From the NCBI GenBank assembly GCA_041639545.1, contig JBEQBZ010000005.1, forward strand, positions 98,015-162,014: a stretch of DNA of 64,000 bases. The letters run 5' to 3'. Below, piece by piece: positions 1-64,000 of this stretch. Position 1 is the stretch's first letter, and every line of letters starts with the position of its first letter. A model generated the notes under the pieces. The model saw only the letters and a program-made list of their open reading frames with translations, was not told the origin of the DNA and did not search any database. Source of the DNA: Methyloversatilis sp. (lineage in GTDB: Bacteria > Pseudomonadota > Gammaproteobacteria > Burkholderiales > Rhodocyclaceae). The position numbers were made by a program, and so were the translations under genes.

Positions 1-3000
1 GTCCTGCCGGCTCCAGCGCGCGAGCAGCAGCGCCCATGCGGCGAGCAGCACCATGTACAGCGTGCAGCCGCTGGCCCGGGCAAGTGCGCGCAGACGGGTG
101 GTGAGTGCAGCGTCAAGCGCGCACTCGAAGCTGGCGCCGGCGTAATCCGGCTGTGCCGGCCGCGGCCGGTCAGTCGGCAGGTCGAGCACCGGCAGGTCGG
201 CCAGCGCGCTGCGCCAGTAGTTCAGCAGCTGTGCGCCGCGCGGTCCGGCGAGCCGGACCTGCAAGCGTGCCGCGTGGTCGGCGCAGGTAAGCCGCAGCGG
301 TGGCAGCTGTGCAGGCCTGCCGTCCCGTTCGGCGTCATGCAGCGCGGACAGGTCCCGTCGCAGCACGCTCTGCGACCAGCCGTCGGACACCAGGTGATGC
401 ACCACCCACTGCAGCACGGTGCGGCCGTCCGCGTCGGTCCATAGCGCGGCCCGTGCCAGCGGTGGCCGGTCGAGCGTGAAGGCGCGCTCTGCGTGCGCAT
501 CTGCGTCGTCCGGTGAAATCCGCTCCAGCGGGCAGTGCGCCTGGGCGTCGATGCGCTGCACCGGTTCGCCGTCGATGGCGATGAAGCCGGTGCGCAGCGA
601 CGGGTGGCGGGCGACCAGTGCGTCGAGTGCGCGCTGCAGCGCATTCGCGTCCCAGCCTTCGGGCAGACGCCAGCGCTCGACGATGTGGTACAGCCCGGGG
701 TGTTCGCTCCAGCGTTCGATGAACCAGAGCGCGGCCTGGGCCGGTGTGCATGGCGCCTGTCCGGCAGCGGAGACGACGGCGACCGGGGCCGGCGTTTCCG
801 CCGGCAGCGCCTGGCGCAGCGACTGCAGGCGTGGCGCCAGTTCGGCCGGGGTGGGGGCTTCGAACAGCGTACTCAGCGGCAGGTCGATGCTGAACAGACG
901 GCCGATGCGGCTGGCCAGCCGTACGGCCAGCAGCGAGTGGCCGCCCAGTTCGAAGAAGTGGTCGTGCGGCCCCGCCTGCGGCAGCGCCAGCACGTCCGCC
1001 CACAGTTCGCACAGCATCGCCTCGACCGGGGTGCGTGAACCGGTTGCCGCGTCCTGGCCTGCCGCGAAGTCGGGCGCCGGCAGTGCGTCGCGGTCCAGCT
1101 TGCCGTGCGGCGTGCGCGGCATCCGGTCCAGTGCCAGCAGCGCCGACGGCAGCATGTGGGCCGGCAGCATGCGGGTCAGCGACTGTCGGAGTGCAGCGGT
1201 GTCCGGCCGGCCGTCACGGCCGCGCACATAGGCCACCAGACGCGGGTCACCCGGCCGGTCCTCGCGCAGCACCACCACGGCTTCGGCGACCGACGGGTCT
1301 GTGGTCAGCGCCGCCTCGATCTCGCCCGGTTCGATGCGGAAACCGCGCAGCTTGATCTGGTGGTCTGTCCGCTGCAGGAACAGCAGGCTGCCATCGGCGC
1401 GCCGGCATACCCGGTCGCCGGTGCGGTACAGCCGTGCCCCCGGGTCGGATGAGAACGGATCGGCGACGAAGCGCTCCGCGCTCAGTTCGGGCCGACCGAG
1501 GTAGGCACGCGCCAGACCGATGCCGCCAAGGTAAAGCTCGCCGGCGATGCCGATCGGCATCGGCTGCATGCACGCATCCAGCACATGGGCGCGCATGTTG
1601 GCAATCGGGTGGCCGATCGGTATGTCGTCGTCGTCGCGGCTGCAGCTCCACCAGGTGGCGTCGATCGCCGCTTCGGTCGGCCCGTACAGATTGTGCAGCC
1701 GGGCGCCCGATCCGGCGAGGAAGCGGCGCACCAGATCCGGCGCCAGCGTCTCGCCGCCGCAGAACATCTGGCGCAGCGACGGTGCGCCGGTGAAGTCGTG
1801 TTCCTCGACCAGCGCGCGCAGCAGCGAGGGTACGGTCTGCATCACCGTGATGCGGTCACGTTCGATCTGCCGCACCAGCAGCGCCGGCTCGCGCGGAATG
1901 CCTTCGTCGGCCAGCACCAGCTGAGCACCGCACAGCAGCGGTGCCAGCAGTTCCCACACCGAGGCGTCGGCGGAGATGCCGGTCTTCAGCAGGATGCGGT
2001 CATCGGCGCTGAAGCCGAATTCCGCACGCATCCAGTGCATGTGATTGCAGATCGCCGCGTGGCTCACCATGACGCCTTTGGGGCGGCCGGTCGAGCCCGA
2101 GGTGTAGATGACGTAGGCCAGATGGTCGGGGCCGGCCAGCGGTGTCAGACCCTGTTCCGCCTCGTCGCCCGAAGTGGCTGCATCATCCACGCACAGCACG
2201 ATGCAATCGCCCGCATCCAGGTCATCCTTCAGCGCGCGCTGCGTGAGCAGCACAGGCGCCGCCGCATCGTCGCGCATGAACTGCGCGCGGGCCGCCGGAA
2301 AGTCCGGATCAATGGGCAGCCAGGCGCCGCCGGCCTTCAGCGTGGCCAGTATCGCCACCACCAGGTCGACACTGCGCTGCATGCGCACCGCGACCACGAC
2401 GTCCGGACCCACACCGAGCGCGCGCAGTCGGTGAGCGAGGCGGTTGGCGCGGCGGTTGAGTGCGTCGTAGCGGAGGGTGGAGCCGGCGTGCACGAGCGCG
2501 GTGGCGTCGGGCGAACGCGCGACCTGCTGTTCGAACAGCGACACCAGGGTGTCGGCCGGATTGCGGGGCACGGCGGTGTCGTTCCAGCGCTCGACGATGA
2601 GTGCGCGCTCGGCGTCGGTGAGCAGGGGCAGGGTGGCGAGGGTTCTGTCCTGATGGCGTGCGAATGCGCGCAGCAGGGTGGCGTAGTGGCCGGCCATGCG
2701 TTCGATGGTGCCCGGCTCGAACAGCGCGCTGGCGTACTCGAACACGCCGTCGAGTGCGCCGTCGCGTTCGCTCAGATCCAGCATCAGATCGAATTTCGCG
2801 TGGACCTGGGGTGTGCCTTCGGCCGACACCTTCAGTCCGGACAGCGCGAGCGTGTCCGCCGGCGCGTTCTGCAGCGCGAACATGACCTGGAAGAGCGGAT
2901 TGCGTGCGGGGTCGCGCACCGGTCGCAGCGCCTCGACCAGCTTCTCGAACGGCATGTCGGCGTGGTCGAAGGCGGCGAGTGAGGCGGTGCGGACGCGTTC

Positions 3001-6000
3001 GAGCAGCTGGGGCACGGACAGATCGGGCGCGATGTCGGTGCGCAGCACCAGGGTGTTGGCGAAGAAGCCGATGAGGCTGTCGAGACTGGAGTGGCTGCGC
3101 CCGGCGACCGGGGTGCCGACGACGACATCACGCTGTGCGCAGTAGCGCGCGAGCAGGAGCTGGAATGCGGCGAGCAGCACCATGTAGAGGGTGCAGCCGT
3201 GCTGTCGGGCGAGGGCGTGCAGATCGCGGGTGAGGGCGGCATCGACGGCGATCGGCAGGCGTGCGCCGCGGTGGTCGGCGCGGGCCGGACGCGGGTGATC
3301 GGTGGGCAGCGCCAGCGTGGGCAGATCGTCGAGTTCGCGCCGCCAGAAGTCGAGCAGTCGGTCGAAGGCGGGCCCGGTCAGGGCCTGTCGCTGCCAGAGC
3401 GCGAAGTCGGGGTACTGCAGGGGCAGTTCGGGCAGCGCGGAGGGGCGGTGTTGCAGGGCATCGGCGTAGAGCCGGGCCAGTTCGCTGTTGAGTACGGACA
3501 CCGACCAGCCATCGGACACGATGTGGTGGATGACGATCTGCAGCGTGTGGCGTTCGGGCGCGGAGGAGGCCGTGGCGGAGCTGAGTGCGACGCGCAGCAG
3601 CGGTGGCTGAGCGAGGTCGAAGGGTCGGTGGGCGTGTTCGTCGAGCCCTTCGTGCGGGATGAACTCGATGGGGCAGTGCGCGCTGGAGAGCAGGCGCTGG
3701 CGGGGTTCGCCGTCGCGCTCGATGAAGCCGGTGCGCAGCGCTTCGTGGCGGGCGACCAGTGCGTCGAGCGCGGACTGCAGTGCGGCGGTGTCCAGCGCGC
3801 CTTCGAGCTGCCAGCGGCTCACCACATGGTAGAGGCCGGCGCTGACGCCCCACTGCTCCATGAACCAGAGGCGGCTCTGCGTGAAGGCGCAGGGCAGTTC
3901 GTCATCGTGCGCGATGCGCCGGGGCGCCGCTGCCTGCGGCAGACCTTCTCCGCGCAGCGACTGCAGCAGCGCGTCCATCGCGCTGACGGTGGGCGCGTCG
4001 AACACGGCGCGCAGCGGCAACGGGATGCCGAACAGCTGACGGATGCGGCTGGCCAGCCGGGCGGCGAGCAGTGAGTGCCCGCCCAGTTCGAAGAAATGGT
4101 CGTCCGCGCCGACCGCAGGCAGTTCGAGCACGTCGGCCCACAGTTCGGCCAGCGCCTGCTGCCGGGGGCTGCGCGCGGCGGAGCGGTTTTCGCCGGCCAG
4201 GTCCTGGGCCGGTCTGGGCAGCGCGTCGCGGTCAATCTTGCCATTCAGCGTCAGCGGCAGCTGGGCCAGCAGCACGACGCGGGAGGGCAGCATGTAGTCG
4301 GGCAGGGTGCGCGCCAGCGTGCTGCGCAGCGCGGCCGCTTCCAGTCCGTCGCCGGCGACCCAGGCGATCAGCCGGCCGTCGGCGCCCGGCATGATCGCCG
4401 CCTGACGTACGCCGGGCAGCGCGTCGAGTGCGGCTTCGATTTCGCCCGGCTCGATGCGGAAACCGCGCAGCTTGATCTGCCTGTCCTGCCGTCCGGCGAA
4501 AGCCAGACTGCCGTCGGCACGCCAGCGCACGCGATCGCCGGTGCGGTAAAGCCGTACGCCGGGCGCCGTCGACAGGGGGTCGGGCACGAAGCGCTCCGCC
4601 GTCAGTGCCGGCCGCTTCAGATAGCCGCGGGCCAGGCCGGCGCCGCCGATGAACAGTTCGCCTTCCACCCCCACCGGCACCGGCTGGTTTTCCGCATCCA
4701 GCACCCGCACCAGTGCGTTGGCGATCGGCCGGCCTATCGGGGGCGCTTCAGCGGGCGCATCGGTCGGCAGGTCTCCGCTGCCGTTCTGCCAGGTCCACCA
4801 GGTGGTGTCGATGGCCGCTTCGGTCGGCCCGTACAGATTGTGCAGCCGGGCCTGCGTGCGGGCGGCAAAGCGCCGGCCCAGTTCCGCGTCCATCGCCTCG
4901 CCGCCGCAGAACACATGGCGCAGCGTGCCGCAGAGCGGGAAATCGGTTTCATCGACCAGCAGATGCAGCATGGCCGGCGTCACGTCCCACAGCGTGACGC
5001 CGTGAGCGCGGGTGAGCGTGATCAGGGCAGTGCCGTCGGCCCGGCGTGCGGCGTCGACCAGCACGCAGCGGCCGCCGTGCAGCAGCGGCGCGAACAGCTG
5101 GCCGACCGACACGTCGAAGCCGGGCGAAGCCTGGGTGAGCATGGCGTCGTCCGCACCCAGGCCGAAGGTGCTGCCCAGCCACAGCATGCGGTTGCACAGC
5201 GCGCCGTGCTCCAGCAGCACGCCTTTGGGTTCGCCGGTCGAGCCGGAGGTGTAGAGCACGCAGGCGGCGCTGCCGCCGTCGATGTCCGGGCGCGGGTCGC
5301 TTTCCGGTTCGCCGGCCAGTGCGGCATCGTCCGGCCGCAGCGTGAGCCGCTCACTGTCCTCATGTGTCTGCTGCGCGATGCACAGCACCGCTTCCGCGTC
5401 GTCCAGCATCCAGCGCACGCGGGCGTCAGGCAGCGCGATGTCCAGCGGCAGGCAGGTGGCGCCGGCCTTCATGATGCCGATCAGCGCGACCGCCCAGTCC
5501 GGCGAGGTGTCGAGCTGTACGCCGACCACCGCGCCCGGGCGCACGCCGAGTGCATGCAGGCGGTGGGCGAGGCGGTTGGCGCGGCGGTTGAGTGCGTCGT
5601 AGCGGAGGGTGGAGCCGGCGTGCACGAGCGCGGTGGCGTGGGGCGAACGCGCGACCTGCTGTTCGAACAGCGACACCAGGGTGTCGGCCGGATTGCGGGG
5701 CACGGCGGTGTCGTTCCAGCGCTCGACGATGAGTGCGCGCTCGGCGTCGGTGAGCAGGGGCAGGGTGGCGAGGGTTCTGTCCTGATGGCGTGCGAATGCG
5801 CGCAGCAGGGTGGCGTAGTGGCCGGCCATGCGTTCGATGGTGCCCGGCTCGAACAGCGCGCTGGCGTACTCGAACACGCCGTCGAGTGCGCCGTCGCGTT
5901 CGCTCAGATCCAGCATCAGATCGAATTTCGCGTGGACCTGGGGTGTGCCTTCGGCCGACACCTTCAGTCCGGACAGCGCGAGCGTGTCCGCCGGCGCGTT

Positions 6001-7173
6001 CTGCAGCGCGAACATGACCTGGAAGAGCGGATTGCGTGCGGGGTCGCGCACCGGTCGCAGCGCCTCGACCAGCTTCTCGAACGGCATGTCGGCGTGGTCG
6101 AAGGCGGCGAGTGAGGCGGTGCGGACGCGTTCGAGCAGCTGGGGCACGGACAGATCGGGCGCGATGTCGGTGCGCAGCACCAGGGTGTTGGCGAAGAAGC
6201 CGATGAGGCTGTCGAGACTGGAGTGGCTGCGCCCGGCGACCGGGGTGCCGACGACGACATCACGCTGTGCGCAGTAGCGCGCGAGCAGGAGCTGGAATGC
6301 GGCGAGCAGCACCATGTAGAGGGTGCAGCCGTGCTGTCGGGCGAGGGCGTGCAGATCGCGGGTGAGGGCGGCATCGACGGCGATCGGCAGGCGTGCGCCG
6401 CGGTGGTCGGCGCGGGCCGGACGCGGGTGATCGGTGGGCAGCGCCAGCGTGGGCAGATCGTCGAGTTCGCGCCGCCAGAAGTCGAGCAGTCGGTCGAAGG
6501 CGGGCCCGGTCAGGGCCTGTCGCTGCCAGAGCGCGAAGTCGGGGTACTGCAGGGGCAGTTCGGGCAGCGCGGAGGGGCGGTGTTGCAGGGCATCGGCGTA
6601 GAGCCGGGCCAGTTCGCTGTTGAGTACGGACACCGACCAGCCATCGGACACGATGTGGTGGATGACGATCTGCAGCGTGTGGCGTTCGGGCGCGGAGGAG
6701 GCCGTGGCGGAGCTGAGTGCGACGCGCAGCAGCGGTGGCTGAGCGAGGTCGAAAGGTCGGTGGGCGTGTTCGTCGAGCCCTTCGTGCGGGATGAACTCGA
6801 TGGGGCAGTGCGCGCTGGAGAGCAGGCGCTGGCGGGGTTCGCCGTCGCGCTCGATGAAGCCGGTGCGCAGGGCTTCGTGGCGGGCGACCAGTGCGTCGAG
6901 CGCGGACTGCAGTGCGGCGGTGTCCAGCGCGCCTTCGAGCTGCCAGCGGCGCACTGCGTGATGCAGCGTCCCGGTTTCCGGCCACTGCTCCAGCAGCCAC
7001 ATGCGGGTCTGGGTGTAACTGGCCGGGAACAGCTGTTCGTGCCGGCCATCGTCCAGCCTCTGGTCGGGTGTGCGGGCCTGCGCCCCAGGGCCTGCACGCA
7101 GCGTGTCCGGTCGCGTACGCGCGCGCAGTGCTTCGAGCTGGCGGGGGCTGAGCTGCCCGGAGCGGCCGGTCAT
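1..7173 (-). CDS. Non-ribosomal peptide synthetase, C-A-T-C-A-T-C..., 3' end outside the window
   Basis: Manual minus-strand translation from ATG 7173 (AGGAGG RBS at 7181-7186) is in the same frame at position 1. C-domain motifs HHIVSDG (twice) and HHLVSDG; A-domain cores YTSGSTGxPKG, NLYGPTE, LYRTGD, QIKLRGFRIEPGEIE; T-domain FFELGGHSL (twice). Missing from the ORF track because there is no stop codon in the window. Confidence 0.96.
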   Translation of the reverse strand, partial: MTGRSGQLSPRQLEALRARTRPDTLRAGPGAQARTPDQRLDDGRHEQLFPASYTQTRMWLLEQWPETGTLHHAVRRWQLEGALDTAALQSALDALVARHEALRTGFIERDGEPRQRLLSSAHCPIEFIPHEGLDEHAHRPFDLAQPPLLRVALSSATASSAPERHTLQIVIHHIVSDGWSVSVLNSELARLYADALQHRPSALPELPLQYPDFALWQRQALTGPAFDRLLDFWRRELDDLPTLALPTDHPRPARADHRGARLPIAVDAALTRDLHALARQHGCTLYMVLLAAFQLLLARYCAQRDVVVGTPVAGRSHSSLDSLIGFFANTLVLRTDIAPDLSVPQLLERVRTASLAAFDHADMPFEKLVEALRPVRDPARNPLFQVMFALQNAPADTLALSGLKVSAEGTPQVHAKFDLMLDLSERDGALDGVFEYASALFEPGTIERMAGHYATLLRAFARHQDRTLATLPLLTDAERALIVERWNDTAVPRNPADTLVSLFEQQVARSPHATALVHAGSTLRYDALNRRANRLAHRLHALGVRPGAVVGVQLDTSPDWAVALIGIMKAGATCLPLDIALPDARVRWMLDDAEAVLCIAQQTHEDSERLTLRPDDAALAGEPESDPRPDIDGGSAACVLYTSGSTGEPKGVLLEHGALCNRMLWLGSTFGLGADDAMLTQASPGFDVSVGQLFAPLLHGGRCVLVDAARRADGTALITLTRAHGVTLWDVTPAMLHLLVDETDFPLCGTLRHVFCGGEAMDAELGRRFAARTQARLHNLYGPTEAAIDTTWWTWQNGSGDLPTDAPAEAPPIGRPIANALVRVLDAENQPVPVGVEGELFIGGAGLARGYLKRPALTAERFVPDPLSTAPGVRLYRTGDRVRWRADGSLAFAGRQDRQIKLRGFRIEPGEIEAALDALPGVRQAAIMPGADGRLIAWVAGDGLEAAALRSTLARTLPDYMLPSRVVLLAQLPLTLNGKIDRDALPRPAQDLAGENRSAARSPRQQALAELWADVLELPAVGADDHFFELGGHSLLAARLASRIRQLFGIPLPLRAVFDAPTVSAMDALLQSLRGEGLPQAAAPRRIAHDDELPCAFTQSRLWFMEQWGVSAGLYHVVSRWQLEGALDTAALQSALDALVARHEALRTGFIERDGEPRQRLLSSAHCPIEFIPHEGLDEHAHRPFDLAQPPLLRVALSSATASSAPERHTLQIVIHHIVSDGWSVSVLNSELARLYADALQHRPSALPELPLQYPDFALWQRQALTGPAFDRLLDFWRRELDDLPTLALPTDHPRPARADHRGARLPIAVDAALTRDLHALARQHGCTLYMVLLAAFQLLLARYCAQRDVVVGTPVAGRSHSSLDSLIGFFANTLVLRTDIAPDLSVPQLLERVRTASLAAFDHADMPFEKLVEALRPVRDPARNPLFQVMFALQNAPADTLALSGLKVSAEGTPQVHAKFDLMLDLSERDGALDGVFEYASALFEPGTIERMAGHYATLLRAFARHQDRTLATLPLLTDAERALIVERWNDTAVPRNPADTLVSLFEQQVARSPDATALVHAGSTLRYDALNRRANRLAHRLRALGVGPDVVVAVRMQRSVDLVVAILATLKAGGAWLPIDPDFPAARAQFMRDDAAAPVLLTQRALKDDLDAGDCIVLCVDDAATSGDEAEQGLTPLAGPDHLAYVIYTSGSTGRPKGVMVSHAAICNHMHWMRAEFGFSADDRILLKTGISADASVWELLAPLLCGAQLVLADEGIPREPALLVRQIERDRITVMQTVPSLLRALVEEHDFTGAPSLRQMFCGGETLAPDLVRRFLAGSGARLHNLYGPTEAAIDATWWSCSRDDDDIPIGHPIANMRAHVLDACMQPMPIGIAGELYLGGIGLARAYLGRPELSAERFVADPFSSDPGARLYRTGDRVCRRADGSLLFLQRTDHQIKLRGFRIEPGEIEAALTTDPSVAEAVVVLREDRPGDPRLVAYVRGRDGRPDTAALRQSLTRMLPAHMLPSALLALDRMPRTPHGKLDRDALPAPDFAAGQDAATGSRTPVEAMLCELWADVLALPQAGPHDHFFELGGHSLLAVRLASRIGRLFSIDLPLSTLFEAPTPAELAPRLQSLRQALPAETPAPVAVVSAAGQAPCTPAQAALWFIERWSEHPGLYHIVERWRLPEGWDANALQRALDALVARHPSLRTGFIAIDGEPVQRIDAQAHCPLERISPDDADAHAERAFTLDRPPLARAALWTDADGRTVLQWVVHHLVSDGWSQSVLRRDLSALHDAERDGRPAQLPPLRLTCADHAARLQVRLAGPRGAQLLNYWRSALADLPVLDLPTDRPRPAQPDYAGASFECALDAALTTRLRALARASGCTLYMVLLAAWALLLARWSRQD
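2435..3818. repeat. Direct repeat, copy in module 2 (C2 domain plus N-terminus of A2), about 1384 bp
   Basis: Matches 5567-6950 at offset 3132; I found only 3 mismatches by eye. Shadow ORFs are duplicated at the same offset (2658/5790, 2696/5828, 2832/5964). Confidence 0.95.
5567..6950. repeat. Direct repeat, copy in module 1 (C1 domain plus N-terminus of A1)
   Basis: Near-identical to 2435-3818. Confidence 0.95.
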
Positions 7174-7185
7174 CGGGCTGCCTCC

Positions 7186-8997
7186 TCAGGCGGCGTTGGC
7201 GTTGCCGTCCGCGGCGCCGATCAGCGCTTCCAGTTCGGCCACCAGCGCGCCGCCCATCTGTTCGCGCAGCGCCCGCGCCAGTTCGGCGATGGTCGGGTGG
7301 CGGAACAGCAGCGTGGTCGGCAGATCGACCGGCAGCAGTTCGGTGACCCGGGCCACCACCCGCACCGCCTTCAGCGAATCGCCGCCGAGCGCGAAGAAGT
7401 TGTCGTGGATCCCGGGGGATACGCTGTCCAGCACCGCTTCCCAGGCCTGGGCCAGCACCCGCTCGACCACGTCGCGCGGCATTTCACGCGGCGAGCGGCG
7501 GGCGGACGCGAGGCGCTCGGCCATGCCGATGCGCTGCATCTTGCCGGTCGCACCCTTCGGGATTTCATCGACCAGCAGCAGTTCGCTGGGCACCTTGAAG
7601 TCGGCCAGCAAGGTGAACAGATGGGCGCGTAGCCCGGCGGCGTCGGTCAGCGCGTGCGGGCGCAGCACCACCGCCGCTGCCACGTCCTCGCCCAGCGTGG
7701 CGTGCGGCACCGCGAAGGCGAGCGCCTGCGCGACATCCGGGTGGCCGAGCAGCACCTCGTCGATTTCGCGCGGCGTGATCTTCTCGCCGCCGCGGTTGAT
7801 CATTTCCTTGAGCCGGCCGGTGATGAACAGATAGCCGTCGGCGTCGAAATAGCCTTCGTCGCCGGTGCGGAACCAGTTGCCGCTGAAAGCGCTGCGGTTC
7901 GCGTCCGGATTGGCGTGGTAGCCGTGCATCACATTGGGCCCGCGGATCGCGATCTCGCCGCGCACGCCGGCATCCAGTTCGGCGCCGGCAGGGTCGAGGA
8001 TGGTCATGTCCGGCCCGGCCGGGCGGCCAACCGAACCCGGCTTGCGTGGCTGCGGCGGCAGCGGGTTGCTGGCCATCTGGTGCGCCGCTTCGGTCATGCC
8101 ATAGGCTTCGACCACCGGGCAGCCGAAGTGCGCTTCGAGCGCGGACAGCGTGGCCGGGGCCAGCGCGGCGGAAGACGAACGGATGAAGCGCAGCGGCCGG
8201 GCCGGCCGGCGCTCGCCGGCGGCGGCCAGCACCGCCTGGTGCATGGTGGGCACCGCGGTGTACCAGGTGGCGCCGCAGGCATCCATCCAGTCGAAAAAGG
8301 CCGGCAGCTGCAGGCCGGGCGCGCACACGGTACGGCCACCGGCGGCCAGCGGGGCCAGCAGGCCGGCCACCAGCCCGTGTATGTGGAACAGCGGCATCGC
8401 GTTCAGCGCGCAGTCGTCCGCGCCCAGCGCCAGCGATGCGGCCACGTGCTTCATCGACGCGGCGAGATTGGCCTGACTGAGCGGCACCTGCTTCGGGCGC
8501 GAGGTGGTGCCCGAGGTGTGCAGCACCAGCGCGATGTCGTCCGGCGATGCGTCGTCGGCGAATGCGGCGCTGTCGTCCGCACACAGGCCGGTATCGACCT
8601 CGATCAGCGGCAGGCCGCGCGCCTGCGCCACTTCGCGGGCCAGTGCCGGGCTGTCCGGCGTCACCACGATGGCGCGCACCGCCAGATCGTCGATGTAGAA
8701 GTCGAATTCGCTGCGCGGGTATTGCGGGTTGAGCGGCGCGCAGGCGGCCGCCGACAGCGTGCCCAGCACCGCCAGTGCCATGTCCGGCCCGTTCGGCGCG
8801 ATCACCGCGACCCGGTCTTCGCGCGCAATGCCCAGTGCCCGCAGGCGGGCAGCGACCGCACGCATGCCGGCGGCCAGGCCGGCGCGCGTGACGGTGCGGC
8901 CATCGGCAGCGAGCAGCGCGGCCTGCCGGCCATCGCTGTCGGCATGGGTGCGGAGCAGGGCGGTGACCGTGGGTGCGACGGGTGAGGCGAAGGACAT
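7186..8997 (-). CDS. Oxalate--CoA ligase-like (AAE3/Pcs60-type) adenylation domain fused to a C-terminal carrier (T) domain; probable NRPS loading unit
   Basis: Motifs LHTSGTTSRPK, LFHIHGL, TWYTAVPTMHQ, LRFIRSSS, EAYGMTEAAHQMASNPLP, KPGSVG, GKMQR resemble oxalyl-CoA synthetases; C-terminal DNFFALGGDSL phosphopantetheine motif. Start placed at ATG 8997 (purine-rich RBS) rather than 9075. Stop overlaps the NRPS RBS. Confidence 0.88.
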   Translation of the reverse strand: MSFASPVAPTVTALLRTHADSDGRQAALLAADGRTVTRAGLAAGMRAVAARLRALGIAREDRVAVIAPNGPDMALAVLGTLSAAACAPLNPQYPRSEFDFYIDDLAVRAIVVTPDSPALAREVAQARGLPLIEVDTGLCADDSAAFADDASPDDIALVLHTSGTTSRPKQVPLSQANLAASMKHVAASLALGADDCALNAMPLFHIHGLVAGLLAPLAAGGRTVCAPGLQLPAFFDWMDACGATWYTAVPTMHQAVLAAAGERRPARPLRFIRSSSAALAPATLSALEAHFGCPVVEAYGMTEAAHQMASNPLPPQPRKPGSVGRPAGPDMTILDPAGAELDAGVRGEIAIRGPNVMHGYHANPDANRSAFSGNWFRTGDEGYFDADGYLFITGRLKEMINRGGEKITPREIDEVLLGHPDVAQALAFAVPHATLGEDVAAAVVLRPHALTDAAGLRAHLFTLLADFKVPSELLLVDEIPKGATGKMQRIGMAERLASARRSPREMPRDVVERVLAQAWEAVLDSVSPGIHDNFFALGGDSLKAVRVVARVTELLPVDLPTTLLFRHPTIAELARALREQMGGALVAELEALIGAADGNANAA

Positions 8998-9209
8998 TGC
9001 GGCCTTTCTTTTTCTGGAGCGCTTCAGGTGGAGAACAGCGGCCTCCCCAGGCGCGCCGGCTTCAACCTGCATCATAGGGGGGCGGCCGGTTACGCCCTGT
9101 TAAATTTGCGGCCGCCAGACGCCATCTCGCCATCCGGCGTGAGCTATTGCGCGGATAGTCGCGCCATCAGGTACCCTCGCCGGCCTGTTGTCCCGCTTTT
9201 TTCCTGTCC

Positions 9210-11129
9210 ATGAGCGCGCCTGCCCTCGTTCCGAGCTCCGCCCCGCGTGTGCTGTCCATCGTCCCGCCGATGACGCAGCTGAACACGCCCTATCCGTCCA
9301 CCGCCTATCTGACCGGCTTTCTGCGCTCGCGCGGCGTCGATGCGGTGCAGGCGGATCTGGCGCTGGAGCTGGTGCTGGATCTGCTGTCGCGCGACGGGCT
9401 GGCCACGCTGCGTGACGCCTGCGAGGCGCTGCCGCACAAGAAGCGGCCGCACGCGGCGGCCAGTTTCGCGGCGCAGTACCCGCGCTATGCGCAGACCATG
9501 GCGGCGACGCTGGCCTTCCTGCAGGGGCGCGACCCGACGCTGGCGCACCGCATCGCGTCGCGCGGCTTCCTGCCCGAAGGCCCGCGCTTCGAATCGCTGG
9601 AGGTGTACATCGACCCGGACGGCGGAGATCCGCTGGGCTGGGCCTTCGGTGCGCTGGGCGTGCAGGACCGCGCGCGCCACTTCGCGACGCTGTATCTGAA
9701 CGATGTGGCGGACGCGATCCGCGAGGCGCTGGATGCGCGTTTCGAATTCGTCCGCTACGCCGAATCGCTGGCGCAGAGCCAGCCCAGCTTCGATCCGCTG
9801 GCGCAGGCGCTGGCCGCGCCGCCGACCGCGGTCGACCGCGCGCTCGACCGCCTGACGCGCGCCACGCTGGAACGCCATCGGCCGCAGGTCGTGCTGCTGT
9901 CGGTGCCCTTTCCCGGCTCGGTGTACGCCGCCTTCCGCATCGCGCAGACGGTGAAGGCGGTCGACCCCGCCATCGTGACCGTGCTCGGCGGCGGTTACGC
10001 CAACACCGAACTGCGCGAACTGGCCGAGCCGCGGGTGTTCGACTTTTTCGACTACGTGACGCTGGACGCCGGCGAGCGGCCGTTGCTGGCGCTGCTCGAC
10101 CACCTCGCCGGTGGCCGCTCCCGACAGCGGCTGGTGCGCACCTTCCTGCGCGAGGAGGGTGCAGTGAAGTACGTGAACTTCGTCGAGCCGGACATTCCGT
10201 TCGAGGAAGTCGGCACGCCGACCTGGGACGGCCTGCCGCTGGACCGCTACCTGTCGCTGTTGGACATGCTCAACCCGATGCACCGGCTGTGGTCGGACGG
10301 GCGCTGGAACAAGCTCACGGTGGCGCACGGCTGCTACTGGAAGAAGTGCAGCTTCTGCGACGTGAGCCTGGACTACATTTCGCGCTATGACGCCGCCAGC
10401 GCCACCGTGCTGGCCGACCGCATCGAAGCCATCGTCGCCGAAACCGGGCAGACCGGCTTCCACTTCGTCGACGAGGCCGCACCGCCGAAATCGCTGCGCG
10501 CGCTGGCGACCGAACTGCGCCGGCGTGACCTCAGCATTTCATGGTGGGGAAACATCCGCTTCGAAAAGTCCTTCACGCCGGAACTGTGCGCGGAACTGGC
10601 CGACAGCGGCTGCATCGCCATGTCCGGCGGGCTGGAGGTGGCGAGCGACCGGCTGCTCAAGCTGATGAAGAAGGGCGTGTCGGTGGAGCAGGTGGCGCGG
10701 GTCACCCGCGGCTTCGCCGACGCCGGCATTCTGGTGCACGCCTACCTGATGTACGGCTTCCCGACACAGACCGTGCAGGACACGGTCGACGCGCTGGAAT
10801 ACGTACGCCAGCTGTTCGAGCATGGCTGCATACAGAGCGGTTTCTTCCACCGCTTCGCCTGCACCGTGCATTCGCCGGTCGGGCTGAATCCGGAGGAATA
10901 CGGCGTCACGCTGCAGCCGCTGCCGCCGGTTACCTTCGCGAAGAACGACGTCGGCTTCACCGACCCGACCGGTACCGACCACGACGCGATGGGCGTGGCG
11001 CTGAACAAGGCGCTGTACAACTACATGCACGGCATCGGTCTGGACGAGGACGTGCGCAGCTGGTTCGGCGGCCGCGTGCCGAAGACGCGCGTGCCGCACC
11101 ACTTCATCGAGCGCGCACTGCACGGCTGA
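9210..11129 (+). CDS. B12-binding-domain radical SAM protein
   Basis: CYWKKCSFC (CX3CX2C) motif; N-terminal PYPSTAYL and VLGGGY cobalamin-binding-like region; FVDEA and GLEVAS radical SAM core. Confidence 0.88.
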   Translation: MSAPALVPSSAPRVLSIVPPMTQLNTPYPSTAYLTGFLRSRGVDAVQADLALELVLDLLSRDGLATLRDACEALPHKKRPHAAASFAAQYPRYAQTMAATLAFLQGRDPTLAHRIASRGFLPEGPRFESLEVYIDPDGGDPLGWAFGALGVQDRARHFATLYLNDVADAIREALDARFEFVRYAESLAQSQPSFDPLAQALAAPPTAVDRALDRLTRATLERHRPQVVLLSVPFPGSVYAAFRIAQTVKAVDPAIVTVLGGGYANTELRELAEPRVFDFFDYVTLDAGERPLLALLDHLAGGRSRQRLVRTFLREEGAVKYVNFVEPDIPFEEVGTPTWDGLPLDRYLSLLDMLNPMHRLWSDGRWNKLTVAHGCYWKKCSFCDVSLDYISRYDAASATVLADRIEAIVAETGQTGFHFVDEAAPPKSLRALATELRRRDLSISWWGNIRFEKSFTPELCAELADSGCIAMSGGLEVASDRLLKLMKKGVSVEQVARVTRGFADAGILVHAYLMYGFPTQTVQDTVDALEYVRQLFEHGCIQSGFFHRFACTVHSPVGLNPEEYGVTLQPLPPVTFAKNDVGFTDPTGTDHDAMGVALNKALYNYMHGIGLDEDVRSWFGGRVPKTRVPHHFIERALHG

Positions 11130-11147
11130 GCCGGCAGCGCGGCAGGG

Positions 11148-12344
11148 TCAGCCGAACACCGGCACCGGCGCGAAGCGCCCTTTCAGCACCTGATCTGCAG
11201 CGCCCAGCTTCAGCCAGCCGTCGATCGCGCTGGCATAGGCGTGGCGGAAGTCGGTGGTGTGCACCAGATTGCCGCCGGCATCGAGCGCGCCGAGGTCGGA
11301 CGGCGTGCCGTAGTGGCCGCCCTTGACCGCCTTGCCGGCGAAGAACATGACGTTGGCGGTGCCGTGGTCGGTGCCCAGGCTGGTGTTTTCGGCGGCGCGG
11401 CGGCCGAATTCCGAAAAGATGAGCAGGCTCACGCGGTCGGCCTGGCCCAGTCTTTCCATGTCGCGCAGGAAGCCGCTGATCGCGTCCGCGGTGTAGGTGA
11501 GCAGGCGCTGGTGCAGGTCCGGCTGCTGCACGTGGGTGTCGAAGGCATTGTTGCGATAGCCGGCGTAGTAGAGCCGCGCCGGCAGGCCGGCCGCGATGCA
11601 GGCCGCCACCTTGGGCAGGCCGAGCGGAACGATGCCGTAGTCGATCGGGGTCTTGTAGCGCGACCAGGCTTCGCGCACCGCCAGCGACGATTCACGCGCG
11701 CTGACCGCCACCTGTTCGAGGAAGCGGCGCGACGGGTTGTCGCGGCTGGCCACCGTCACGTCGTCGAGCAGCGCGCGTTCTTCGTGCAGCGCGCTGCGCA
11801 TGAAGCGCTCCGGGTCGTCGAACACCACCGGCGTATGCACCCGGCTGCGCACCGCCAGCGACTGCGTGCTGTCGATGTTGAGCACGAAGTTGGGCGCCGG
11901 CTGGGGCGACATCGTGTCGGCCAGTCGGCCGACCCAGCCGTAGTCGTCGCCGCTGTTCGGCGTGGCCGTATGCCAGTAGGCCATGGACGTGAAGTGAGAG
12001 AACGACGGGTTGTCGTAGCCGCAGCCATGCACGATGGCGAGCTGTCCGTCCTTCCACAGCCGCTCGAAGCCGGCCAGACCGGGGTTGAAGCCGAAGCGTT
12101 CGTCCAGCCGGCGCAGTTTGTCGGGCCGGATGCCGATATTGGGGCGCAGCCGGTAGTAGCGGTCGTCGGCGTAGGGCACGACCGTGTTCAGGCCGTCGTT
12201 GCCGCCGGACATTTCGAACACCACCAGGATGCGGTTGTCCGCTTCGGCCGCAGCCGCGGCGCGGGCGATGGTGCCGAACAGGCCGGGCACGAACAGGCCG
12301 GCGGACGCTTTCAGGATGCGGCGGCGGGTGTGGTCTGTACTCAT
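11148..12344 (-). CDS. DUF1501 family protein with Tat signal
   Basis: TRRRILK twin-arginine leader; GGNDGLNTVVP, FDTH, SEFGRR, GTDHG motifs. Confidence 0.9.
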   Translation of the reverse strand: MSTDHTRRRILKASAGLFVPGLFGTIARAAAAAEADNRILVVFEMSGGNDGLNTVVPYADDRYYRLRPNIGIRPDKLRRLDERFGFNPGLAGFERLWKDGQLAIVHGCGYDNPSFSHFTSMAYWHTATPNSGDDYGWVGRLADTMSPQPAPNFVLNIDSTQSLAVRSRVHTPVVFDDPERFMRSALHEERALLDDVTVASRDNPSRRFLEQVAVSARESSLAVREAWSRYKTPIDYGIVPLGLPKVAACIAAGLPARLYYAGYRNNAFDTHVQQPDLHQRLLTYTADAISGFLRDMERLGQADRVSLLIFSEFGRRAAENTSLGTDHGTANVMFFAGKAVKGGHYGTPSDLGALDAGGNLVHTTDFRHAYASAIDGWLKLGAADQVLKGRFAPVPVFG

Positions 12345-12391
12345 GGTGAGGACTCCGGTGCGTTCAGGCTGTGTCGGTGCGTGGAGGCGGG

Positions 12392-14227
12392 TCAGCCCAG
12401 CTGGTACTCGGGGCGGCTCAGCAGCAGGTGCAGCAGCACGCGCAGCGGATCTTCGGCGTAGCTGGCGGCGGCTTTCAGATCGGCGGTGCCCAGTTCCTTC
12501 TGCAGGAAGGCGGACAGCTTGCCGCGGGTGGCGGCGTCCAGCGGCACCGACAGGAAGCGCTCTTCCAGATGGCGGACCGCCTGTTCAGGGGTGCGGCAGC
12601 CGGCGCCCAGCACCATGCCGGTCAGATCCAGGCGGGCCACGGTGCGCGGAATCGGCTTCACCCGCTCCACCGCCATCTGCCAACCGCGGTAGCTGCCGTA
12701 GCGGGTGTTGAAATCCTCGTTGCGGTCGCCGTTCGCCGATGACATGGCCATCATTTCCATGCCGCCGGCGCCGCCGCCCGGCCGGGTGGCGGTGGTCAGG
12801 TCCTGCCCGCTGCGCACCCGTTCGTGTACTTCGCGGATTTCGTAGCCGGCCTGAGCGACCGGGTAGCGATCGCCGGGGAGGTAGTTGATGTCCGGCAGCA
12901 CCAGGTCCAGCGCGAAGTTGCCGCGCTCCAGCAGCAGGCCCGGCGTGATCCAGCTGCGGCCCTGGGCCCAGCCGGCCACGGTGGGCGGATGCATCAGGCG
13001 CTGACCGAGCGCCGACGTGGTTTCATTGAAGTCGGGCACGCCCGGCACCTCGGTGAGGCCGAGCTTGCGGTAGGTCGACACCAGCAGTTCCACCGGCCCC
13101 TTGATGCGGGTGGCCACCGATTCCGGCGCATAGAAGTCGCGCGACAGGAAGAGGCTTTCGAGGAAGGGCGCGATCTCGTAATTGGCCGCCTTCAGCCGCC
13201 GGCCCAGTTCGGCCGCCAGCGCCGGATCGACCTCCTCGCGCACGAAGTGGCGGTACAGCTTGCTGGCCAGGAATTCCGGCGTGACCGGCTGGTCGAGGAT
13301 GATGTCGATCACCTGCACGCCGTCGAAGCGGCCGCGCCGGCCCAGCACCGCCTTGGCGCCGTCGTCGTGGCGGTCGGCGTCGATGTGGAAGGCGGTGCCG
13401 CGGAAATTCCAGCCGGTGAAGGCGCGCGCCGCTTCACGGATGTCCTGTTCGCCGTAATGGCCGACACCCATCGTGAACAGCTCCATGATTTCACGGGCGA
13501 AGTTCTCGTTCGGCGCACCTTTCACATTCACTGCGGCATCGAGGAAGGCCAGCATGGCCGGGTCCTGCGCGACGCCGATCAGCAGGGTGCGGAAGTTGCC
13601 GAGCCCCTGCTTCTGGAACAGATCGAGCTGGATCAGCATCTTGCGGTAATCGCGCACCTTCTCTTCGTTGGTGGCGAAGTGACCGTGCCAGAACAGCGCC
13701 ATCCGTTCTTCCAGCGGACGCGGCGAAGTGAGCATGCGGTTGGCCCACCAGTAGGCGACGCGGTCGGTTTCCAGCCGGCTGGCGCGCAGCCAGTAGAAGA
13801 ACCTGTTCACCACCGGTTGCATGCGGCGGTTGCCGTCCGGCTTCACCTGTACGCCGAGCGCTTCGCCCCGTTCGCGTGCGAGGTCGGTGGTGGCCGGCCG
13901 GCTGGCCGGAAAGGGATCCAGCCCTTCGTCGAATACGCCGGAGTGTTCGAACGGCGGCAGCGTTGTCGCCGGCACGCCCTCGAAGCGCACCAGCCGGCGC
14001 ACCGCCTGTGCCGGGGTCAGCCGGGCCAGGGCATCGACCTGTTCCGGCGTGCCGCCGAAGCCGGCGCGCTCCAGCAGGTGGGCGGCGCGGGCGCGGTTCC
14101 AGTCGGCGGGCGCGATCGGTGCAAGGTCGCCGGCCCAGGGCGAGGCGGCCGCGGCACAAGCGCTGCAGGCGAGCAGCGTGATGGCGAACAGGCCGGACAC
14201 GCACCGGCGGGAGGCGAAGGAGGACAT
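12392..14227 (-). CDS. DUF1800 family protein, exported
   Basis: HLLERAGFG, LFWHGHFAT, PNENFAREIMELFTMG, AARAFTGW, PEYQL motifs; signal peptide after ATG 14227; usual pairing with DUF1501. Confidence 0.9.
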   Translation of the reverse strand: MSSFASRRCVSGLFAITLLACSACAAAASPWAGDLAPIAPADWNRARAAHLLERAGFGGTPEQVDALARLTPAQAVRRLVRFEGVPATTLPPFEHSGVFDEGLDPFPASRPATTDLARERGEALGVQVKPDGNRRMQPVVNRFFYWLRASRLETDRVAYWWANRMLTSPRPLEERMALFWHGHFATNEEKVRDYRKMLIQLDLFQKQGLGNFRTLLIGVAQDPAMLAFLDAAVNVKGAPNENFAREIMELFTMGVGHYGEQDIREAARAFTGWNFRGTAFHIDADRHDDGAKAVLGRRGRFDGVQVIDIILDQPVTPEFLASKLYRHFVREEVDPALAAELGRRLKAANYEIAPFLESLFLSRDFYAPESVATRIKGPVELLVSTYRKLGLTEVPGVPDFNETTSALGQRLMHPPTVAGWAQGRSWITPGLLLERGNFALDLVLPDINYLPGDRYPVAQAGYEIREVHERVRSGQDLTTATRPGGGAGGMEMMAMSSANGDRNEDFNTRYGSYRGWQMAVERVKPIPRTVARLDLTGMVLGAGCRTPEQAVRHLEERFLSVPLDAATRGKLSAFLQKELGTADLKAAASYAEDPLRVLLHLLLSRPEYQLG

Positions 14228-14429
14228 CGCGGATATCTCCGGAAAGGATGCGGAAATATAGGGCGAGGCGCTGTCCGGCCTCACGTGCAATTTGCCCTGC
14301 GCCTCTAGGGATATTCTCGATTCCCGCCAGCGGGCGGCGTCGGCTCCGGTTGCCGGCCGGTGCTGGACGGTTTCAGGCGTGCTGGGTATGCTTTTTTCGA
14401 CGCCCGCCCCGCGTAACCGGAGTTCTGCC

Positions 14430-15128
14430 GTGTCCACCGCATCCCTGGTCAGCATCCCGCTCAGTTCCCGCCTGCTGCGCACCATGCGCGACGTGGCCAT
14501 CGACAACGCCCGCCAGCTGCTGCACGAAGCGCCATTGCTGCTGCGTCACCACCACCATGCGCGTGCGGCATTGCTGGCCCGCGTCGCGATCGAGGAGGTC
14601 GGGCGCGCGGTGCAGGCCTTCGACGCGCTTGGCCGCAACGTGACCGACGAAGCGGTGGCGATGCGGGTGAAGCTCAATTTCGAGGACTACCCGAAGCGCA
14701 TGAATGCAGCGGTTTTCCCGTTGCTGCTGGAAGAGCCGCAGCGGCGCGACGAGGTGATGGCGCAGATCGACGACCTGATCGAAGCCGGCCAGAACCCGCG
14801 TGATCCGGCGCTGTTCACCGGCGTCGATTCACTGACCGGCCGCGTCACTACGCCCAACGGCTCGATCGGCCCAGCGGCCGCTTCGCGCCGGCTCGCACTG
14901 GCGAAGGACATTTTCGCGCGTGGCGAAATGCTGGTGCTGTTCACGCCGCCCAAGCTGCGCACCCGCGCCGAGGACCGCGCGTTCGCGCTGCGGCCGGGCG
15001 AACTGATCGCGGCACGCCAGGGCGTCGAGGCGTGGGAGGTGTACATCGAGAACATCCGCGCCGGCGATGCGCGTTTCGATTCCGCGCTGGACGAAATGCG
15101 CCGGCGCGCCGCCGACGGCGAGCGCTGA
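14430..15128 (+). CDS. AbiV-like (HEPN) family protein, divergent
   Basis: N-terminal 'NARQLLHEAPLLL...ARAALLARVAIEEVGRA' resembles the AbiV pattern NAxxLxxxAxLL...AxEExGK. GTG start at 14430 with GGAG upstream. Confidence 0.6.
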   Translation: MSTASLVSIPLSSRLLRTMRDVAIDNARQLLHEAPLLLRHHHHARAALLARVAIEEVGRAVQAFDALGRNVTDEAVAMRVKLNFEDYPKRMNAAVFPLLLEEPQRRDEVMAQIDDLIEAGQNPRDPALFTGVDSLTGRVTTPNGSIGPAAASRRLALAKDIFARGEMLVLFTPPKLRTRAEDRAFALRPGELIAARQGVEAWEVYIENIRAGDARFDSALDEMRRRAADGER

Positions 15129-15262
15129 TCGCGGCCAGCAATGGGGCCGCTTCTCGATGCGTTGAATGACGGCTGTTCCGCGGCGCATTCATAAAGCGCT
15201 CGAACGCGCTGCGTGTCGGGGTTGCAGCCGCGCTCTGGTCACGGCCGGCTGCCGCAACCACC

Positions 15263-17566
15263 TCATCGCAGACCTTCTGCTGACCTGTTTGCCTGTCCGT
15301 GCCTTATCCAGTGCAACAGGACTTCGTAGAGCGTCTGCGGAATCACCGGTTTGGAGATGAAGTCGTTCATGCCTGCTTCGAGACAGCGATGCCGGTCTTC
15401 TGCGTACGCGTTGGCCGTCATGGCCAGAATCGGTGTGTTCGCGTTCCTCTCAAGCAGCCGGATCCGTCGGGTGGCTTCCAGTCCATCCATGTTCGGCATC
15501 TGCATGTCCATCAGGATCAACGCATAGCTGTTCTCCGCCGCGAGCCTGACCGCGTCATGCCCGTCCTCGGCGGTGTCGATGATCAGACCGGCGTAGTCGA
15601 GCACTGCCTGGGTGATGGCCCTGTTGGTGGGATCATCCTCGACCACCAGGACGCGTGTGCCCGCACACGTGTTCTTCAAGGCCGCTTCCGCATCGGGGGG
15701 CGGATTGACGCTCCCCTGACCGGATTCTTCGAAGCTCTTCTGCAGGCGTGCCGTCAGCCAGAACGTGCTGCCCTTTCCAGGCGCACTGATCACCCCTGCA
15801 TCACCGCCCATGATCTGGGCAATCTTGCGCGTGATGGCCAGTCCCAATCCTGTGCCGCCGTACTTGCGTGTCAGGGAGTTGTCGGCCTGTTCGAATGCCG
15901 AGAACAGGCGCGGGATGGTTTCCGGCGCGATGCCGATGCCAGTATCCGTGACGCTGAACCGGATCAGCGTGCTGTCCGGGGCGTCTTCGTCCTGACTGAC
16001 CGCGACAGTGATACTGCCCTGTTCGGTGAATTTGATCGCGTTGGACAGGTAGTTGAGCAGGGCCTGTTGCAGGCGGGTGCGGTCTCCCCTCAATCCATCG
16101 GGCAAGGGGGGGAGATCGATGTTCAACCGCAGGCCTTTGCCCTGGGCGCTGCCCCGGACCATATCGACTGAGGTCTGGACGACCTCGGCGACCGGAACGA
16201 TCGTGTCTTCCAGTGAGAACTTGCCAGCTTCGATTTTTGAAAGATCGAGGACGGCATTGAGGATTTCCAGCAGATGCTGGCCCGCCTCTTCGATCCGGTC
16301 CAGTCTCTGGATGTGCTGTGCATCGAGCCCGGAACGACGCAGCAGGTAGGCGGTGCCGTTGATGGCGTTCAGGGGCGTGCGGATTTCATGGCTCATGTTT
16401 GCCAGGAAGGCGCTCTTGGCGACATTGGCGGCTTCGGCGGCCTCCTTGGCGACACGCAGCTCGGCTGTGCGCGAGTGCACCAGTTCCTCCAGGTGGCTGC
16501 GGTGCTGTTCGAGTTCGAGCGAGGCCTGCTTGCTGGCAGTGATGTCATCGTAGACGCCGAGCACGCCGATCACCTGGCCATCCGCATCCCGCAGCGGGAC
16601 TTTCGACGTACGCAACCAGATCGTCTGGCCGTCGGGGGTGGTCTGAGGCTCTTCGTAATTCAATATCGAGCGACCGGAGCCCATCACCTGCTGGTCATCG
16701 GCACGGTAGCGATCCGCCTGGGCCGCCCATCCCATTGCGAAATCGTCCTTGCCCACCATGTCCACGGGTGACTGTCTGCCCGCATCTCGGGCAAACAGGG
16801 GGTTGCAGCCGAGATAGCGCAGGTTGCGGTCTTTCCAGAACACGCGCACCGGCGCCGTATCGATGATCGTCTGGAGCAGGTTGCGTGAAGCGCTGAGTTC
16901 GGCCAGCAGCCGTTCCAGCTCGGTTCGGGCGAGATCGCGATCGCGGTCGTGCCGGAGGATGGTCCGAAGGGTCAGGACGGCCGTTCCACACACTGCACAT
17001 GCGGCCATGAGCGCGGCAACGATCAGCGTCGCCTGCTGCTGTTCGATCTGTCGTCCGTAATCGAGGGCTGCGAGCTCGGTGTTCTTCCGGCTCAGTTCAG
17101 TCAGCCTGTTCACGGCCAGTGCGAGCAGTTTGTCGTTCTCCGCGTCGATCAGGAACGACAGTTCGTGAGCGTCGCCGCCGCGGGCGAGTGCCGTCTTCAG
17201 CGTGTCCAGATCGCCGAGGTAGGCCTGCAGGTAAGTTTCGATGCGATCGAGGAGTTGACGCATTTCCTCGCTGCTCGCCCCGATGGATCGATACTTGTCG
17301 ATCGCCTGCTGGATCAGCCCGATTTCGAGCTTGAAGCGCTCTCCGTCGCCGACTGCACCGTGCTTGAAATTGGACAGGTAAAGGTTTGCGAATCCAAGGT
17401 GCTGCGCGCAATCCAGCATCAGCTGATGACGTTTCGTGGTGACGGTCGATATCTCGATCCATCGCTTTTCAAGCTGCTGCTGCATCCAGGCAAACAGACC
17501 CACCATCCCCAGTACGATCGACAGGGTGACCGCAAATCCCGCCAGAATGGTTTGCCGGGGTTTCAC
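15263..17566 (-). CDS. Membrane hybrid sensor histidine kinase (periplasmic sensor, PAS, HisKA, HATPase, REC)
   Basis: Two TM segments; PAS/PAC; [15 protein letters not shown]-box; [23 protein letters not shown]; REC domain LMDMQMP. Confidence 0.93.
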
Positions 17567-17612
17567 GGTGAGCCGGGGCTCTGCGCACGGTGGCCGTGCA
17601 ATTTCGCGGGTT

Positions 17613-18578
17613 TCATCGAGTGGCCGCCATCAGCACACGCAGGAAGTCACCGACAGGGCTCGCGAGCCATTGGTCGTACACCGGCCGGCACGCGATCTCG
17701 AACGCGGCCACATCGGCGGTGTCGATCTGCATCCCCGTGCGCTGCAGGTCGGTCATGGCCGCGGCGTTCTCTTTCTGTGCCAGGCTTCTCTGCAGCGTGG
17801 AGGCCTCTGCGGCGGCGGCCAGAATCGCGGCTCTGTCCGCCTCGGACAGCGCGTCCCATCGGGCGCGCGCCATGACGAAGGGGGTTACCTCGTACCGGTG
17901 TCCGGTCAGGCTCAGAAATTTCTGTACCTGATAGAGCTTGCCGGTCAGGATGTTCACCAGCGGGTTTTCCTGGCCATCCACCACTTTCTGTTGCAGCGCG
18001 CTGTATACGTCTGACCACCGGATCTGCCGCGGCAGGCCCCCGAGCGTCTTGATCAAGTCGGCCGCAGCGAGGTCAGGCGGCGTTCTGATGCGCAGCCCAC
18101 GCACATCTGCAGGCGTGCGGACAGGCCGCACGTCGTTGGTCAGGTGACGGATTCCGTTATCCCAGTAGCCCAGAAGCTTCAGCCCCCGCTCTGCCGACCG
18201 CTCTGCGAGCATTCTGCCTGCCTGGCCATCGAGCACTTTCCAGGCGGCTTCCGGAGTGGGGAAAAGGAAGGGCATGCCGATGGCCGCATATTCGGGCACC
18301 ACTTTCGATACGGCGCCCTGACTGTTTGCCGACATGTCCAGCGTGCCGTCCAGCAGACCCCTGACCATGGCTGCGTCATCGCCCATGCTGGCCGCCGGGA
18401 AGATCTGGATCTCGATCCGTCCTTCGCTGTGGTGCGCCACCCTCTTGGCAAAGTGCACAGCGGCCAGATGACGCGGATGATCGATCGACGATCCATGTCC
18501 CAGCGTAAGACGGGTGCCGCCTTGCGCAAATGCGACCGCGGTCGCGCACATGCCGATGATCAGGGCGAGGGCTCTCAT
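17613..18578 (-). CDS. dctP: TRAP transporter substrate-binding protein (DctP family), without DctQ/DctM
   Basis: Signal peptide; [28 protein letters not shown] motifs. Confidence 0.9.
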
Positions 18579-18685
18579 GCTTTGATATTACGCTTGAGTG
18601 GGCCTTGCCTCATCCCTTGGTTTGCCTCAGGCTCGATCCAGATCAAGCAATGCGTGATTCGACGCAACGGAGCCGGTCAGCAGGC

Positions 18686-18805
18686 ATGGCCCTGCCTGCG
18701 CCGGGCAGCGGCAAGCTCAACGAGCGCGTGCTCAAGCTGGCCAGCAGCGCGGTGCCGCTGGCGCTGGGGCTGGTGATGTTGTTGCGGTCCGACGGGCTGG
18801 CCTGA
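18686..18805 (+). pseudogene. Possible 3' remnant of a membrane-protein gene
   Basis: 'GKLNERVLKLASSAVPLALGLVMLLRSDGLA*' has host-like GC3 codon usage and one hydrophobic helix, but no intact upstream part; lies at the edge of the lower-GC block. Confidence 0.35.
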
Positions 18806-19873
<1,068 letters not shown>

Positions 19874-19887
19874 GATGCAGTCCTTCT

Positions 19888-20577
19888 TCAGACGTCCGAC
19901 GGGTTGATCCAGCGCCACTCGCCGGGCGCCAGATCGGCCGGCAGTTCCAGACTGCCGACCGCCACCCGGTGCAGCGCATCGCAGCGGTTGCCGGCGGCGG
20001 CCACCATGCGCTTGACCTGGTGGTACTTGCCTTCGCCTATCGTGATGGCCAGCCGGTTCGCGTCGAGCTGTTCGACCGCGTGCGCGGCCACCGACACGCC
20101 CGGCGCGTCGTTCAGTTCGACGCCGCCACGCAGTGCGGCGAGCTGTGCATCGTCGACCGGATGTTTGGTGGTGGCGACATAGCGCTTCAGCACGCCGTGC
20201 TTGGGCGAGGTGAGCTTGTGGATGAACTGGCCGTCGTCGGTCAGCAGCAGCAGGCCGGTGGTGTCCTCGTCCAGCCGGCCGACGCACTGTACCGCGCGCA
20301 CCACCAGCGGCGAGGGCAGCAGCGCGAATACCGCAGGATGGTGCTTGGGTTTCTGCGAGCACTCGTAGCCGGCCGGCTTGTGCAGCATCACGTAGGCCTT
20401 CTCGTGATAGCGCCAGGCTTCGCCGCTGACCGTGAATTCAAGACCTTCCGGATCGAGCTCGACGAAGGGGTCGTCGACCATTTCGCCGCCGACGGTGACG
20501 CGTTCGAGGCGTACCAGCGCGCGGCATTCGCGACGGGTGCCGAAGCCCTGGCTCTGCAGGATGCGTTCGAGTTGCAT
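19888..20577 (-). CDS. rsuA: RsuA-family rRNA pseudouridine synthase
   Basis: S4 domain; [36 protein letters not shown]. Confidence 0.88.
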
Positions 20578-20578
20578 A

Positions 20579-21220
20579 TCAGTACTTTCCGCCCACATGG
20601 GGGTTGTATTTGCGTTCTTCGCCGAAGGTGGACATCGGGCCGTGGCCGGGGATGAAGCGGATGTCGTCACCGAGCGGGAACAGTTTTTCGCGGATCGAGC
20701 GGATCAGGTCGCCGTGGTTGCCGCGCGGAAAGTCGGTACGGCCGATCGAGCCGGCGAACAGCACGTCGCCGACCTGGGCCAGCCGGCCGGCGCGGTCGAC
20801 GAACACCACGTGGCCCGGCGTGTGGCCCGGGCAGTGCACCACGTCCAGCGTCACCTTGCCCACGGTCACCGTGTCGCCGTCGGCCAGCCAGCGGGTCGGC
20901 ACGAAGGGGCGGCAGGGCGGAAAGCCGAACATCTGCGCCTGCACCGGGAAGCCGTCTATCCAGAACCGGTCGTCCGGGTGCGGGCCTTCGATCGGCAGAC
21001 CGAATTTCTCCGCCAGATCCTGCGTGGCGCCGGCGTGGTCGAGGTGGCCGTGGGTGACCAGTATCTTTTCCAGCGTGATGCCGTGCTTCTCCACTTCGGC
21101 CAGCACCCGATCCAGATCGCCGCCCGGGTCTACGACCGCGCCCTTCATCGTTTCGTCGCACCACAGCAGGGTGCAGTTCTGGGCGAAGGCGGTGACCGGA
21201 ATGATGGCGTGCTGGAGCAT
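20579..21220 (-). CDS. MBL-fold metallo-hydrolase (YcbL/GloC-like)
   Basis: THGHLDH, PGHTPGH, GDVLFAGSIGRTDFP, PGHGP. Confidence 0.92.
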   Translation of the reverse strand: MLQHAIIPVTAFAQNCTLLWCDETMKGAVVDPGGDLDRVLAEVEKHGITLEKILVTHGHLDHAGATQDLAEKFGLPIEGPHPDDRFWIDGFPVQAQMFGFPPCRPFVPTRWLADGDTVTVGKVTLDVVHCPGHTPGHVVFVDRAGRLAQVGDVLFAGSIGRTDFPRGNHGDLIRSIREKLFPLGDDIRFIPGHGPMSTFGEERKYNPHVGGKY

Positions 21221-21360
21221 GAGGGGTTGCCGTTGCGGGAAAGCGACATTGTACGTGGCGCCGGCGTGCGCTCCGACACGCGCATGCCGCTCACGGGCAG
21301 ACAGAACTGCCGCGAGCGGTTAGGGTCGACGCCGGAATTCCGACTTCGAGGTTGCCTGCC

Positions 21361-22065
21361 GTGATCGATCTCCATTTCTGGCCCACCCCCAATGGCTACA
21401 AGGTGTTGATGTTCCTGGAGGAATCCGGGCTCGAACACCGCGTCGTGCCGGTCAACATCGGTGCCGGCGAACAGTTCAGGCCGGCGTTTCTGGCCATTTC
21501 GCCGAACAACCGGATGCCGGCCATCGTCGATCACGCACCGGCCGGCGGCGGCGCGCCGCTGTCGGTGTTCGAGTCGGGCGCCATCCTGCTCTACCTCGCC
21601 GAAAAGACTGGGCGCTTCATTCCGGCCGATCTGCGCGGCCGGGTGCAGGTGCTGGAATGGCTGTTCTGGCAGGTCGGCGGCCTCGGCCCGATGGCCGGGC
21701 AGAACCACCATTTCGTGCAGTACGCGCCGGAGCCCATCGCCTACGCGATCAAGCGCTACGTCGATGAAACCGGCCGGCTGTACGGCGTGCTGAACAAGCA
21801 TCTGGCCGACCGTGCCTTCATCGCCGGCGACGACTACACGATTGCCGACATGGCCGCCTATCCCTGGGTGGTGCCGCACAGGCGCCAGCAGATGGATCTG
21901 GACAATTTCCCGCACCTGAAGCGCTGGTTCGCGGCCATCCATGCCCGTCCGGCCACGGTACGTGCCTATGAGCGCGGTGCGCAGGTGAGTGACCGGCCGG
22001 TGGTGGACGAGCAGTCACGCAAGCTGCTGTTCGGCCAGAACGCCGATACGGTGGCGAAGCAATGA
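21361..22065 (+). CDS. Nu-class glutathione S-transferase (YfcG-like)
   Basis: TPNG active-site motif, SPNNRMPAI, ESGAIL, GPMAGQ; GTG start with GAGG RBS. Confidence 0.9.
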   Translation: MIDLHFWPTPNGYKVLMFLEESGLEHRVVPVNIGAGEQFRPAFLAISPNNRMPAIVDHAPAGGGAPLSVFESGAILLYLAEKTGRFIPADLRGRVQVLEWLFWQVGGLGPMAGQNHHFVQYAPEPIAYAIKRYVDETGRLYGVLNKHLADRAFIAGDDYTIADMAAYPWVVPHRRQQMDLDNFPHLKRWFAAIHARPATVRAYERGAQVSDRPVVDEQSRKLLFGQNADTVAKQ

Positions 22066-22126
22066 GGCTGTGCTAGGCTGCAAAAGCCGTTTTCAACCTC
22101 GTCAGTGTTCCTTCGGGAGAAAGACA

Positions 22127-22333
22127 ATGAGCACCGAAAAGCTGATCCACGACGCCGCCGACCAGTGCGACTGGGACCCCGACATGGTGGTCAGCGTACT
22201 GGCTGACTTCATCGACGAATTCTGCGATCCGGACGATTTCAAGGCCTTCCTCGAAGCGCGCGTCGCCGAAGAGGCGGACGACGACTATGAGGAAGAGGAC
22301 GAGGACGAGGGCGGGAGTGAAGAGGACTACTGA
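22127..22333 (+). CDS. Small highly acidic hypothetical protein (68 aa)
   Basis: ATG with GGGAGA RBS, host-like codon bias; about 28 of 68 residues are D/E. Confidence 0.75.
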   Translation: MSTEKLIHDAADQCDWDPDMVVSVLADFIDEFCDPDDFKAFLEARVAEEADDDYEEEDEDEGGSEEDY

Positions 22334-22354
22334 GGCGTTCGCCCTGGCGCGCAT

Positions 22355-22744
22355 TCAGCGCGCGAAGTCGCCGTCGACGTAGTACCAGCGTCCGTTCTCG
22401 CGCACGAAACGGCTGGTTTCGTGCAGCCGGTGTGCCCGTCCGCCCAGCTTGCTGCGGGCGACGAATTCCACCGTGCCGTGGTCGGCGTCTCTCAGTGCGT
22501 GCGCTTTCACCTCCAGCCCCAGCCATCGAAGGCCGGGCTCAGGCGGCGGCAGGTTCTGCGGCCGGGTGTCCGGATGCCAGGTGTCCAGCAGATAGTCGCG
22601 CCGGTCCAGCACGAAGGCGCTGTAGCGCGAGCGCATCAGTGCCTCCGGGGTCGGTGCCGCCTCGCCGGCGTGGAAGCGTGCGCAGCAGTCATCCGCCGGA
22701 CGACCACTGCCGCAGACGCAGAGCGCGGCCGGTTCCGGCTTCAA
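22355..22744 (-). CDS. ychJ: YchJ family protein (SEC-C-like Cys motif plus NTF2-like fold)
   Basis: CVCGSG...CC, EALMRSRYSAF, WLGLEV, VEFVAR, HETSRF, WYYVDG. Confidence 0.92.
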   Translation of the reverse strand: MKPEPAALCVCGSGRPADDCCARFHAGEAAPTPEALMRSRYSAFVLDRRDYLLDTWHPDTRPQNLPPPEPGLRWLGLEVKAHALRDADHGTVEFVARSKLGGRAHRLHETSRFVRENGRWYYVDGDFAR

Positions 22745-23181
22745 TACTTGCTCACGCGGGTGTTGCCGCTCGAACCGACCAGCTTGACGCGGTCGCCCGG
22801 ATTGAATTTCTCGTCGCCTTCCTGAACGACCGCGATCACGTTGCCGTTGTCCAGACGTAGGGTGATTTCCTGGCCGGAACGGCGGGTGGCGCCTTCCTCG
22901 ATCAATGCACCGGCGACGCCGCCGACCACTGCGCCGGCGATGGCGCCTGCAGTCGAACCGCGTCCGCCGGCCAGGCCGCCGATGGCGGCACCCGTTGCAG
23001 TGCCCACATGGGATTTGGTGCCTTCGATGGTGACCGGGCGCACGCTTTCCACGGTGCCCATGCGCACCGACATTTCGCGGCGTGCCTGGTCACGCGAGTA
23101 GGTGTCGCCGGACAGGGTGGACTGGCAGCCGGCCAGAGCCAGGCCGGCGAGGATCAGCGCGGGAAGCGCCAAGCGGTTCAT
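22741..23181 (-). CDS. slyB: Outer-membrane glycine-zipper lipoprotein (SlyB/Pcp family)
   Basis: Lipobox LAGC; glycine zipper GAAIGGLAGG...GAVVGGVAG; IAVVQE and FNPGDRV. Confidence 0.85.
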   Translation of the reverse strand: MNRLALPALILAGLALAGCQSTLSGDTYSRDQARREMSVRMGTVESVRPVTIEGTKSHVGTATGAAIGGLAGGRGSTAGAIAGAVVGGVAGALIEEGATRRSGQEITLRLDNGNVIAVVQEGDEKFNPGDRVKLVGSSGNTRVSKY

Positions 23182-23294
23182 TTCATGTCTCCGTCGGATC
23201 GCTGCCGGCACGATGCCGGCAAACCGTTCCATTAAACGCGCCGGTGACGAACCGGCGGTACTGCAATCGTGAGCAGTTGTATCCGCTCGCGCGC

Positions 23295-24233
23295 TCAGAA
23301 GTCGAGTGTGCTGCCGAAGGCGGCCCGGTAGCGGCGCTCGATCTCTGCGCGCGTCGGCGCGTGGTTCTGGCCGCCGCGGTGGGCGATCTTGATCGCGCCC
23401 ATGACCGAAGCCAGGCGGGCCGCATTGACGATGCCGGCGCCGCGCGACAGGCCGTACAGCAGGCCGCCGCGGTAGGCGTCGCCACAGCCGGTCGGATCCG
23501 TCAGTTCGTCGGCCGGCACGCACGCCACCTCGGTCACCGTACCGTCGTGATAGACGCGCGAACCTTCGGCGCCGCGCGTGACGATCAGTGCCTCGACCTT
23601 TTCCGCGATCTGCGCTTCGCTGAGGCCGGTGCGATCGCACAGCATGCGCGCCTCGTAGTCATTGACCGTGCACCAGGTGGCCAGTTCGAGGAAGTGCAGC
23701 AGATCCTTGCCGTCGAACATCGGCATGCCCTGGCCCGGATCGAAAATGAAAGGTGTGCCGGCGTCGGCGAACTGCCGGGCGTGGGTGAGCATGCCGTCGC
23801 GGCCGTCCGGCGCCACGATGCCCAGTTTCACGCCCTGTGCGTCGCTCACCCGGTTCTCATGCGAAAAGCTCATCGCGCCCGGGTGGAAGGCGGTGATCTG
23901 GTTGTCGTCCAGGTCGGTGGTGATGAAGCACTGCGCGGTGAAGGCGTCGTCGATCCGGCGCACGTGGCTGACCGGAATGCCCAGCGCGGCGAAACGTTCG
24001 AAGTAGGGGCCGGCGTCCTGACCCACGGTGGCCATCATCAGCGGTTCGCCACCGAGCAGCTTCAGGTTGTAGGCGATGTTGCCGGCACAGCCGCCGAACT
24101 CGCGCCGCATGTCCGGCACCAGGAAGGATACGTTCAGGATGTGGATCTGGTCCGGCAGGATGTGGTGCTTGAAGCGGTCCGGAAAGACCATGATGTTGTC
24201 GTAGGCGATCGAGCCGCAGATGAGGACGGACAT
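23295..24233 (-). CDS. PfkB-family carbohydrate/nucleoside kinase (adenosine-kinase-like)
   Basis: GSIAYD, GGCAGNIAY, DPGQ, DPTGCGDAYRGG. Confidence 0.9.
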   Translation of the reverse strand: MSVLICGSIAYDNIMVFPDRFKHHILPDQIHILNVSFLVPDMRREFGGCAGNIAYNLKLLGGEPLMMATVGQDAGPYFERFAALGIPVSHVRRIDDAFTAQCFITTDLDDNQITAFHPGAMSFSHENRVSDAQGVKLGIVAPDGRDGMLTHARQFADAGTPFIFDPGQGMPMFDGKDLLHFLELATWCTVNDYEARMLCDRTGLSEAQIAEKVEALIVTRGAEGSRVYHDGTVTEVACVPADELTDPTGCGDAYRGGLLYGLSRGAGIVNAARLASVMGAIKIAHRGGQNHAPTRAEIERRYRAAFGSTLDF

Positions 24234-24297
24234 GGGGGCGTGCCGGTAAGGGGAAAACCGCGAGTATACGGCGCCGGCCGGCAGCCGGTGTGGCGGT

Positions 24298-25533
24298 TCA
24301 GAGGCCGTCGCCGCGTGCCAGTCGCAGATCTTCGGCGCTGCGTACCGCGTTGCGCAGCCGGCCGGCGAAACGGTCGGCCACGCTGGTCCAGTCCAGCCCT
24401 TCGACGCTGGCGCGTGCGCCGGTGGCCATTCGTGCGCGCAGCGGGTTGTCAGTGCCGGCGCGCAGCACCTGGGCGATGAAGGCGGCTTCGTCGCCAGGCG
24501 GCGCCAGCAGGCCGTTATGGCCGGCGTCCACCAGTTCGGCGGCGGCTGCCTGCGCGTAGCTGACCACCGGCAGCCCGCTGGCCAGTGCCTCGGTCAGCAC
24601 GTTGCCGAAGGTTTCGGTCAGGCTGCCGAACAGGAAGAGGTCGGCGCTGGCGTAGTGCATGGCCAGATCCTCACCGCTGCGCATGCCGGCGAACAGATGG
24701 TGCGGATACTGGCGCGCCAGCGATTCGCGCGCCGGGCCGTCGCCCACCCACAGCATGCGCGCGTCCGGCCGCTGTACGCGCAGCGCTTCGAAGGCGCGCG
24801 CCACCAGATCGAGATTCTTTTCCGGCGCCAGCCGGCTCACGAAAGCGACCACCAGATCCTGCGGGCCGACGCCCCAGGCGGCACGCAGTGCCTGGTTGCG
24901 GCGGGCCGGCGAGTACAACGTGGTATCGACACCGCGCGACACCACTTCGAGATTGCGGTAGCCGCAGTCGGCCAGCTGCGCCTGCAGCGCGCGGGTGGGC
25001 ACGAAGGTGGCGTGACCGAGATTGTGGAAGCGGCGCAGATAGGCGGCGATCGGCCGCTTCAGCCAGCGCATGCCGTAATGCGCGCTGTAGGCGTCGAAAT
25101 TGGTGCGGAAGTCGCTGGTGACCGGCAGCTTGAGTTTGCGCGCGGCGGCCATCGCCGACCAGCCGAGCGGGCCTTCGGTCACGAGGTGGACGAGGTCCGG
25201 CCGCTCCAGCGTCCACAGCTTTGCCAGCTTCTGTTTGGCCGGCAGGCCGACCCGCAGGCTGCCGTACTTGGGAATGGGGACGCCGCGCGCCAGCACCTCA
25301 CGCAGCGGGCCGTCGCGCTGGGGCGCATCGGCGGCGTGCTGCTTCGGGCGGATGAGCTGCACCCGGTGCCCGCGCGCCAGCAGGCCGTCCACCATGCGCT
25401 TGAGGCTCATCGCGACGCCGTTGATTTCCGGCGGCCAGGTTTCGGTCACCACCGCGATGCGCAGCGCCTCGTCGGCGCCATGCAGGCGTTCGACCGTGAA
25501 GGCGATGTCGGGGCTGAGCTCGGAGCGACGCAT
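24298..25533 (-). CDS. Glycosyltransferase family 4
   Basis: VTETWPPEINGV, SRLAPEKN, ETFGNVLTEALASGLPVV; start placed at ATG 25533. Confidence 0.9.
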   Translation of the reverse strand: MRRSELSPDIAFTVERLHGADEALRIAVVTETWPPEINGVAMSLKRMVDGLLARGHRVQLIRPKQHAADAPQRDGPLREVLARGVPIPKYGSLRVGLPAKQKLAKLWTLERPDLVHLVTEGPLGWSAMAAARKLKLPVTSDFRTNFDAYSAHYGMRWLKRPIAAYLRRFHNLGHATFVPTRALQAQLADCGYRNLEVVSRGVDTTLYSPARRNQALRAAWGVGPQDLVVAFVSRLAPEKNLDLVARAFEALRVQRPDARMLWVGDGPARESLARQYPHHLFAGMRSGEDLAMHYASADLFLFGSLTETFGNVLTEALASGLPVVSYAQAAAAELVDAGHNGLLAPPGDEAAFIAQVLRAGTDNPLRARMATGARASVEGLDWTSVADRFAGRLRNAVRSAEDLRLARGDGL

Positions 25534-25653
25534 GCCGGCAGTGTCCGGTGCGGTCAAGGCAGGCGCGTGACGGGTGCGTGACGCTGCCGTGACAGCGTGG
25601 TGCGGGGGGCGGCCGGCAGGTAGACTGCACGGATTCCCGTCGCCGTTCTGCCC

Positions 25654-26133
25654 ATGGTCCCGCTGCGTGCCCTGTTTGCTGCCTTCTTCCTGCTGTCTGC
25701 TCTGCCGGCGGTGGCGGAAGAGCTGCGCGTGCAGGCGCCCCAGTCTCTGCCGGCCAGCGTTGCGGCCGGTCTTGCCCCGCTGCTGGCGCCGCACGCCGGC
25801 AAGCCGCTGCTGATCAATTTCTGGGCGTCCTGGTGCGAGCCCTGCCGCGATGAAATTCCGGCGCTGTCGGCGCTGCCGGCGCGTGGCATCCGGGTGCAGA
25901 TGGTGGCTGTGGCCGACCGCGAGGCGGACGCGCAGCGTTTTCTGGGCGATGCCGGCCCCGGGCTGCCGCTGGCTTTCGACCGTGACCAGAAACTGAGCCG
26001 TGCGCTCGGCGTGACGCTGCTGCCCTACAGCCTGGTGCTGGATGCCCGGCATCGCGTGGTGGCGCGGGTCGAGGGTGCGCTGGACTGGAGCGATGCATCG
26101 GTCGTCGCCACGCTGAACAGGCTCATGCAGTAA
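25654..26133 (+). CDS. TlpA-family thiol-disulfide oxidoreductase, exported
   Basis: Signal peptide; LINFWASWCEPCRDE. Confidence 0.88.
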   Translation: MVPLRALFAAFFLLSALPAVAEELRVQAPQSLPASVAAGLAPLLAPHAGKPLLINFWASWCEPCRDEIPALSALPARGIRVQMVAVADREADAQRFLGDAGPGLPLAFDRDQKLSRALGVTLLPYSLVLDARHRVVARVEGALDWSDASVVATLNRLMQ

Positions 26134-26153
26134 TCGAATATACGAAGGGAAGG

Positions 26154-27248
26154 ATGTACATGGATCGTCGTCGTTTCATGCAGCTGTCTGCACTCGCCGG
26201 CCTGTCGGCATCGCTGCCGCATGTGGCGCGCGCTGCGTTCGCGCCGTCGCCGGCGCATGGCTGGCGCACCTTCGAGGTGGTGACCCGGGTCGAGCCACTG
26301 GCAGGCGACGCCGATGTGACGGTATGGATTCCGCTGCCTTCGGTCGAACAGGCGGAGTGGGTCAGGGTGCTGGGCAACGAGTGGAGCGGCAATGCGGCCC
26401 GCGCCGGCATTGCGGTCGATCCGGTGTATGGCAGCCGCATGCTGGTCGCGCAGTGGCTCAAGGGCCAGGGCGTGCCTGAACTCGAGGTGGTGAGCCGGGT
26501 GAGTACCCGTGACCGGGCACTCGATCTGTCTTCGCCGGGCAAGGTGACCGATCTCGATGACGCGGCCCGCCAGCTGTACACCCGAGCCACCGAACTGCTG
26601 CCGACCGACGGTATCGTGCGCGATACCGCGCTTGAAGCCACGCGCGGCGCGAACAGCGACATCGAGCGCGCCCGCGCGCTGTACGACTGGGTGTGCGACC
26701 GCACCGAGCGCAATCCCAAGACCCGCGGCTGCGGTCTGGGTGATATCCGCAGCATGCTGGTCAGCAGCAATCTGTCCGGCAAGTGTGCTGACCTCAACGC
26801 GCTGTTCGTCGGCATGGCACGGTCGGTGGGACTGCCGGCGCGCGATGTCTATGGCATCCGCGTGGCTGATTCGCGTTTCGGCTACAGGAGCCTGGGCAAG
26901 AGCGGCGACATATCGAAGGCACAGCACTGTCGTGCCGAGGTGTGGCTGAGCGGTTTCGGCTGGGTGCCGGTCGATCCGGCCGATGTGCGCAAGGTGGTGC
27001 TGGAGGAAAGGCCCGGACTCACGCTGAACGATGACGTCGTCGTCGCCGCGCGTGAAAAGCTTTTCGGCGCCTGGGAAATGAACTGGCTGCCCTACAACTT
27101 TTCGCATGACGTCGTGCTGCCCGGTTCGGCTGGCCCCACGCTGCCCTTCCTGATGTATCCGCAGGGCGAAACCGCCGGCGAGCGCTTTGACAGCCTCGAC
27201 CCCGCCGCTTTCAGTTACAGCATCAGGTCGCGCGAACTGGCCGGCTGA
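26154..27248 (+). CDS. Tat-exported transglutaminase-like protein
   Basis: DRRRFM Tat leader; GKCADL (Cys), QHCRAE (His), GWVPVDPAD (Asp) triad. Confidence 0.88.
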   Translation: MYMDRRRFMQLSALAGLSASLPHVARAAFAPSPAHGWRTFEVVTRVEPLAGDADVTVWIPLPSVEQAEWVRVLGNEWSGNAARAGIAVDPVYGSRMLVAQWLKGQGVPELEVVSRVSTRDRALDLSSPGKVTDLDDAARQLYTRATELLPTDGIVRDTALEATRGANSDIERARALYDWVCDRTERNPKTRGCGLGDIRSMLVSSNLSGKCADLNALFVGMARSVGLPARDVYGIRVADSRFGYRSLGKSGDISKAQHCRAEVWLSGFGWVPVDPADVRKVVLEERPGLTLNDDVVVAAREKLFGAWEMNWLPYNFSHDVVLPGSAGPTLPFLMYPQGETAGERFDSLDPAAFSYSIRSRELAG

Positions 27249-27319
27249 AGCACGCCACCACAGGGCGCGATGTCCGGGCGCCCTGAATTCCCCGCCGTTG
27301 CAGCCGTGCCGCCTGGCGG

Positions 27320-27925
27320 TTACTCGTGTCCGCCTTCCGGATAGACCGTGATCGACAGGAAACGGATCGGCACGTCCACCAGCTTTTCCGGGCCGTGCGG
27401 CACATTGCCGTCGAAGGTGAGGGCGTCGCCCGGGCGCAGCTCATACACCGTCTTGCCGTGGCGGTATTCGATGCAGCCTTCCAGCATGTAGATGAACTCC
27501 GTGCCCGGGTGTTCGAACACCGGGTAGGGCGGCTGATCCTGGTCGATCGTGATCAGGAAGGGCTCGAAGCGCTTGGTCGGCCCCTGGTGATAGGACAGCA
27601 GGTTATAGATATGGCCGGCGCGCGAGCCGCGGCGGGCCACCTCCATGCTTTCGCCGGCCTTGATCAGCTGCGCACCTTCGCCGTCGGTCTGGTAGTTCTT
27701 GAACAGCGCCGACAGCGAAACGCCGAGTGCCCGCGCGATGCGCGACAGCGCGTCCAGGCTGGTCGCAGTCTGGCCGTTCTCGATCCGCGACAGCATGCCG
27801 CGGCTGATTTCCGCGCGCTCCGAAATGTCTGCGATCGTCAGCCCGTGGGCCCTGCGCAGCTCCCGTATGGTGTTGCCAAGGTAGCGCTCCAGCTCGCCTT
27901 CAAGGGCGGCCTCTTGTATGGACAT
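27320..27925 (-). CDS. XRE-family HTH plus cupin transcriptional regulator, divergent from mgdA
   Basis: ISRGMLSRIENG HTH; cupin HPGTEFIYMLEG...GDALTFDG..PHG; ATG 27925 with GGAG RBS. Confidence 0.92.
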   Translation of the reverse strand: MSIQEAALEGELERYLGNTIRELRRAHGLTIADISERAEISRGMLSRIENGQTATSLDALSRIARALGVSLSALFKNYQTDGEGAQLIKAGESMEVARRGSRAGHIYNLLSYHQGPTKRFEPFLITIDQDQPPYPVFEHPGTEFIYMLEGCIEYRHGKTVYELRPGDALTFDGNVPHGPEKLVDVPIRFLSITVYPEGGHE

Positions 27926-27993
27926 CGCGTCTCCGCCTTCACCGTCAGCTTGGGTCGTCATCGCCCCATTCCTCTCGTTATTTTAGCCACGAG

Positions 27994-28069
27994 GTTTCAT
28001 AAAAAGAATTTAAGTTGACTTGGCTTAAAAAAGGTTCATGATTAGAAAAAAAGTTGCTTCAGTTGAAAC
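27994..28069. promoter_or_regulatory. sigma70-like mgdA promoter (TTGACT 28015-28020, CATGAT about 28037-28042) with three imperfect GTTTC-N7-GAAAC palindromes
   Basis: Sites: GTTTC-ATAAAAA-GAATT (27994-28010), GGTTC-ATGATTA-GAAAA (28033-28049), GTTGC-TTCAGTT-GAAAC (28053-28069) in an AT-rich intergenic region. Confidence 0.6.
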
Positions 28070-28123
28070 ACGCTGCATTGCAGCAGAAGCGACACCCTTT
28101 CAGTCTGGACTACAGGAAAGCAC

Positions 28124-29365
28124 ATGCCCTGGCGCCTATTGCGATTCGGTCTGTCGAAGTCCCATCCGGAACCCCGGATGTTTACGGCTCACGACAAGCT
28201 CAAGCCCTCCTACGACGTAGTGATCATTGGTGGTGGAGGTCATGGCCTGGCCAGCGCCTACTACCTCGCCCGTGATCATGGCATCACCAACGTGGCGGTG
28301 CTTGAGAAGGGTTACATCGGTGGCGGCAATACCGGCCGCAACACCACCATCATCCGGTCGAACTATCTCACGCCTGAAGGCGTGAAGTTCTACGACAAGT
28401 CGGTGCAGCTGTACCAGGACTTGTCCACCGAGTTCGATCTCAACCTCTTCTACTCCACCCGCGGCCACTTCACGCTGGCCCACACCGATTCCGCGATGCG
28501 CACCATGCGCTGGCGCGCAGAGGTGAACAAGCACTACGGCATCGAGTCCGAAGTGGTGGGTCCGGAAGAAGTGAAGCGCCAGACCCCGCAGATCGATCTG
28601 TCCTGTGGTGGCCATGCGCCGATCCAGGGCGCGCTGTACCACGCGCCGGGCGCGGTGGCCCGTCACGATGCGGTGGCCTGGGGCTACGGCCGTGGCGCCG
28701 ACATGCGCGGTGCGGAAATCCACCAGCAGACCGCGGTGACCGGCATCGAGGTCAAGGGCGGCAAGGTGGTCGGTGTACACACCACCAAGGGTTTCATCTC
28801 GACCAACAAGGTCATCTGTGCGGTCGCCGGCTTCACGCCGCGCATCACCGACATGGTGGGCTTCAAGACGCCGATCTTCGTGCATCCGCTGCAGGCCATG
28901 GTGAGCGAGCCGATGAAGCCCTGGCTCGACACCATCCTGGTGTCCGGCAGCCTGCATATATATGTAAGCCAGAGCGCCCGCGGCGAACTGGTGATGGGCG
29001 CCTCGCTCGATCCGTACGAAGTGCAATCGACCCGTTCGACGCTGGACTTCCCGGAAGGCCTCGCCGCCCACCTGCTCGACATGTTCCCCTTCCTGTCGCA
29101 CTCCAAGGTGGTGCGCCAGTGGGCCGGCATGGCCGACATGACGCCGGACTTCGCGCCGATCATGGGCATGACGCCGGTCGAAGGCTTCTACCTCGATTCC
29201 GGCTGGGGTACCTGGGGCTTCAAGGCCACGCCGGTCTGCGGCAAGACCATGGCCTGGACCGCCGTCAATGACAAGCCGCATGAGCTGATTACCGGCTTCT
29301 CGCTCGACCGCTTCCGCAACTACTCGCTGACCGGCGAGAAGGGTGCGGCGAGCGTGGGTCACTGA
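28124..29365 (+). CDS. mgdA: N-methylglutamate dehydrogenase subunit A (sarcosine oxidase beta-like)
   Basis: IIGGGGHG FAD motif, GNTGRNTTIIRSNY, GWGTWGFK; adjacent to gmaS and mgsABC. Confidence 0.92.
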   Translation: MPWRLLRFGLSKSHPEPRMFTAHDKLKPSYDVVIIGGGGHGLASAYYLARDHGITNVAVLEKGYIGGGNTGRNTTIIRSNYLTPEGVKFYDKSVQLYQDLSTEFDLNLFYSTRGHFTLAHTDSAMRTMRWRAEVNKHYGIESEVVGPEEVKRQTPQIDLSCGGHAPIQGALYHAPGAVARHDAVAWGYGRGADMRGAEIHQQTAVTGIEVKGGKVVGVHTTKGFISTNKVICAVAGFTPRITDMVGFKTPIFVHPLQAMVSEPMKPWLDTILVSGSLHIYVSQSARGELVMGASLDPYEVQSTRSTLDFPEGLAAHLLDMFPFLSHSKVVRQWAGMADMTPDFAPIMGMTPVEGFYLDSGWGTWGFKATPVCGKTMAWTAVNDKPHELITGFSLDRFRNYSLTGEKGAASVGH

Positions 29366-29393
29366 GCGCGGAACAGAGAGCGGAGACGACGAC

Positions 29394-29651
29394 ATGAAAC
29401 TGATGACCTGTCCGATCAACGGCACGCGCCCGATCTCGGAGTTCGCCTACTGGGGCGAAATCCGTCCGGCGCCCGATGCCGATACCTGCAGCGACGACCA
29501 GTGGGCGGAATACGTGTTCCACCGCAACGGCGCACCCGGCGTGAAGAAGGAGTGGTGGTGCCATACGCCGTCGAATACCTGGTTCATCGCTGAACGCGAT
29601 ACCGAAAAGGACAAGGTGCTGCGCACCTATCTGCATGGAGATGACAAGTGA
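29394..29651 (+). CDS. mgdB: N-methylglutamate dehydrogenase subunit B (sarcosine oxidase delta-like)
   Basis: CPINGTRPISEF, EWWCH; ATG 29394 with GGAG RBS. Confidence 0.9.
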   Translation: MKLMTCPINGTRPISEFAYWGEIRPAPDADTCSDDQWAEYVFHRNGAPGVKKEWWCHTPSNTWFIAERDTEKDKVLRTYLHGDDK

Positions 29652-32548
29652 AGCGCCTCCCCGCAATGCCCGACGAGTGGCTGGATCGCAGCCGCACCGT
29701 CCGCTTCCGTTTTGAAGGCCGCTCGTTCGAAGGCCTGGCTGGTGACAGCATCGCCAGTGCGCTGTGGGCCGCCGGCCAGCGCAGCCAGGGCCGCAGCTTC
29801 AAGTACCACCGCGTACGCGGCATTCTGTCGGCCGCCAACCATGACGTGAACGTCATGCTGCAGGACGGCCCCAAGCTGAACACCCGCGGTGACGTGGTGG
29901 CGGTGCGTGAAGGCATGGACCTGACCGCGGTGAACACCTTCGGTGGCCTGGCCAACGACAAGGCGCGTCACCTGAACCTGCTGTCGCGCTTCCTGCCGGT
30001 CGGCTTCTACTACAAGGCCTTTCACAACAAGCGTCTGTTCCCGCTGTGGGAAAAGATGTTCCGCCGCATCACCGGTCTGGGCGTGGTCGATTTCTCGACG
30101 CCGCACATCCGCACCCAGAAGCGCTACGACTTCTGTGATGTGCTGGTGATCGGTGCCGGTCCGTCCGGTCTGGCCGCCGCGCTGTCGGCCGCCGAAGCCG
30201 GCGCCTCGGTGGTGGTCTGTGACGAGAACGCCCGCGCCGGTGGCAGCGGTCTGTTCCAGCTGGGCGCCGACGCGGCACGTCGTCAGCACACCGCCTCGCT
30301 GCTGCAGCAGGTGAAGGCCAACCCGCGCATCCGTCTGCTGGAAGGCACCTACGCCGGCGCCTACTACGCCGACCGCTGGGTGCCGCTGATCGACGAGAAC
30401 CGCATGACGAAGATGCGCGCCAAGTCGGTCATCCTGGCCAGTGGCGCCTACGAGCAGCCGGCGGTGTTCCGCAACAACGACCTGCCGGGCATCATGAACG
30501 GCTCGGCCATGCAGCGCCTGATCTACCGCTACGCGGTCAAGCCCTGCACCACCGCGGTCGTGCTGGCCGCCAACGCAGACGGCTACCGTGTCGCGCTCGA
30601 TCTGCTGGCCGCCGGCGCTGCCGTGGCTGCGGTGCTGGACATGCGCGCCAGCGTCCCGGCTTCGCCGCTGGCTGACGCGCTGCGTGCCAAGGGCGTGGAA
30701 ATCCTCGCCGGTCACGCGGTGTATGAAGCGCACGCCGATGGCAAGGGCGAGCTGGCAGGTGTCACCGCCTGTCGCATCGACGGCGCCGGCCGCGTGGTGT
30801 CGGGTTCGCAGCGCCGCATCAGCTGCGATGGCGTCGCGATGAGCACCGGCTGGTCGCCGGCCGCCAACCTGCTGTATCAGGCAGGCACCCGCATGCGCTT
30901 CGACGATCTGCTGCAGCAGTTCGTGCCGGAACAGCTGCCGGAAGGCGTGTTCGCCTGCGGCAAGGTGAATGGCGTGTTCCGCCTCGAATCGCGCATCACC
31001 GACGGTCAGCGCGCCGGCCTCGCGGCCGCCGCGAATGCCGGTTTCGAAGTCAGCGGCAACATTACCGTGCCGGCCGAAACCGAGTCGCCGTCGCATGCCT
31101 GGCCGGTGGTTGCTCATCCGGATGGCAAGAACTTCGTCGATTTCGACGAGGATCTGCAGGTGAAGGATTTCGAGAACGCGGTGCAGGAAGGCTACGACAA
31201 CATCGAGCTGCTGAAGCGCTTCTCGACCGTCGGCATGGGCCCCAGCCAGGGCAAGCACTCGAACATGACCGCGCTGCGCATCCTGGCGCGCCTGACCGGC
31301 AAGTCGCCGCAGCAGGTGGGCACCACGACCGCGCGTCCGTTCTTCCACCCGGTGCCGCTGTCGCACCTGGCTGGCCGCGGTTTCAGCCCGCAGCGCCACT
31401 CGCCGCTGCACGGCCGCCACGCCGCTGCCGGTGCGGTGTTCATGCAGGCCGGTGCGTGGGAACGTCCGGAGTACTACGCGGTGACGGGCAAGTCGCGCAT
31501 CGACTGCATCCGTGAAGAGGCGCGCCGTGTGCGCACCGCGGTTGCGCTGATCGACGTCGGCACGCTGGGCAAGCTGGAAATCCGTGGCCCGCAGGCCGCC
31601 GAGTTCCTGAACCGGGTCTATACCGGCCGCTACGACAACATGAAGGTGGGTGCCACGCGCTACGCCGTCATGTGTGACGAATCCGGCGTGCTGAGCGACG
31701 AAGGCGTGGTGGCGCGCATCGCTGACGACGTCTTCTACTTCACCACGACCAGTTCGGGTGCGGCCACCGTGTATCGCGAGCTGTCCCGCCTGAACATCGA
31801 GTGGAAGCTGGACTGCGGCCTGATCAACCTGACCGGTTCGTACTCGGCGATGAATCTGGCCGGTCCGGCGTCGCGCAAGGTGCTGGCCCAGCTGACCGAC
31901 ATGGATCTGTCGTCTGCCGCCTTCCCCTACCTCGCGGTGCGTACCGGTACGGTGGCGGGCATCCCGGCTCGCATGATGCGGGTGGGCTTCGTCGGCGAAT
32001 GGGGCTACGAAATCCACATCCCGGCCGAGTACGGCGCCACGCTGTGGGACGCGCTGATGAAGGCCGGTGAATCGTCGGGCATCGGCCCGTTCGGCGTCGA
32101 GGCCCAGCGTCTGCTGCGCCTGGAAAAGGGCCACCTGATCGTGAGCCAGGACACCGACGGCCTGACCAATCCGTTCGAAGTCGGCATGGACTGGGCGGTC
32201 AAGCTGGACAAGCCCTTCTTCACCGGCAAGCGCTCGCTGCAGATCGTTCGCAAGATGCCGCTCAAGCGCAAGCTGGTCGGCTTCCGTCTGGGCGAGAACC
32301 ACAGCGGCGAAGTGCCGAAGGAATGTCACCTGATCATCCAGGACGGCGACATCGCCGGCCGTGTGACCAGCATTTCCTGGAGCCCGCATGTCGGTCGCTT
32401 CATCGGTCTGGCCTTCGTGCTGCCGTCGATGTCCGAATCCGGCACGCCTTTCCAGATCCGTCTGACCGACGGAAGCATGGTGAACGCCGAGGTCTGCGAC
32501 ACGCCCTTCTTCGACCCGAAAGACGAACGCCAGAAGGAAATCGAATGA
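29648..32548 (+). CDS. mgdC: N-methylglutamate dehydrogenase subunit C (sarcosine oxidase alpha-like, GcvT folate domain)
   Basis: GRSFKYHR, IGAGPSGL, GMGPSQGK, DVGTLGK, LRLEKG. Confidence 0.92.
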   Translation: MKRLPAMPDEWLDRSRTVRFRFEGRSFEGLAGDSIASALWAAGQRSQGRSFKYHRVRGILSAANHDVNVMLQDGPKLNTRGDVVAVREGMDLTAVNTFGGLANDKARHLNLLSRFLPVGFYYKAFHNKRLFPLWEKMFRRITGLGVVDFSTPHIRTQKRYDFCDVLVIGAGPSGLAAALSAAEAGASVVVCDENARAGGSGLFQLGADAARRQHTASLLQQVKANPRIRLLEGTYAGAYYADRWVPLIDENRMTKMRAKSVILASGAYEQPAVFRNNDLPGIMNGSAMQRLIYRYAVKPCTTAVVLAANADGYRVALDLLAAGAAVAAVLDMRASVPASPLADALRAKGVEILAGHAVYEAHADGKGELAGVTACRIDGAGRVVSGSQRRISCDGVAMSTGWSPAANLLYQAGTRMRFDDLLQQFVPEQLPEGVFACGKVNGVFRLESRITDGQRAGLAAAANAGFEVSGNITVPAETESPSHAWPVVAHPDGKNFVDFDEDLQVKDFENAVQEGYDNIELLKRFSTVGMGPSQGKHSNMTALRILARLTGKSPQQVGTTTARPFFHPVPLSHLAGRGFSPQRHSPLHGRHAAAGAVFMQAGAWERPEYYAVTGKSRIDCIREEARRVRTAVALIDVGTLGKLEIRGPQAAEFLNRVYTGRYDNMKVGATRYAVMCDESGVLSDEGVVARIADDVFYFTTTSSGAATVYRELSRLNIEWKLDCGLINLTGSYSAMNLAGPASRKVLAQLTDMDLSSAAFPYLAVRTGTVAGIPARMMRVGFVGEWGYEIHIPAEYGATLWDALMKAGESSGIGPFGVEAQRLLRLEKGHLIVSQDTDGLTNPFEVGMDWAVKLDKPFFTGKRSLQIVRKMPLKRKLVGFRLGENHSGEVPKECHLIIQDGDIAGRVTSISWSPHVGRFIGLAFVLPSMSESGTPFQIRLTDGSMVNAEVCDTPFFDPKDERQKEIE

Positions 32549-33219
32549 ACGCCCCCTTCGCCCCCAATCGCATCAGCCCTCTGTTCGACGAACAGGCGCC
32601 GCACGCGGCGAAGTGGACCCAGGTCGAGACCATGCAGACCGTGGCCTCCTTCGGTTCGGCCGACGCAGCCCGCCTGCCGCTGGCCGGCATCGGCGACCTC
32701 AGCTTCCGCCGCCGTGCCGGCGTCAAGGGTCCGGGCGCTGCGGCCTGGCTCAACGCCCTGGGCATCGTGACGCCGGAGCGCATGAACAGCTGGCTGCGCA
32801 TGGACGACGGCACCCTGGTGCTGCGTCTGGGCAATACCGAGTACCTGGTCGAGGACGCACCGGGTGGCAGCCATGCCGCGCAGATGAACGCGACCGCGCC
32901 GGCACAGGGCGTGTATCCGGTGCCGCGCTATGACGCCGCGCTGGTTGTCGCCGGCCGCAACGCGCTCGAACTGACCCGCCAGACCTGTGCTTTCGATTTC
33001 ACCACCCTGTCGCCTGCGGCGCAGGGTGTGGCGATGACCTCGATGGTCGGCGTCGGCATCACCGCGGTCGCGATGGAAAGCGGCGGCGAAACGTATTACC
33101 GGCTGTGGTGCGACGGCACCTATGGCGGTTATCTGTGGGCCACGCTGGTCGAGGTGGCTGCGGATCTCGGAGGAGGTGCGGTCGGCCTGGAATCGCTTGG
33201 CCGGCTCGCACAGCAATAA
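32545..33219 (+). CDS. mgdD: N-methylglutamate dehydrogenase subunit D (sarcosine oxidase gamma-like)
   Basis: ATGA overlap with the mgdC stop; GVKGPGAAAWL, LWCDGTYGGYLWATL. Confidence 0.85.
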   Translation: MNAPFAPNRISPLFDEQAPHAAKWTQVETMQTVASFGSADAARLPLAGIGDLSFRRRAGVKGPGAAAWLNALGIVTPERMNSWLRMDDGTLVLRLGNTEYLVEDAPGGSHAAQMNATAPAQGVYPVPRYDAALVVAGRNALELTRQTCAFDFTTLSPAAQGVAMTSMVGVGITAVAMESGGETYYRLWCDGTYGGYLWATLVEVAADLGGGAVGLESLGRLAQQ

Positions 33220-33286
33220 CAAACAGCGCGCCGTCTGACGACGGCGCAATTCAGTCAGATACGAGCCGTTTGGACAGGGAGGGAAT

Positions 33287-34618
33287 GTGATGTCACCCAG
33301 CGAAGCACAGCAGTTCCTGAAGGAAAACCAGGTCAAGTACATCCTGGCGCAGTTCGTCGATATCCACGGTTCAGCCAAGACCAAGTCGGTCCCGGCCGAG
33401 CATTACAAGACCGTGGTGACCGCTGGCGCCGGCTTTGCCGGTTTCGCGATCTGGGGCATGGGCATGACCCCCAACGTCGACGCCGACTACATGGCCGTGG
33501 GCGACGCTTCGACGCTGTCGCTGGTGCCCTGGCAGCCGGGCTACGCCCGCATCGCCTGTGACGGTCACACGCACGGCAAGCCGCACGAGTACGACACCCG
33601 CGTCGTGCTGAAGAAGCAGCTGGAGCAGATCACCGCCCGCGGCTGGACTTTCTTCACCGGCATGGAGCCCGAGTTCTCGCTGCTGCGCAAGGTCGAAGGC
33701 AAGCTGCTGCCGGCCGATCCGGGCGACACGCTGTCCAAGCCCTGCTACGACTACAAGGGTCTGTCGCGCGCCCGCGTCTTCCTGGAGCGTCTGTCCGAGT
33801 CGCTGCGCTCGGTCGGCATCGACGTCTATCAGATCGACCACGAAGACGCGAATGGCCAGTTCGAGATCAACTATACCTTCACCGACGCGCTGACCTCCTG
33901 CGACCACTACACCTTCTTCAAGATGGGTGCCGCCGAGATCGCCGCCGAACTGGGTCTGATCTGTTCGTTCATGCCCAAGCCCTTCTCGAACCGCCCGGGC
34001 AACGGCCTGCACATGCACATGAGCATCGGCGACGGCAAGCGCAACCTGTTCGAGGACAAGTCGGACAAGCACGGCCTTGACCTGTCGAAGCTGGCCTACC
34101 ACTGGGCGGCCGGTCTGCTCAAGCACGCACCGGCCCTGGCCGCGCTGTGCTGCCCGACCGTGAATTCCTACAAGCGTCTGGTGGTTGGCCGTTCGCTGAC
34201 CGGCGCCACCTGGGCACCGGCCTACATCTGCTACGGCGGCAACAACCGCAGCGGCATGATCCGCAGCCCGGGCGGCCGTCTGGAACTGCGCCTGCCGGAC
34301 GCTTCCTGCAATGCTTACCTCGCAACCGCCGCGGTCATCGCCGCCGGCATGGACGGGGTGATCAACGAGCTCGATCCGGGCACGCCGCAAAACGACAACC
34401 TGTACGAGTACAGCCAATCGCAGCTTGATGCCGCCGGTATCAAGGTGCTGCCGCAGAACCTGCATGAGGCGCTGCTGGCGCTCGAAAAGGACGAAGTGAT
34501 CCGCGCTGCACTGGGTCCCGTCGTCGACGAGTTCCTGCGTCTCAAGCACATGGAGTGGGTCGAGTACATGCGTCACGTCTCGGACTGGGAAGTGAACAGC
34601 TACCTCGAATTCTTCTGA
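33287..34618 (+). CDS. gmaS: Gamma-glutamylmethylamide synthetase (glutamine synthetase family)
   Basis: [47 protein letters not shown]; lies between mgd and mgs. Confidence 0.93.
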
Positions 34619-34638
34619 TCAATCGCCGGAGAACGGAT

Positions 34639-35547
34639 ATGTGTGGAATCGTTGGACTGCTGGTCAAGACACCGGCATTGAAGGAGCGCCTGGGCGAACT
34701 GATGGTGCCCATGCTGATCGGCATGACCGAGCGCGGTCCGGACTCGGCGGGTCTCGCCGTGTTCGGCGACTCGCTGGCCGAGAACTCGCGCAAGCTGAGC
34801 CTGTACTCGGGTCTCACCGATGACGGTGCGGATTTCAACTGGCATGGCCTGACGCACGCGCTGAAGGAACACCTCGATGTCGACGCGCACATCGACGTGA
34901 AGCACAACCACGCCGTGCTGTCGTTCGCCGTGTCGCCGGAGCTGGTCAAGCGCTGGCTGCGCGAGAACCACCCGAAGCTGCACATCCTGAGCACCGGCCG
35001 CACGATCGACCTGTACAAGGACATCGGCACCCCGGCCCAGGTGGCCGACCGCTACGACTTCAAGTCGATGAAGGGTTCGCATCTGGTGGGTCACACCCGC
35101 ATGGCGACCGAATCGGCGGTGACGCCGGATCGCGCCCACCCCTTCACCGCCGGTGAAGATTTCTGCCTGGTGCACAACGGCTCGCTGTCGAACCCGAACT
35201 CGATCCGCCGCAAGCTGACGCCGGCCGGCATCCACTTCGAAACCGACAACGACACCGAAGCCGCCTGCCGCTTCCTCGAATGGCGCCTGCGTGAAGGCGA
35301 CGACCTGGAAGTCGCGCTGCAGAAGGGCTTCGACGAACTGGACGGTTTCTTCACCTTCCTGATGGGTACGCCGGACAAGCTCGCGCTGATCCGCGATCCC
35401 TTCGCCTGCAAGCCCGCAGTCGTGGCCGAAACCGACGACTACGTCGCTATCGCGTCGGAATTCCGTTCGCTGGCCCACCTGCCTGGCGTCAAGCACGCCA
35501 ACGTGTTCGAACCCGCGCCCGAGGAGATGTACGTATGGAACGCATGA
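34639..35547 (+). CDS. mgsA: N-methylglutamate synthase subunit A (class II glutamine amidotransferase)
   Basis: MCGIVG N-terminal nucleophile; RGPDSAG, GHTRMATES, VHNGSLSN. Confidence 0.93.
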   Translation: MCGIVGLLVKTPALKERLGELMVPMLIGMTERGPDSAGLAVFGDSLAENSRKLSLYSGLTDDGADFNWHGLTHALKEHLDVDAHIDVKHNHAVLSFAVSPELVKRWLRENHPKLHILSTGRTIDLYKDIGTPAQVADRYDFKSMKGSHLVGHTRMATESAVTPDRAHPFTAGEDFCLVHNGSLSNPNSIRRKLTPAGIHFETDNDTEAACRFLEWRLREGDDLEVALQKGFDELDGFFTFLMGTPDKLALIRDPFACKPAVVAETDDYVAIASEFRSLAHLPGVKHANVFEPAPEEMYVWNA

Positions 35548-36224
35548 CCTTCGATCTCGCCAGCTCGTCGCTGACCGAGATGAACACCTTCCTGCACAAG
35601 GGTCTTGAGGAAGGCGACAAGCGCCACATTTCGGTGCTGAACCCGGACGGCGCGCACAACATCGCCGTCGGCCTGAACCACCCGGTCACCGTGGAAATCC
35701 ATGGTCACGCCGGCTACTACGCAGGCGGCATGAACAAGCACGCCCGCGTCGTGATCCACGGCAGCGCCGGTACCGGTGTCGCCGAGAACATGATGAGCGG
35801 TTCGGTGCACGTGAAGGGCTTCGCCTCCAACGGTGCCGGCGCGACCGCCCACGGCGGCCTGCTGGTGATCGACGGTGACGCCGGCCTGCGCTGCGGCATC
35901 TCGCTCAAGGGCGGCGACATCGTCGTCGGCGGCAGCGTCGGCAGCTTCTCCGGCTTCATGGCCCAGGCCGGCCACATGGTCATCTGTGGCGATGCCGGCG
36001 ATGCGCTCGGCGATTCGCTGTACGAAGCGGTCATCTACCTGCGCGGCAACGTGAAGTCGCTCGGTGCCGATGCCCAGTTCGAGGACATGACCGACGCCGA
36101 CTACGCGACGCTGGCCGAACTGCTGTCCAAGGCCGGCATGGACCACGATCCGAAGTCGTTCAAGCGCATTGCCTCGGCTCGTACGCTCTATCACTGGAAC
36201 GCGGACGCGAACCAGGAGTACTGA
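35535..36224 (+). CDS. mgsB: N-methylglutamate synthase subunit B (GXGXG domain)
   Basis: Repeated G-x-G-x-x-G beta-helix, e.g. GHAGYYAGGMN, GVAENMMSG. Confidence 0.92.
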   Translation: MERMTFDLASSSLTEMNTFLHKGLEEGDKRHISVLNPDGAHNIAVGLNHPVTVEIHGHAGYYAGGMNKHARVVIHGSAGTGVAENMMSGSVHVKGFASNGAGATAHGGLLVIDGDAGLRCGISLKGGDIVVGGSVGSFSGFMAQAGHMVICGDAGDALGDSLYEAVIYLRGNVKSLGADAQFEDMTDADYATLAELLSKAGMDHDPKSFKRIASARTLYHWNADANQEY

Positions 36225-36303
36225 CATCTCCTGTGGGCAAGCGGGACGGTGCGGAACGATCCGCCCTCCCGCGTAGCAGACACCGAATACAAAGGACTCA
36301 CAA

Positions 36304-37668
36304 ATGGACATCAAACCCGTTTCGTTCAAGCGCGTCTCCCGGGAGGAGTCCGCGAGCTTCGACCGCTCGACCATCGACTACATCCAGAACGCCGCTGCGC
36401 ATGGCCTGTACGAAATCCGCGGCATGGGCGCCAAGCGCAAGCTGCCGCACTTCGACGACCTGCTGTTCCTGGCCGGCTCGCTGTCGCGTTACCCGCTGGA
36501 AGGCTATCGCGAAAAGTGCGTGACCAAGACCATCCTGGGTACCCGCTTCGCCAAGAAGCCGATCGAGCTGGACATCCCGATCACCATCGCCGGCATGAGC
36601 TTCGGCGCGCTGTCGGCCAACGTGAAGGAATCGCTGGGCCGCGCCGCCACCGCGATGGGCACCACGACGACGACCGGTGACGGCGGCATGACGCCGGAAG
36701 AGCGCAACTCGTCGAAGACGCTGGTGTACCAGTGCCTGCCGTCGCGTTACGGCTTCAACCCGGACGACGTGCGTCGCGCTGATGCGATCGAAGTCGTGAT
36801 CGGTCAGGGCGCCAAGCCGGGCGGCGGCGGCATGCTGCTGGGCCAGAAGGTGAACCCGCGCGTGGCCAAGATGCGCACCCTGCCGCAAGGCGTGGATCAG
36901 CGCTCGGCCTGCCGTCACCCCGACTGGACCGGTCCGGACGATCTGGCGATCAAGATCCAGGAACTGCGCGAGCTGACCGACTGGGAAAAGCCGATCTACG
37001 TGAAGGTGGGTGCAACCCGTACCTTCAACGACGTCAAGCTGGCCGTTCATGCCGGTGCTGACGTGGTGGTGGTCGATGGCATGCAGGGCGGCACCGCAGC
37101 CACCCAGACCTGCTACATCGAACACATCGGCATCCCGACGCTGGCTGCAGTCCGCCAGGCGGTCGATGCGCTGGAAGACCTGAACATGAAGGGCCAGGTC
37201 CAGCTGATCGTGTCCGGCGGCATCCGCAGCGGCGCCGACGTCGCCAAGGCGCTGGCGATGGGTGCTGATGCAGTCGCGATCGGTCAGGGCATCCTGTTTG
37301 CGCTCGGCTGTAACTCGGAAACCTACATCCAGGACGGCAAGCACATTTCGGCCCTCGAAGGTTACGACGCCCTCGGTACCCAGCCCGGCTTCTGCCACCA
37401 CTGCCACACCGGCAAGTGCCCGGTCGGCGTGACCACGCAGGATTCGGTGCTCGAACAGCGTCTGCAGCCGGACGTCGGTGCCCGTCGCGTCAAGAACTAC
37501 CTGAAGACGCTGAACATGGAACTCACCACGATCGCCCGTGCCTGCGGCAAGCAGAACGTGCATCACCTGGAGCGCGAAGACCTGGTCGCCCTGACGCTGG
37601 AAGCCGCCGCCATGGCGCGCATCCCGCTGGCGGGCACCAGCTGGATCCCGGGCCACAACGGCTACTGA
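36304..37668 (+). CDS. mgsC: N-methylglutamate synthase subunit C (FMN-binding glutamate synthase domain)
   Basis: GMSFGALS, GQGAKPGGGG, DGMQGGT, SGGIRSG, CHHCHTGKCPVGVTTQD Fe-S motif. Confidence 0.93.
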   Translation: MDIKPVSFKRVSREESASFDRSTIDYIQNAAAHGLYEIRGMGAKRKLPHFDDLLFLAGSLSRYPLEGYREKCVTKTILGTRFAKKPIELDIPITIAGMSFGALSANVKESLGRAATAMGTTTTTGDGGMTPEERNSSKTLVYQCLPSRYGFNPDDVRRADAIEVVIGQGAKPGGGGMLLGQKVNPRVAKMRTLPQGVDQRSACRHPDWTGPDDLAIKIQELRELTDWEKPIYVKVGATRTFNDVKLAVHAGADVVVVDGMQGGTAATQTCYIEHIGIPTLAAVRQAVDALEDLNMKGQVQLIVSGGIRSGADVAKALAMGADAVAIGQGILFALGCNSETYIQDGKHISALEGYDALGTQPGFCHHCHTGKCPVGVTTQDSVLEQRLQPDVGARRVKNYLKTLNMELTTIARACGKQNVHHLEREDLVALTLEAAAMARIPLAGTSWIPGHNGY

Positions 37669-37696
37669 TCCACAGCGTGATGCCAGGGCAGCGGAC

Positions 37697-38026
37697 ATGA
37701 GTGGCTGGCTGCTCCTGCTGGGCGCCATCGTCGCGGAAGTGATCGCGACGAGTGCGCTCAAGCAGGTGGAGGGCTTCTCGCGTCCGCTGCCTCTGGCATT
37801 CACCGTCGTCGGTTATGTCGTGGCGTTCTGGCTCATGTCGCTTTCGCTCCGTTCCATTCCCCTCGGCATCGCCTACGCGGTGTGGTCGGGTGTGGGCATT
37901 GTCGCGATATCAACAATCGGCCTGATCGCCTTCGGTCAGAAGCTTGATGCCGCCGCACTTGCAGGCATCGCACTTATCGTGAGCGGGGTCGCCGTGATCC
38001 AGCTCTTCTCGCGTTCCACCGTCTGA
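37697..38026 (+). CDS. SMR-family small multidrug/cation transporter (EmrE/QacE-like)
   Basis: 109 aa, 4 TM; conserved Glu in AIVAEVIAT; GIAYAVWSGVG. Confidence 0.9.
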   Translation: MSGWLLLLGAIVAEVIATSALKQVEGFSRPLPLAFTVVGYVVAFWLMSLSLRSIPLGIAYAVWSGVGIVAISTIGLIAFGQKLDAAALAGIALIVSGVAVIQLFSRSTV

Positions 38027-38146
38027 TCAGACGTCGCCCTCAGTCGAAAGGAGTTCTCCGCCGCCCATCCCCGCCCCGCATCACTACCCCCTGCTGCTGA
38101 CGATTTCATCCCATCAAAAAATGCACCCATAAAGGAGGAGAGCAAG

Positions 38147-38497
38147 ATGGATCAAAGCAAAAGCAAGAAGCCGCTCGACCCATTGCTCGAAAAGCGCATT
38201 GCGCGCATGTTCGGCCGCGATCGTGCCATGTCGCTCGGCATGCTGATCGGTTTGTGGCTCGCCCTGGGCTATGTGTACTTCGCCGTTCCCCACGGCTTTC
38301 TCGGTTCGCCTGTCGGCCTCGTGCTGACCGTCGCCGGTGCACTTGTCCTGGTCTTCAACTCGGCGTCGGTGATCGCCATGCTTCGTCATTACGACGAAGA
38401 CCGTGACCACATCTATGGCATCGACATCTACCACCTCGACCAGCATCGCGCACGCGCCCGCAAGGCCGCACTGCGCCCGGCTCACGTCGACGTCTGA
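38147..38497 (+). CDS. Hypothetical 2-TM membrane protein
   Basis: Strong AAGGAGGAG RBS; two hydrophobic helices; C-terminal HYDEDRDHIYGIDI. Confidence 0.85.
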   Translation: MDQSKSKKPLDPLLEKRIARMFGRDRAMSLGMLIGLWLALGYVYFAVPHGFLGSPVGLVLTVAGALVLVFNSASVIAMLRHYDEDRDHIYGIDIYHLDQHRARARKAALRPAHVDV

Positions 38498-38508
38498 GGA
38501 GTACGCAC

Positions 38509-38910
38509 ATGTCCCGCAACGTCTACAAACCGCCGGTACAGAAGGGCTTCGGCCAGTTCATCGATGCCATGGTGGTGCTTGCGCTCGTGTATCTGAGTCT
38601 GCTCGCACCGCTGCTTCTGGGGGGCACCGCCGCTGAATCCGCGGCGACCGAGCACAAGCCCAAGCCGACCTGGGAAGAGCTCAAGCAGAACGACGTGATG
38701 CAGGCCCAGTGGGAAAAGCTGGGTCACACGCCGGAAACTGCCGAGCCCATCGTGACCAAGAAGTTCAGCTACGAGGTGGAACCGCTGTCGCTGGGCATCA
38801 CCATCGCGGTGATCGCCGGCTACTTCTTCTTCATGCTGAAGATGTCGGACCGCGAGTACCGCGAAGTGATCAACGAACGCTTCGGCCCGAAGGCCGGCAA
38901 GGGGGATTGA
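38509..38910 (+). CDS. Hypothetical 2-TM membrane protein with periplasmic loop
   Basis: GAGGAG RBS; two TM helices; host-like codon bias. Confidence 0.85.
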   Translation: MSRNVYKPPVQKGFGQFIDAMVVLALVYLSLLAPLLLGGTAAESAATEHKPKPTWEELKQNDVMQAQWEKLGHTPETAEPIVTKKFSYEVEPLSLGITIAVIAGYFFFMLKMSDREYREVINERFGPKAGKGD

Positions 38911-38913
38911 GTC

Positions 38914-39054
38914 ATGGATATGTGGTCCGCACTGGAATACGGCGCCTGGGGTCTTTCGATCGTGCTGATCGGCTGGATGCTGGTCGATGCACGCTTCGTC
39001 AGCACCACCTACGGCGAGGATTTCCTGCTCAGTTCGCGCGAAGGCGACGAGTGA
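38914..39054 (+). CDS. Small single-TM protein (46 aa), not in the ORF track
   Basis: MDMWSALEYGAWGLSIVLIGWMLVDARFVSTTYGEDFLLSSREGDE*; starts 3 nt after the previous stop with GGGGGA upstream. Confidence 0.75.
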   Translation: MDMWSALEYGAWGLSIVLIGWMLVDARFVSTTYGEDFLLSSREGDE

Positions 39055-39098
39055 CCGCTTGATCTGGGCGTGCCGGCAGGCACGCGACAGGGGAGAGA

Positions 39099-40493
39099 AT
39101 GATGGGAACTGCAGCAAGCGCAGGACAGCAGGAAAAGATTTCCCTGCTGAAGGTGCTCGGACCGGTGCACGTATGGGCACTGGGCGTGGGCATCGTGCTG
39201 GTGGGCGAGTACATGGGCTGGAACTTCTCGGTGGCGAAGGGCGGTGCCTATGGCTCGCTGATCGCCTGCTGGGTGATCGGCCTGCTCTACACCTGTGTGG
39301 CCATGATCGATTCCGAGGTGACCTCCACGGTCGCCGCGGCCGGCGGCCAGTACACGCAGGCCAAGCACATCATCGGGCCCTTGATGGCCTTCAATGTGGG
39401 CCTTTACCTGGTGATGGCCTACACCATGCTGGAAGCGGCCGACGCGCTGGTGGTCGGTGACCTGCTGAAAGCGGTGGCGGCGCAGTACGGGGCGGAACTC
39501 GACCCGCGGCCTTTCGTGGTACTCACCATCGCCTTCCTGGCCTGGCTGAACTACCGCGGCGTGTTCATGACGCTGACCGTGAACTTCGTCATCACCGCCT
39601 TCGCCTTCATCGCCATCCTGGTGCTGTTCTTCCACGCCAGCGGCCTGACCGACGGGCAGAGCGTGCTGCTGCATCGCGAACTGCTGGTCGACCTGCCCTA
39701 CGGCTGGATCGGCGTGCTCGCCTCGCTGCAGTTCGGAATGTGGTACTACCTCGGCATCGAAGGCACCTGCCAGGCTGCCGAAGAAGTACGTTCGGCCGGT
39801 CGCTCGATTCCGATGGGCACCATGGGCGGCATGATGACGCTGCTGATCGCCGCGTCGCTCACCTGGTACATCTGTACCGGCATCATCCCGTGGGAATACC
39901 TCGGCCAGGCCACCACGCCGCTCTATGACGCCGCACGGCTGATGGGCAGTGTGGAACTGGAGGTGATGCTGTTCATCGGCACCATGTTCGCGGCCATCGC
40001 GTCAGCCAACGGCTGCATCAACGATGCATCGCGCGCCTGGTTCTCGATGTCGCGTGACCGCTACATGCCGCACTGGTTCGGTGCCGTGCATCCGCGTTAC
40101 CGCACGCCCTACCGCTCCATCCTGTTCCTCATCCCGATCGCGGTGTCCTTCGCCTTCACCGGGCTGCTGGACCAGGTGATCACCTTCTCCATCCTGTCGG
40201 GTCTGCTGGGCTACACCTTCATGTCCTTCAACATCGTTCGTTTCCGCCGGCTGTGGCCGCTGGGGTCGATCGAGCGGGGCTATGTGCATCCCTACCACCC
40301 GATCCCCTGCATCGTGCTCGGCGTGCTGTGCGCGGCCACCTACTTCGCCACCTATCTGGGCTACGGCACCTCGCTGCTGTCGATCATGGCCTTCTACATC
40401 CTGGTGTCGATCTGGTTCGTCGTGCGTCGCTACCCCTTCGTCAAACGGGGCGAGCAATTCACGATGCCCTGGCCGCGTCCGAAGGGCTACTGA
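39099..40493 (+). CDS. APC-family amine/amino-acid permease (ethanolamine-permease-like); candidate methylamine importer
   Basis: About 12 TM; WALGVGIVLVGEYMGWNF, WYYLGIEG...AAEEV, ASRAWFSMSRD. Confidence 0.85.
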   Translation: MMGTAASAGQQEKISLLKVLGPVHVWALGVGIVLVGEYMGWNFSVAKGGAYGSLIACWVIGLLYTCVAMIDSEVTSTVAAAGGQYTQAKHIIGPLMAFNVGLYLVMAYTMLEAADALVVGDLLKAVAAQYGAELDPRPFVVLTIAFLAWLNYRGVFMTLTVNFVITAFAFIAILVLFFHASGLTDGQSVLLHRELLVDLPYGWIGVLASLQFGMWYYLGIEGTCQAAEEVRSAGRSIPMGTMGGMMTLLIAASLTWYICTGIIPWEYLGQATTPLYDAARLMGSVELEVMLFIGTMFAAIASANGCINDASRAWFSMSRDRYMPHWFGAVHPRYRTPYRSILFLIPIAVSFAFTGLLDQVITFSILSGLLGYTFMSFNIVRFRRLWPLGSIERGYVHPYHPIPCIVLGVLCAATYFATYLGYGTSLLSIMAFYILVSIWFVVRRYPFVKRGEQFTMPWPRPKGY

Positions 40494-40494
40494 G

Positions 40495-41172
40495 ATGGAA
40501 GCCGGGCTGATCGCTGCACTGGTGGCGGGGGGCGGTGCGCTGGCGCTGTGGCACCGCCGCCGGCAGCGGAGTTTTGCGGCCGAGCGGGCCGCGGTGTTCG
40601 ATGACTGCCGCGCGCTGTTCTGCGAGTCGGTGGTCGAGGACTGCGGCGCCGACTACCCGCGGCTGAGCGGCGGCTACCAGGGCGCCCGCTTCGAGCTGCA
40701 GCCGTTGCTCGATCACGTCGGCTACCGCAAGGTGCCGTCGCTGTGGCTGTCGCTCACGCTGCGCACGCCGCTGCCGCTGGCCGGCACCTTCGATGTGCTG
40801 ATGCGGCCGCAGAACATCGAGTTCTGGTCCGCCTCGGCACAGCTGGAGGAACGCATCGATCTGCCCGCAGACTGGCCGGCCCACCACATCGCCAAGGTGA
40901 GCCCGGCCGGCTGGCGGCCGCCGCTGGAGCGGCTGCGCGACGGTCTGGGCGCACTGGCCGAAGATCCGCCGTTCAAGGAGCTTCTGGTCAGTCCGCGCGG
41001 GGTGCGGCTGGTTCATCGCCTGTGCGGCGTGGAGCGAGCGCATTACCTGGTGCTGCGCTCGCTGCTGCCGGAAAACACCCGCATCGCGCCCGACATGCTC
41101 GTGCCGCTGCTGGACGCGGCGCTGAATGTCGCATCTGCCCTGAAGGTCACCTCACTGGAGAAAGCGGCATGA
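40495..41172 (+). CDS. Hypothetical protein with N-terminal membrane anchor
   Basis: ATG 1 nt after the permease stop; ATGA overlap with the next gene. Confidence 0.75.
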   Translation: MEAGLIAALVAGGGALALWHRRRQRSFAAERAAVFDDCRALFCESVVEDCGADYPRLSGGYQGARFELQPLLDHVGYRKVPSLWLSLTLRTPLPLAGTFDVLMRPQNIEFWSASAQLEERIDLPADWPAHHIAKVSPAGWRPPLERLRDGLGALAEDPPFKELLVSPRGVRLVHRLCGVERAHYLVLRSLLPENTRIAPDMLVPLLDAALNVASALKVTSLEKAA

Positions 41173-41468
41173 GCACCACCGTCGCACAGGGCGAAAGCCG
41201 CCCGCCCCACCCGCTGTTCGTGCTGCTAGCCGCCGCACTGCTGCCCGGCATGGGCCAGGTGCTCAACGGCATGCTGACGCGAGCGTGGGTCATGCTGTTC
41301 TTTGCGCTCAGCCTGGGCGTCATCACCTGGCACCTCACCACGCCGGAGCACTCCTTCGTCGGCCGTCATGCCGGCGGGTTCTTCGTCTATGCGGTGATGG
41401 TGATGGACGCCTACGTCTGGGCACGCTACCGGCACACTCTGGCTCGAGTCCGCGCGGGTCAGCGCTAG
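41169..41468 (+). CDS. Hypothetical small membrane protein
   Basis: LLPGMGQVLNG motif, about 3 hydrophobic segments; translationally coupled to the upstream gene. Confidence 0.75.
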   Translation: MSTTVAQGESRPPHPLFVLLAAALLPGMGQVLNGMLTRAWVMLFFALSLGVITWHLTTPEHSFVGRHAGGFFVYAVMVMDAYVWARYRHTLARVRAGQR

Positions 41469-41512
41469 GGGTCGTGGACCCCGGGGGGCGGCGCACACCG
41501 TCCTCACCTTGG

Positions 41513-41562
41513 CCGGTACATGCGGGACAGCTCCTCCTGCACTGCATGTACCGGGTCTTTTT
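41513..41562 (+). terminator. Intrinsic terminator-like hairpin with CTCCTCC in the loop (possible sRNA 3' end)
   Basis: CCGGTACATGC/GCATGTACCGG 11-bp perfect stem followed by GTCTTTTT. Confidence 0.65.
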
Positions 41563-41644
41563 CGGCGTGCCGGCGCTGAACGTACTTGCTGTCGCGGGCA
41601 GGCGAGGCCTGTCCGCCCGAACCCAATCAAAAGGAATCGCTGCC

Positions 41645-42424
41645 ATGAAACAGAACAACACCCTGATCCGTGCCGTCCTGCTGTCGCTGGGCGCGCTGTC
41701 GGTTCCGTTCGCTGCCCAGGCCGCAGAGCCGGCTGCGCCGTCGTACACGATCACGTCGAACATCGGCGTGTTCTCGCAGTACATCTTCCGCGGCATTTCG
41801 TACACGCAGGAAAAGCCTGCGGTGCAGGGCGGCTTTGACTTTGCGCACGAGAGCGGCGCCTATCTGGGCATCTGGGGCACCAATGTGAGCGATCTGGCGC
41901 TGTCGAACGCGACCGGCGAGATCGACGTGTATGGCGGCTTCGCGAAGACCTACGGCGACTGGACTTTCGACGCCGGTTTCCTGCAGTTCATCTTCCCGGG
42001 CGGCAAGTACGACCCGTCGGGTGAAAGCCTGAACACGCTGGAACTGAATGCGGCGGTGAGCTGGAAGTTCGTGCAGCTGAAGTACTCGTATGCGGTGACC
42101 GACTACTTCGGTTTCAGCACCAAGGCGTTCGGCGCGGATTCGGATGGATCGGACTACATCGAGCTGAACGCGAATTACGAGTTCATGCCGACCTGGGTGG
42201 TGAATGCGCACGTGGGTCATCAGAAGGTGAAGAACTACAGCGACTACGACTTCACCGACTGGAAGCTGGGCGTGACGAAGAACTTCGAAGGTGGCTGGCA
42301 GGCGTCGGTGGCCTACATCGACACCAACGCGGACAAGAACTTCTACACCATCTGCGACAACGGCATCCGCTGCAAGGACACCGGCGACAGCAAGTGGCTG
42401 GCCTACATCAAGCGCACCTTCTGA
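41645..42424 (+). CDS. TorF/Gcw_chp-family putative outer-membrane porin
   Basis: Signal peptide; SQYIFRGISYT..PAVQGGFD, GIWGTNV, EIDVYGG; C-terminal Phe. Confidence 0.88.
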   Translation: MKQNNTLIRAVLLSLGALSVPFAAQAAEPAAPSYTITSNIGVFSQYIFRGISYTQEKPAVQGGFDFAHESGAYLGIWGTNVSDLALSNATGEIDVYGGFAKTYGDWTFDAGFLQFIFPGGKYDPSGESLNTLELNAAVSWKFVQLKYSYAVTDYFGFSTKAFGADSDGSDYIELNANYEFMPTWVVNAHVGHQKVKNYSDYDFTDWKLGVTKNFEGGWQASVAYIDTNADKNFYTICDNGIRCKDTGDSKWLAYIKRTF

Positions 42425-42483
42425 TCGCCCGACCCTGCTGAGGTCCTCGCGGACGTCGTGCCCCTGCACACGGCGTCCACTCT

Positions 42484-42525
42484 GGCCGGCCGTGCCGACT
42501 CCTCCGGAGCGGCCGGCCGCTTTTT
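42484..42525 (+). terminator. Intrinsic terminator-like hairpin with CTCCTCC in the loop
   Basis: GGCCGGCCG/CGGCCGGCC stem, loop TGCCGACTCCTCCGGAG, then GCTTTTT. Confidence 0.65.
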
Positions 42526-42731
42526 CATTCAGGCATGCCCGGAAAGGGCCAGTCGCCATGGCCGGATGACCAGGGCTGGCTGCGCACCTGGGGCGGGCGC
42601 TTCAGCGTCGACGACGGCGATTCGCCGAACAGCGCCTTGTAGTAGGACGAAAACATGCCCATGTGCCAGAAGCCCCACTTGCAGGCGGCGCTGCTCACGG
42701 TCATGTCCGGCCCGCCATGCAGCAGGTCCTT
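42525..42731 (-). pseudogene. 3' remnant of an AraC/EutR-like regulator (second HTH only)
   Basis: Translates KDLLHGGPDMTVSSAACKWGFWHMGMFSSYYKALFGESPSSTLKR; an in-frame stop at 42761-42759 closes it upstream, so the N-terminal part is missing. Confidence 0.75.
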
Positions 42732-42763
42732 GCTCGTGGGCGCTCCGCCGCGCTTTTTTCAGG

Positions 42764-43411
42764 TCAGCCCTGCAGCGCCTGCCTGAACTGAGGGTTCTGC
42801 AGCGCCCACACCGCTGCTTCGAGCCGGCTCTTCATGTTCAGCTTGCGCAGCAGGTGCTTGATGTGCACCTTCACCGTGGCGTCGGAAATGCCCAGTTCGC
42901 GCGCGATTTCCTTGTTGCTGCGGCCGTCGGCCAGCAGGCCCAGGATTTCCCGTTCGCGCTCGGTCAGGTCGCTGTGCGAGGCGGCCGGCGGCGCATTCAG
43001 CGCATGCGCCAGCAGGCCGGCGACGCTGGCGTCGAGCACCACATTGCCGCCGACCGACTGCTTGATGCGGGCGCACAGCTCTTCCGGCTCCATGTCCTTC
43101 AGCAGATAGCCGTCGGCACCGGCCTTCATCGCGTCCAGCACGTCGCGCTCGTCGTCCGACACGGTGAGCATGACGCAGCGCCCGCGCACGCCGGCCGCCT
43201 TCAGCTGGCGCAGCGTTTCGATGCCGTTCATCGCCTTCATGTTCAGGTCGATCAGGATGAGGTCGGGATCGACCTCGGCGGCCAGCGCAATGCCGCTGGC
43301 GCCGTCGCTGACTTCGCCGGCCAGTTCCAGTTCCTCGTCGGCGCGCACCAGTTGTGCCACGCCCTTGCGGAACAGCGGGTGGTCGTCGATCAGCAGGATG
43401 CGGATGCTCAT
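42764..43411 (-). CDS. NarL/FixJ-family response regulator (REC plus LuxR HTH)
   Basis: [33 protein letters not shown]...[19 protein letters not shown]. Confidence 0.93.
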
Positions 43412-45009
43412 GTCGTGCCTTCTGTCATCAGTTCGGCGGGCAGCTTCTGCGGTGCGAAGGTGAGTTGCACCCGGGTGCCGCCGCCCGGCCGGTGCACCAC
43501 CGACACGTCGCCGCCCAGCGAGTGGGCGCGTTCGCGCATGATGCTCAGCCCGTAATGGTTGCTTTCGGTGTATGGGTTGGTGAGGCCGCGACCGTCGTCA
43601 TCGACCACCACGGTGAGCAGGTGCTCGGGGCCGTAGTGCATGCTCACCCACACATGATAGGCGCGCGCATGCCGCACCGTGTTCGACAGCGCTTCGCGGA
43701 TCACCTGCATCACGTGGAATTCCTCGTTCACCTCGAGGTGGCAGCGGCCGAGATCGTGTACGAAGCTGATGTCCAGACCGCTGCGCTGCGCGAAATCGTC
43801 CACTGCGTCCTGCACCGAGGACAGCAGGCCGCCCGGGCCCATGCGCACGCGGAAGGCGGCGATCAGTTCGCGCACCTCGCGGTAGGCGGCGGACAGGCCT
43901 TCGCGCAGTTCGCGCGCTGCCTGCGCCACGTCGGTCGGGTGCTTCTCGCGGTCCAGCCCGCGCTGCAGCCGCGCCACCTGGATTTTCATGTAGGCCAGCG
44001 ATTGCGCCAGCGAGTCGTGCAGTTCGCCGGCGATGGCGCTGCGCTCCTCCATCAGCGCGACCCGGCGTTCCTCCTGGCTGCGGCTGACGCTGGAAATCGC
44101 CAGTGCGGCGAGGTGGGCGAAGCTTTCCGCCAGATTCACCTGCGGGTCGTCCACCCGCGCGTTCTCCGGGAATTCGATCACCAGCGTGCCGACCGACACG
44201 TCGCCGCGGCACACCGGCACCACCAGCGAATGCGCGGCGCAGTCGCCCGAGGGCGGCACCACCCGCGCGCTCACTTCGCGCGCATTCTGTTCGGCGCCCA
44301 GCTGACGCAGCACCGCCGGCTCGCCCCGGGTGTGCAGCAGCGCCACGGTGCCCAGCGCCTTGTGCGCGGCGGGGTTCAGCGCCAGCCCGGCGGTGCGCGC
44401 GCCGAGCGAGGTTTCGAGCAGCGACAGGCCGTTGCGCAGGCTGAATTCGGACACCACGCCGTCGGTGAACATGCGCGCCACCTGGTGCAGGGTCTGCAGC
44501 GCCTGGCTCTTGCGCCGGAGCTGTTCGCCGGAGGTCTGCTGGCGCCAGCGGCCTTCGGCCTCGAAGCCGGCCTGACGCGCGCTCAGTTCGGCCAGACTGT
44601 CGATCAGCCGGCTGATTTCGTCGCGGCCGCGCGCGCGCGCGCTGTCCGACATCAGCGACAGCGCGGATTCGGTACGCCGCACCAGCACGTCGTGCGCGCG
44701 CTTCATGATGAGCAGTGCGCCGGCCAGAATGAGCGCGCTGCACAGCACCTGCAGCAGCAGCATGACCGCCACCCGTTCCAGCAGCGACTTCTCGACGCTG
44801 CGGAAGGCGTCGCACACCACCGCGCCGCTGTAGCTGCCCTCTGCGCACAGGTCGGCCAGCCGCCCGAACACCTGCTGGAACAGCTGCTCGATTTCGACGC
44901 TGCCCCATATGCTGAGCAGGGCGGCCACCATGCAGCCCGCCAGAGTCGCCACCAATCCGGTATACAGAGGGAAGCGCCCGCTCGGGCCGAAGAAGGATCG
45001 GATCAACAT
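43408..45009 (-). CDS. NarX/NarQ-like sensor histidine kinase (2 TM, GAF-like, HisKA_3)
   Basis: [46 protein letters not shown]; start codon uncertain. Confidence 0.88.
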
Positions 45010-46936
45010 GACTCTGTACGTTTTTTCAGCGTGGATGCTGGCACTGCTGTTCTCGGTGGTGGTCGGCTCCTGGCACGGTACGACGACCTCTTACGTGCTG
45101 CCGGTCGCGGTGCTGGTCACCGGGCTGTCCATGCTGTGGCTGGCCCGCAAGCTGCCCTGGTACGTGGGCTCGCCGCACCGGCCCGAGGCGACTGCGCAGC
45201 AGGAGCAGTGGGCGGGTCAACTGTGCCACAACATTTCATCGCCTTCGGTCACGATACAGGGGCAGGAGATCACTTTCGCCAATCAGGCCTTTCTCGCGCT
45301 GCTGCATTACGGCGGTCGCGGCGACCAGGTGGTCGGCCTGCCGTTCACCAATCTGCTGCATCCGGTCGATCACGCGCGCTTCGCAACACTGATGGCGATC
45401 GCCGGTACCGATGACGCCACCGATGCCGAAGGCGTGCTGCGTCTGGTGAGGGCGGACGGTGGTCCGGTCAAGCTGCACGCCAGCATTTCGCCGCTGTCGC
45501 TGGTGCCCGGCAGCCGGCTCATCCAGTTCAGCGCCGACGCGGCGGCAGCGCCGGCCCGCGACGGGGTCGAGAATTCGATGTCGGTGGTGCTCGATCAGCT
45601 TGACCTGGTGCTGTTCAAGACCGATGCCGAAGGGCGTGTCGCCTATGTGAATCGCGCATGGGAACGGCTGACCGGCCGCAGCATGCCGGACAGCCGGGGC
45701 CGAATGCTGTCGGCCGCGGTGCACCCTGAAGACAGGGATTCGGTCGACAAGGCCATGCTGTCGGTGGCCGGCGGTCAGACCGATCACCTGAGCATGGAAG
45801 TGCGCATGGTGAATACCGGCGGCAATGTGTTCTGGATCATGCTGCGCGCGCAGACCTGCACGCTGCCGGACGGCGATCTGGTGGGCGTGGTCGGCACCCT
45901 GAGCGAAGTGACCCGTCGCCGCCGCGGCGAGGAGCTGGGTTCGAGCCGGCGCTATCTGAACACCCTGCTCGCCAACGTGCCGGGCATGGTCTACCGCGGT
46001 CGCAACGATCCGGAGTGGACGATGGAATTCGTCAGCGACGGCAGCGTGGACCTGATCGGCTACGAGCCGTGGGAACTGGTGGAAAACCACCGCGTGTCCT
46101 TCGGCAGCCTGGTGCATCCGGAAGACCGCGAATTCCTGTGGGCGCAGGTGCAGGCCAGTCTGGCCCAGCACAAGCCCTATCAGATTTCCTACCGTGTGGC
46201 CGACGTGAGCGGCAACTATCTGTGGGTGTGGGAGCAGGGGCGGGGCGTGTTCTCGTCACAGGGTGAACTGCTGGGGATTGAAGGTTTCATCACCGATGTG
46301 AGCGAGCGCCGTGGTGCCGAGGAAAAGGCACGCCGCCGCATGTGGTTCGAGGCGCGCACCGGCATGACCAGCCGCGCCATTTTCGATTCACTGCTGGCCT
46401 GGACGCTGCATCAGTCGCAGGTGAACGACTTCCCGTTCGCGCTGCTGTGGGTGGATGTGAGCGGGCTGGCCGACCGGCTGTCGCCACCCCAGTCCGGCAT
46501 CGAACAGATACAGGCGACCGGTGTGGCCGGCCCGGGCGCACAGGTGCAGGCCGGCAGCGAGGCAACCGAACAGGCGCTGGCCCGGGTGGCGCGCCGCTTC
46601 CGTCCGGTCAATGGTCCGGGCGCGGCGGTCACCTATATGGACAACTACCAGTTCGCCGTGCTGCTGACCGACTTCCGTGCCGGCGAAACCGCGCGCGCGC
46701 TGGCCGGTTCGACCGAAGTGATCACCGCGGTGTCGCAGCTGGCGAGCCGGCTGGTGCAGGAACTGTCGGCACCGCTCAACATCGGCGCGGACGAAGTACC
46801 GGTGCCGGTGTCGGTCGGCATCGCGATCGCCGACGCCCGCTACATCGGCGCCGAATCGATGTTCGCCGCCGCCCGCCGGGCCGCCACCCAGGCGGCCGAG
46901 CTGGGGCCCGGGCACTGCGAGTTCGCCGACGAGTGA
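45008..46936 (+). CDS. Membrane multi-PAS protein with degenerate GGDEF domain
   Basis: Two TM; three PAS domains (LHPVD, VHPEDR, VHPEDR); GGDEF-like fold reads YMDNYQFAVLL instead of RxGGDEF and SVGIA is retained; start uncertain. Confidence 0.8.
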   Translation: MTLYVFSAWMLALLFSVVVGSWHGTTTSYVLPVAVLVTGLSMLWLARKLPWYVGSPHRPEATAQQEQWAGQLCHNISSPSVTIQGQEITFANQAFLALLHYGGRGDQVVGLPFTNLLHPVDHARFATLMAIAGTDDATDAEGVLRLVRADGGPVKLHASISPLSLVPGSRLIQFSADAAAAPARDGVENSMSVVLDQLDLVLFKTDAEGRVAYVNRAWERLTGRSMPDSRGRMLSAAVHPEDRDSVDKAMLSVAGGQTDHLSMEVRMVNTGGNVFWIMLRAQTCTLPDGDLVGVVGTLSEVTRRRRGEELGSSRRYLNTLLANVPGMVYRGRNDPEWTMEFVSDGSVDLIGYEPWELVENHRVSFGSLVHPEDREFLWAQVQASLAQHKPYQISYRVADVSGNYLWVWEQGRGVFSSQGELLGIEGFITDVSERRGAEEKARRRMWFEARTGMTSRAIFDSLLAWTLHQSQVNDFPFALLWVDVSGLADRLSPPQSGIEQIQATGVAGPGAQVQAGSEATEQALARVARRFRPVNGPGAAVTYMDNYQFAVLLTDFRAGETARALAGSTEVITAVSQLASRLVQELSAPLNIGADEVPVPVSVGIAIADARYIGAESMFAAARRAATQAAELGPGHCEFADE

Positions 46937-46972
46937 GGCGTCACCGGTTGAGCCGGCAGGCAGCGCGACCGC

Positions 46973-47866
46973 TCAGGGTTCGATCGCGATGCCGCGCAGC
47001 GGCTTGCCGTCGGCGACCCGGCCGATGCGGATGGCACGTCCGGTCCTGAGGTCGATTTCATGCAGTTGAACCGTCGCGTCCTTCTTCGTGGTGACCGCAG
47101 CCAGTGCCGCGTTGTTCAGGTCCGCGATGTCAAAGTGGGCATCCGTGATTTCGCCCACGCCGAGGCCGCCCACGGTGAACAGCTTGCCCAGATTGGGTGA
47201 TACCACCGGTTGCTGACCTTCGACCGACCCCTGGCGCACCAGCGTGCCGAGGGCGGCGTCGAGCGCGTAGTTGGTCGTGAGCTTCTCGTTGTCCTTGTTG
47301 TAGGTATAGCCGGCCGCGATGATCTGAGGCGTCACCCGTGCATGTGCATCGCCCTCGGCATAGTGCAGGCGGCCGTCCGCCTGCACGCCTGCCGTGTCGG
47401 CCGACGCGTCGACCAGTTCGCCGCTGTCCGGATGCGCCCGCAGGTTCTGGCCGGTTTCCGACACGATGCGGATGCGGTCTGCCGCCGGGTTGAAATCGAA
47501 ACCGAAGCGGCTGCCTTCGAGCTTCAGCGCGAAGGGCTTGCTCCCCAGCGGCGTGAGTTGGCCGGTGGCGACATCCACCCGGAACACCCGGCCGGTGCTG
47601 CCCAGCGCATACAGCTCACCCTTGGCGACCCGGTAGTCGATGCCCAGCACGGTTTCACCGCTGGCCAGTCCGGTCAGTTTGAGATCGGACAGCACGCGGC
47701 CCGGCTGCCCAGCATTGAAGCTGATCAGGCGGTGGTCCTGCGTGACCGCCCGTACGAGTTCCTTGCGGGCGGGGCCCTGCGTTTCGGGCACATGGCTGCA
47801 GGCGGCAAGACCGGCCAGCAGGGCTGTCAGCAGGGCCGCTGTGCGCGGGGAGGTGTTACGGGTCAT
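46973..47866 (-). CDS. DUF4394-domain lipoprotein
   Basis: Lipobox LAAC; GIDYR..GELYALG, GFDFNPAADRIRIVS..GQNLR, AAGYT. Confidence 0.82.
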   Translation of the reverse strand: MTRNTSPRTAALLTALLAGLAACSHVPETQGPARKELVRAVTQDHRLISFNAGQPGRVLSDLKLTGLASGETVLGIDYRVAKGELYALGSTGRVFRVDVATGQLTPLGSKPFALKLEGSRFGFDFNPAADRIRIVSETGQNLRAHPDSGELVDASADTAGVQADGRLHYAEGDAHARVTPQIIAAGYTYNKDNEKLTTNYALDAALGTLVRQGSVEGQQPVVSPNLGKLFTVGGLGVGEITDAHFDIADLNNAALAAVTTKKDATVQLHEIDLRTGRAIRIGRVADGKPLRGIAIEP

Positions 47867-48050
47867 GAAGGTCTCCATCGGTTGTGGCCATCTGGCGGGC
47901 AGTTCGCCCGCGAACAGGAGATTCAAACGGCCACCGGTGCGCTGACTTGAGCCTGATCTTCCAGGATTTGTTCCCGCGACCGAGGGCCTTGGGCGGGATG
48001 TCTGCCTCAAGAATGGATGACTCCGCACCGATAATCAGGATGTACTCCAC

Positions 48051-48686
48051 ATGACCGGATCGATCATGCCGTCTGCTGTTCCCGCCGGCCTTCGCCTGAC
48101 CACTTTCCTTTGCGCGCTGTCCGGACTGTTCGCTGCACTGCCGAGTCATGCGGCGACCGTCGCCTATCGTACGGTCGACGCGTCCGGCCGACTGCTTGAC
48201 GGTGTGGTGGTGGCGCTGCTGCCATCCGCCCGGGGAGGGCTTCCGGCACCGCGTCCGGCGCGGGTCGAGCAGGTCAGGAAGAGTTTCATGCCCCAGGTGT
48301 CAGCGGTGCAGACCGGTGCCGCCATCGAATTTCCGAACAACGACTCGGTGCGGCATCACGTCTATTCGTTCTCGCCGGCCAAGGTGTTCGAACTGAAGCT
48401 CTACAGTGGCAAGCCCGAAAAGCCGGTGGTGTTCGACAAGCCAGGCGTGGTGGTGCTGGGCTGCAACATCCACGACCAGATGGTGGCTTACGTGGTCGTG
48501 GTCGACACGCCCTGGTTTGCGGTATCGGGAGATGACGGCACGGTGCGCATCCGTGACGTGCCGTCGGGCGATTACCAGGTGCAGACCTGGCATCCGCGCA
48601 GACTGGGCATGCCCGATCTGCCACTGAAGCCGGTGCGCGTCGGTGCCGACCTGAGCGATACGCTCACCGTGGATATCAAGCCCTGA
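48051..48686 (+). CDS. Exported cupredoxin-domain protein (often labelled 'methylamine utilization protein')
   Basis: FPNNDSVRHHVYSFS..FELKLY and GCNIHDQM give a His/Cys/His/Met type-1 copper ligand set. Confidence 0.85.
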   Translation: MTGSIMPSAVPAGLRLTTFLCALSGLFAALPSHAATVAYRTVDASGRLLDGVVVALLPSARGGLPAPRPARVEQVRKSFMPQVSAVQTGAAIEFPNNDSVRHHVYSFSPAKVFELKLYSGKPEKPVVFDKPGVVVLGCNIHDQMVAYVVVVDTPWFAVSGDDGTVRIRDVPSGDYQVQTWHPRRLGMPDLPLKPVRVGADLSDTLTVDIKP

Positions 48687-48689
48687 GTC

Positions 48690-51104
48690 ATGAATCGCTT
48701 CGGTCTCAAGTGGAAGATTGCCGCCTGGTGCGCAGCCTTGCTGCTGATCACCCAATCGGGCGGCCTTCTGCTGTTCGGCACGATAGGACACAGCAGCGCG
48801 CTGGCTGACGCGCGGGCCGAATTGCAGACCGGTAACCGGGTGTTCGACCGCATGCTGGTCGATCGCACCGCACAGCTCACGCAGGCCGCCCGAGTGCTCT
48901 CGGCCGATTACGGTTTTCGCGAGGCACTGCTCAGTGGCGACCGGGACACCATTACTTCCGCGCTGTCCAACCATGGCGGGCGGATCAGTGCGGATCTGAT
49001 GCTGCTGCTGGCGCTGGATGAGTCGGTCATGGCCAGTTCTCCGTTTGATCCGGGGCGCATGCCGGAGCGTCTGCACCAGCTGATCGAGCACGCGCGCAAC
49101 AGCCCGACCCGCAACGGAGGCGGTTTCGCCGTGGTATCCGGCCAGCTTTATCAGGTGGTGGTGGTGCCGGTGATGGCGCCGGTGCCGGTGGCCTGGGTGG
49201 TGATGGGCTTCGGTGTCGACCAGCGTCTGATGAGCGAACTGAAAGGGGTGACCGGCCTCGAAGTGAGTTTCGTGCGACGCGCGGCCGATCAGCAGGGCTG
49301 GAAGCTCGTTTCGAGCACGCTGAACGAGCCGCTGCAGAGTCAGATGGTGCAGCAGTTGCCGCAGGCCTCGCTGTCCGAAGATGCGGGTACGCTCACGCTG
49401 GCCGGTCATGACTACGCAAGCCGCCTGCACGCGATCGATGCTGGCGGGCAGGAGGGCGTGGGGGCCGTGCTCCAGTTGTCACTGGATCGTGCTCTTGAAC
49501 CGTGGGAGCGACTGTTCAGGGAGTGGAGCGGCCTGTCCGTACTCGGCATGCTGGGCGCGCTCGCCGCCAGCGCCTTCATGGGCCGCTCCATCGCATCGCC
49601 GGTCATCCGGCTGGCCGACTTCGCGCGCAAGGTCGAGGCTGGCGAGTATGCCGCGCCCCCGGTCGTGGCCCGTGGCGACGAGATCGGGCAACTGGCCGAC
49701 GCCTTCACGCACATGACGGGGGCGATTGCCTCACGTGAGGCGCGGATTTCGGAACTGGCCTACTACGACGCCCTGACCGGCCTGCCGAACCGCACCTATT
49801 TCGCCGAACGGCTCGACGAGTACATCCGTGCCGCGGACACCGCAACCGTGGCCATCGTGAGCCTGGACATCGACCGTTTCAAGATGGTGAACGATGCGCT
49901 GGGCCACGATCTTGGCGACCTTCTGCTCAAGGAGGTCGCCCGCCGGCTGCGCGAGGCCCTGCGCGATGTGCGCGACCAGGTCGCGCGGCTGGGCGGCGAT
50001 GAATTCGCCGTCATGCTGCCCGACGCCGATGTGCGTCAGGCCTTCGGTGTCGCGCAGCGCATTGCCGATGCGCTGAACCAGCCGATGAACATCGAAGGCC
50101 AGATGGTCGATGTCAGCGCCAGCATGGGCGTGTCGGCCTATCCGGAGCAGGGGGGCAGTGCCCGTGATCTCATGCGTCACGCCGATGTCGCGATGTATCT
50201 GGCCAAACGCCACAACTCGGTGGTGGAAATCTACGATCCCCAGCACGAGAACCGGAACGTCGAGCGCCTGTCGCTGCTGTCCGAACTGCGCAATGCGGTC
50301 GAGCGCGACGAACTGGTGCTCTATTACCAGCCTAAGGTGTCCGCCGTGCCTGATCCGGTCCACCACGTCGAAGCGCTGGTTCGCTGGATCCACCCCACGC
50401 GGGGCTTCATTCCGCCCTTCGAGTTCATCCCGTTCGCGGAACAGACCGGCTACATCAAGGCCATCACGCTCTGGGTCATGAATGCGGCGGTGAAGCAGTG
50501 CGGCCTTTGGCTCAGGCAGGGACTCGAGGTGAACGTGTCGCTCAACATTTCTGCACGCGACCTGCTGAATCCGGACCTGCCTGCCCTGTTTGCGGACATG
50601 CTCCGGCGGCACGCCTGCCCGGCCCGGCTGATCACGCTCGAAATCACCGAAAGCGCGGTGCTGGACGATCCGCTGCGTGCGCTGGCCAATCTTCAGGTAC
50701 TGCGCGATACCGGCTGCGAAATGTCCATCGATGACTACGGCACCGGCTACTCCTCGCTGTCCTACCTGCGGCAGATGCCGGTCAGCGAGATGAAGATAGA
50801 CCGCAGCTTCGTGATGCATCTGCTGGAAAACCCGAACGACGAAATCATCGTCCGCTCGACCATCGAACTGGCGCACAACATGGGCCTCAAGGTGACTGCC
50901 GAAGGCGTGGAAACCGAAGAGGTGCTCAAGCGGCTCGGGGAACTGGGCTGTGACCTTGCCCAGGGCTATCTGATCAGCAAGCCGATCCCGGCCGATGCAC
51001 TCGAGCGCTGGTTCCGCGAGTCCCGCTGGGCCGGACAAGGCGATACGGCGGCGCCCGGAGCGGTGCGACCGGACCGTGAGGCCGCACTCGCCGATGCGGA
51101 GTGA
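48690..51104 (+). CDS. Membrane Cache-HAMP-GGDEF-EAL c-di-GMP enzyme
   Basis: DALTGLPNR, RLGGDEF, VEALVRW, EITES, IDDYGTGYSSL, KIDRSF, AEGVE, QGY all intact. Confidence 0.93.
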   Translation: MNRFGLKWKIAAWCAALLLITQSGGLLLFGTIGHSSALADARAELQTGNRVFDRMLVDRTAQLTQAARVLSADYGFREALLSGDRDTITSALSNHGGRISADLMLLLALDESVMASSPFDPGRMPERLHQLIEHARNSPTRNGGGFAVVSGQLYQVVVVPVMAPVPVAWVVMGFGVDQRLMSELKGVTGLEVSFVRRAADQQGWKLVSSTLNEPLQSQMVQQLPQASLSEDAGTLTLAGHDYASRLHAIDAGGQEGVGAVLQLSLDRALEPWERLFREWSGLSVLGMLGALAASAFMGRSIASPVIRLADFARKVEAGEYAAPPVVARGDEIGQLADAFTHMTGAIASREARISELAYYDALTGLPNRTYFAERLDEYIRAADTATVAIVSLDIDRFKMVNDALGHDLGDLLLKEVARRLREALRDVRDQVARLGGDEFAVMLPDADVRQAFGVAQRIADALNQPMNIEGQMVDVSASMGVSAYPEQGGSARDLMRHADVAMYLAKRHNSVVEIYDPQHENRNVERLSLLSELRNAVERDELVLYYQPKVSAVPDPVHHVEALVRWIHPTRGFIPPFEFIPFAEQTGYIKAITLWVMNAAVKQCGLWLRQGLEVNVSLNISARDLLNPDLPALFADMLRRHACPARLITLEITESAVLDDPLRALANLQVLRDTGCEMSIDDYGTGYSSLSYLRQMPVSEMKIDRSFVMHLLENPNDEIIVRSTIELAHNMGLKVTAEGVETEEVLKRLGELGCDLAQGYLISKPIPADALERWFRESRWAGQGDTAAPGAVRPDREAALADAE

Positions 51105-51180
51105 GGCCGCGATGCCGCAAGGTGCTGGCCCGGACAATGCTTCGGGTTACAGTATCGAGTCACAGAGGGAGTCCATTTCA

Positions 51181-52020
51181 ATGATCAAGCGCCAGGGGCC
51201 CCTGGAAATCATCACCCGCCGTCCGCCCGGAGGCGGGCGTCCGCAACCGCTGCTCTTCGTGCATGGCGCCTACACCGCGGCCTGGTGCTGGGACGAACAC
51301 TTTCTGCCCTTCTTTGCCGAAGCCGGCTACGCCGCAACCGCGCTGTCGCTGTCCGGCCACGGCGGCAGCCCCGGGCGCGAGTACCTCGACCTGATCAGTC
51401 TGGACGACTACGTCCGGGACGTGGTCGAGGTGATGGACGGATTTGATACGCCACCTGTGCTGATCGGACACTCGATGGGCGGCATGGTGGTACAGAAGTG
51501 TCTCGAGATGAGACAGGTGCCCGCGGCCGTCCTGATGGCATCGGTGCCGCCGCAGGGGCTGTGGGCCTCGGCGGTCGGCCTGGTCATGCGCAAGCCGGAT
51601 CTGATGTCCGAACTGAACACGCTGCTGGCCGGCGGCGGTACCTCGCTCGATGCGCTGCGCGACGCGCTGTTCGCGCAGCCGGTGTCGATGGAGCGCTTGC
51701 AGCAGATGGCAGCCCGGGTGCAGCCGGAATCGGCACGGGTGATCTGGGACATGACCCTGTTCAACCTGCCCCAGCCGGCGCGCATGCACCGGCCGCCGAT
51801 GCTGCTGCTGGGCGCGGAATGCGATCCCATCATTCCGCCGGCCCTGACCGAAATGACCTCGCGTGCGCTGGGCGTGCAGCCGCACGTGTTTCCGGGCATG
51901 GGGCACGGCATGATGCTCGAAGCCGACTGGCGCAAGGTGGGCCAGCGCATGCTCGACTGGCTCGACGATACGCTGGCCGATGCGGCCGCCGACGAACCCG
52001 ACTGCCAGACCGGCAATTAG
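51181..52020 (+). CDS. Alpha/beta hydrolase
   Basis: FVHGAY, GHSMGG nucleophile elbow, GAECD, GHGMM. Confidence 0.88.
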   Translation: MIKRQGPLEIITRRPPGGGRPQPLLFVHGAYTAAWCWDEHFLPFFAEAGYAATALSLSGHGGSPGREYLDLISLDDYVRDVVEVMDGFDTPPVLIGHSMGGMVVQKCLEMRQVPAAVLMASVPPQGLWASAVGLVMRKPDLMSELNTLLAGGGTSLDALRDALFAQPVSMERLQQMAARVQPESARVIWDMTLFNLPQPARMHRPPMLLLGAECDPIIPPALTEMTSRALGVQPHVFPGMGHGMMLEADWRKVGQRMLDWLDDTLADAAADEPDCQTGN

Positions 52021-52709
52021 CGCATGCGTGTGGCTGGCGCTGCGTGCGCCGCCAGATAGGCCAGGATGTCCGGGACCCGCAGCTGCGGTTCGCCGGGTAC
52101 GGGCCGGGAGCCGGTCACCCGGTTCATCCACGCCATATTGCGTTCCATCCTGCTCACCACCCGCCGCCATTCGCCGGCGGTGCGGGTGGCCGGCTCCGGC
52201 AGTACATGGCACTGGGCGCAGGCATCGCGGAAGCTGCGACCGCGCGTGTCAAGGTCCGGATAGCGGGCCCTATCAATAGGCGTCTGTGCATTACGTCTCA
52301 GATAGCCGATCAGCATGTGTAGTTCTTCCTCGTCTGGCGTCGCCAGACCTCCCATCATCTGCTTCATCTGAGTCCCACGGTTTCCGTACCCGCGCATGCG
52401 CACCACCATGCGGTCGACGATCTTCGGCCACTTGTCGGGGTGATGCATGGCCGGATTCGGCAAGTGGTGGCACTGCACGCAGTAGCGCGCCAGCAGCGCG
52501 GCGCCGTGCGAGCCGGCGTCCGGCAGCGTGGCGGCATCGACCGAGGGCGGCAGGATGCGGGCCATCCATCCGGCCTGCGGCGAGCCTTCCCAGCGGGCGC
52601 GCGCGACATCGATCAGAGCCTGGTTTTCCGCCGGCCCGGCGGCAGCGAGCTGCGCAGGGCAGAACAGCAGGAGTGGTAGCAGAAGTGCGGTTGTACGACG
52701 ACCGGACAT
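52017..52709 (-). CDS. Periplasmic diheme c-type cytochrome
   Basis: Signal peptide; two internally repeated units, CVQCH..P.P..H....W....RM and CAQCH..P.P......W....RM. Confidence 0.85.
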   Translation of the reverse strand: MSGRRTTALLLPLLLFCPAQLAAAGPAENQALIDVARARWEGSPQAGWMARILPPSVDAATLPDAGSHGAALLARYCVQCHHLPNPAMHHPDKWPKIVDRMVVRMRGYGNRGTQMKQMMGGLATPDEEELHMLIGYLRRNAQTPIDRARYPDLDTRGRSFRDACAQCHVLPEPATRTAGEWRRVVSRMERNMAWMNRVTGSRPVPGEPQLRVPDILAYLAAHAAPATRMR

Positions 52710-52899
52710 GAATATGCGGGGAGGAGGTCAGACTTCTCCAGATTAGTCCAGCAAGAACGGCCGGCAAGGTCGCGGACGAACGGGTGCACCGCCGTGTAAA
52801 AAATCGGTGCAGCGGCGCATCGGCCGTCCGGACGATTAAAGACCGGAATGCAGCAGGCCGATAGCCGGTTTATCGGCAGTCGGGGACGGGAAGACAGAA

Positions 52900-53094
52900 A
52901 TGGATCTGTTCGATTTCATGAGCGGCAAGTCGATCGGCCGCAGTCAGGACTACGGCGACGAAGTGATGAACGCAGGCTGGCTGCCGCATCTTGAAGCGGC
53001 GGCCGGAGGCCGTCGTTCGCAGGTCGTGCGCCCGCGCAGTGCGGTGGCGGATCCGGACGCCTTCCTGCGCGACATCTACCGCGCCCAGGAATGA
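52900..53094 (+). CDS. Small hypothetical protein (64 aa)
   Basis: Purine-rich RBS, host-like codon usage, sits alone in a long intergenic gap. Confidence 0.6.
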   Translation: MDLFDFMSGKSIGRSQDYGDEVMNAGWLPHLEAAAGGRRSQVVRPRSAVADPDAFLRDIYRAQE

Positions 53095-53263
53095 TCTGAC
53101 GGCGCCGTCAGGCGTCCCGCCTGTCGTACGCCTTCTTTGCAGTGGCTCAAGCGCCTGCCCCATCCAACCCGGGTAATATGGCGCGCATGCCGCATCCTGT
53201 CCGATCCCCCAAGCATTCAAGCCTGATTCCGGCCGGTCCTCGTCTGCAGACGGAGGACCGCGC

Positions 53264-55126
53264 ATGAACGACGTGCGCCGGCTCGGACGCTATGTGCTGG
53301 GCCGGGAAATCGGCCGTGGCGAACGTGGCGCGGTATTCGAAGCGACCGAACCGGGCGCCGGACGTACGCTGGCACTCAAGCTTTTCCGCATCGATATCGT
53401 GGCCGACCCCGACACCTATGTTCGTGCGCTCGGCCGCAGCATGCTGGCGGCCTCCGGCCTGCGGCATCCGGGCGTGGTGCGGGTGATCGAACAGGGCGTG
53501 GCCGCCGACGGCCAGCCCTGGGTGGTCAGTGAGCGGCCGGATGCGCGCTCGCTGCGCCAGCTGCTGGACGTACTGCCGCGCATGTCCTTCGAGTGGGTGC
53601 GCAGCATCGGGCTGCAGGTGGCGGAGGCGCTGGCCTGTGCCCATGCTGCCGGCGTGGTGCATGGCGGGCTGAAGGCGTCCAACATCCTGATCGACGGCGA
53701 AGGCCGGGTGTCGGTGACCGACTTCGGCCTGCCAGTGCCGTCGCCGGATGCGTTGCCGGCGATGCCGCAGTACCTGTCGCCTGAACAGGTGCAGGGCCTG
53801 CCGCCGGATGCGCGGTCCGACGTGTTCTCGCTTGGCGCGCTGATGTTCGAAATGCTGGCGGGCCGGCCGCCTTTCGGCTCACCGCTGACCGGTTCGCTGG
53901 GCACCGTGCTGGAAAACATTGCCCATGCGCCGACGCCGACGCCCAGTGCGCTCGACCCGGATGTGCCGCCCGATCTCGATATCGTCGTGATGAAGGCGCT
54001 CGCCAAGTCGCCGGTGGACCGTTACGCCGATGCCGCCGCGCTGGCCACCGCGCTGCGCGGGGCAGTGCTGGATGCAGTCGCTGCGCCCGCACAGGCGCAG
54101 CCGGCGGATACCCCGCGGCCATCGCCGACGCACGTCGAGGAGGCCTCGCCGCCCTACCGGCGCGGCCGTTCGGGCAAGCCGGCTGCGCCGGTCGACGACG
54201 TGCTGGCCGAACTGGCGGCCGATATCGATGCCTTCTCCGCCCGCGGCACGCCGGATGCGTCGTTAGGGCAGCCTGTACCCGCCCGGACACCGGCCCGGAG
54301 CGGTCGTGATGCCGGTGCTGAACCGGTGGCCTTCCCGACGCTGACTGACGCGCCGACCCCGCGCCCGCTCGGTACGGCAGCCGCTGCGCCGGCGGTGCGT
54401 CCGCAGGCACCGCCGGCTGCGGCGCCCTCTGCAACGCCGGCGACGGCGTCTTCGCTGCTGGCCGATCTGGCGGGCGAGGCGCAGCGCATCCGTGCGCACG
54501 CGATGCAGATGCAGCGTGGCGAACAGGCGGCGCGCACCGGCGCGGAGCAGGCGCTGTCGCAGCGCCTGCTGCGGGTGCGCGACTACTTCACCCAGCTGTC
54601 CGCCCAGCTCAACGTGATCCGGCCGCAGGTGGCCCGCGACTACGCCCTGCTCGGTCTGGGCGTGCTGCGCGGGCTGTCCTGGCAGGCGTCCGACGTCAAT
54701 GCACGCCAGCGCGGCCCGGAGGCGCCTGATCAGATCGCCCGCGTGTCGCTGTCATGGCAGTTGCGCGGGCAGTCGGTGCTGCGCTGCGAGCGCGACGCGC
54801 TGTCGGCCGATGCGCTGCGGGCGGCGCTGAAGGAGCACGGCCTGCGCTTCGAGGAACAGCCCTCGCGCGACGACTACGGCCGGCTGCGCGCGCAGGTGTT
54901 TGAAGTGGCGCCGGACGTGCGTGGCCGCGCCGAACTGGTGGCCGATTACGCGACGCTGACGCTGCGGCTCACGCTGCAGAACGTCGAGCGTTTCGGCGTC
55001 GTCGATTACACGCCGCCGGCAGACGACGCCGGCAACGAATGGCTGGACGAACTGGTGCGCCTGCTGCTCGGCCAGCCCAGCCGCTTCCCGACGCTGGCGC
55101 GTCTCATCGTGCCGTCCGCCGGCTGA
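53264..55126 (+). CDS. Ser/Thr kinase-fold pseudokinase with Pro/Ala linker and unknown C-terminal domain
   Basis: ALK, DFG, YLSPEQ and DVFSLG retained; catalytic loop reads HGGLKASN (no HRD Asp); GGAGG RBS. Confidence 0.85.
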   Translation: MNDVRRLGRYVLGREIGRGERGAVFEATEPGAGRTLALKLFRIDIVADPDTYVRALGRSMLAASGLRHPGVVRVIEQGVAADGQPWVVSERPDARSLRQLLDVLPRMSFEWVRSIGLQVAEALACAHAAGVVHGGLKASNILIDGEGRVSVTDFGLPVPSPDALPAMPQYLSPEQVQGLPPDARSDVFSLGALMFEMLAGRPPFGSPLTGSLGTVLENIAHAPTPTPSALDPDVPPDLDIVVMKALAKSPVDRYADAAALATALRGAVLDAVAAPAQAQPADTPRPSPTHVEEASPPYRRGRSGKPAAPVDDVLAELAADIDAFSARGTPDASLGQPVPARTPARSGRDAGAEPVAFPTLTDAPTPRPLGTAAAAPAVRPQAPPAAAPSATPATASSLLADLAGEAQRIRAHAMQMQRGEQAARTGAEQALSQRLLRVRDYFTQLSAQLNVIRPQVARDYALLGLGVLRGLSWQASDVNARQRGPEAPDQIARVSLSWQLRGQSVLRCERDALSADALRAALKEHGLRFEEQPSRDDYGRLRAQVFEVAPDVRGRAELVADYATLTLRLTLQNVERFGVVDYTPPADDAGNEWLDELVRLLLGQPSRFPTLARLIVPSAG

Positions 55127-55254
55127 TTTCTGTCGCCCGCCGCCCGATCACTTGATCGGGCGCGAATGATGCTTCATCTTTCACGGGTGCGCGCCGCTCC
55201 AGAAATCGCTGCGGCGCGCCGTGGATGCAGTCATCAGGTTTCGGGAGACCAGCC

Positions 55255-56220
55255 ATGCAGCAGGCGGACATTCGGATTCCTCTGGCGGAATGCCGCGAGA
55301 TCTACGACGTCGGTGACGTCGACCGTGCGATGGAAACCGGCAGCCCCTCGCGCAACGAGGCGCTGACCGCCTTCTACGCCAAGATGAAGTCGCTGGGCGG
55401 CACCCGCTACGTGGTCAAACCCTCGTCCTTCGAAGGGCTGCGGCCGCTGTATGCGCGCTGTCCCAATTTCGCCCCGGTGCTGGACGACCTGAAGCGTTCG
55501 CTGGCGCTGGCGGTGGCCGGCAACGAGCCGGTCAGCTTCACCCCCATCCTGCTGCTGGGCGAGCCGGGCATCGGCAAGACCCACTTCGCGCGTCAGCTCG
55601 CCAACGTGCTGGGCACCGGCTTCGAATTCGTGTCCATGTCCTCGCTCACCGCCGGCTGGATCCTGTCCGGTGCGTCGTCGCAGTGGTCGCACGCCAAGCC
55701 GGGCAAGGTGGCGCAGGCCCTGGTGTGCGGTGACTACGCCAATCCGCTGATGGTGCTGGACGAGGTGGACAAGGCCGGCGGCGACGCGCGCTACGACCCG
55801 ATGGGCGCGCTGTACGGCCTGCTCGAACAGGACACCGCGCGCCAGTTCCGCGACGAGTTCGTCGAGGTCGACATCGACGCCAGTCACATCATGTGGGTGT
55901 CTACCGCCAACGACGAGCGCGCCATTCCCGAGCCCATTCTGAGCCGGATGAATGTCTATACGGTGCCGCGGCCGGACCGCGAACAGGCCCGCTCCATCGC
56001 CCGCATGCTGTACGAGGAACTGGTGGCGGCGCACGACTGGGGCTTCGAGCCGGAACCGGCGGACGAGGTGCTGGAGCGGCTGGCCGAGGTGCCGCCGCGC
56101 GACATGCGCAAGGTGCTGCTGGCCGCCTTCGGCAATGCCAAGCTGGCGCAGCGCGACCATCTGCTGCCGGCCGATCTCGATGCCGGGCGGGCCAGCCGGC
56201 CGAAGAAGATCGGCTTCTGA
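55255..56220 (+). CDS. Lon-like AAA+ ATPase without protease domain
   Basis: Walker A GEPGIGKT, Walker B MVLDEVDK, NPLMV and FRDEFVEVDID resemble the Lon AAA module; ends KKIGF. Confidence 0.85.
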   Translation: MQQADIRIPLAECREIYDVGDVDRAMETGSPSRNEALTAFYAKMKSLGGTRYVVKPSSFEGLRPLYARCPNFAPVLDDLKRSLALAVAGNEPVSFTPILLLGEPGIGKTHFARQLANVLGTGFEFVSMSSLTAGWILSGASSQWSHAKPGKVAQALVCGDYANPLMVLDEVDKAGGDARYDPMGALYGLLEQDTARQFRDEFVEVDIDASHIMWVSTANDERAIPEPILSRMNVYTVPRPDREQARSIARMLYEELVAAHDWGFEPEPADEVLERLAEVPPRDMRKVLLAAFGNAKLAQRDHLLPADLDAGRASRPKKIGF

Positions 56221-56238
56221 GCGTGCCGCCCGCGCGCG

Positions 56239-57381
56239 CTACAGCGTGTGGCTGCGGTCGCCGCGCGCGAAGCCGAGCAGCGCTGCGTCGTCCAGCCCGC
56301 GGGTGGTGCAGATCACCTTGAACAGTTCGCCCATTTCGGCCGGCGAGGTGAGCCGGTTCAGCGCGCTGTTCTCCCGTGCCCGCGTCAGGGAGTCGGCGTC
56401 GCGGTCGAGCAGGTCGAGCACACCGCAGTTCAGCAGGAAATAGGCCTGCGAGGTGTAGCCGGCCAGCGACATGCCGGCGTCGAAAGCGGACTGGGCCACC
56501 GCGGTGAAATCGACATGGGCGGTCAGGTCGTTCAGGCCGGGCATCCACAGCGGGTCGGTGTGGGCGTGGTGGCGGTAGTGGCACATCAGGGTGCCGGTGC
56601 GCCGGTCCGGGTGGTAGTACTCGGCCTGCGGAAAGCCGTAGTCGATCAGCAGCAGTGCGCCGCGACCGATGCGGCGAGCCCATTCGGCCACCCAGGCGCG
56701 GGCGGCGAAATTGATTTCGCTGTCGTAGCCGTCGCTGAAACCGAGCGCCCGTGCCTCGTTGGCCAGATCGGCCGGCGCCGGTCGCCACACGATTTCGAGC
56801 GCGCCGTCGGCGGTGGCGCCGACGCCGGCCTGTTCGATGCCGTCGGTGCCGGCGCGCAAGCGCTCGACCGGCATGGCGTCCAGCACTTCGTTGCCGATCA
56901 CGACGCCGTCAAACTGTTCCGGCAGGCTGTCCAGCCAGACCACACGGTCGGCCAGATGCGGCCGTTCGGCGGCGATCAGCGCCTGCTGCCGTGCGCGCAG
57001 ATCGGCCGACAGTTCGAGGATGGCGTAGCGCTCGGGCAGCGCGCCCAGCCGCTCCAGTTCGGCCAGCAGATCGGCGGCCAGACGGCCGCTGCCGGCGCCG
57101 GCCTCGATCAGGCTGGGTGCGCTGCGCGCCATCAGTTCGGCCAGCTGGCGGGCCAGACTGCGCCCGAACAGCGGCGACAGCTCCGGGGCGGTGACGAAAT
57201 CGCCGCCTGCGCCGAACTTTTGCAGTGCACCGCTGTAATAGCCCAGACCGGGGGCGTACAGCGCCCGCTCCATGTAGCGGCTGAACGGCATCCAGCCGTC
57301 GCTGGCGAACTCGCCGAGTATGCGCGCGCGCAGACGGGCGCTGTGGGCGAGGGCATCGGCATCGGGCTGGGGCAGGGACAT
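56239..57381 (-). CDS. SAM-dependent methyltransferase, MidA/NDUFAF7 family
   Basis: ALYAPGLGYY, GDFVTAPE, EAGAGSG, NEVLDAMP, IDYG, DLTAHVDF, MGELFKV. Confidence 0.92.
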   Translation of the reverse strand: MSLPQPDADALAHSARLRARILGEFASDGWMPFSRYMERALYAPGLGYYSGALQKFGAGGDFVTAPELSPLFGRSLARQLAELMARSAPSLIEAGAGSGRLAADLLAELERLGALPERYAILELSADLRARQQALIAAERPHLADRVVWLDSLPEQFDGVVIGNEVLDAMPVERLRAGTDGIEQAGVGATADGALEIVWRPAPADLANEARALGFSDGYDSEINFAARAWVAEWARRIGRGALLLIDYGFPQAEYYHPDRRTGTLMCHYRHHAHTDPLWMPGLNDLTAHVDFTAVAQSAFDAGMSLAGYTSQAYFLLNCGVLDLLDRDADSLTRARENSALNRLTSPAEMGELFKVICTTRGLDDAALLGFARGDRSHTL

Positions 57382-57479
57382 GGTGCGGTAATCGTGGCAA
57401 ACAGCGGGCGCGGGTCCGCGATAATGCGGCATTGAGACACGGCGGACAAACCGTCGGGCGGAACAACGGTGAGGGAAAA

Positions 57480-58226
57480 ATGGCGATTGAACACGGCAGG
57501 GTGGCCCTGATCACCGGCGCCGCGCGGCGGCTGGGCGCGCAGATCGCGCGCACGCTGCACGACGCTGGCTGGCGGGTGGCCATCCATTACCGGCAGTCGG
57601 CGGAGGAAGCGCTGCTGCTGCTGGATGAACTCAATGCGCGGCGTGGCAAGAGTGCGTGCTGCCTGTCGGCCGACCTGCTGGACACCGCCCGGCTGCCGGA
57701 ACTGGTGGACAAGACGATCGCCAAGTTCGGTCGGCTGGATGCGCTGATCAACAATGCGTCGTCCTTCTATCCGACCCCGGTCGGCAGCATCACGCTGCGT
57801 GACTGGGACGACCTCACCGGCAGCAATTTCCGCGCGCCGCTGTTCCTGTCGCAGGCAGCTGCGCCTGCGCTGCGCGACAGTGGTGGCTGCATCGTAAATA
57901 TCGCCGACATCCATGCCGACCGGCCGCTGCCCGGCTATGCGCTGTACAGCGCGTCGAAGGGTGCGCTGGCCACGCTCACCCGGGCGCTGGCGATCGAGCT
58001 GGCGCCGCAGGTGCGGGTGAATGGCGTGGCGCCGGGGCCGATACAGTGGCCGGAAAACGACCTGTTCGATGCCGCCGAGCGCGAACGCATCGTGCAGCAG
58101 ACGCTGCTGCGGCGGGAAGGTCATCCACAGGACATCGCGCGTACGGTACGCTTCCTGGTCGACGATGCGCCCTACATCACCGGCCAGATCATCGCGGTGG
58201 ATGGCGGGCGCAGCGTGCATTTGTGA
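57480..58226 (+). CDS. Pteridine reductase (FolM/PTR1-type SDR)
   Basis: TGAARRLG, NNASSFYPT, YSASK, VNGVAPG; divergent from the MidA-type gene. Confidence 0.88.
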   Translation: MAIEHGRVALITGAARRLGAQIARTLHDAGWRVAIHYRQSAEEALLLLDELNARRGKSACCLSADLLDTARLPELVDKTIAKFGRLDALINNASSFYPTPVGSITLRDWDDLTGSNFRAPLFLSQAAAPALRDSGGCIVNIADIHADRPLPGYALYSASKGALATLTRALAIELAPQVRVNGVAPGPIQWPENDLFDAAERERIVQQTLLRREGHPQDIARTVRFLVDDAPYITGQIIAVDGGRSVHL

Positions 58227-58327
58227 CGCATCCGTAGAACCTTTGTCGTATTGCCGCAGTGAAGGCGTGCGTGTAGCGTCGCCTTAGTTTGTAAAATGGC
58301 GCAAAGTTCCCGCCCATCCGGCCAGTC

Positions 58328-59218
58328 ATGACATCCCAACACCCCTCACTGTGCGTGCTGTTCGCAGACGTGTCCGGCAGCACCCGGCTTTACGAAAAGC
58401 TGGGTGACGCCGAGGCCTTGCGCGCGGTCGAACGTTGCCTGAACCGCATGAGCCGCGTGGTCGACGGGCATGGCGGCCGGGTGATCAAGACCATCGGCGA
58501 CGAGGTGATGACCACCTTCCCGAGCGCCGACGCCGGCATACAGGCTGCCTGCGAAATGCAGCACCGGGTGACCGATCTGCCGCCGGTGTCCGGCGTGAAG
58601 CTGGCGATACGGGTGGGTTTCTGTTTCGGTCCCGCGATAGAGGAAAACGGTGACGTGTTCGGTGACACCGTGAACATGGCGTCCCGCATGGCCGGTGTGG
58701 CCAAGGCCGGTCAGATCATGACCAGCGCCGAAACCATTTCAGCGGTCACGCTGAGCCTGGCGCCGCAGGTACGCGAAATCGATGCACTGACGGTGAAAGG
58801 CAAGACCGAGGACGTTCGGGTGTGCGAGGTGCTGTGGCAGGAGGGCGCCGACCTGACGATGAAGGCCACCAGCATCGTCGCCAGCTACAACGTCGCCCGC
58901 CTGATGGTGCGCTACCGCGAAACCGAACTGACCGTGGACAACGCCCACGGCCCGCTCACGCTCGGCCGCGACATGAGCAACGAAGTGGTGATCAAGGACC
59001 AGCGCGCCTCGCGCAATCACGCGCGCATCGAGCGCCGGCGTGACAAGTTCGTGCTGATCGACCAGAGCACCAATGGCACCTTCCTGCGCATCGAAGGCGA
59101 GAACGAGGTGGTGCTCAAGCGCGAGGAAATCATCCTGCGCGGCCAGGGCACCATCGGTTTCGGCCACAGCGCGCTGGAACAGGGCATAGACCTGATGAGT
59201 TTCGAGGTGCTGGAGTAA
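58328..59218 (+). CDS. Class III adenylate cyclase with C-terminal FHA domain
   Basis: FADVSGST, KTIGDEV, GDVFGDTVNMASR (metal Asp pair, Lys/Asp adenine specifiers, Asn/Arg); FHA motifs LGR, SRNHA, STNGT. Confidence 0.92.
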   Translation: MTSQHPSLCVLFADVSGSTRLYEKLGDAEALRAVERCLNRMSRVVDGHGGRVIKTIGDEVMTTFPSADAGIQAACEMQHRVTDLPPVSGVKLAIRVGFCFGPAIEENGDVFGDTVNMASRMAGVAKAGQIMTSAETISAVTLSLAPQVREIDALTVKGKTEDVRVCEVLWQEGADLTMKATSIVASYNVARLMVRYRETELTVDNAHGPLTLGRDMSNEVVIKDQRASRNHARIERRRDKFVLIDQSTNGTFLRIEGENEVVLKREEIILRGQGTIGFGHSALEQGIDLMSFEVLE

Positions 59219-59228
59219 TCGCCTCCGC

Positions 59229-59250
59229 CGTGCCGGCGCCTGCCGGCACG
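59229..59250. terminator. Hairpin between the convergent cyclase and kinase genes
   Basis: CGTGCCGGC-GCCT-GCCGGCACG 9-bp stem, no clear U-tract. Confidence 0.45.
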
Positions 59251-59254
59251 CGCC

Positions 59255-61684
59255 TCACATGCTGAGTTTCTTCAGCGTATCCGGATTGCTCACCACCGCC
59301 TGACGGCGCGACGGCGCGGCTTCCATCAGCGCGGCCGGCGGCAGCGTCTGCAGCCGGGCCAGCATGTCCGGGGTGGCGCAGCCGGCATCGAAAGCCAGCG
59401 TGACCGCGTCCTGGCTGCTTGCCGCCACGCTCAGGCAGTTGCGCCCCAGCTTGCGCGACAGCGGCATCAGGATGCCGGCCTGCACGTTCTGCCCGGTATC
59501 CGCCAGACCGCCGGACATGTCCACCACGAAGGCGGCGCTGTCGCGGCCCAGCGTCTTCACCTCGGCGCCGAGCACCGCGCGCATCGACGCGATTTCGCGC
59601 AGCAGCGATCCGGCCACTTCCTCGCCCGGCAGGCCGGTCAGCTGCAGCGCCACCCGGCGCGCGGTGAAGTGGAAGTGGCTGAGGAAGAAGTCGCGGCTGA
59701 ACTGTTCGCCCACCCGCTTGCCGATGTCGGCCAGCGCCTTCTCTTCCGACGCCCAGCTCGTGCCTTCCGGCACCGCGGTGTTCAGATACACCTCCTCGCC
59801 GGTCTTGCGGTCGGTGCAGCGTACCGTCCATGAGGTCAGCACCACCTTCTCGATCACCAGTCCGGAAGCCGGCAGCCGCGCGCTCAGGCGCTTGAAGCGC
59901 ACTTCGCTGTCCACGGTGAAGTCCGCGTTCTGGGCAGCATTGGCTTCGTCGTTCCAGGTGCGGAAGCCGAAGCCCTGGATGTGCTGTTTCAGCGTGTTTT
60001 CGGCCAGCGCAGAGCGCTGCGCCGGCGCATTCGGATCGCCTTCTGCCCAGCGCGAGGCCACCGCCACCGCGATTTTCGGATCGCCGTTGTTGCGGATGAA
60101 ATCCACCCGTTCGTCCTGCGACATCTGGTTCAGTGACTTCTGCACCTGGCGCACCTTGACCGCGGCCCGCACCTGGCCTGCCATCAGACCGTCCTTGCCC
60201 AGCTGGGGCGGGCCTTCTTCGAGCACCGCCTGGATGAAGTCGCTGCTGCGGTCGAGCAGCCTGGCCTGCAGTACGTCGTAATGCGCGTTCACCGATTTCG
60301 GATCGACGAACAGCGCGACCGCCTTTTCCAGAATCTGCCGGCGCGCGTCCTCGCGCAGCGCCTGGGTCATCGCGGCCGGGTTGTCGGCCAGCTTCGGGTC
60401 GCTCGGGTCGGCCAGGCCGATGGCGCTGATCACCGCCACGCCCGGGTCGAGCGGTGGCGCGGGCGTGACGGCCACCGGTGCCGGGGCGGCCGGTCCGGTC
60501 GCGACCGGGGCGGTGCCTGCGGGTGCGGCAGGTGCCTCCGGCGCCGGCCGGGACAGCAGCCAGCCGCCCGCGGCGACCGCGACCAGTGCAGCCGTTACGG
60601 CGACCGCGATCGGGGCGCGGGACGATGCCGGCCGGGACTGCGGGGCCGGCGCGGGAGGCAGCGTATCCGTACGCGCCGCAGGTGCGGAGGTGGCGGGGGA
60701 AACAGGTGTTTCGCTGACCGTGCTGGGGCGCACCGGCTGCTGCAGCGTTGAATCGGCCTGAGCGGCCGGCGATGGGCCGGCCATCGTTGCGTTGGCGAGC
60801 GTGGCGTCCGAAAGCGTGGTGTCGCCCAGATTGACCATGGTGGCGTCGTTGTCAGCCTGTGCGCCTGACAGTGCGGCGTCCAGCGCGCGCCGGAAGTCGG
60901 CGGCGCTCTGAAAGCGGTCTTCCGGGCGTTTGGCCATGGCCCGCTTCACCACCGCGTCGAGGCGGGTCGGCACATGCACGTTCAGCACCGAAGGCCAGGG
61001 CGGGTCTTCCTTCAGCACCTTGTGCATGATGGTGGTGAGCGCGCCGGTGAACGGCTTTTCGCCGGTCAGCAGCTGGTACAGCACCACGCCAGCGGAAAAC
61101 AGGTCGCTGCGGCCATCCACGGTCTGGCCCATGAACTGTTCGGGCGACATGTAGGACGGCGTGCCCATCACGGTGCCGGCCTGGGTCAGATTGGACGATT
61201 CGATGCGGGCCACGCCGAAATCGGCCACCTTCACCGTGCCATCGGCCAGCAGGATGATGTTGGCCGGCTTGATGTCGCGGTGTACGACGCCGTTGCGGTG
61301 GGCGTGTTCCAGCGCGTCCAGCAGCTGGCCCATGATGCGGCCCACCAGCGGCAGCGCGATGCGCTCGTCCGAATCGAAGGCGTCCTTCAGTTCGCGGCCG
61401 TGCACGAATTCCATCGCGATGAAGGCGGTGCCGTCCGCTTCTTCACCATACTCATAGATGGCCACCACGTTCGGGTGGTTGAGCCGGCCAGCCGCCTGCG
61501 CCTCGCGCTTGAAGCGCGCGATCACCTCGTCGGCCTCGCTGCGCTCGATCTGTTCGCGCTTCAGCGTCTTGATCGCAACCCGCCGGTCGATGACCGGATC
61601 GCGGCCTTCGTAGACGATGCCCATCGCACCCTGGCCCAGTTCGCGCAGGATGTCGTACTTGCCCAGCTTGGCGGGGATGCTCAC
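59255..61684 (-). CDS. Membrane Hanks-type Ser/Thr kinase with FlgT-like periplasmic region
   Basis: GQGAMG, VAIK, HRDIKPAN, DFG, GTPSYMSPEQ intact; one TM; C-terminal region resembles FlgT-N/LPP20 followed by an FlgT-M/TolB_N-like fold (by eye). GTG start at 61684 with GGAG RBS. Confidence 0.9.
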   Translation of the reverse strand: MSIPAKLGKYDILRELGQGAMGIVYEGRDPVIDRRVAIKTLKREQIERSEADEVIARFKREAQAAGRLNHPNVVAIYEYGEEADGTAFIAMEFVHGRELKDAFDSDERIALPLVGRIMGQLLDALEHAHRNGVVHRDIKPANIILLADGTVKVADFGVARIESSNLTQAGTVMGTPSYMSPEQFMGQTVDGRSDLFSAGVVLYQLLTGEKPFTGALTTIMHKVLKEDPPWPSVLNVHVPTRLDAVVKRAMAKRPEDRFQSAADFRRALDAALSGAQADNDATMVNLGDTTLSDATLANATMAGPSPAAQADSTLQQPVRPSTVSETPVSPATSAPAARTDTLPPAPAPQSRPASSRAPIAVAVTAALVAVAAGGWLLSRPAPEAPAAPAGTAPVATGPAAPAPVAVTPAPPLDPGVAVISAIGLADPSDPKLADNPAAMTQALREDARRQILEKAVALFVDPKSVNAHYDVLQARLLDRSSDFIQAVLEEGPPQLGKDGLMAGQVRAAVKVRQVQKSLNQMSQDERVDFIRNNGDPKIAVAVASRWAEGDPNAPAQRSALAENTLKQHIQGFGFRTWNDEANAAQNADFTVDSEVRFKRLSARLPASGLVIEKVVLTSWTVRCTDRKTGEEVYLNTAVPEGTSWASEEKALADIGKRVGEQFSRDFFLSHFHFTARRVALQLTGLPGEEVAGSLLREIASMRAVLGAEVKTLGRDSAAFVVDMSGGLADTGQNVQAGILMPLSRKLGRNCLSVAASSQDAVTLAFDAGCATPDMLARLQTLPPAALMEAAPSRRQAVVSNPDTLKKLSM

Positions 61685-61769
61685 TCGGCTGCTCCGTCGG
61701 GATGCAGGCGGACGCATCCGCCTGCGGGACCGGCTGTATCGCGGGTTGGACTGCCCGCGTCGCGCTCGC

Positions 61770-62576
61770 TTACTTGTACTTCGAATCGATTTCCCAGACC
61801 GACTTCTGCACCAGACGCTGCACCATGCCGTCCAGCGTGATGCCGCCTTCCTGGCTGCTCGACACGCCGAGAATGGAGGAGCCCTTGGCGCCCACTTCCA
61901 TCTTCTCTTCGGTATAGCCCTGGGCCAGCTGTTCGGTGGTGTTGGCGTCCATGATCTTGTAGCGCATGCCGATGATCCACACACCTGCAGCGGCACCGGT
62001 TTCGACCGAACCCACCGCTTCGCCGGCCGCGTAGCTGCCGCGGCTGCCGCCGAGAATGCCGATGATGTTGCCCAGCGCGCGGCCGCTGATCCCTTCCTTG
62101 GCGGCGGCGACCTGCTCCGCTTTCAGAATGTCGAACTTGACCACGTACTTGGTCGTTTTCAGCTTGCCCTTCTGCAGCATCTTCTTGGCCGAATCCGGGT
62201 CGCCCATCGAGTAGGCCAGCTGAAACTCGTTCAGCAGCGGGCCGAGGTCGGAACGCTCCAGCACCTTGAAGTTGGCCTGCGACAGTTCCAGTTCGCCGAA
62301 GTCGGCGATGTTGTTCGACGCGAACTTCTGGGTGAAGGTGGCGTTGTTACTCTTGATCTCGCCCGGCACCACGATCACCGTCGGGCCCGGCTTGGACCTG
62401 TTGGCGTACTCGACCGCCTTGTACATGGCCTTGTCGGCGCCTTCGTTCGCTTTCTGCGACACGCTGCTGCCGGCGGTCGGCGAGGCGCTCTCGAAGGTGG
62501 GCTGGGCGTGGGCCAGCGTCGCGATGCCGCCGAGGACGGCGACCAGCATGGCCGTGTGAAGTCTGTTCAGTTGCAT
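61770..62576 (-). CDS. Exported CsgG/HfaB-like protein
   Basis: Signal peptide; NFKVLERSDL...LNEFQL and glycine-rich strands ending in YKIMDANTTE resemble the CsgG family. Confidence 0.7.
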   Translation of the reverse strand: MQLNRLHTAMLVAVLGGIATLAHAQPTFESASPTAGSSVSQKANEGADKAMYKAVEYANRSKPGPTVIVVPGEIKSNNATFTQKFASNNIADFGELELSQANFKVLERSDLGPLLNEFQLAYSMGDPDSAKKMLQKGKLKTTKYVVKFDILKAEQVAAAKEGISGRALGNIIGILGGSRGSYAAGEAVGSVETGAAAGVWIIGMRYKIMDANTTEQLAQGYTEEKMEVGAKGSSILGVSSSQEGGITLDGMVQRLVQKSVWEIDSKYK

Positions 62577-62651
62577 GGACGTTCCTTTCCCTGAAAATGT
62601 CCGGAACCGTGTCGTTCCGTTGATCGGCCGCGCGATCACGCTGCGCGGCAC

Positions 62652-63362
62652 TTATTTGCCTTTTCTGTTGCCCTTCTTTTCCTCACCGGCCGGTCGGGTG
62701 GCGCAGTAGCCGCCGAGCAGTCTGTTCACCACGCCGTCTGCCTGCTCTTCGATCAGCGTGCGTGCCATCGCCAGGGTGTCGCTGCCCGAATAGGATTCGC
62801 CGCTGGCGGACGCTTCCGACAGTCGGGTGCCGCCCGAGGTGAGCAGCGCGTAGTCGATGCTGACCGACACTTCGGGGATGCGCAGCACCGGGTTCATGCC
62901 GCTGCGCGCCTCGATCAGACCGCGCATCACCAGCTGGGCGCCGAGCTTCTTGGACGCGGCGAGCGCGGCGTCCGGGTCGTTGCGGAAATAGGCGTCCACT
63001 TCGGCCTGAGCGACCTGGGCCCGGATTTCCTGCTGGGTCAGCGTACGGATGCCCAGCTTCTGCAGGCGTTTGTGGATGGCGTTGAAATGCGGGCTGTAAC
63101 GGGCCTGGTCGGCGGTAATGCCTTCGCCGGAGCGCTCGCCCATCACAATCATGATCTTGCGCCGCTTCAGTTCGTCCAGGCAGGGCTGGGGCAGGGCGGT
63201 CAGGCCGGCAGTGGCGGCGGCGCTGCGGGCGGCTTCCTCAGCCGCGTCTTTCTGCGCGTCCTCGGTGAAACTGAAGGCGCTGGCGGACTGGGCGGCCATG
63301 CCGACGACCAGCGCGCCGCTCAGGCGCAGCAGGATACGTACGGTGAGGTGCAGTCGCGCCAT
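62652..63362 (-). CDS. Exported hypothetical protein, probable FlgT-M/TolB_N/CsgG-like fold
   Basis: Signal peptide; KIMIVMGE...LQKLGIRTL...AASKKLGAQLVMRG pattern; two Cys. Confidence 0.65.
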   Translation of the reverse strand: MARLHLTVRILLRLSGALVVGMAAQSASAFSFTEDAQKDAAEEAARSAAATAGLTALPQPCLDELKRRKIMIVMGERSGEGITADQARYSPHFNAIHKRLQKLGIRTLTQQEIRAQVAQAEVDAYFRNDPDAALAASKKLGAQLVMRGLIEARSGMNPVLRIPEVSVSIDYALLTSGGTRLSEASASGESYSGSDTLAMARTLIEEQADGVVNRLLGGYCATRPAGEEKKGNRKGK

Positions 63363-63458
63363 CGGATTCCCCGGCGTTCGAAGACCGCTGGACTATAGCA
63401 AAGGCCGTCGTTCGGCCCCGGTACGGCGCCGCCCCGGATGTTGCATAGCGCACGAAAG

Positions 63459-63488
63459 CATGCCGGCCGGGAGCACACGGCCGGCATG
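63459..63488 (-). terminator. Hairpin downstream of the PsiF-like gene
   Basis: CATGCCGGCCG/CGGCCGGCATG 11-bp stem followed by CTTT on the minus strand. Confidence 0.55.
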
Positions 63489-63494
63489 TGGGCG

Positions 63495-63812
63495 TCAGGC
63501 TTTCACGCAGTCGGCGACGAAGGCCTTGCGTTCGTCGCCCTTCAGCGACTTGTCGCGCGCGTCGGCGCGGCACTGCTTCCGCTTCTCGGCCAGAGCGGCC
63601 TTGTCCTTTTCCTTGTCGGCGCTCTTGCCGCCGGACAGGCATTGGCTCATGAAGCTGTTGCGCTCGTCGCCCTTCAGCGTCTTTTCCTTCGCCTCCTTGT
63701 GGCAGGCGCGCATGCGGTCCTGCTGGGCGCCCGCGTTTGCGGTGCCAGGGACAAGTGCGGATGCGGAAAGCCCGATCAGGGCGAGAACGAGGGTGTGGCG
63801 GATGTGCGGCAT
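63495..63812 (-). CDS. PsiF-repeat periplasmic protein
   Basis: Signal peptide; two repeats of C...A..K.LKGDER..F...C; GGAGG RBS. Confidence 0.88.
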   Translation of the reverse strand: MPHIRHTLVLALIGLSASALVPGTANAGAQQDRMRACHKEAKEKTLKGDERNSFMSQCLSGGKSADKEKDKAALAEKRKQCRADARDKSLKGDERKAFVADCVKA

Positions 63813-63920
63813 GACTGACCTCCAGACTGTGTGACGGATGGACAAGACAAACGCGGACGGCCACCCGGGGCGGGTGGTCGTCCGCATCGTATGCTCATGT
63901 CATCATCATGTACAGCCGGG

Positions 63921-64000
63921 TCAGCCGTCCTCCCCGCCGAGGGCGCGGCGCTGCCGCTCGACGAATTCCAGCGTGGAATCGATGCCGCGGAAGCTCAGGA
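63921..64000 (-). CDS. 3' end of an unidentified gene entering from the right edge
   Basis: ...LSFRGIDSTLEFVERQRRALGGEDG* with host-like codon bias. Confidence 0.5.
   Translation of the reverse strand, partial: LSFRGIDSTLEFVERQRRALGGEDG

What the first reader, a model, noticed from the sequence alone, without database searches (positions are those of the whole stretch)
1..8997. Putative oxalyl-primed NRPS: an oxalate-CoA-ligase-like A domain fused to a carrier loads a C-first NRPS
Seen: the 7186-8997 protein carries the motif set of AAE3/Pcs60-type oxalyl-CoA synthetases (HTSGTTSRPK, FHIHG, WYTAVPTMHQ, FIRSSS, EAAHQMASNPLP) but ends in a GGDSL carrier domain. Its stop overlaps the RBS of an NRPS that begins with a C domain. 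Known: these enzymes normally make oxalyl-CoA for oxalate catabolism, and C-first NRPSs acylate the first residue. Inference: oxalate, or a similar short diacid, is adenylated, held on the carrier and condensed to give an N-oxalyl peptide. I do not know of a characterised NRPS loaded this way. An oxalamate cap chelates hard metals and mimics 2-oxoglutarate, so a metallophore (Fe, or lanthanide in a methylotroph) or an enzyme inhibitor is plausible but speculative.
Basis: partly seen in the sequence, partly recalled or inferred. Interest (0 to 1): 0.85.

Follow-up and report, generated by a model that had tools for sequence, protein, structure and literature searches.

The report
Oxalate-primed three-gene peptide assembly line
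Three tightly linked genes in a Methyloversatilis-type bacterium likely activate oxalate, hold it on a built-in carrier arm and use it to cap a predicted three-amino-acid peptide; the same loading module occurs in many bacterial groups, and I found no paper describing it.

Summary
Observation confirmed. The gene at 7186-8997 (-) encodes an oxalyl-CoA-synthetase-type adenylation domain fused to a carrier. Its best solved relatives are AtAAE3, LsOCS and Pcs60 (403/402/354 bits), and all three direct oxalate ligands are kept (S276, H306, K486). The cluster has three genes: this A-T, a 3410-aa C-A-T-C-A-T-C-A-T-TE NRPS (predicted unknown, probably basic, residue, then Gln, then Val) and an Sfp-type PPTase.

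The genome also has a separate oxs beside panE2, so the fused copy is not the catabolic enzyme. In 109 of the 120 best long homologues the same unit is fused as O-T-C at the start of an NRPS, which supports a loading role.

Seven of 12 genus genomes with the cassette insert an OXC/HACL-like thiamine enzyme between A-T and NRPS; this genome lacks it, so the cap likely stays oxalyl.

Most likely product: an N-oxalyl tripeptide; no biochemistry tested. No paper found. This scan reported the same logic earlier on other DNA. New variant of acyl-AMP-ligase/carrier NRPS priming.

The parts
7186..8997 (-). Oxalyl-CoA-synthetase-like adenylation domain fused to a carrier domain (A-T, 603 aa, P0002); the proposed loading module
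7498..8973 (-). AAE3/OCS-type A domain (about residues 9-500). Oxalate-pocket residues H205, I206, H207, S275, S276, G300, M301, H306, K486 correspond to AtAAE3 H214, V215, H216, C288, S289, A313, M314, H319, K500
   Evidence: alignment; residue list from PMC8905533; conservation
7267..7458 (-). Carrier (PP-binding) domain, residues 514-577, with the GGDS(541)L phosphopantetheine site
   Evidence: S541 invariant in 105 of 105 aligned homologues
7204..7251 (-). C-terminal acidic helix (residues 583-598), a putative docking element
   Evidence: helix in the model; similar tails in relatives; docking role inferred
7174..7188 (-). Stop codon overlapping the GAGGAGG ribosome-binding site of the NRPS (12-nt gap)
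1..7173 (-). NRPS, 3410 aa, C-A-T-C-A-T-C-A-T-TE. It continues past the window to G000:C5:94955. An Sfp/HetI-type PPTase gene (C5:94267-94965, outside the window) overlaps its stop by 11 nt
7114..7155 (-). N-terminal amphipathic helix (residues 7-20), similar to the N-terminal extension of the thiamine enzymes in relatives; putative docking helix
   Evidence: role inferred
5728..7041 (-). C1, LCL-like condensation domain with intact HHxxxDG
4219..5667 (-). A1, code DVGDFGLIDK; substrate unassigned, a basic amino acid inferred
   Evidence: no literature match
3949..4170 (-). T1
2596..3903 (-). C2, a near-copy of C1 (95.9% aa). DNA 5523-6954 matches 2391-3822 with 15 mismatches in 1432 bp
1081..2535 (-). 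A2, code DAWQFGLIDK, the reported Gln code
   Evidence: PMC8313283 passage
814..1032 (-). T2
1..762 (-). Start of C3. A3 (DAFWLGGTFK, a listed Val code), T3 and TE (GFSSGG) lie beyond the window edge
   Evidence: PMC9113097 table passage

Best explanation
The A-T protein likely adenylates oxalate, loads the oxalyl group onto its own phosphopantetheinylated carrier, and would hand it to the first condensation domain of the adjacent NRPS, giving a predicted N-oxalyl tripeptide (oxalyl - probably basic residue - Gln - Val) released by the thioesterase. SHOWN: the three-gene arrangement, the domain order, the family membership and oxalate-pocket residues of the A domain, the intact carrier serines and C-domain motifs, the A-domain codes, and the same O-T unit fused in front of C-A-T modules in many other bacteria. 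INFERRED: oxalate as substrate; priming by the cluster PPTase; transfer to C1 through the short terminal helices; acylation of the alpha-amine rather than a side-chain amine; the identity of residue 1; hydrolytic release. Oxalate would come from uptake (a tripartite-transporter-like set of genes lies between oxs and panE2; family inferred from the gene pattern, no library hit) or from the oxs/panE2 route. The product's function is unknown. An enzyme inhibitor or signal is as plausible as a chelator, and nothing in the context points to metal uptake.
For: (1) The best PDB sequence hits are the three characterised oxalyl-CoA synthetases: 403, 402 and 354 bits, against 206 for MatB. The AF2 model (pLDDT 92.8) ranks AtAAE3, LsOCS and Pcs60 in places 1-8. 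(2) S289, H319 and K500 contact oxalate in AtAAE3 (PMC8905533); all are kept. The three pocket differences from AtAAE3 are the bacterial norm: I206 and S275 in 59 of 59 stand-alone bacterial homologues, G300 in 57 of 59. MatB lacks the H319 equivalent. (3) The genome has a second, stand-alone oxs (52% identical) four genes from panE2. A panE2-like gene lies in 48 of 59 stand-alone loci and 0 of 30 carrier-fused loci. The two copies fall in different supported clades, and the stand-alone one groups with Methylobacterium homologues (SH-aLRT 98). (4) Of the 120 best longer homologues, 109 begin O-T-C and 116 have the O domain N-terminal. Of 22 fused loci in 80 genome loci, 15 have a C domain in the same chain or one to two genes downstream. 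(5) C1 is LCL-like with intact HHxxxDG. This is the only NRPS found in the genome. (6) Four basic residues almost fixed in stand-alone enzymes (55-59 of 59) are all lost in this protein, as expected if CoA no longer binds; their CoA role is my inference. (7) No close relative of the cassette thiamine enzyme (best hit 28%), and no oxc or frc over its cut-off, was found in this genome.
Against: No activity data exist. LsOCS also activates glyoxylate, 61-fold less efficiently (PMC8905533), so pocket residues do not exclude a close analogue. S289 alone does not discriminate, because MatB has Ser there. The four basic residues are partly kept in multimodular fusions (56-83 of 120), so their loss is no strict marker. 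G000 is 87.8% complete, so a gene acting in trans could be missing; three genomes at 99-100% completeness (G003, G008, G012) also lack the thiamine enzyme. No ICL/PEP-mutase-family lyase lies in the cluster; the genome's only PF13714 hit is a 470-aa frame elsewhere, not examined further. C2 is a near-copy of C1, and module order and C content vary among relatives, so the product may be a mixture or a shorter peptide. No exporter gene is in the cluster.
Confidence: 0.68

Rival explanations
1. Oxalate is loaded as proposed, but the product is not a simple linear N-alpha-oxalyl tripeptide. The oxalyl group would go onto a side-chain amine of a Lys, Orn or Dab residue (ODAP-like), or C2, being a copy of C1, would re-prime module 2 to give oxalyl-Gln-Val or a mixture.
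For: C1 and C2 are 95.9% identical here, and the two C domains are 99.6% and 98.9% identical in G012 and G019. Six relatives have C-A-T-A-T-C-A-T-TE, with one A-T lacking its own C, and the order of the X and Gln modules is swapped in five of them. That pattern suggests alternative acceptors. The A1 code has an acidic pocket floor.
Against: In G000, G003 and G008 all three modules are complete with intact motifs, so colinear synthesis is the simplest reading.
Confidence: 0.13
2. The cap is not oxalyl. Either the A domain loads a close analogue (glyoxylate), or the carrier-bound oxalyl group is decarboxylated or reduced by an enzyme acting in trans, giving a formyl, glyoxyl or glycolyl cap.
For: Seven of 12 cassette genomes in the genus carry an OXC/HACL-like thiamine enzyme directly after A-T. 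M. extorquens OXC makes formyl-CoA and 2-hydroxyacyl-CoAs, including glycolyl-CoA from formaldehyde (PMC7154664). LsOCS accepts glyoxylate weakly. PanE2 interconverts oxalyl-CoA and glyoxylate (PMC9485241) and is present in this genome.
Against: The thiamine enzyme was not found in G000, G003, G008 or G012, and in G013 the NRPS follows A-T directly. Only 4 of 22 fused loci have it adjacent. The pocket is the same as that of stand-alone oxs-panE2 enzymes.
Confidence: 0.11
3. The cassette in this lineage is a decaying remnant that lost its thiamine enzyme and makes little or nothing.
For: The tree places thiamine-enzyme-bearing cassettes on both sides of those lacking it, and that enzyme diverges about as much as the A-T does (62-64% against 63-66%), which suggests loss. 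Nine of 21 genus genomes have no cassette.
Against: All three frames are intact, with catalytic motifs, in G000, G003 and G008 (A-T 96-99% identical). The arrangement without the thiamine enzyme also occurs in G012 and G013 and is the majority form outside the genus.
Confidence: 0.05
4. The protein is an ordinary catabolic oxalyl-CoA synthetase with an incidental carrier, unrelated to the NRPS.
For: It is a true member of the OCS family by sequence and fold. Two loci have a carrier-less O next to a C-A-T-TE NRPS, so CoA routes may exist (L060, L080).
Against: A separate oxs-panE2 locus serves catabolism. The carrier serine is invariant. The gene is translationally coupled to the NRPS, and O-T-C fusions are abundant.
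Confidence: 0.03

Closest known systems
Oxalyl-CoA synthetases / oxalate-CoA ligases (A. thaliana AAE3, Lathyrus sativus OCS, yeast Pcs60, Methylorubrum extorquens OXS)
   Same: ANL fold (TM 0.90 to AtAAE3, 44% identity), P-loop SGTTSRPK and the oxalate pocket S289/H319/K500.
   Different: Fused to a carrier domain, in an NRPS operon and not beside panE2 (0 of 30 against 48 of 59). Four conserved basic residues are lost. The proposed acceptor is the phosphopantetheine arm, not CoA.
FAAL:ACP:starter-C initiation of lipopeptides (DptE/DptF/DptA; fused FAAL-ACP LptEF)
   Same: Same logic: an acid is adenylated, moved to a carrier without a CoA intermediate, then condensed by the first C domain (PMC9113097 passages).
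   Different: The A domain is of the OCS family, not a fatty acyl-AMP ligase, and aligns colinearly with AAE3. The acid is a C2 diacid. C1 is LCL-like, not a specialised starter C.
beta-ODAP (dencichine) pathway of grass pea: OCS plus a BAHD acyltransferase
   Same: An oxalyl-CoA-synthetase family enzyme supplies oxalyl for N-oxalylation of an amino acid (PMC8905533, PMC9485241).
   Different: It uses free oxalyl-CoA and a BAHD transferase on a free amino acid, with no carrier and no NRPS.
Aryl-acid adenylation plus aryl carrier loading (EntE/EntB, DhbE, PchD) and A-T initiation modules (GrsA/TycA type)
   Same: A non-amino-acid or first unit is loaded on a carrier upstream of a C-first module. 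These appear as weaker hits.
   Different: Different ANL subfamily and substrate; 130-160 bits against about 400 for OCS.
Oxalyl-CoA decarboxylase / 2-hydroxyacyl-CoA lyase family (optional partner in relatives, absent from this window)
   Same: Best hits of the relatives' inserted gene are HACL/HACS/OXC structures (198-248 bits) and oxc models.
   Different: Below the oxc cut-offs. The Glu aligned with HACL 'RNEQ' is Gln in 42 of 42 homologues. Most have an extra N-terminal helix.

Membership tests
Oxalyl-CoA synthetase (AAE3/Pcs60/OXS) | Closest characterised relatives by sequence and fold are OCS enzymes | tested here: met
Oxalyl-CoA synthetase (AAE3/Pcs60/OXS) | Oxalate-binding residues S289, H319, K500 (AtAAE3 numbering) | tested here: met
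   S276, H306, K486; H319 absent in MatB, S289 shared with MatB
Oxalyl-CoA synthetase (AAE3/Pcs60/OXS) | Stand-alone enzyme in an oxalate-catabolic context (panE2/oxc/frc) | tested here: not met
   carrier-fused, in an NRPS operon; panE2-like gene in 0 of 30 fused loci
Oxalyl-CoA synthetase (AAE3/Pcs60/OXS) | Forms oxalyl-CoA from oxalate, ATP and CoA | not testable with these tools
   needs an assay; loss of four basic residues hints at weaker CoA binding (inference)
FAAL-ACP lipopeptide initiation | Adenylating enzyme plus carrier directly upstream of a C-first NRPS | tested here: met
FAAL-ACP lipopeptide initiation | A domain of the fatty acyl-AMP ligase family with a long-chain pocket | tested here: not met
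   no FAAL among the 60 best PDB hits shown; colinear with AAE3 and with the small polar OCS pocket
FAAL-ACP lipopeptide initiation | Specialised starter (C-III) condensation domain | tested here: not met
   C1 scores 325-276 bits to Txo2/Txo1/tyrocidine synthetase 3 and 52 bits to CDA-C1; subtype labels of these PDB entries are recalled
Linear NRPS | Complete C-A-T modules with HHxxxDG, carrier serines and a terminal TE (GxSxG); PPTase available | tested here: met
NRPS metallophore cluster | TonB-dependent receptor, exporter or chelator-tailoring genes in the cluster; Fur-type box | tested here: not met
   neighbours are a B12 radical SAM, DUF1501/DUF1800, a PEP-CTERM protein and a metallophosphatase; best Fur-like match 9 of 19
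Known MIBiG cluster | Match to a characterised BGC | not testable with these tools
   no MIBiG or antiSMASH here; paper searches found none

The most novel reading that the evidence does not exclude
Oxalate is an unrecognised, widespread NRPS starter unit. A carrier-fused branch of oxalyl-CoA synthetases primes peptide assembly lines in at least seven bacterial phyla. An optional Glu-to-Gln OXC/HACL-like thiamine enzyme docks on the same carrier and acts as a switch, converting oxalyl to a formyl or 2-hydroxyacyl cap (glycolyl from formaldehyde in a methylotroph) without a formyltransferase domain. Methyloversatilis carries both versions at one chromosomal site, so it would make N-oxalyl peptides in some species and C1- or hydroxyacyl-capped congeners in others.
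Probability: 0.45. Interest if true: 0.82.

Novelty: new variant of a known kind. Interest (0 to 1): 0.66.

Why it matters
If correct, it adds oxalate to the NRPS starter units and predicts a family of N-oxalyl peptides that databases hide under labels such as 'AMP-binding protein' or 'amino acid adenylation domain protein'. The module is common: all 120 listed longer homologues are multidomain proteins, 109 of them starting O-T-C, and 22 of 80 genome loci from seven phyla carry the carrier fusion. This instance is unusually testable: it is a minimal three-gene cluster, the only NRPS found in its genome, with a 99%-identical copy in a named Methyloversatilis universalis strain (L027). Congeners with and without the thiamine enzyme occur at the same locus, which is a natural experiment on the cap. 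An oxalate-specific loading didomain that feeds an ordinary LCL domain would also be a usable part for NRPS engineering. N-oxalyl amino acids can mimic 2-oxoglutarate (own knowledge), so the products may be bioactive, but no function is shown.

Tried and rejected
Metallophore reading: no receptor, exporter or chelator-tailoring gene in the cluster. The best match to a recalled 19-nt Fur consensus was 9 of 19 here and 8-11 in eight relatives; this is a weak test, since the best genome-wide matches reach only 14 of 19. Not supported.

Promoter and terminator scan: 0 promoter-like sites and 6 terminator-like sites against 4.4 expected. Uninformative.

Expression: four metatranscriptome runs from two studies hold contigs over the cassette, including across the A-T/NRPS junction. 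Flanking genes are covered as well and the libraries hold contigs of 26-78 kb, so DNA carry-over cannot be excluded. Not counted as evidence of transcription.

Residue 1: no paper with the code DVGDFGLIDK or with the Arg/Lys codes I recalled, and PDB hits gave no assignment. 'Basic residue' stays an inference.

Assembly artefact for the C1/C2 repeat: rejected for the architecture, because G003 and G008 show the same three modules with C1/C2 at 88-90%. The higher identity in G000 could be gene conversion or partly assembly.

Recent duplication of the genome's own oxs: rejected (52% identity, separate clades). Monophyly of all fused forms was not shown (2 changes, backbone poorly supported). Plant and yeast sequences could not be put in the tree.

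Plasmid spread: 2 partial hits of about 51% in 72,556 plasmid records, neither covering the carrier.

Canonical oxc or frc: oxc over cut-off in 0 of 21 genus genomes; frc not over cut-off in G000.

The A-T/C1 complex of the window itself was not predicted; the one job went to the relatives' thiamine enzyme.


Full report
WHAT IS THERE. The window is G000:C5:98015-162014. The named relatives are Methyloversatilis: L027, M. universalis EHg5, is 99% identical over the A-T protein. On the minus strand lie three coupled genes: a 603-aa A-T protein (7186-8997), a 3410-aa NRPS (7173 down to C5:94955) and a 232-aa Sfp/HetI-type PPTase (C5:94267-94965). The A-T stop overlaps the NRPS ribosome site, and the NRPS stop overlaps the PPTase start by 11 nt. 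The flanks are a divergent B12 radical SAM gene on one side and convergent PEP-CTERM and metallophosphatase genes on the other. In G011, G014 and G018, which lack the cassette, the radical SAM gene lies within about 0.8-0.9 kb of the upstream pqiB-like gene (label recalled from the sequence, not from a library call), so the site is empty. The three C domains of this NRPS are the only ones found in the genome (87.8% complete).

THE A DOMAIN IS AN OXALYL-COA SYNTHETASE FAMILY MEMBER. Among 177,635 PDB sequences the best hits are AtAAE3 (403 bits), LsOCS (402) and Pcs60 (354); MatB scores 206. With the A-domain core alone the figures are 373, 370 and 320 against 181. An AF2 model from 105 sequences (pLDDT 92.8) gives the same order by Foldseek. 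PMC8905533 (passages and section 12 read) lists eight AtAAE3 pocket residues, three of which contact oxalate (S289, H319, K500). It reports for LsOCS a preference for oxalate of 61-fold over glyoxylate and about 10,000-fold over malonate. From the HMMER alignment these three map to S276, H306 and K486. Five of the eight are identical; V215I, C288S and A313G differ. Those three changes are the bacterial norm: I in 59 of 59, S in 59 of 59 and G in 57 of 59 stand-alone homologues (L001-L015, L027 and L028 were dropped as duplicates, and one of two fused genes in L047 was overwritten). As a control, MatB lacks the H319 equivalent but does have Ser at 289, so His is the discriminating residue. No NCBIfam model passes its cut-off; the best is 'FadD7 family' at 410 of 650 bits. 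M. extorquens OXS has a KM for oxalate of 9 uM (PMC7154664 passages).

IT IS NOT THE CATABOLIC COPY. G000 has a second, carrier-less homologue (C5 about 200985-202511, 52% identical) followed by three transporter-like genes and a gene passing the PanE-subfamily cut-off. A panE2-like gene lies in 48 of 59 stand-alone loci and in 0 of 30 fused loci (kin are not independent and the loci differ in length). I built a tree of 56 rows (20 of 59 stand-alone, 26 of 31 fused, 10 multimodular). The six genus A-T proteins included form one clade (SH-aLRT 98). The genome's stand-alone copy sits in another clade with the Methylobacterium homologues (98). The backbone is poorly resolved, so one origin of all fusions is not shown. 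Four basic positions (94, 259, 434, 471) are K or R in 55-59 of 59 stand-alone enzymes and are P, A, T and S here. They are partly kept in multimodular fusions (56-83 of 120). A role in binding the CoA nucleotide is my inference from recalled 4-chlorobenzoate ligase data and was not tested.

IT BEHAVES AS A LOADING MODULE. A search for longer homologues gave 1934 hits at E <= 1e-100 among 7994 scored; I examined only the best 120. Of these, 109 begin O-T-C and 116 have the O domain at the N-terminus, with H319 kept in 115 and S289 in 118. The next A domains have very diverse codes, and the C domain after O-T has HHxxxDG in 92 of 114. Of the best 80 of 587 genome loci, 22 are carrier-fused. In 15 a C domain is in the same chain or one to two genes downstream; 4 are O-T-TE; 1 lies among other NRPS genes; 1 is followed by a thiamine enzyme and the contig ends soon after; 1 lies in a sugar-modification locus. 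They span Pseudomonadota, Acidobacteriota, Gemmatimonadota, Nitrospirota, Verrucomicrobiota, Planctomycetota and Chloroflexota. One has a PEP-mutase/ICL-family gene between O-T and the NRPS (L042). That family includes oxaloacetate hydrolase (own knowledge), an enzyme that makes oxalate (PMC9485241 passages). C1 in the window scores 325-276 bits against Txo2, Txo1 and tyrocidine synthetase 3, and 52 against CDA-C1. It is therefore an elongation-type domain (subtype labels recalled), the kind that takes a donor from an upstream carrier.

THE PEPTIDE. The codes are A1 DVGDFGLIDK, A2 DAWQFGLIDK and A3 DAFWLGGTFK. Position 278 of A1 reads D by counting from the conserved Pro and W in the raw alignment. 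A2 equals the Gln code quoted in PMC8313283 (passage), and A3 equals a Val code in a table of PMC9113097 (passage). A1 has no literature match; a wider pocket with an acidic floor suggests Lys, Arg, Orn or His (inference). C2 is a near-copy of C1 (95.9% aa; 15 mismatches in 1432 bp). Relatives shuffle the modules. G003 and G008 are as here. G001, G002, G007, G017 and G020 have Gln then X, with the second A-T lacking a C. G012 has X then Gln, also lacking a C. G019 has only X-Val. The exact product is therefore less certain than the cap.

THE OPTIONAL THIAMINE ENZYME. Twelve of 21 genus genomes have the cassette. Seven have a 560-580-aa gene between A-T and NRPS whose best hits are HACL/HACS/OXC. 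It was found in none of the nine genomes without the cassette, and not in G000, G003, G008, G012 or G013. The Glu aligned with HACL 'RNEQ' (the cofactor-activating residue, recalled) is Gln in 9 of 9 and 42 of 42 homologues. Most carry an N-terminal amphipathic helix that by eye resembles the NRPS N-terminus here; my strict pattern matched only 11 of 42, and an acidic-helix pattern matched 30 of 111 A-T tails. A predicted complex of the G017 enzyme with its carrier and tail gave weak support: 0.38, best of 3 controls 0.00, with the runs agreeing in at least 93% of contacts and partner pLDDT at least 78. That mark was reached by 116 of 157 solved complexes and 2 of 215 mismatched pairs, but at 0.60 or under by only 18 of those solved complexes and by both mismatches. 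OXC yields formyl-CoA and, with aldehydes, 2-hydroxyacyl-CoAs (PMC7154664 and PMC8411744 passages). An oxalyl-thioester-type enzyme dedicated to this cassette is indirect support for oxalate as the loaded acid. Its absence here suggests the oxalyl cap is kept.

FUNCTION. No receptor, exporter or Fur-like box was found. G004 and G007 have separate large NRPS clusters, which I did not examine. A bioRxiv paper on Methyloversatilis and cyanochelin (10.64898/2026.07.27.740964; passages) showed nothing on this cluster in the passages seen; its supplements are closed and might list it. PMC10681181 (passages) only counts NRPS clusters in a Methyloversatilis bin. The metallophore idea is unsupported, and the biological role is open.

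NOVELTY. Paper searches for oxalyl or oxalate with NRPS, carrier, starter and oxalamide terms found no oxalyl-carrier-primed NRPS. One search gave one paper (lactacystin, PMC11730586; passages read, with oxalyl seen only in a reference). One search gave nine, of which I saw only the listing and abstract start for eight. For some searches I saw 30 of 652 and 30 of 6,672. The library lacks most subscription journals, and MIBiG could not be checked. Earlier notes of this scan describe the same logic on other genomes; they are unchecked AI notes and are not counted as evidence. The mechanism works like FAAL-ACP priming (PMC9113097) but fails membership on the A-domain family and the C subtype. It uses an OCS-family domain but fails the stand-alone, catabolic criterion. 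Verdict: a new variant of a known kind; confidence 0.68 for an N-oxalyl tripeptide; interest 0.66.

Noticed in passing
L019:14399-16090 (-) and orthologues in L020-L023, L025, L026, L034, L073, L085: OXC/HACL-like thiamine enzyme found right after the carrier-fused O domain in these loci. The conserved Glu is replaced by Gln in 42 of 42 homologues and most have an N-terminal helix. Weak predicted binding to the carrier tail (0.38, best control 0.00).
   Followed up: partly
L019-L024 NRPS genes: C-A-T-A-T-C-A-T-TE architecture, with one A-T pair lacking its own C domain; the X and Gln modules are swapped between lineages. In G012 and G019 the two C domains are about 99% identical.
   Followed up: partly
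window 5523-6954 and 2391-3822: 1432-bp near-perfect direct repeat (15 mismatches) covering C1 and C2, more alike than in G003 and G008 (88-90% aa); recent gene conversion or partly assembly.
   Followed up: partly
L016:8986-14812 (G000:C5 about 200985-206811): Stand-alone oxs, three transporter-like genes and panE2, with no oxc or frc over cut-off: an oxalate-to-glyoxylate module. The stand-alone homologue appeared in most genus genomes; G012 and G013 showed only the fused copy.
   Followed up: partly
L060:1928-8640 and L080:8627-16608: Carrier-less O domain about 1.1 kb upstream of a C-A-T-TE NRPS in two Rhizomicrobium genomes; possibly an oxalyl-CoA-fed version.
   Followed up: no
L033, L047, L070, L106, L064: O-T-TE and O-T proteins without an NRPS; L064 lies among DegT, glycosyltransferase-like and hexapeptide-transferase genes, suggesting oxalylation of sugars or surfaces.
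   Followed up: no
L024, L025, L026, L013 carrier domains: The carrier motif is GCDS instead of GGDS in one clade of the genus.
   Followed up: no
window 9210-11129 (+): B12-binding radical SAM gene, divergent from the cassette and present also in 5 of 5 cassette-free genomes tested (82-91% identity), so probably not part of the pathway; function unassigned.
   Followed up: partly
L001:12639-16234 (+): 998-aa purple-acid-phosphatase-like protein with repeats, followed by a PEP-CTERM protein; present beside the cassette in some relatives only.
   Followed up: no
G004:C1:381000-453000 and G007:C98: Large separate NRPS clusters (13 C domains in G004; most of G007's 16) in two genus genomes.
   Followed up: no

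Follow-up and report, generated by a model that had tools for sequence, protein, structure and literature searches.

Several described systems combine elements that are relevant here. LpoB is an exported protein which activates the inner-membrane enzyme PBP1B across the envelope, and Cya1 of Synechocystis and CyaD of Anabaena are FHA-containing cyclases. In the H1-T6SS pathway of Pseudomonas aeruginosa (TagQRST-PpkA-Fha1-PppA), TagR carries an FGE-sulfatase family domain. According to excerpts of the respective papers, TagQ/TagR touches PpkA, the kinase that phosphorylates Fha1, and likely brings about its dimerisation (PMC13713981), CsgG is a nonameric beta-barrel channel (PMC7304575), and a fusion of Ser/Thr kinase and cyclase has been described in Arthrospira (PMC2853384). 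Likewise, StkP, PknB, and PrkC have juxtamembrane phosphosites, and the StkP juxtamembrane region is not required for activation (PMC12077195, in part). The Thr motif of GarA lies N-terminal to its FHA domain, and intramolecular pThr-FHA binding in GarA and OdhI is an off switch (PMC12321487, in part).

Organization of the Locus

The window analysed here is a stretch of 64,000 nucleotides on contig JBEQBZ010000005.1 (assembly GCA_041639545.1) of Methyloversatilis sp., a methanol-using betaproteobacterium. Its reverse strand carries the genes of protein A (62652..63362, 236 aa), protein B (61770..62576, 268 aa from ATG), and K (59255..61684), a membrane Hanks Ser/Thr kinase of 809 aa from GTG. 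The gene of the cyclase-FHA protein C (58328..59218, 296 aa) lies on the forward strand and converges with K, the two stop codons being 36 bp apart. All four genes are real and intact. The GTG at 62651 given for protein B in the ORF list is an unlikely start, and the ATG is preferred. The initial annotation had described a same-strand run of two exported proteins and an intact membrane Hanks kinase facing a complete cyclase-FHA protein, and gene calls and motifs agree with it. It had also noted the absence of curli, holdfast, flagellar, and T6SS genes nearby; no such family occurs among the 53 called window genes. A genome-wide family search found neither CsgG nor the T6SS protein VipA (the genome is 87.8% complete), and FlgH is present on another contig. 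Two further FHA proteins and three further class III cyclases are encoded in the genome. Contigs from RNA libraries have even coverage across the whole region, and for this reason they reveal neither transcription nor operon structure.

In gene content the locus resembles the H1-T6SS pathway: periplasmic partners are encoded together with an FHA protein and a Hanks kinase that spans the membrane once. Kinase activation, which is likely through dimerisation there, is proposed to be so here. The locus differs from that pathway in that no T6SS marker was found, the partners are of predicted CsgG/LpoB fold with no TagQRST homologues, no PppA or other phosphatase gene lies in the cluster, and the FHA partner is a putative adenylate cyclase. 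With the ring formers CsgG, PelC, TraT, and FlgT the locus shares the modelled fold of B and of the middle outer domain of K, and the whole outer part of K aligns with FlgT, all at 7-18% sequence identity. In contrast to them, B has no lipid anchor, a kinase is joined to one of the subunits, the Pfam CsgG match is below cut-off, and the neighbourhood of A-B-K is free of genes for curli, Pel, conjugation, or flagella. A juxtamembrane region of phosphorylatable type and an FHA partner with an adjoining Thr motif recall PknB/StkP, GarA/OdhI, and Rv1747-PknF, and one locus (L021) even has an Rv1747-like FHA-ABC transporter with four FHA domains, inserted between K and C. Unlike PknB and StkP, K belongs to a Gram-negative host, and its outer part is FlgT-like where theirs is of PASTA type. 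Two exported proteins are its dedicated partners, and its predicted output is a cyclase. The combination of a class III cyclase with FHA is common to C and the cyanobacterial Cya1/CyaD, but in C the cyclase is N-terminal, a GAF domain is missing, and there is a tie to a receptor kinase operon. Protein A matches the LpoB family weakly and is proposed to act, like LpoB on PBP1B, as an exported switch of LpoB-like fold; however, it has no lipid anchor, and its presumed target is a kinase and not a wall synthase.

Features of the Encoded Proteins

Protein A has a hydrophobic N-terminus typical of exported proteins, a signal peptide without lipoprotein cysteine or lipobox, and an invariant Cys pair; a lipobox occurs in one of 116 close homologues. 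Pfam LpoB matches its homologues weakly (54/66 at E<=1, best 0.0012), and the nearest named Atlas clusters for one homologue were LpoB/GNA1162 (0.93). The match to the LpoB/CsgG clan is weak.

Protein B is exported via a signal peptide and contains no Cys, so it has no lipobox, and only 4 of 120 close homologues have one. Because the signal peptides of both A and B are devoid of the lipoprotein cysteine, an outer-membrane ring of CsgG type cannot be assumed. By its structure model B has the CsgG/FlgT-M/PelC/TolB_N fold. The model matched FlgT (Z 13.8, rmsd 3.7, 155 aligned) and, tied with it, CsgG (6lqh; Z 13.2, rmsd 5.0, 145 aligned), followed by PelC (Z 12.3, rmsd 2.4, 120 aligned). At the sequence level, Pfam CsgG gave a partial match below the curated cut-off (20.0 vs 20.8 bits), a PDB sequence search returned nothing useful, and no csg operon context was found in the window or at the compared operon loci. 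A Gly-rich insertion at residues 159-197 (61986..62102, reverse strand; 10 Gly in 39 residues, low pLDDT in the monomer model) is a candidate oligomer or membrane-contact hairpin. The monomer model has two Gly-rich low-confidence insertions in all. Distant B homologues show Gly-zipper Pfam hints and fusions to PG_binding_1, LysM, and SH3, and one is fused to an FGE-sulfatase domain.

In the catalytic domain of K (residues 1-270, 60875..61684, reverse strand, as for all K features) the set of Hanks motifs is complete: the Gly loop at 17, VAIK 36, the alphaC Glu, HRD 135, DFG 155, the activation-loop Thr, and xPE 178. VAIK and DFG are kept in 59/59 homologues and HRD in 58/59. By these motifs K is a complete Hanks-type receptor Ser/Thr kinase of predicted activity. 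A single transmembrane helix (residues 359-377, 60554..60610, hydropathy 2.26), present in 59/59 homologues by the best window, leads to an extracytoplasmic domain. The juxtamembrane linker (60611..60868) contains four acidic-x-Thr-hydrophobic motifs at T282, T290, T295, and T313. Such juxtamembrane motifs occur in 57 of 59 kinases, and 108 were counted vs 5.9 +/- 2.4 in 1000 shuffles, with a motif definition that had been set after viewing the window sequence. They are likely autophosphorylation and FHA docking sites. Further kinases and FHA proteins encoded locally also carry the acidic-x-Thr motif. A short-form K search gave 44-97% identity among the best 120 of 253 matches, many of them named partial kinases.

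The outer, periplasmic part of K (residues 411-809, 59258..60454) was modelled with pLDDT 86.5 and has three predicted domains, the last with an invariant Cys pair. Its best Foldseek match was FlgT 3w1e (E 1.2e-6, 393 columns), and 246 residues aligned with FlgT across model positions 7-382 (Z 8.9, rmsd 5.2). In these models the middle domain (59672..60085) shares the CsgG/FlgT-M/PelC fold, with HpaA and TraT as further matches; the third matched small alpha/beta folds alone (Z about 6). Among 56 K outer parts Pfam found no FlgT, LPP20, or CsgG match, and a ToxA_N match in 13/56 was sub-significant and rejected as noise. A PDB sequence search with the outer-part alignment also gave nothing useful. 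The view that all three extracytoplasmic parts resemble CsgG, TolB_N, and FlgT-M can thus be kept for B and for the middle domain of K, by models and Foldseek, and in a weaker form for A, by Pfam LpoB. The FlgT-N/LPP20-like domain once ascribed to K finds support only by way of the multi-domain alignment to FlgT, not in Pfam. No sequence relationship was detectable among A, B, and the K outer part: profile comparison gave 2% for A vs B, 0.1% for K outer vs B, and 21.8% (E 0.001, 47 columns) for K outer vs A. Complex prediction for the three chains scored 0.01 (mark 0.32); as the chain number differs from that of the calibration and the score has no folded controls beside it, it counts neither for nor against a complex.

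Protein C consists of a class III cyclase domain (Pfam Guanylate_cyc, residues 4-161, 58337..58810, forward strand) and an FHA domain (Pfam FHA, residues 211-271, about 58946..59146). The cyclase residues D14, K54, D58, D109, N116, and R120 are complete; we take them to be the class III catalytic set of two metal Asp, the Lys/Asp adenine specifiers, and Asn/Arg. The FHA core motifs GR, SxxH, and NG (PMC1262709, in part) are also complete as G213-R214, S228-x-x-H231, and N249-G250. C is therefore a probable class III adenylate cyclase with FHA of the pThr-binding type and predicted cAMP output. In the linker between the domains, Thr177 (58856..58858, forward strand) lies in an acidic-x-Thr motif and is a predicted phosphosite.

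Distribution and Evolution of the Operon

In 80 genome loci that contain B, its immediate upstream neighbour is A in 78 cases, and K follows immediately downstream in 72, four of the eight misses being at a contig edge. The A-B-K loci occur in many unrelated gene contexts, and A-B-K is a conserved betaproteobacterial operon; B was detected in 1/400 other genomes of the phylum. Genes for a cargo, a secreted substrate, or a transporter are not conserved beside the operon in betaproteobacteria. One A-B fusion protein was found (P0437; hhalign 88.7%, E 2.5e-6, 188 columns). Apparent B-kinase fusions (P0460, P0429, P0496, P0421, P0445) were rejected as frameshifted read-throughs.

In 13 of 80 metagenome loci, some of them redundant, we detected a trio without kinase, consisting of A, a stand-alone outer domain, and B as a lipoprotein. 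The GC content of these loci is 0.29-0.67, A is cut off in two, a lipobox in B is present in 13/13, and the trio adjoins LPP20, TPR, CsgG, and FlgT_N envelope proteins. Its occurrence in divergent bacteria suggests that the kinase was probably joined by fusion to an older A/outer-domain/B envelope module. Three features go beyond the initial annotation: the juxtamembrane Thr motifs of K, Thr177 of C, and this trio.

The co-occurrence of K and C was traced in a family sample of 251 genomes and an order sample of 351. In the former, K occurs in 34 genomes, B in 34/34 and a close C in 34/34 of them (E<=4e-96), and K and C are convergent within about 3 kb in 30/34 by hand count. In the latter, K occurs in 16 genomes and C in 16/16 (E<=4e-84) vs 75/351 overall; of the 15 other genomes 10, from four additional families, have C next to K. 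The neighbourhood check proposed with the annotation thus turned out in its favour, with C in every K genome of both samples and adjacency repeated. Chosen operon genomes without adjacent C have it elsewhere in 33/34 cases, genomes with B but no neighbouring K have neither K nor C (5/5), and in three metagenome loci C lies upstream of A and divergent from it.

On the other hand, the cyclase-FHA family occurs in 173/251 and 75/351 genomes of the two samples, mostly without K. Even where K is missing, C occupies the hprK/psiF-ttcA/folM slot in 37 of 40 genomes inspected, so that its adjacency to K is partly inherited. C is present downstream in only 29 of 59 K loci with enough downstream DNA, and in K genomes with C elsewhere it lies, in 9/20 loci, divergently oriented to the operon of another kinase, one of 460 aa. 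Opposite strand, wider family, slot without operon, and another kinase neighbour all show that C is not a dedicated operon member.

How well has C been preserved with and without K? The catalytic set and linker Thr are intact in 29/30 K-adjacent loci, the sole miss being the frameshifted L094, in 20/20 loci of K genomes whose C lies apart from K, and in 10/37 positional orthologs from genomes without detected K. The FHA core is intact in 91/91 C sequences. When relatedness is considered (FastTree for the C trees, near-identical Methyloversatilis rows left out), three independent K+/K- pairs remain, none in the opposite direction, and the contrast is not significant (p 0.5). From this contrast L094, a paralogue, and three non-syntenic rows were left out as well.

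Discussion

Co-inheritance of A, B, and the outer domain in two gene orders and their one A-B fusion suggest that these parts bind each other. We propose that A, B, and the outer part of K would form one periplasmic complex, whose assembly state, or some envelope cue, would cluster K and switch it on by autophosphorylation of the activation loop and the juxtamembrane Thr motifs. The FHA domain of C would then dock on the pThr sites of K, which would phosphorylate Thr177, and pThr177 would be bound by the FHA domain of the same molecule or of its partner, as in GarA/OdhI. Several cyclases docked on one K tail would favour an active cyclase dimer, and cAMP would rise. C is probably a shared reader usable by other kinases too. 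In general terms, a TagR/PpkA/Fha1-like relay from the envelope to cAMP, undescribed so far, has in our estimate somewhat better than even prospects; the support for the coupling is all genomic. The trans-envelope signalling reading of the initial annotation is supported in part, by the folds, the A-B-K unit, the co-occurrence and repeated adjacency of C, and the Thr motifs, and is weakened in that C is not operon-dedicated and A and B have no lipobox. The annotation knew of no described pathway of this kind; our literature search, mainly of open papers, found none on the cluster and none in which a kinase controls an FHA cyclase.

Could A-B-K be a self-contained envelope sensor for other FHA or non-FHA targets, with C an inherited neighbour serving other kinases or none? 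C is far commoner than K, holds its slot without the operon, and stands beside another kinase in 9/20 loci; the genome encodes other FHA proteins, and the phylogenetic contrast is not significant. Yet the two samples have no K genome without C, and the chosen operon genomes have one miss in 34. Five families retain the convergent pair, C has moved with the operon into new contexts, the divergent arrangement among them, and decay of C is frequent where K is missing, while 49/50 are intact with K. We consider such a sensor unlikely. Still more unlikely is that the trio serves mainly as a structural machine of the envelope, either a channel like CsgG/PelC/TraT or a scaffold linked to the wall, which the kinase tethers to the inner membrane and whose assembly or cargo it reports, with signalling secondary. 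The kinase-free trio with lipoprotein B beside LPP20, TPR, CsgG, and FlgT_N proteins, the distant wall-type B fusions (PG_binding_1, LysM, SH3), the two Gly-rich insertions, and the ring or channel proteins as closest folds fit it. However, the betaproteobacterial operon has no conserved cargo, substrate, or transporter beside it, its B has lost the lipobox, and TolB, LpoB, LptE, and HpaA share the fold and are not known to be channels.

It is also conceivable, though very improbable, that K binds C through pThr-FHA merely to place it, for a local cAMP pool at a pole or some other site on the envelope, or else to switch it off. The GarA/OdhI off switch and the dispensability of the StkP juxtamembrane region for activation agree with this, but several docking motifs per K tail suit concentration and dimerisation. 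For the relay proposed above, activation of C is mildly favoured over inhibition or mere localization. Its fullest version is that an old CsgG/FlgT-fold trio became a receptor by kinase fusion, its ring clustering K, the tail dimerising C, and the linker pThr setting cAMP, as the first direct Ser/Thr kinase-cAMP relay in Proteobacteria. We hold this version to be possible but rather doubtful.

If the relay is true, it would link pThr signalling to cAMP, explain the FHA domains on hundreds of betaproteobacterial cyclases, and show that a so far unstudied envelope module of CsgG/FlgT fold, which occurs in diverse bacteria, has a role in signalling. Single-residue test points are offered by K39 of K, its juxtamembrane Thr, and Thr177 and FHA Arg214 of C. 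To our knowledge, both input and output are known for almost no Gram-negative receptor Ser/Thr kinase beyond T6SS, and the cluster supplies a candidate for each in harmless hosts that can be cultured (Methyloversatilis, Azospira, Dechloromonas relatives).

Gene organization of the locus

The exported proteins A (63362-62652, 236 aa) and B (62576-61770, 268 aa) and the membrane Ser/Thr kinase K (61684-59255, 809 aa) are encoded in close succession on the minus strand. The cyclase-FHA gene C (58328-59218) lies on the plus strand, with 36 bp between its stop and that of K. The closest named relatives of this end of the window are Methyloversatilis universalis records, in which B is 96-97% identical. 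A and B both have a hydrophobic, signal-like start, and a sequence check found no lipobox in either. In K a complete Hanks domain is joined by a juxtamembrane linker of 86 residues to a single TM helix, beyond which lie about 400 outer residues. C combines a class III cyclase, carrying the full catalytic set and adenine-type specifiers, with an FHA domain having GR, SxxH, and NG.

The initial annotation saw no curli, holdfast, flagellar, or T6SS genes nearby, and indeed none of these families was seen among the 53 called window genes. Searches of the genome (87.8% complete) for the CsgG and VipA families found nothing, and its FlgH is located on a different contig. About 3 kb from C lies a second kinase-like gene (53264-55123, plus strand) with degenerate motifs and HGG replacing HRD; its product is probably a pseudokinase, and the gene is retained at several Methyloversatilis loci. 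The window also holds NRPS genes at its start (1-8997, minus), an AbiV/HEPN gene (14430-15125, plus), and the cluster of the methylamine N-methylglutamate pathway (28178-37665, plus), recognized by Pfam.

Folds of the extracytoplasmic parts

The monomer model of B (pLDDT 64, core 75-87, with two Gly-rich insertions of low confidence) matched FlgT (Z 13.8, rmsd 3.7, 155 aligned) and CsgG (Z 13.2, rmsd 5.0, 145 aligned). CT253, PelC, and TolB_N were further structural matches. The K outer part (residues 411-809) was modeled as three domains (pLDDT 86.5), the middle one matching HpaA (Z 10.5), FlgT-M (9.4), and PelC, TraT, TolB, and CsgG (8.4-8.8). Its top Foldseek match was FlgT (393 columns); against the FlgT structure 246 residues aligned, from model position 7 to 382 (Z 8.9, rmsd 5.2). 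For A, Pfam LpoB was matched weakly by 54 of 66 homologues, and the nearest named Atlas clusters of one homologue were LpoB and GNA1162. The CsgG/TolB_N/FlgT-M-type fold first proposed by eye for all three parts thus stands for B and the K outer part on models and structure matches, and is plausible for A on the weak LpoB matches. Since ring and non-ring proteins have this fold in common, it does not show a ring. By the CsgG definition B is not a CsgG: it has no lipid anchor, scores below the cut-off, and has no csg genes. Gene context likewise places the K outer part outside FlgT.

Conservation of the operon and its cyclase

Of the 408 GTDB loci with B, the best 80 were compared: A is the gene just upstream of B in 78 of them and K the gene just downstream in 72, and the A-B-K set occupies many unrelated neighborhoods. 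K was found in 34 of 251 genomes of the family sample and 16 of 351 of the order sample (six families), and B was found in only one of 400 other genomes of the phylum. Several Rhodocyclaceae loci show tandem B duplication (L047, L068, L091, L093; about 10000-11700), and L093 has an extra gene (14079-14909) that comprises just two of the outer domains, the first and the third.

Co-occurrence of the cyclase with the operon, predicted at the outset, was borne out: every K genome of both samples has a close C (34/34 and 16/16). C adjoins K in 30 of the 34 family-sample genomes and in 10 of 15 non-self order-sample genomes (three not adjacent, two at contig ends). Where operon genomes without adjacent C were chosen, 33 of the 34 had C elsewhere; one of these 34 is also in the order sample. 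Eight family genomes have B without K; five gave no C, and three have a catalytically damaged C facing B. Five genomes with B and no adjacent K yielded neither K nor C, in a search without its own positive control. C lies upstream of A, divergently, in three metagenome loci.

At locus L021 (13244-16282) an Rv1747-like ABC transporter with four FHA domains and its own acidic-x-Thr motif is inserted between K and C. In one genus without the operon, its slot is taken by another CsgG-family protein that scores above the Pfam cut-off; the gene converges on a cyclase-FHA gene that is intact (L096:8053-8907, L098:5425-6216).

Kinase-free relatives

Nineteen distant B proteins were aligned and used as query; of 80 metagenome loci examined, 13 (some redundant; GC 0.29-0.67) had the order A, stand-alone outer domain, B, with A cut off in two. 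The stand-alone domain is 32-38% identical to the K outer part and, where complete, starts with a signal-like segment of its own; each of the 13 loci encodes a B with a lipobox. Neighbors include LPP20, TPR, CsgG, and FlgT_N proteins, with a kinase plus FHA protein once and a CHASE2 cyclase once (L190, two genes downstream). In distant B proteins, PG_binding_1, LysM, SH3, or FGE-sulfatase domains occur as fusion partners, and one protein is an A-B fusion. We infer that A, B, and the K outer part form one envelope unit, and that the kinase fusion, with loss of the B lipid anchor, is probably a betaproteobacterial derivative.

Other architectures were also seen. In L113 (6187-7722), L114, L115, L030 (3727-5238), and L031 there is no kinase, and the gene preceding B encodes a fusion of A with an exported caspase-like (Peptidase_C14) domain; the cyclase facing these genes in L113-L115 has lost catalytic residues. 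A CHASE2-adenylate cyclase directly follows B, in the place of the kinase, in L084 (10772-12634) and L087 (1544-3346).

Proposed mechanism and alternatives

The arrangement would work like the TagQR-PpkA-Fha1 pathway (PMC13713981) and like the PknB/StkP kinases and GarA-type FHA switches, but it does not belong to the T6SS pathway. Kinase-FHA association and kinase-cyclase fusions are covered only in general terms in PMC2176072, PMC1262709, and PMC2853384, and the literature searched contained no description of an A-B-K-C cluster. The wiring plan is known; the sensor module and the output are undescribed in that literature.

Most likely, at slightly better than even odds, is a scheme in which a complex of A, B, and the outer domain clusters K, which would then autophosphorylate. 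The FHA domain of C would dock on K, K would phosphorylate C at Thr177, between cyclase and FHA, and cAMP would rise because docked cyclases dimerise; cue, oligomer, binding, and direction are all presumed. In favor of the K-C link, the K linkers contain 108 acidic-x-Thr-hydrophobic motifs, spread over 57 of 59 kinases, versus 5.9 +/- 2.4 in shuffles, and Thr177 sits in a motif resembling these. Against it, other kinases and FHA proteins encoded locally commonly carry the acidic-x-Thr motif too.

C might instead be an inherited bystander, which we think unlikely. Its family occurs in 173 of 251 family-sample and 75 of 351 order-sample genomes, its chromosomal slot is kept where the operon is absent, and it lies beside K in only 29 of 59 assessable loci. 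On the tree there are six to eight changes in C state versus four in K state, and only three independent contrasts, none opposite (p 0.5). Against this, 49 of 50 C proteins of K genomes, 20 of them at only 42-56% identity, keep both catalytic set and linker Thr, versus 10 of 37 positional orthologs of genomes lacking K, chosen as those ranking highest in similarity. All compared C proteins, with or without K, retain the FHA core. At the C locus many Rhodocyclaceae have a pseudo-cyclase whose FHA core is perfectly conserved (L139-L158, L104-L112), which suggests a non-catalytic FHA role there. The idea that the trio serves chiefly as a structural machine monitored by K agrees with the kinase-free loci; we consider it improbable. 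Least credible is that K merely places or inhibits C.

Other candidate partners are at hand. A different kinase operon (L127-L136), encoding an exported protein, a Tll0287-HAMP membrane protein, and a 460-aa soluble Ser/Thr kinase, faces C divergently in 9 of 20 loci of K genomes with C elsewhere. The window's genome encodes two further FHA proteins, three further cyclases, and ten cNMP-binding domains; a separate signalling cluster (G000:C9:69934-81341) combines a CHASE2-type membrane kinase, a PP2C-like phosphatase, and GAF proteins, named by eye, with an FHA protein and a membrane cyclase identified by search. Having weighed the points for and against the K-C link, we regard C, from sequence comparison, as likely a kinase-coupled cyclase with K as its main, not sole, partner.
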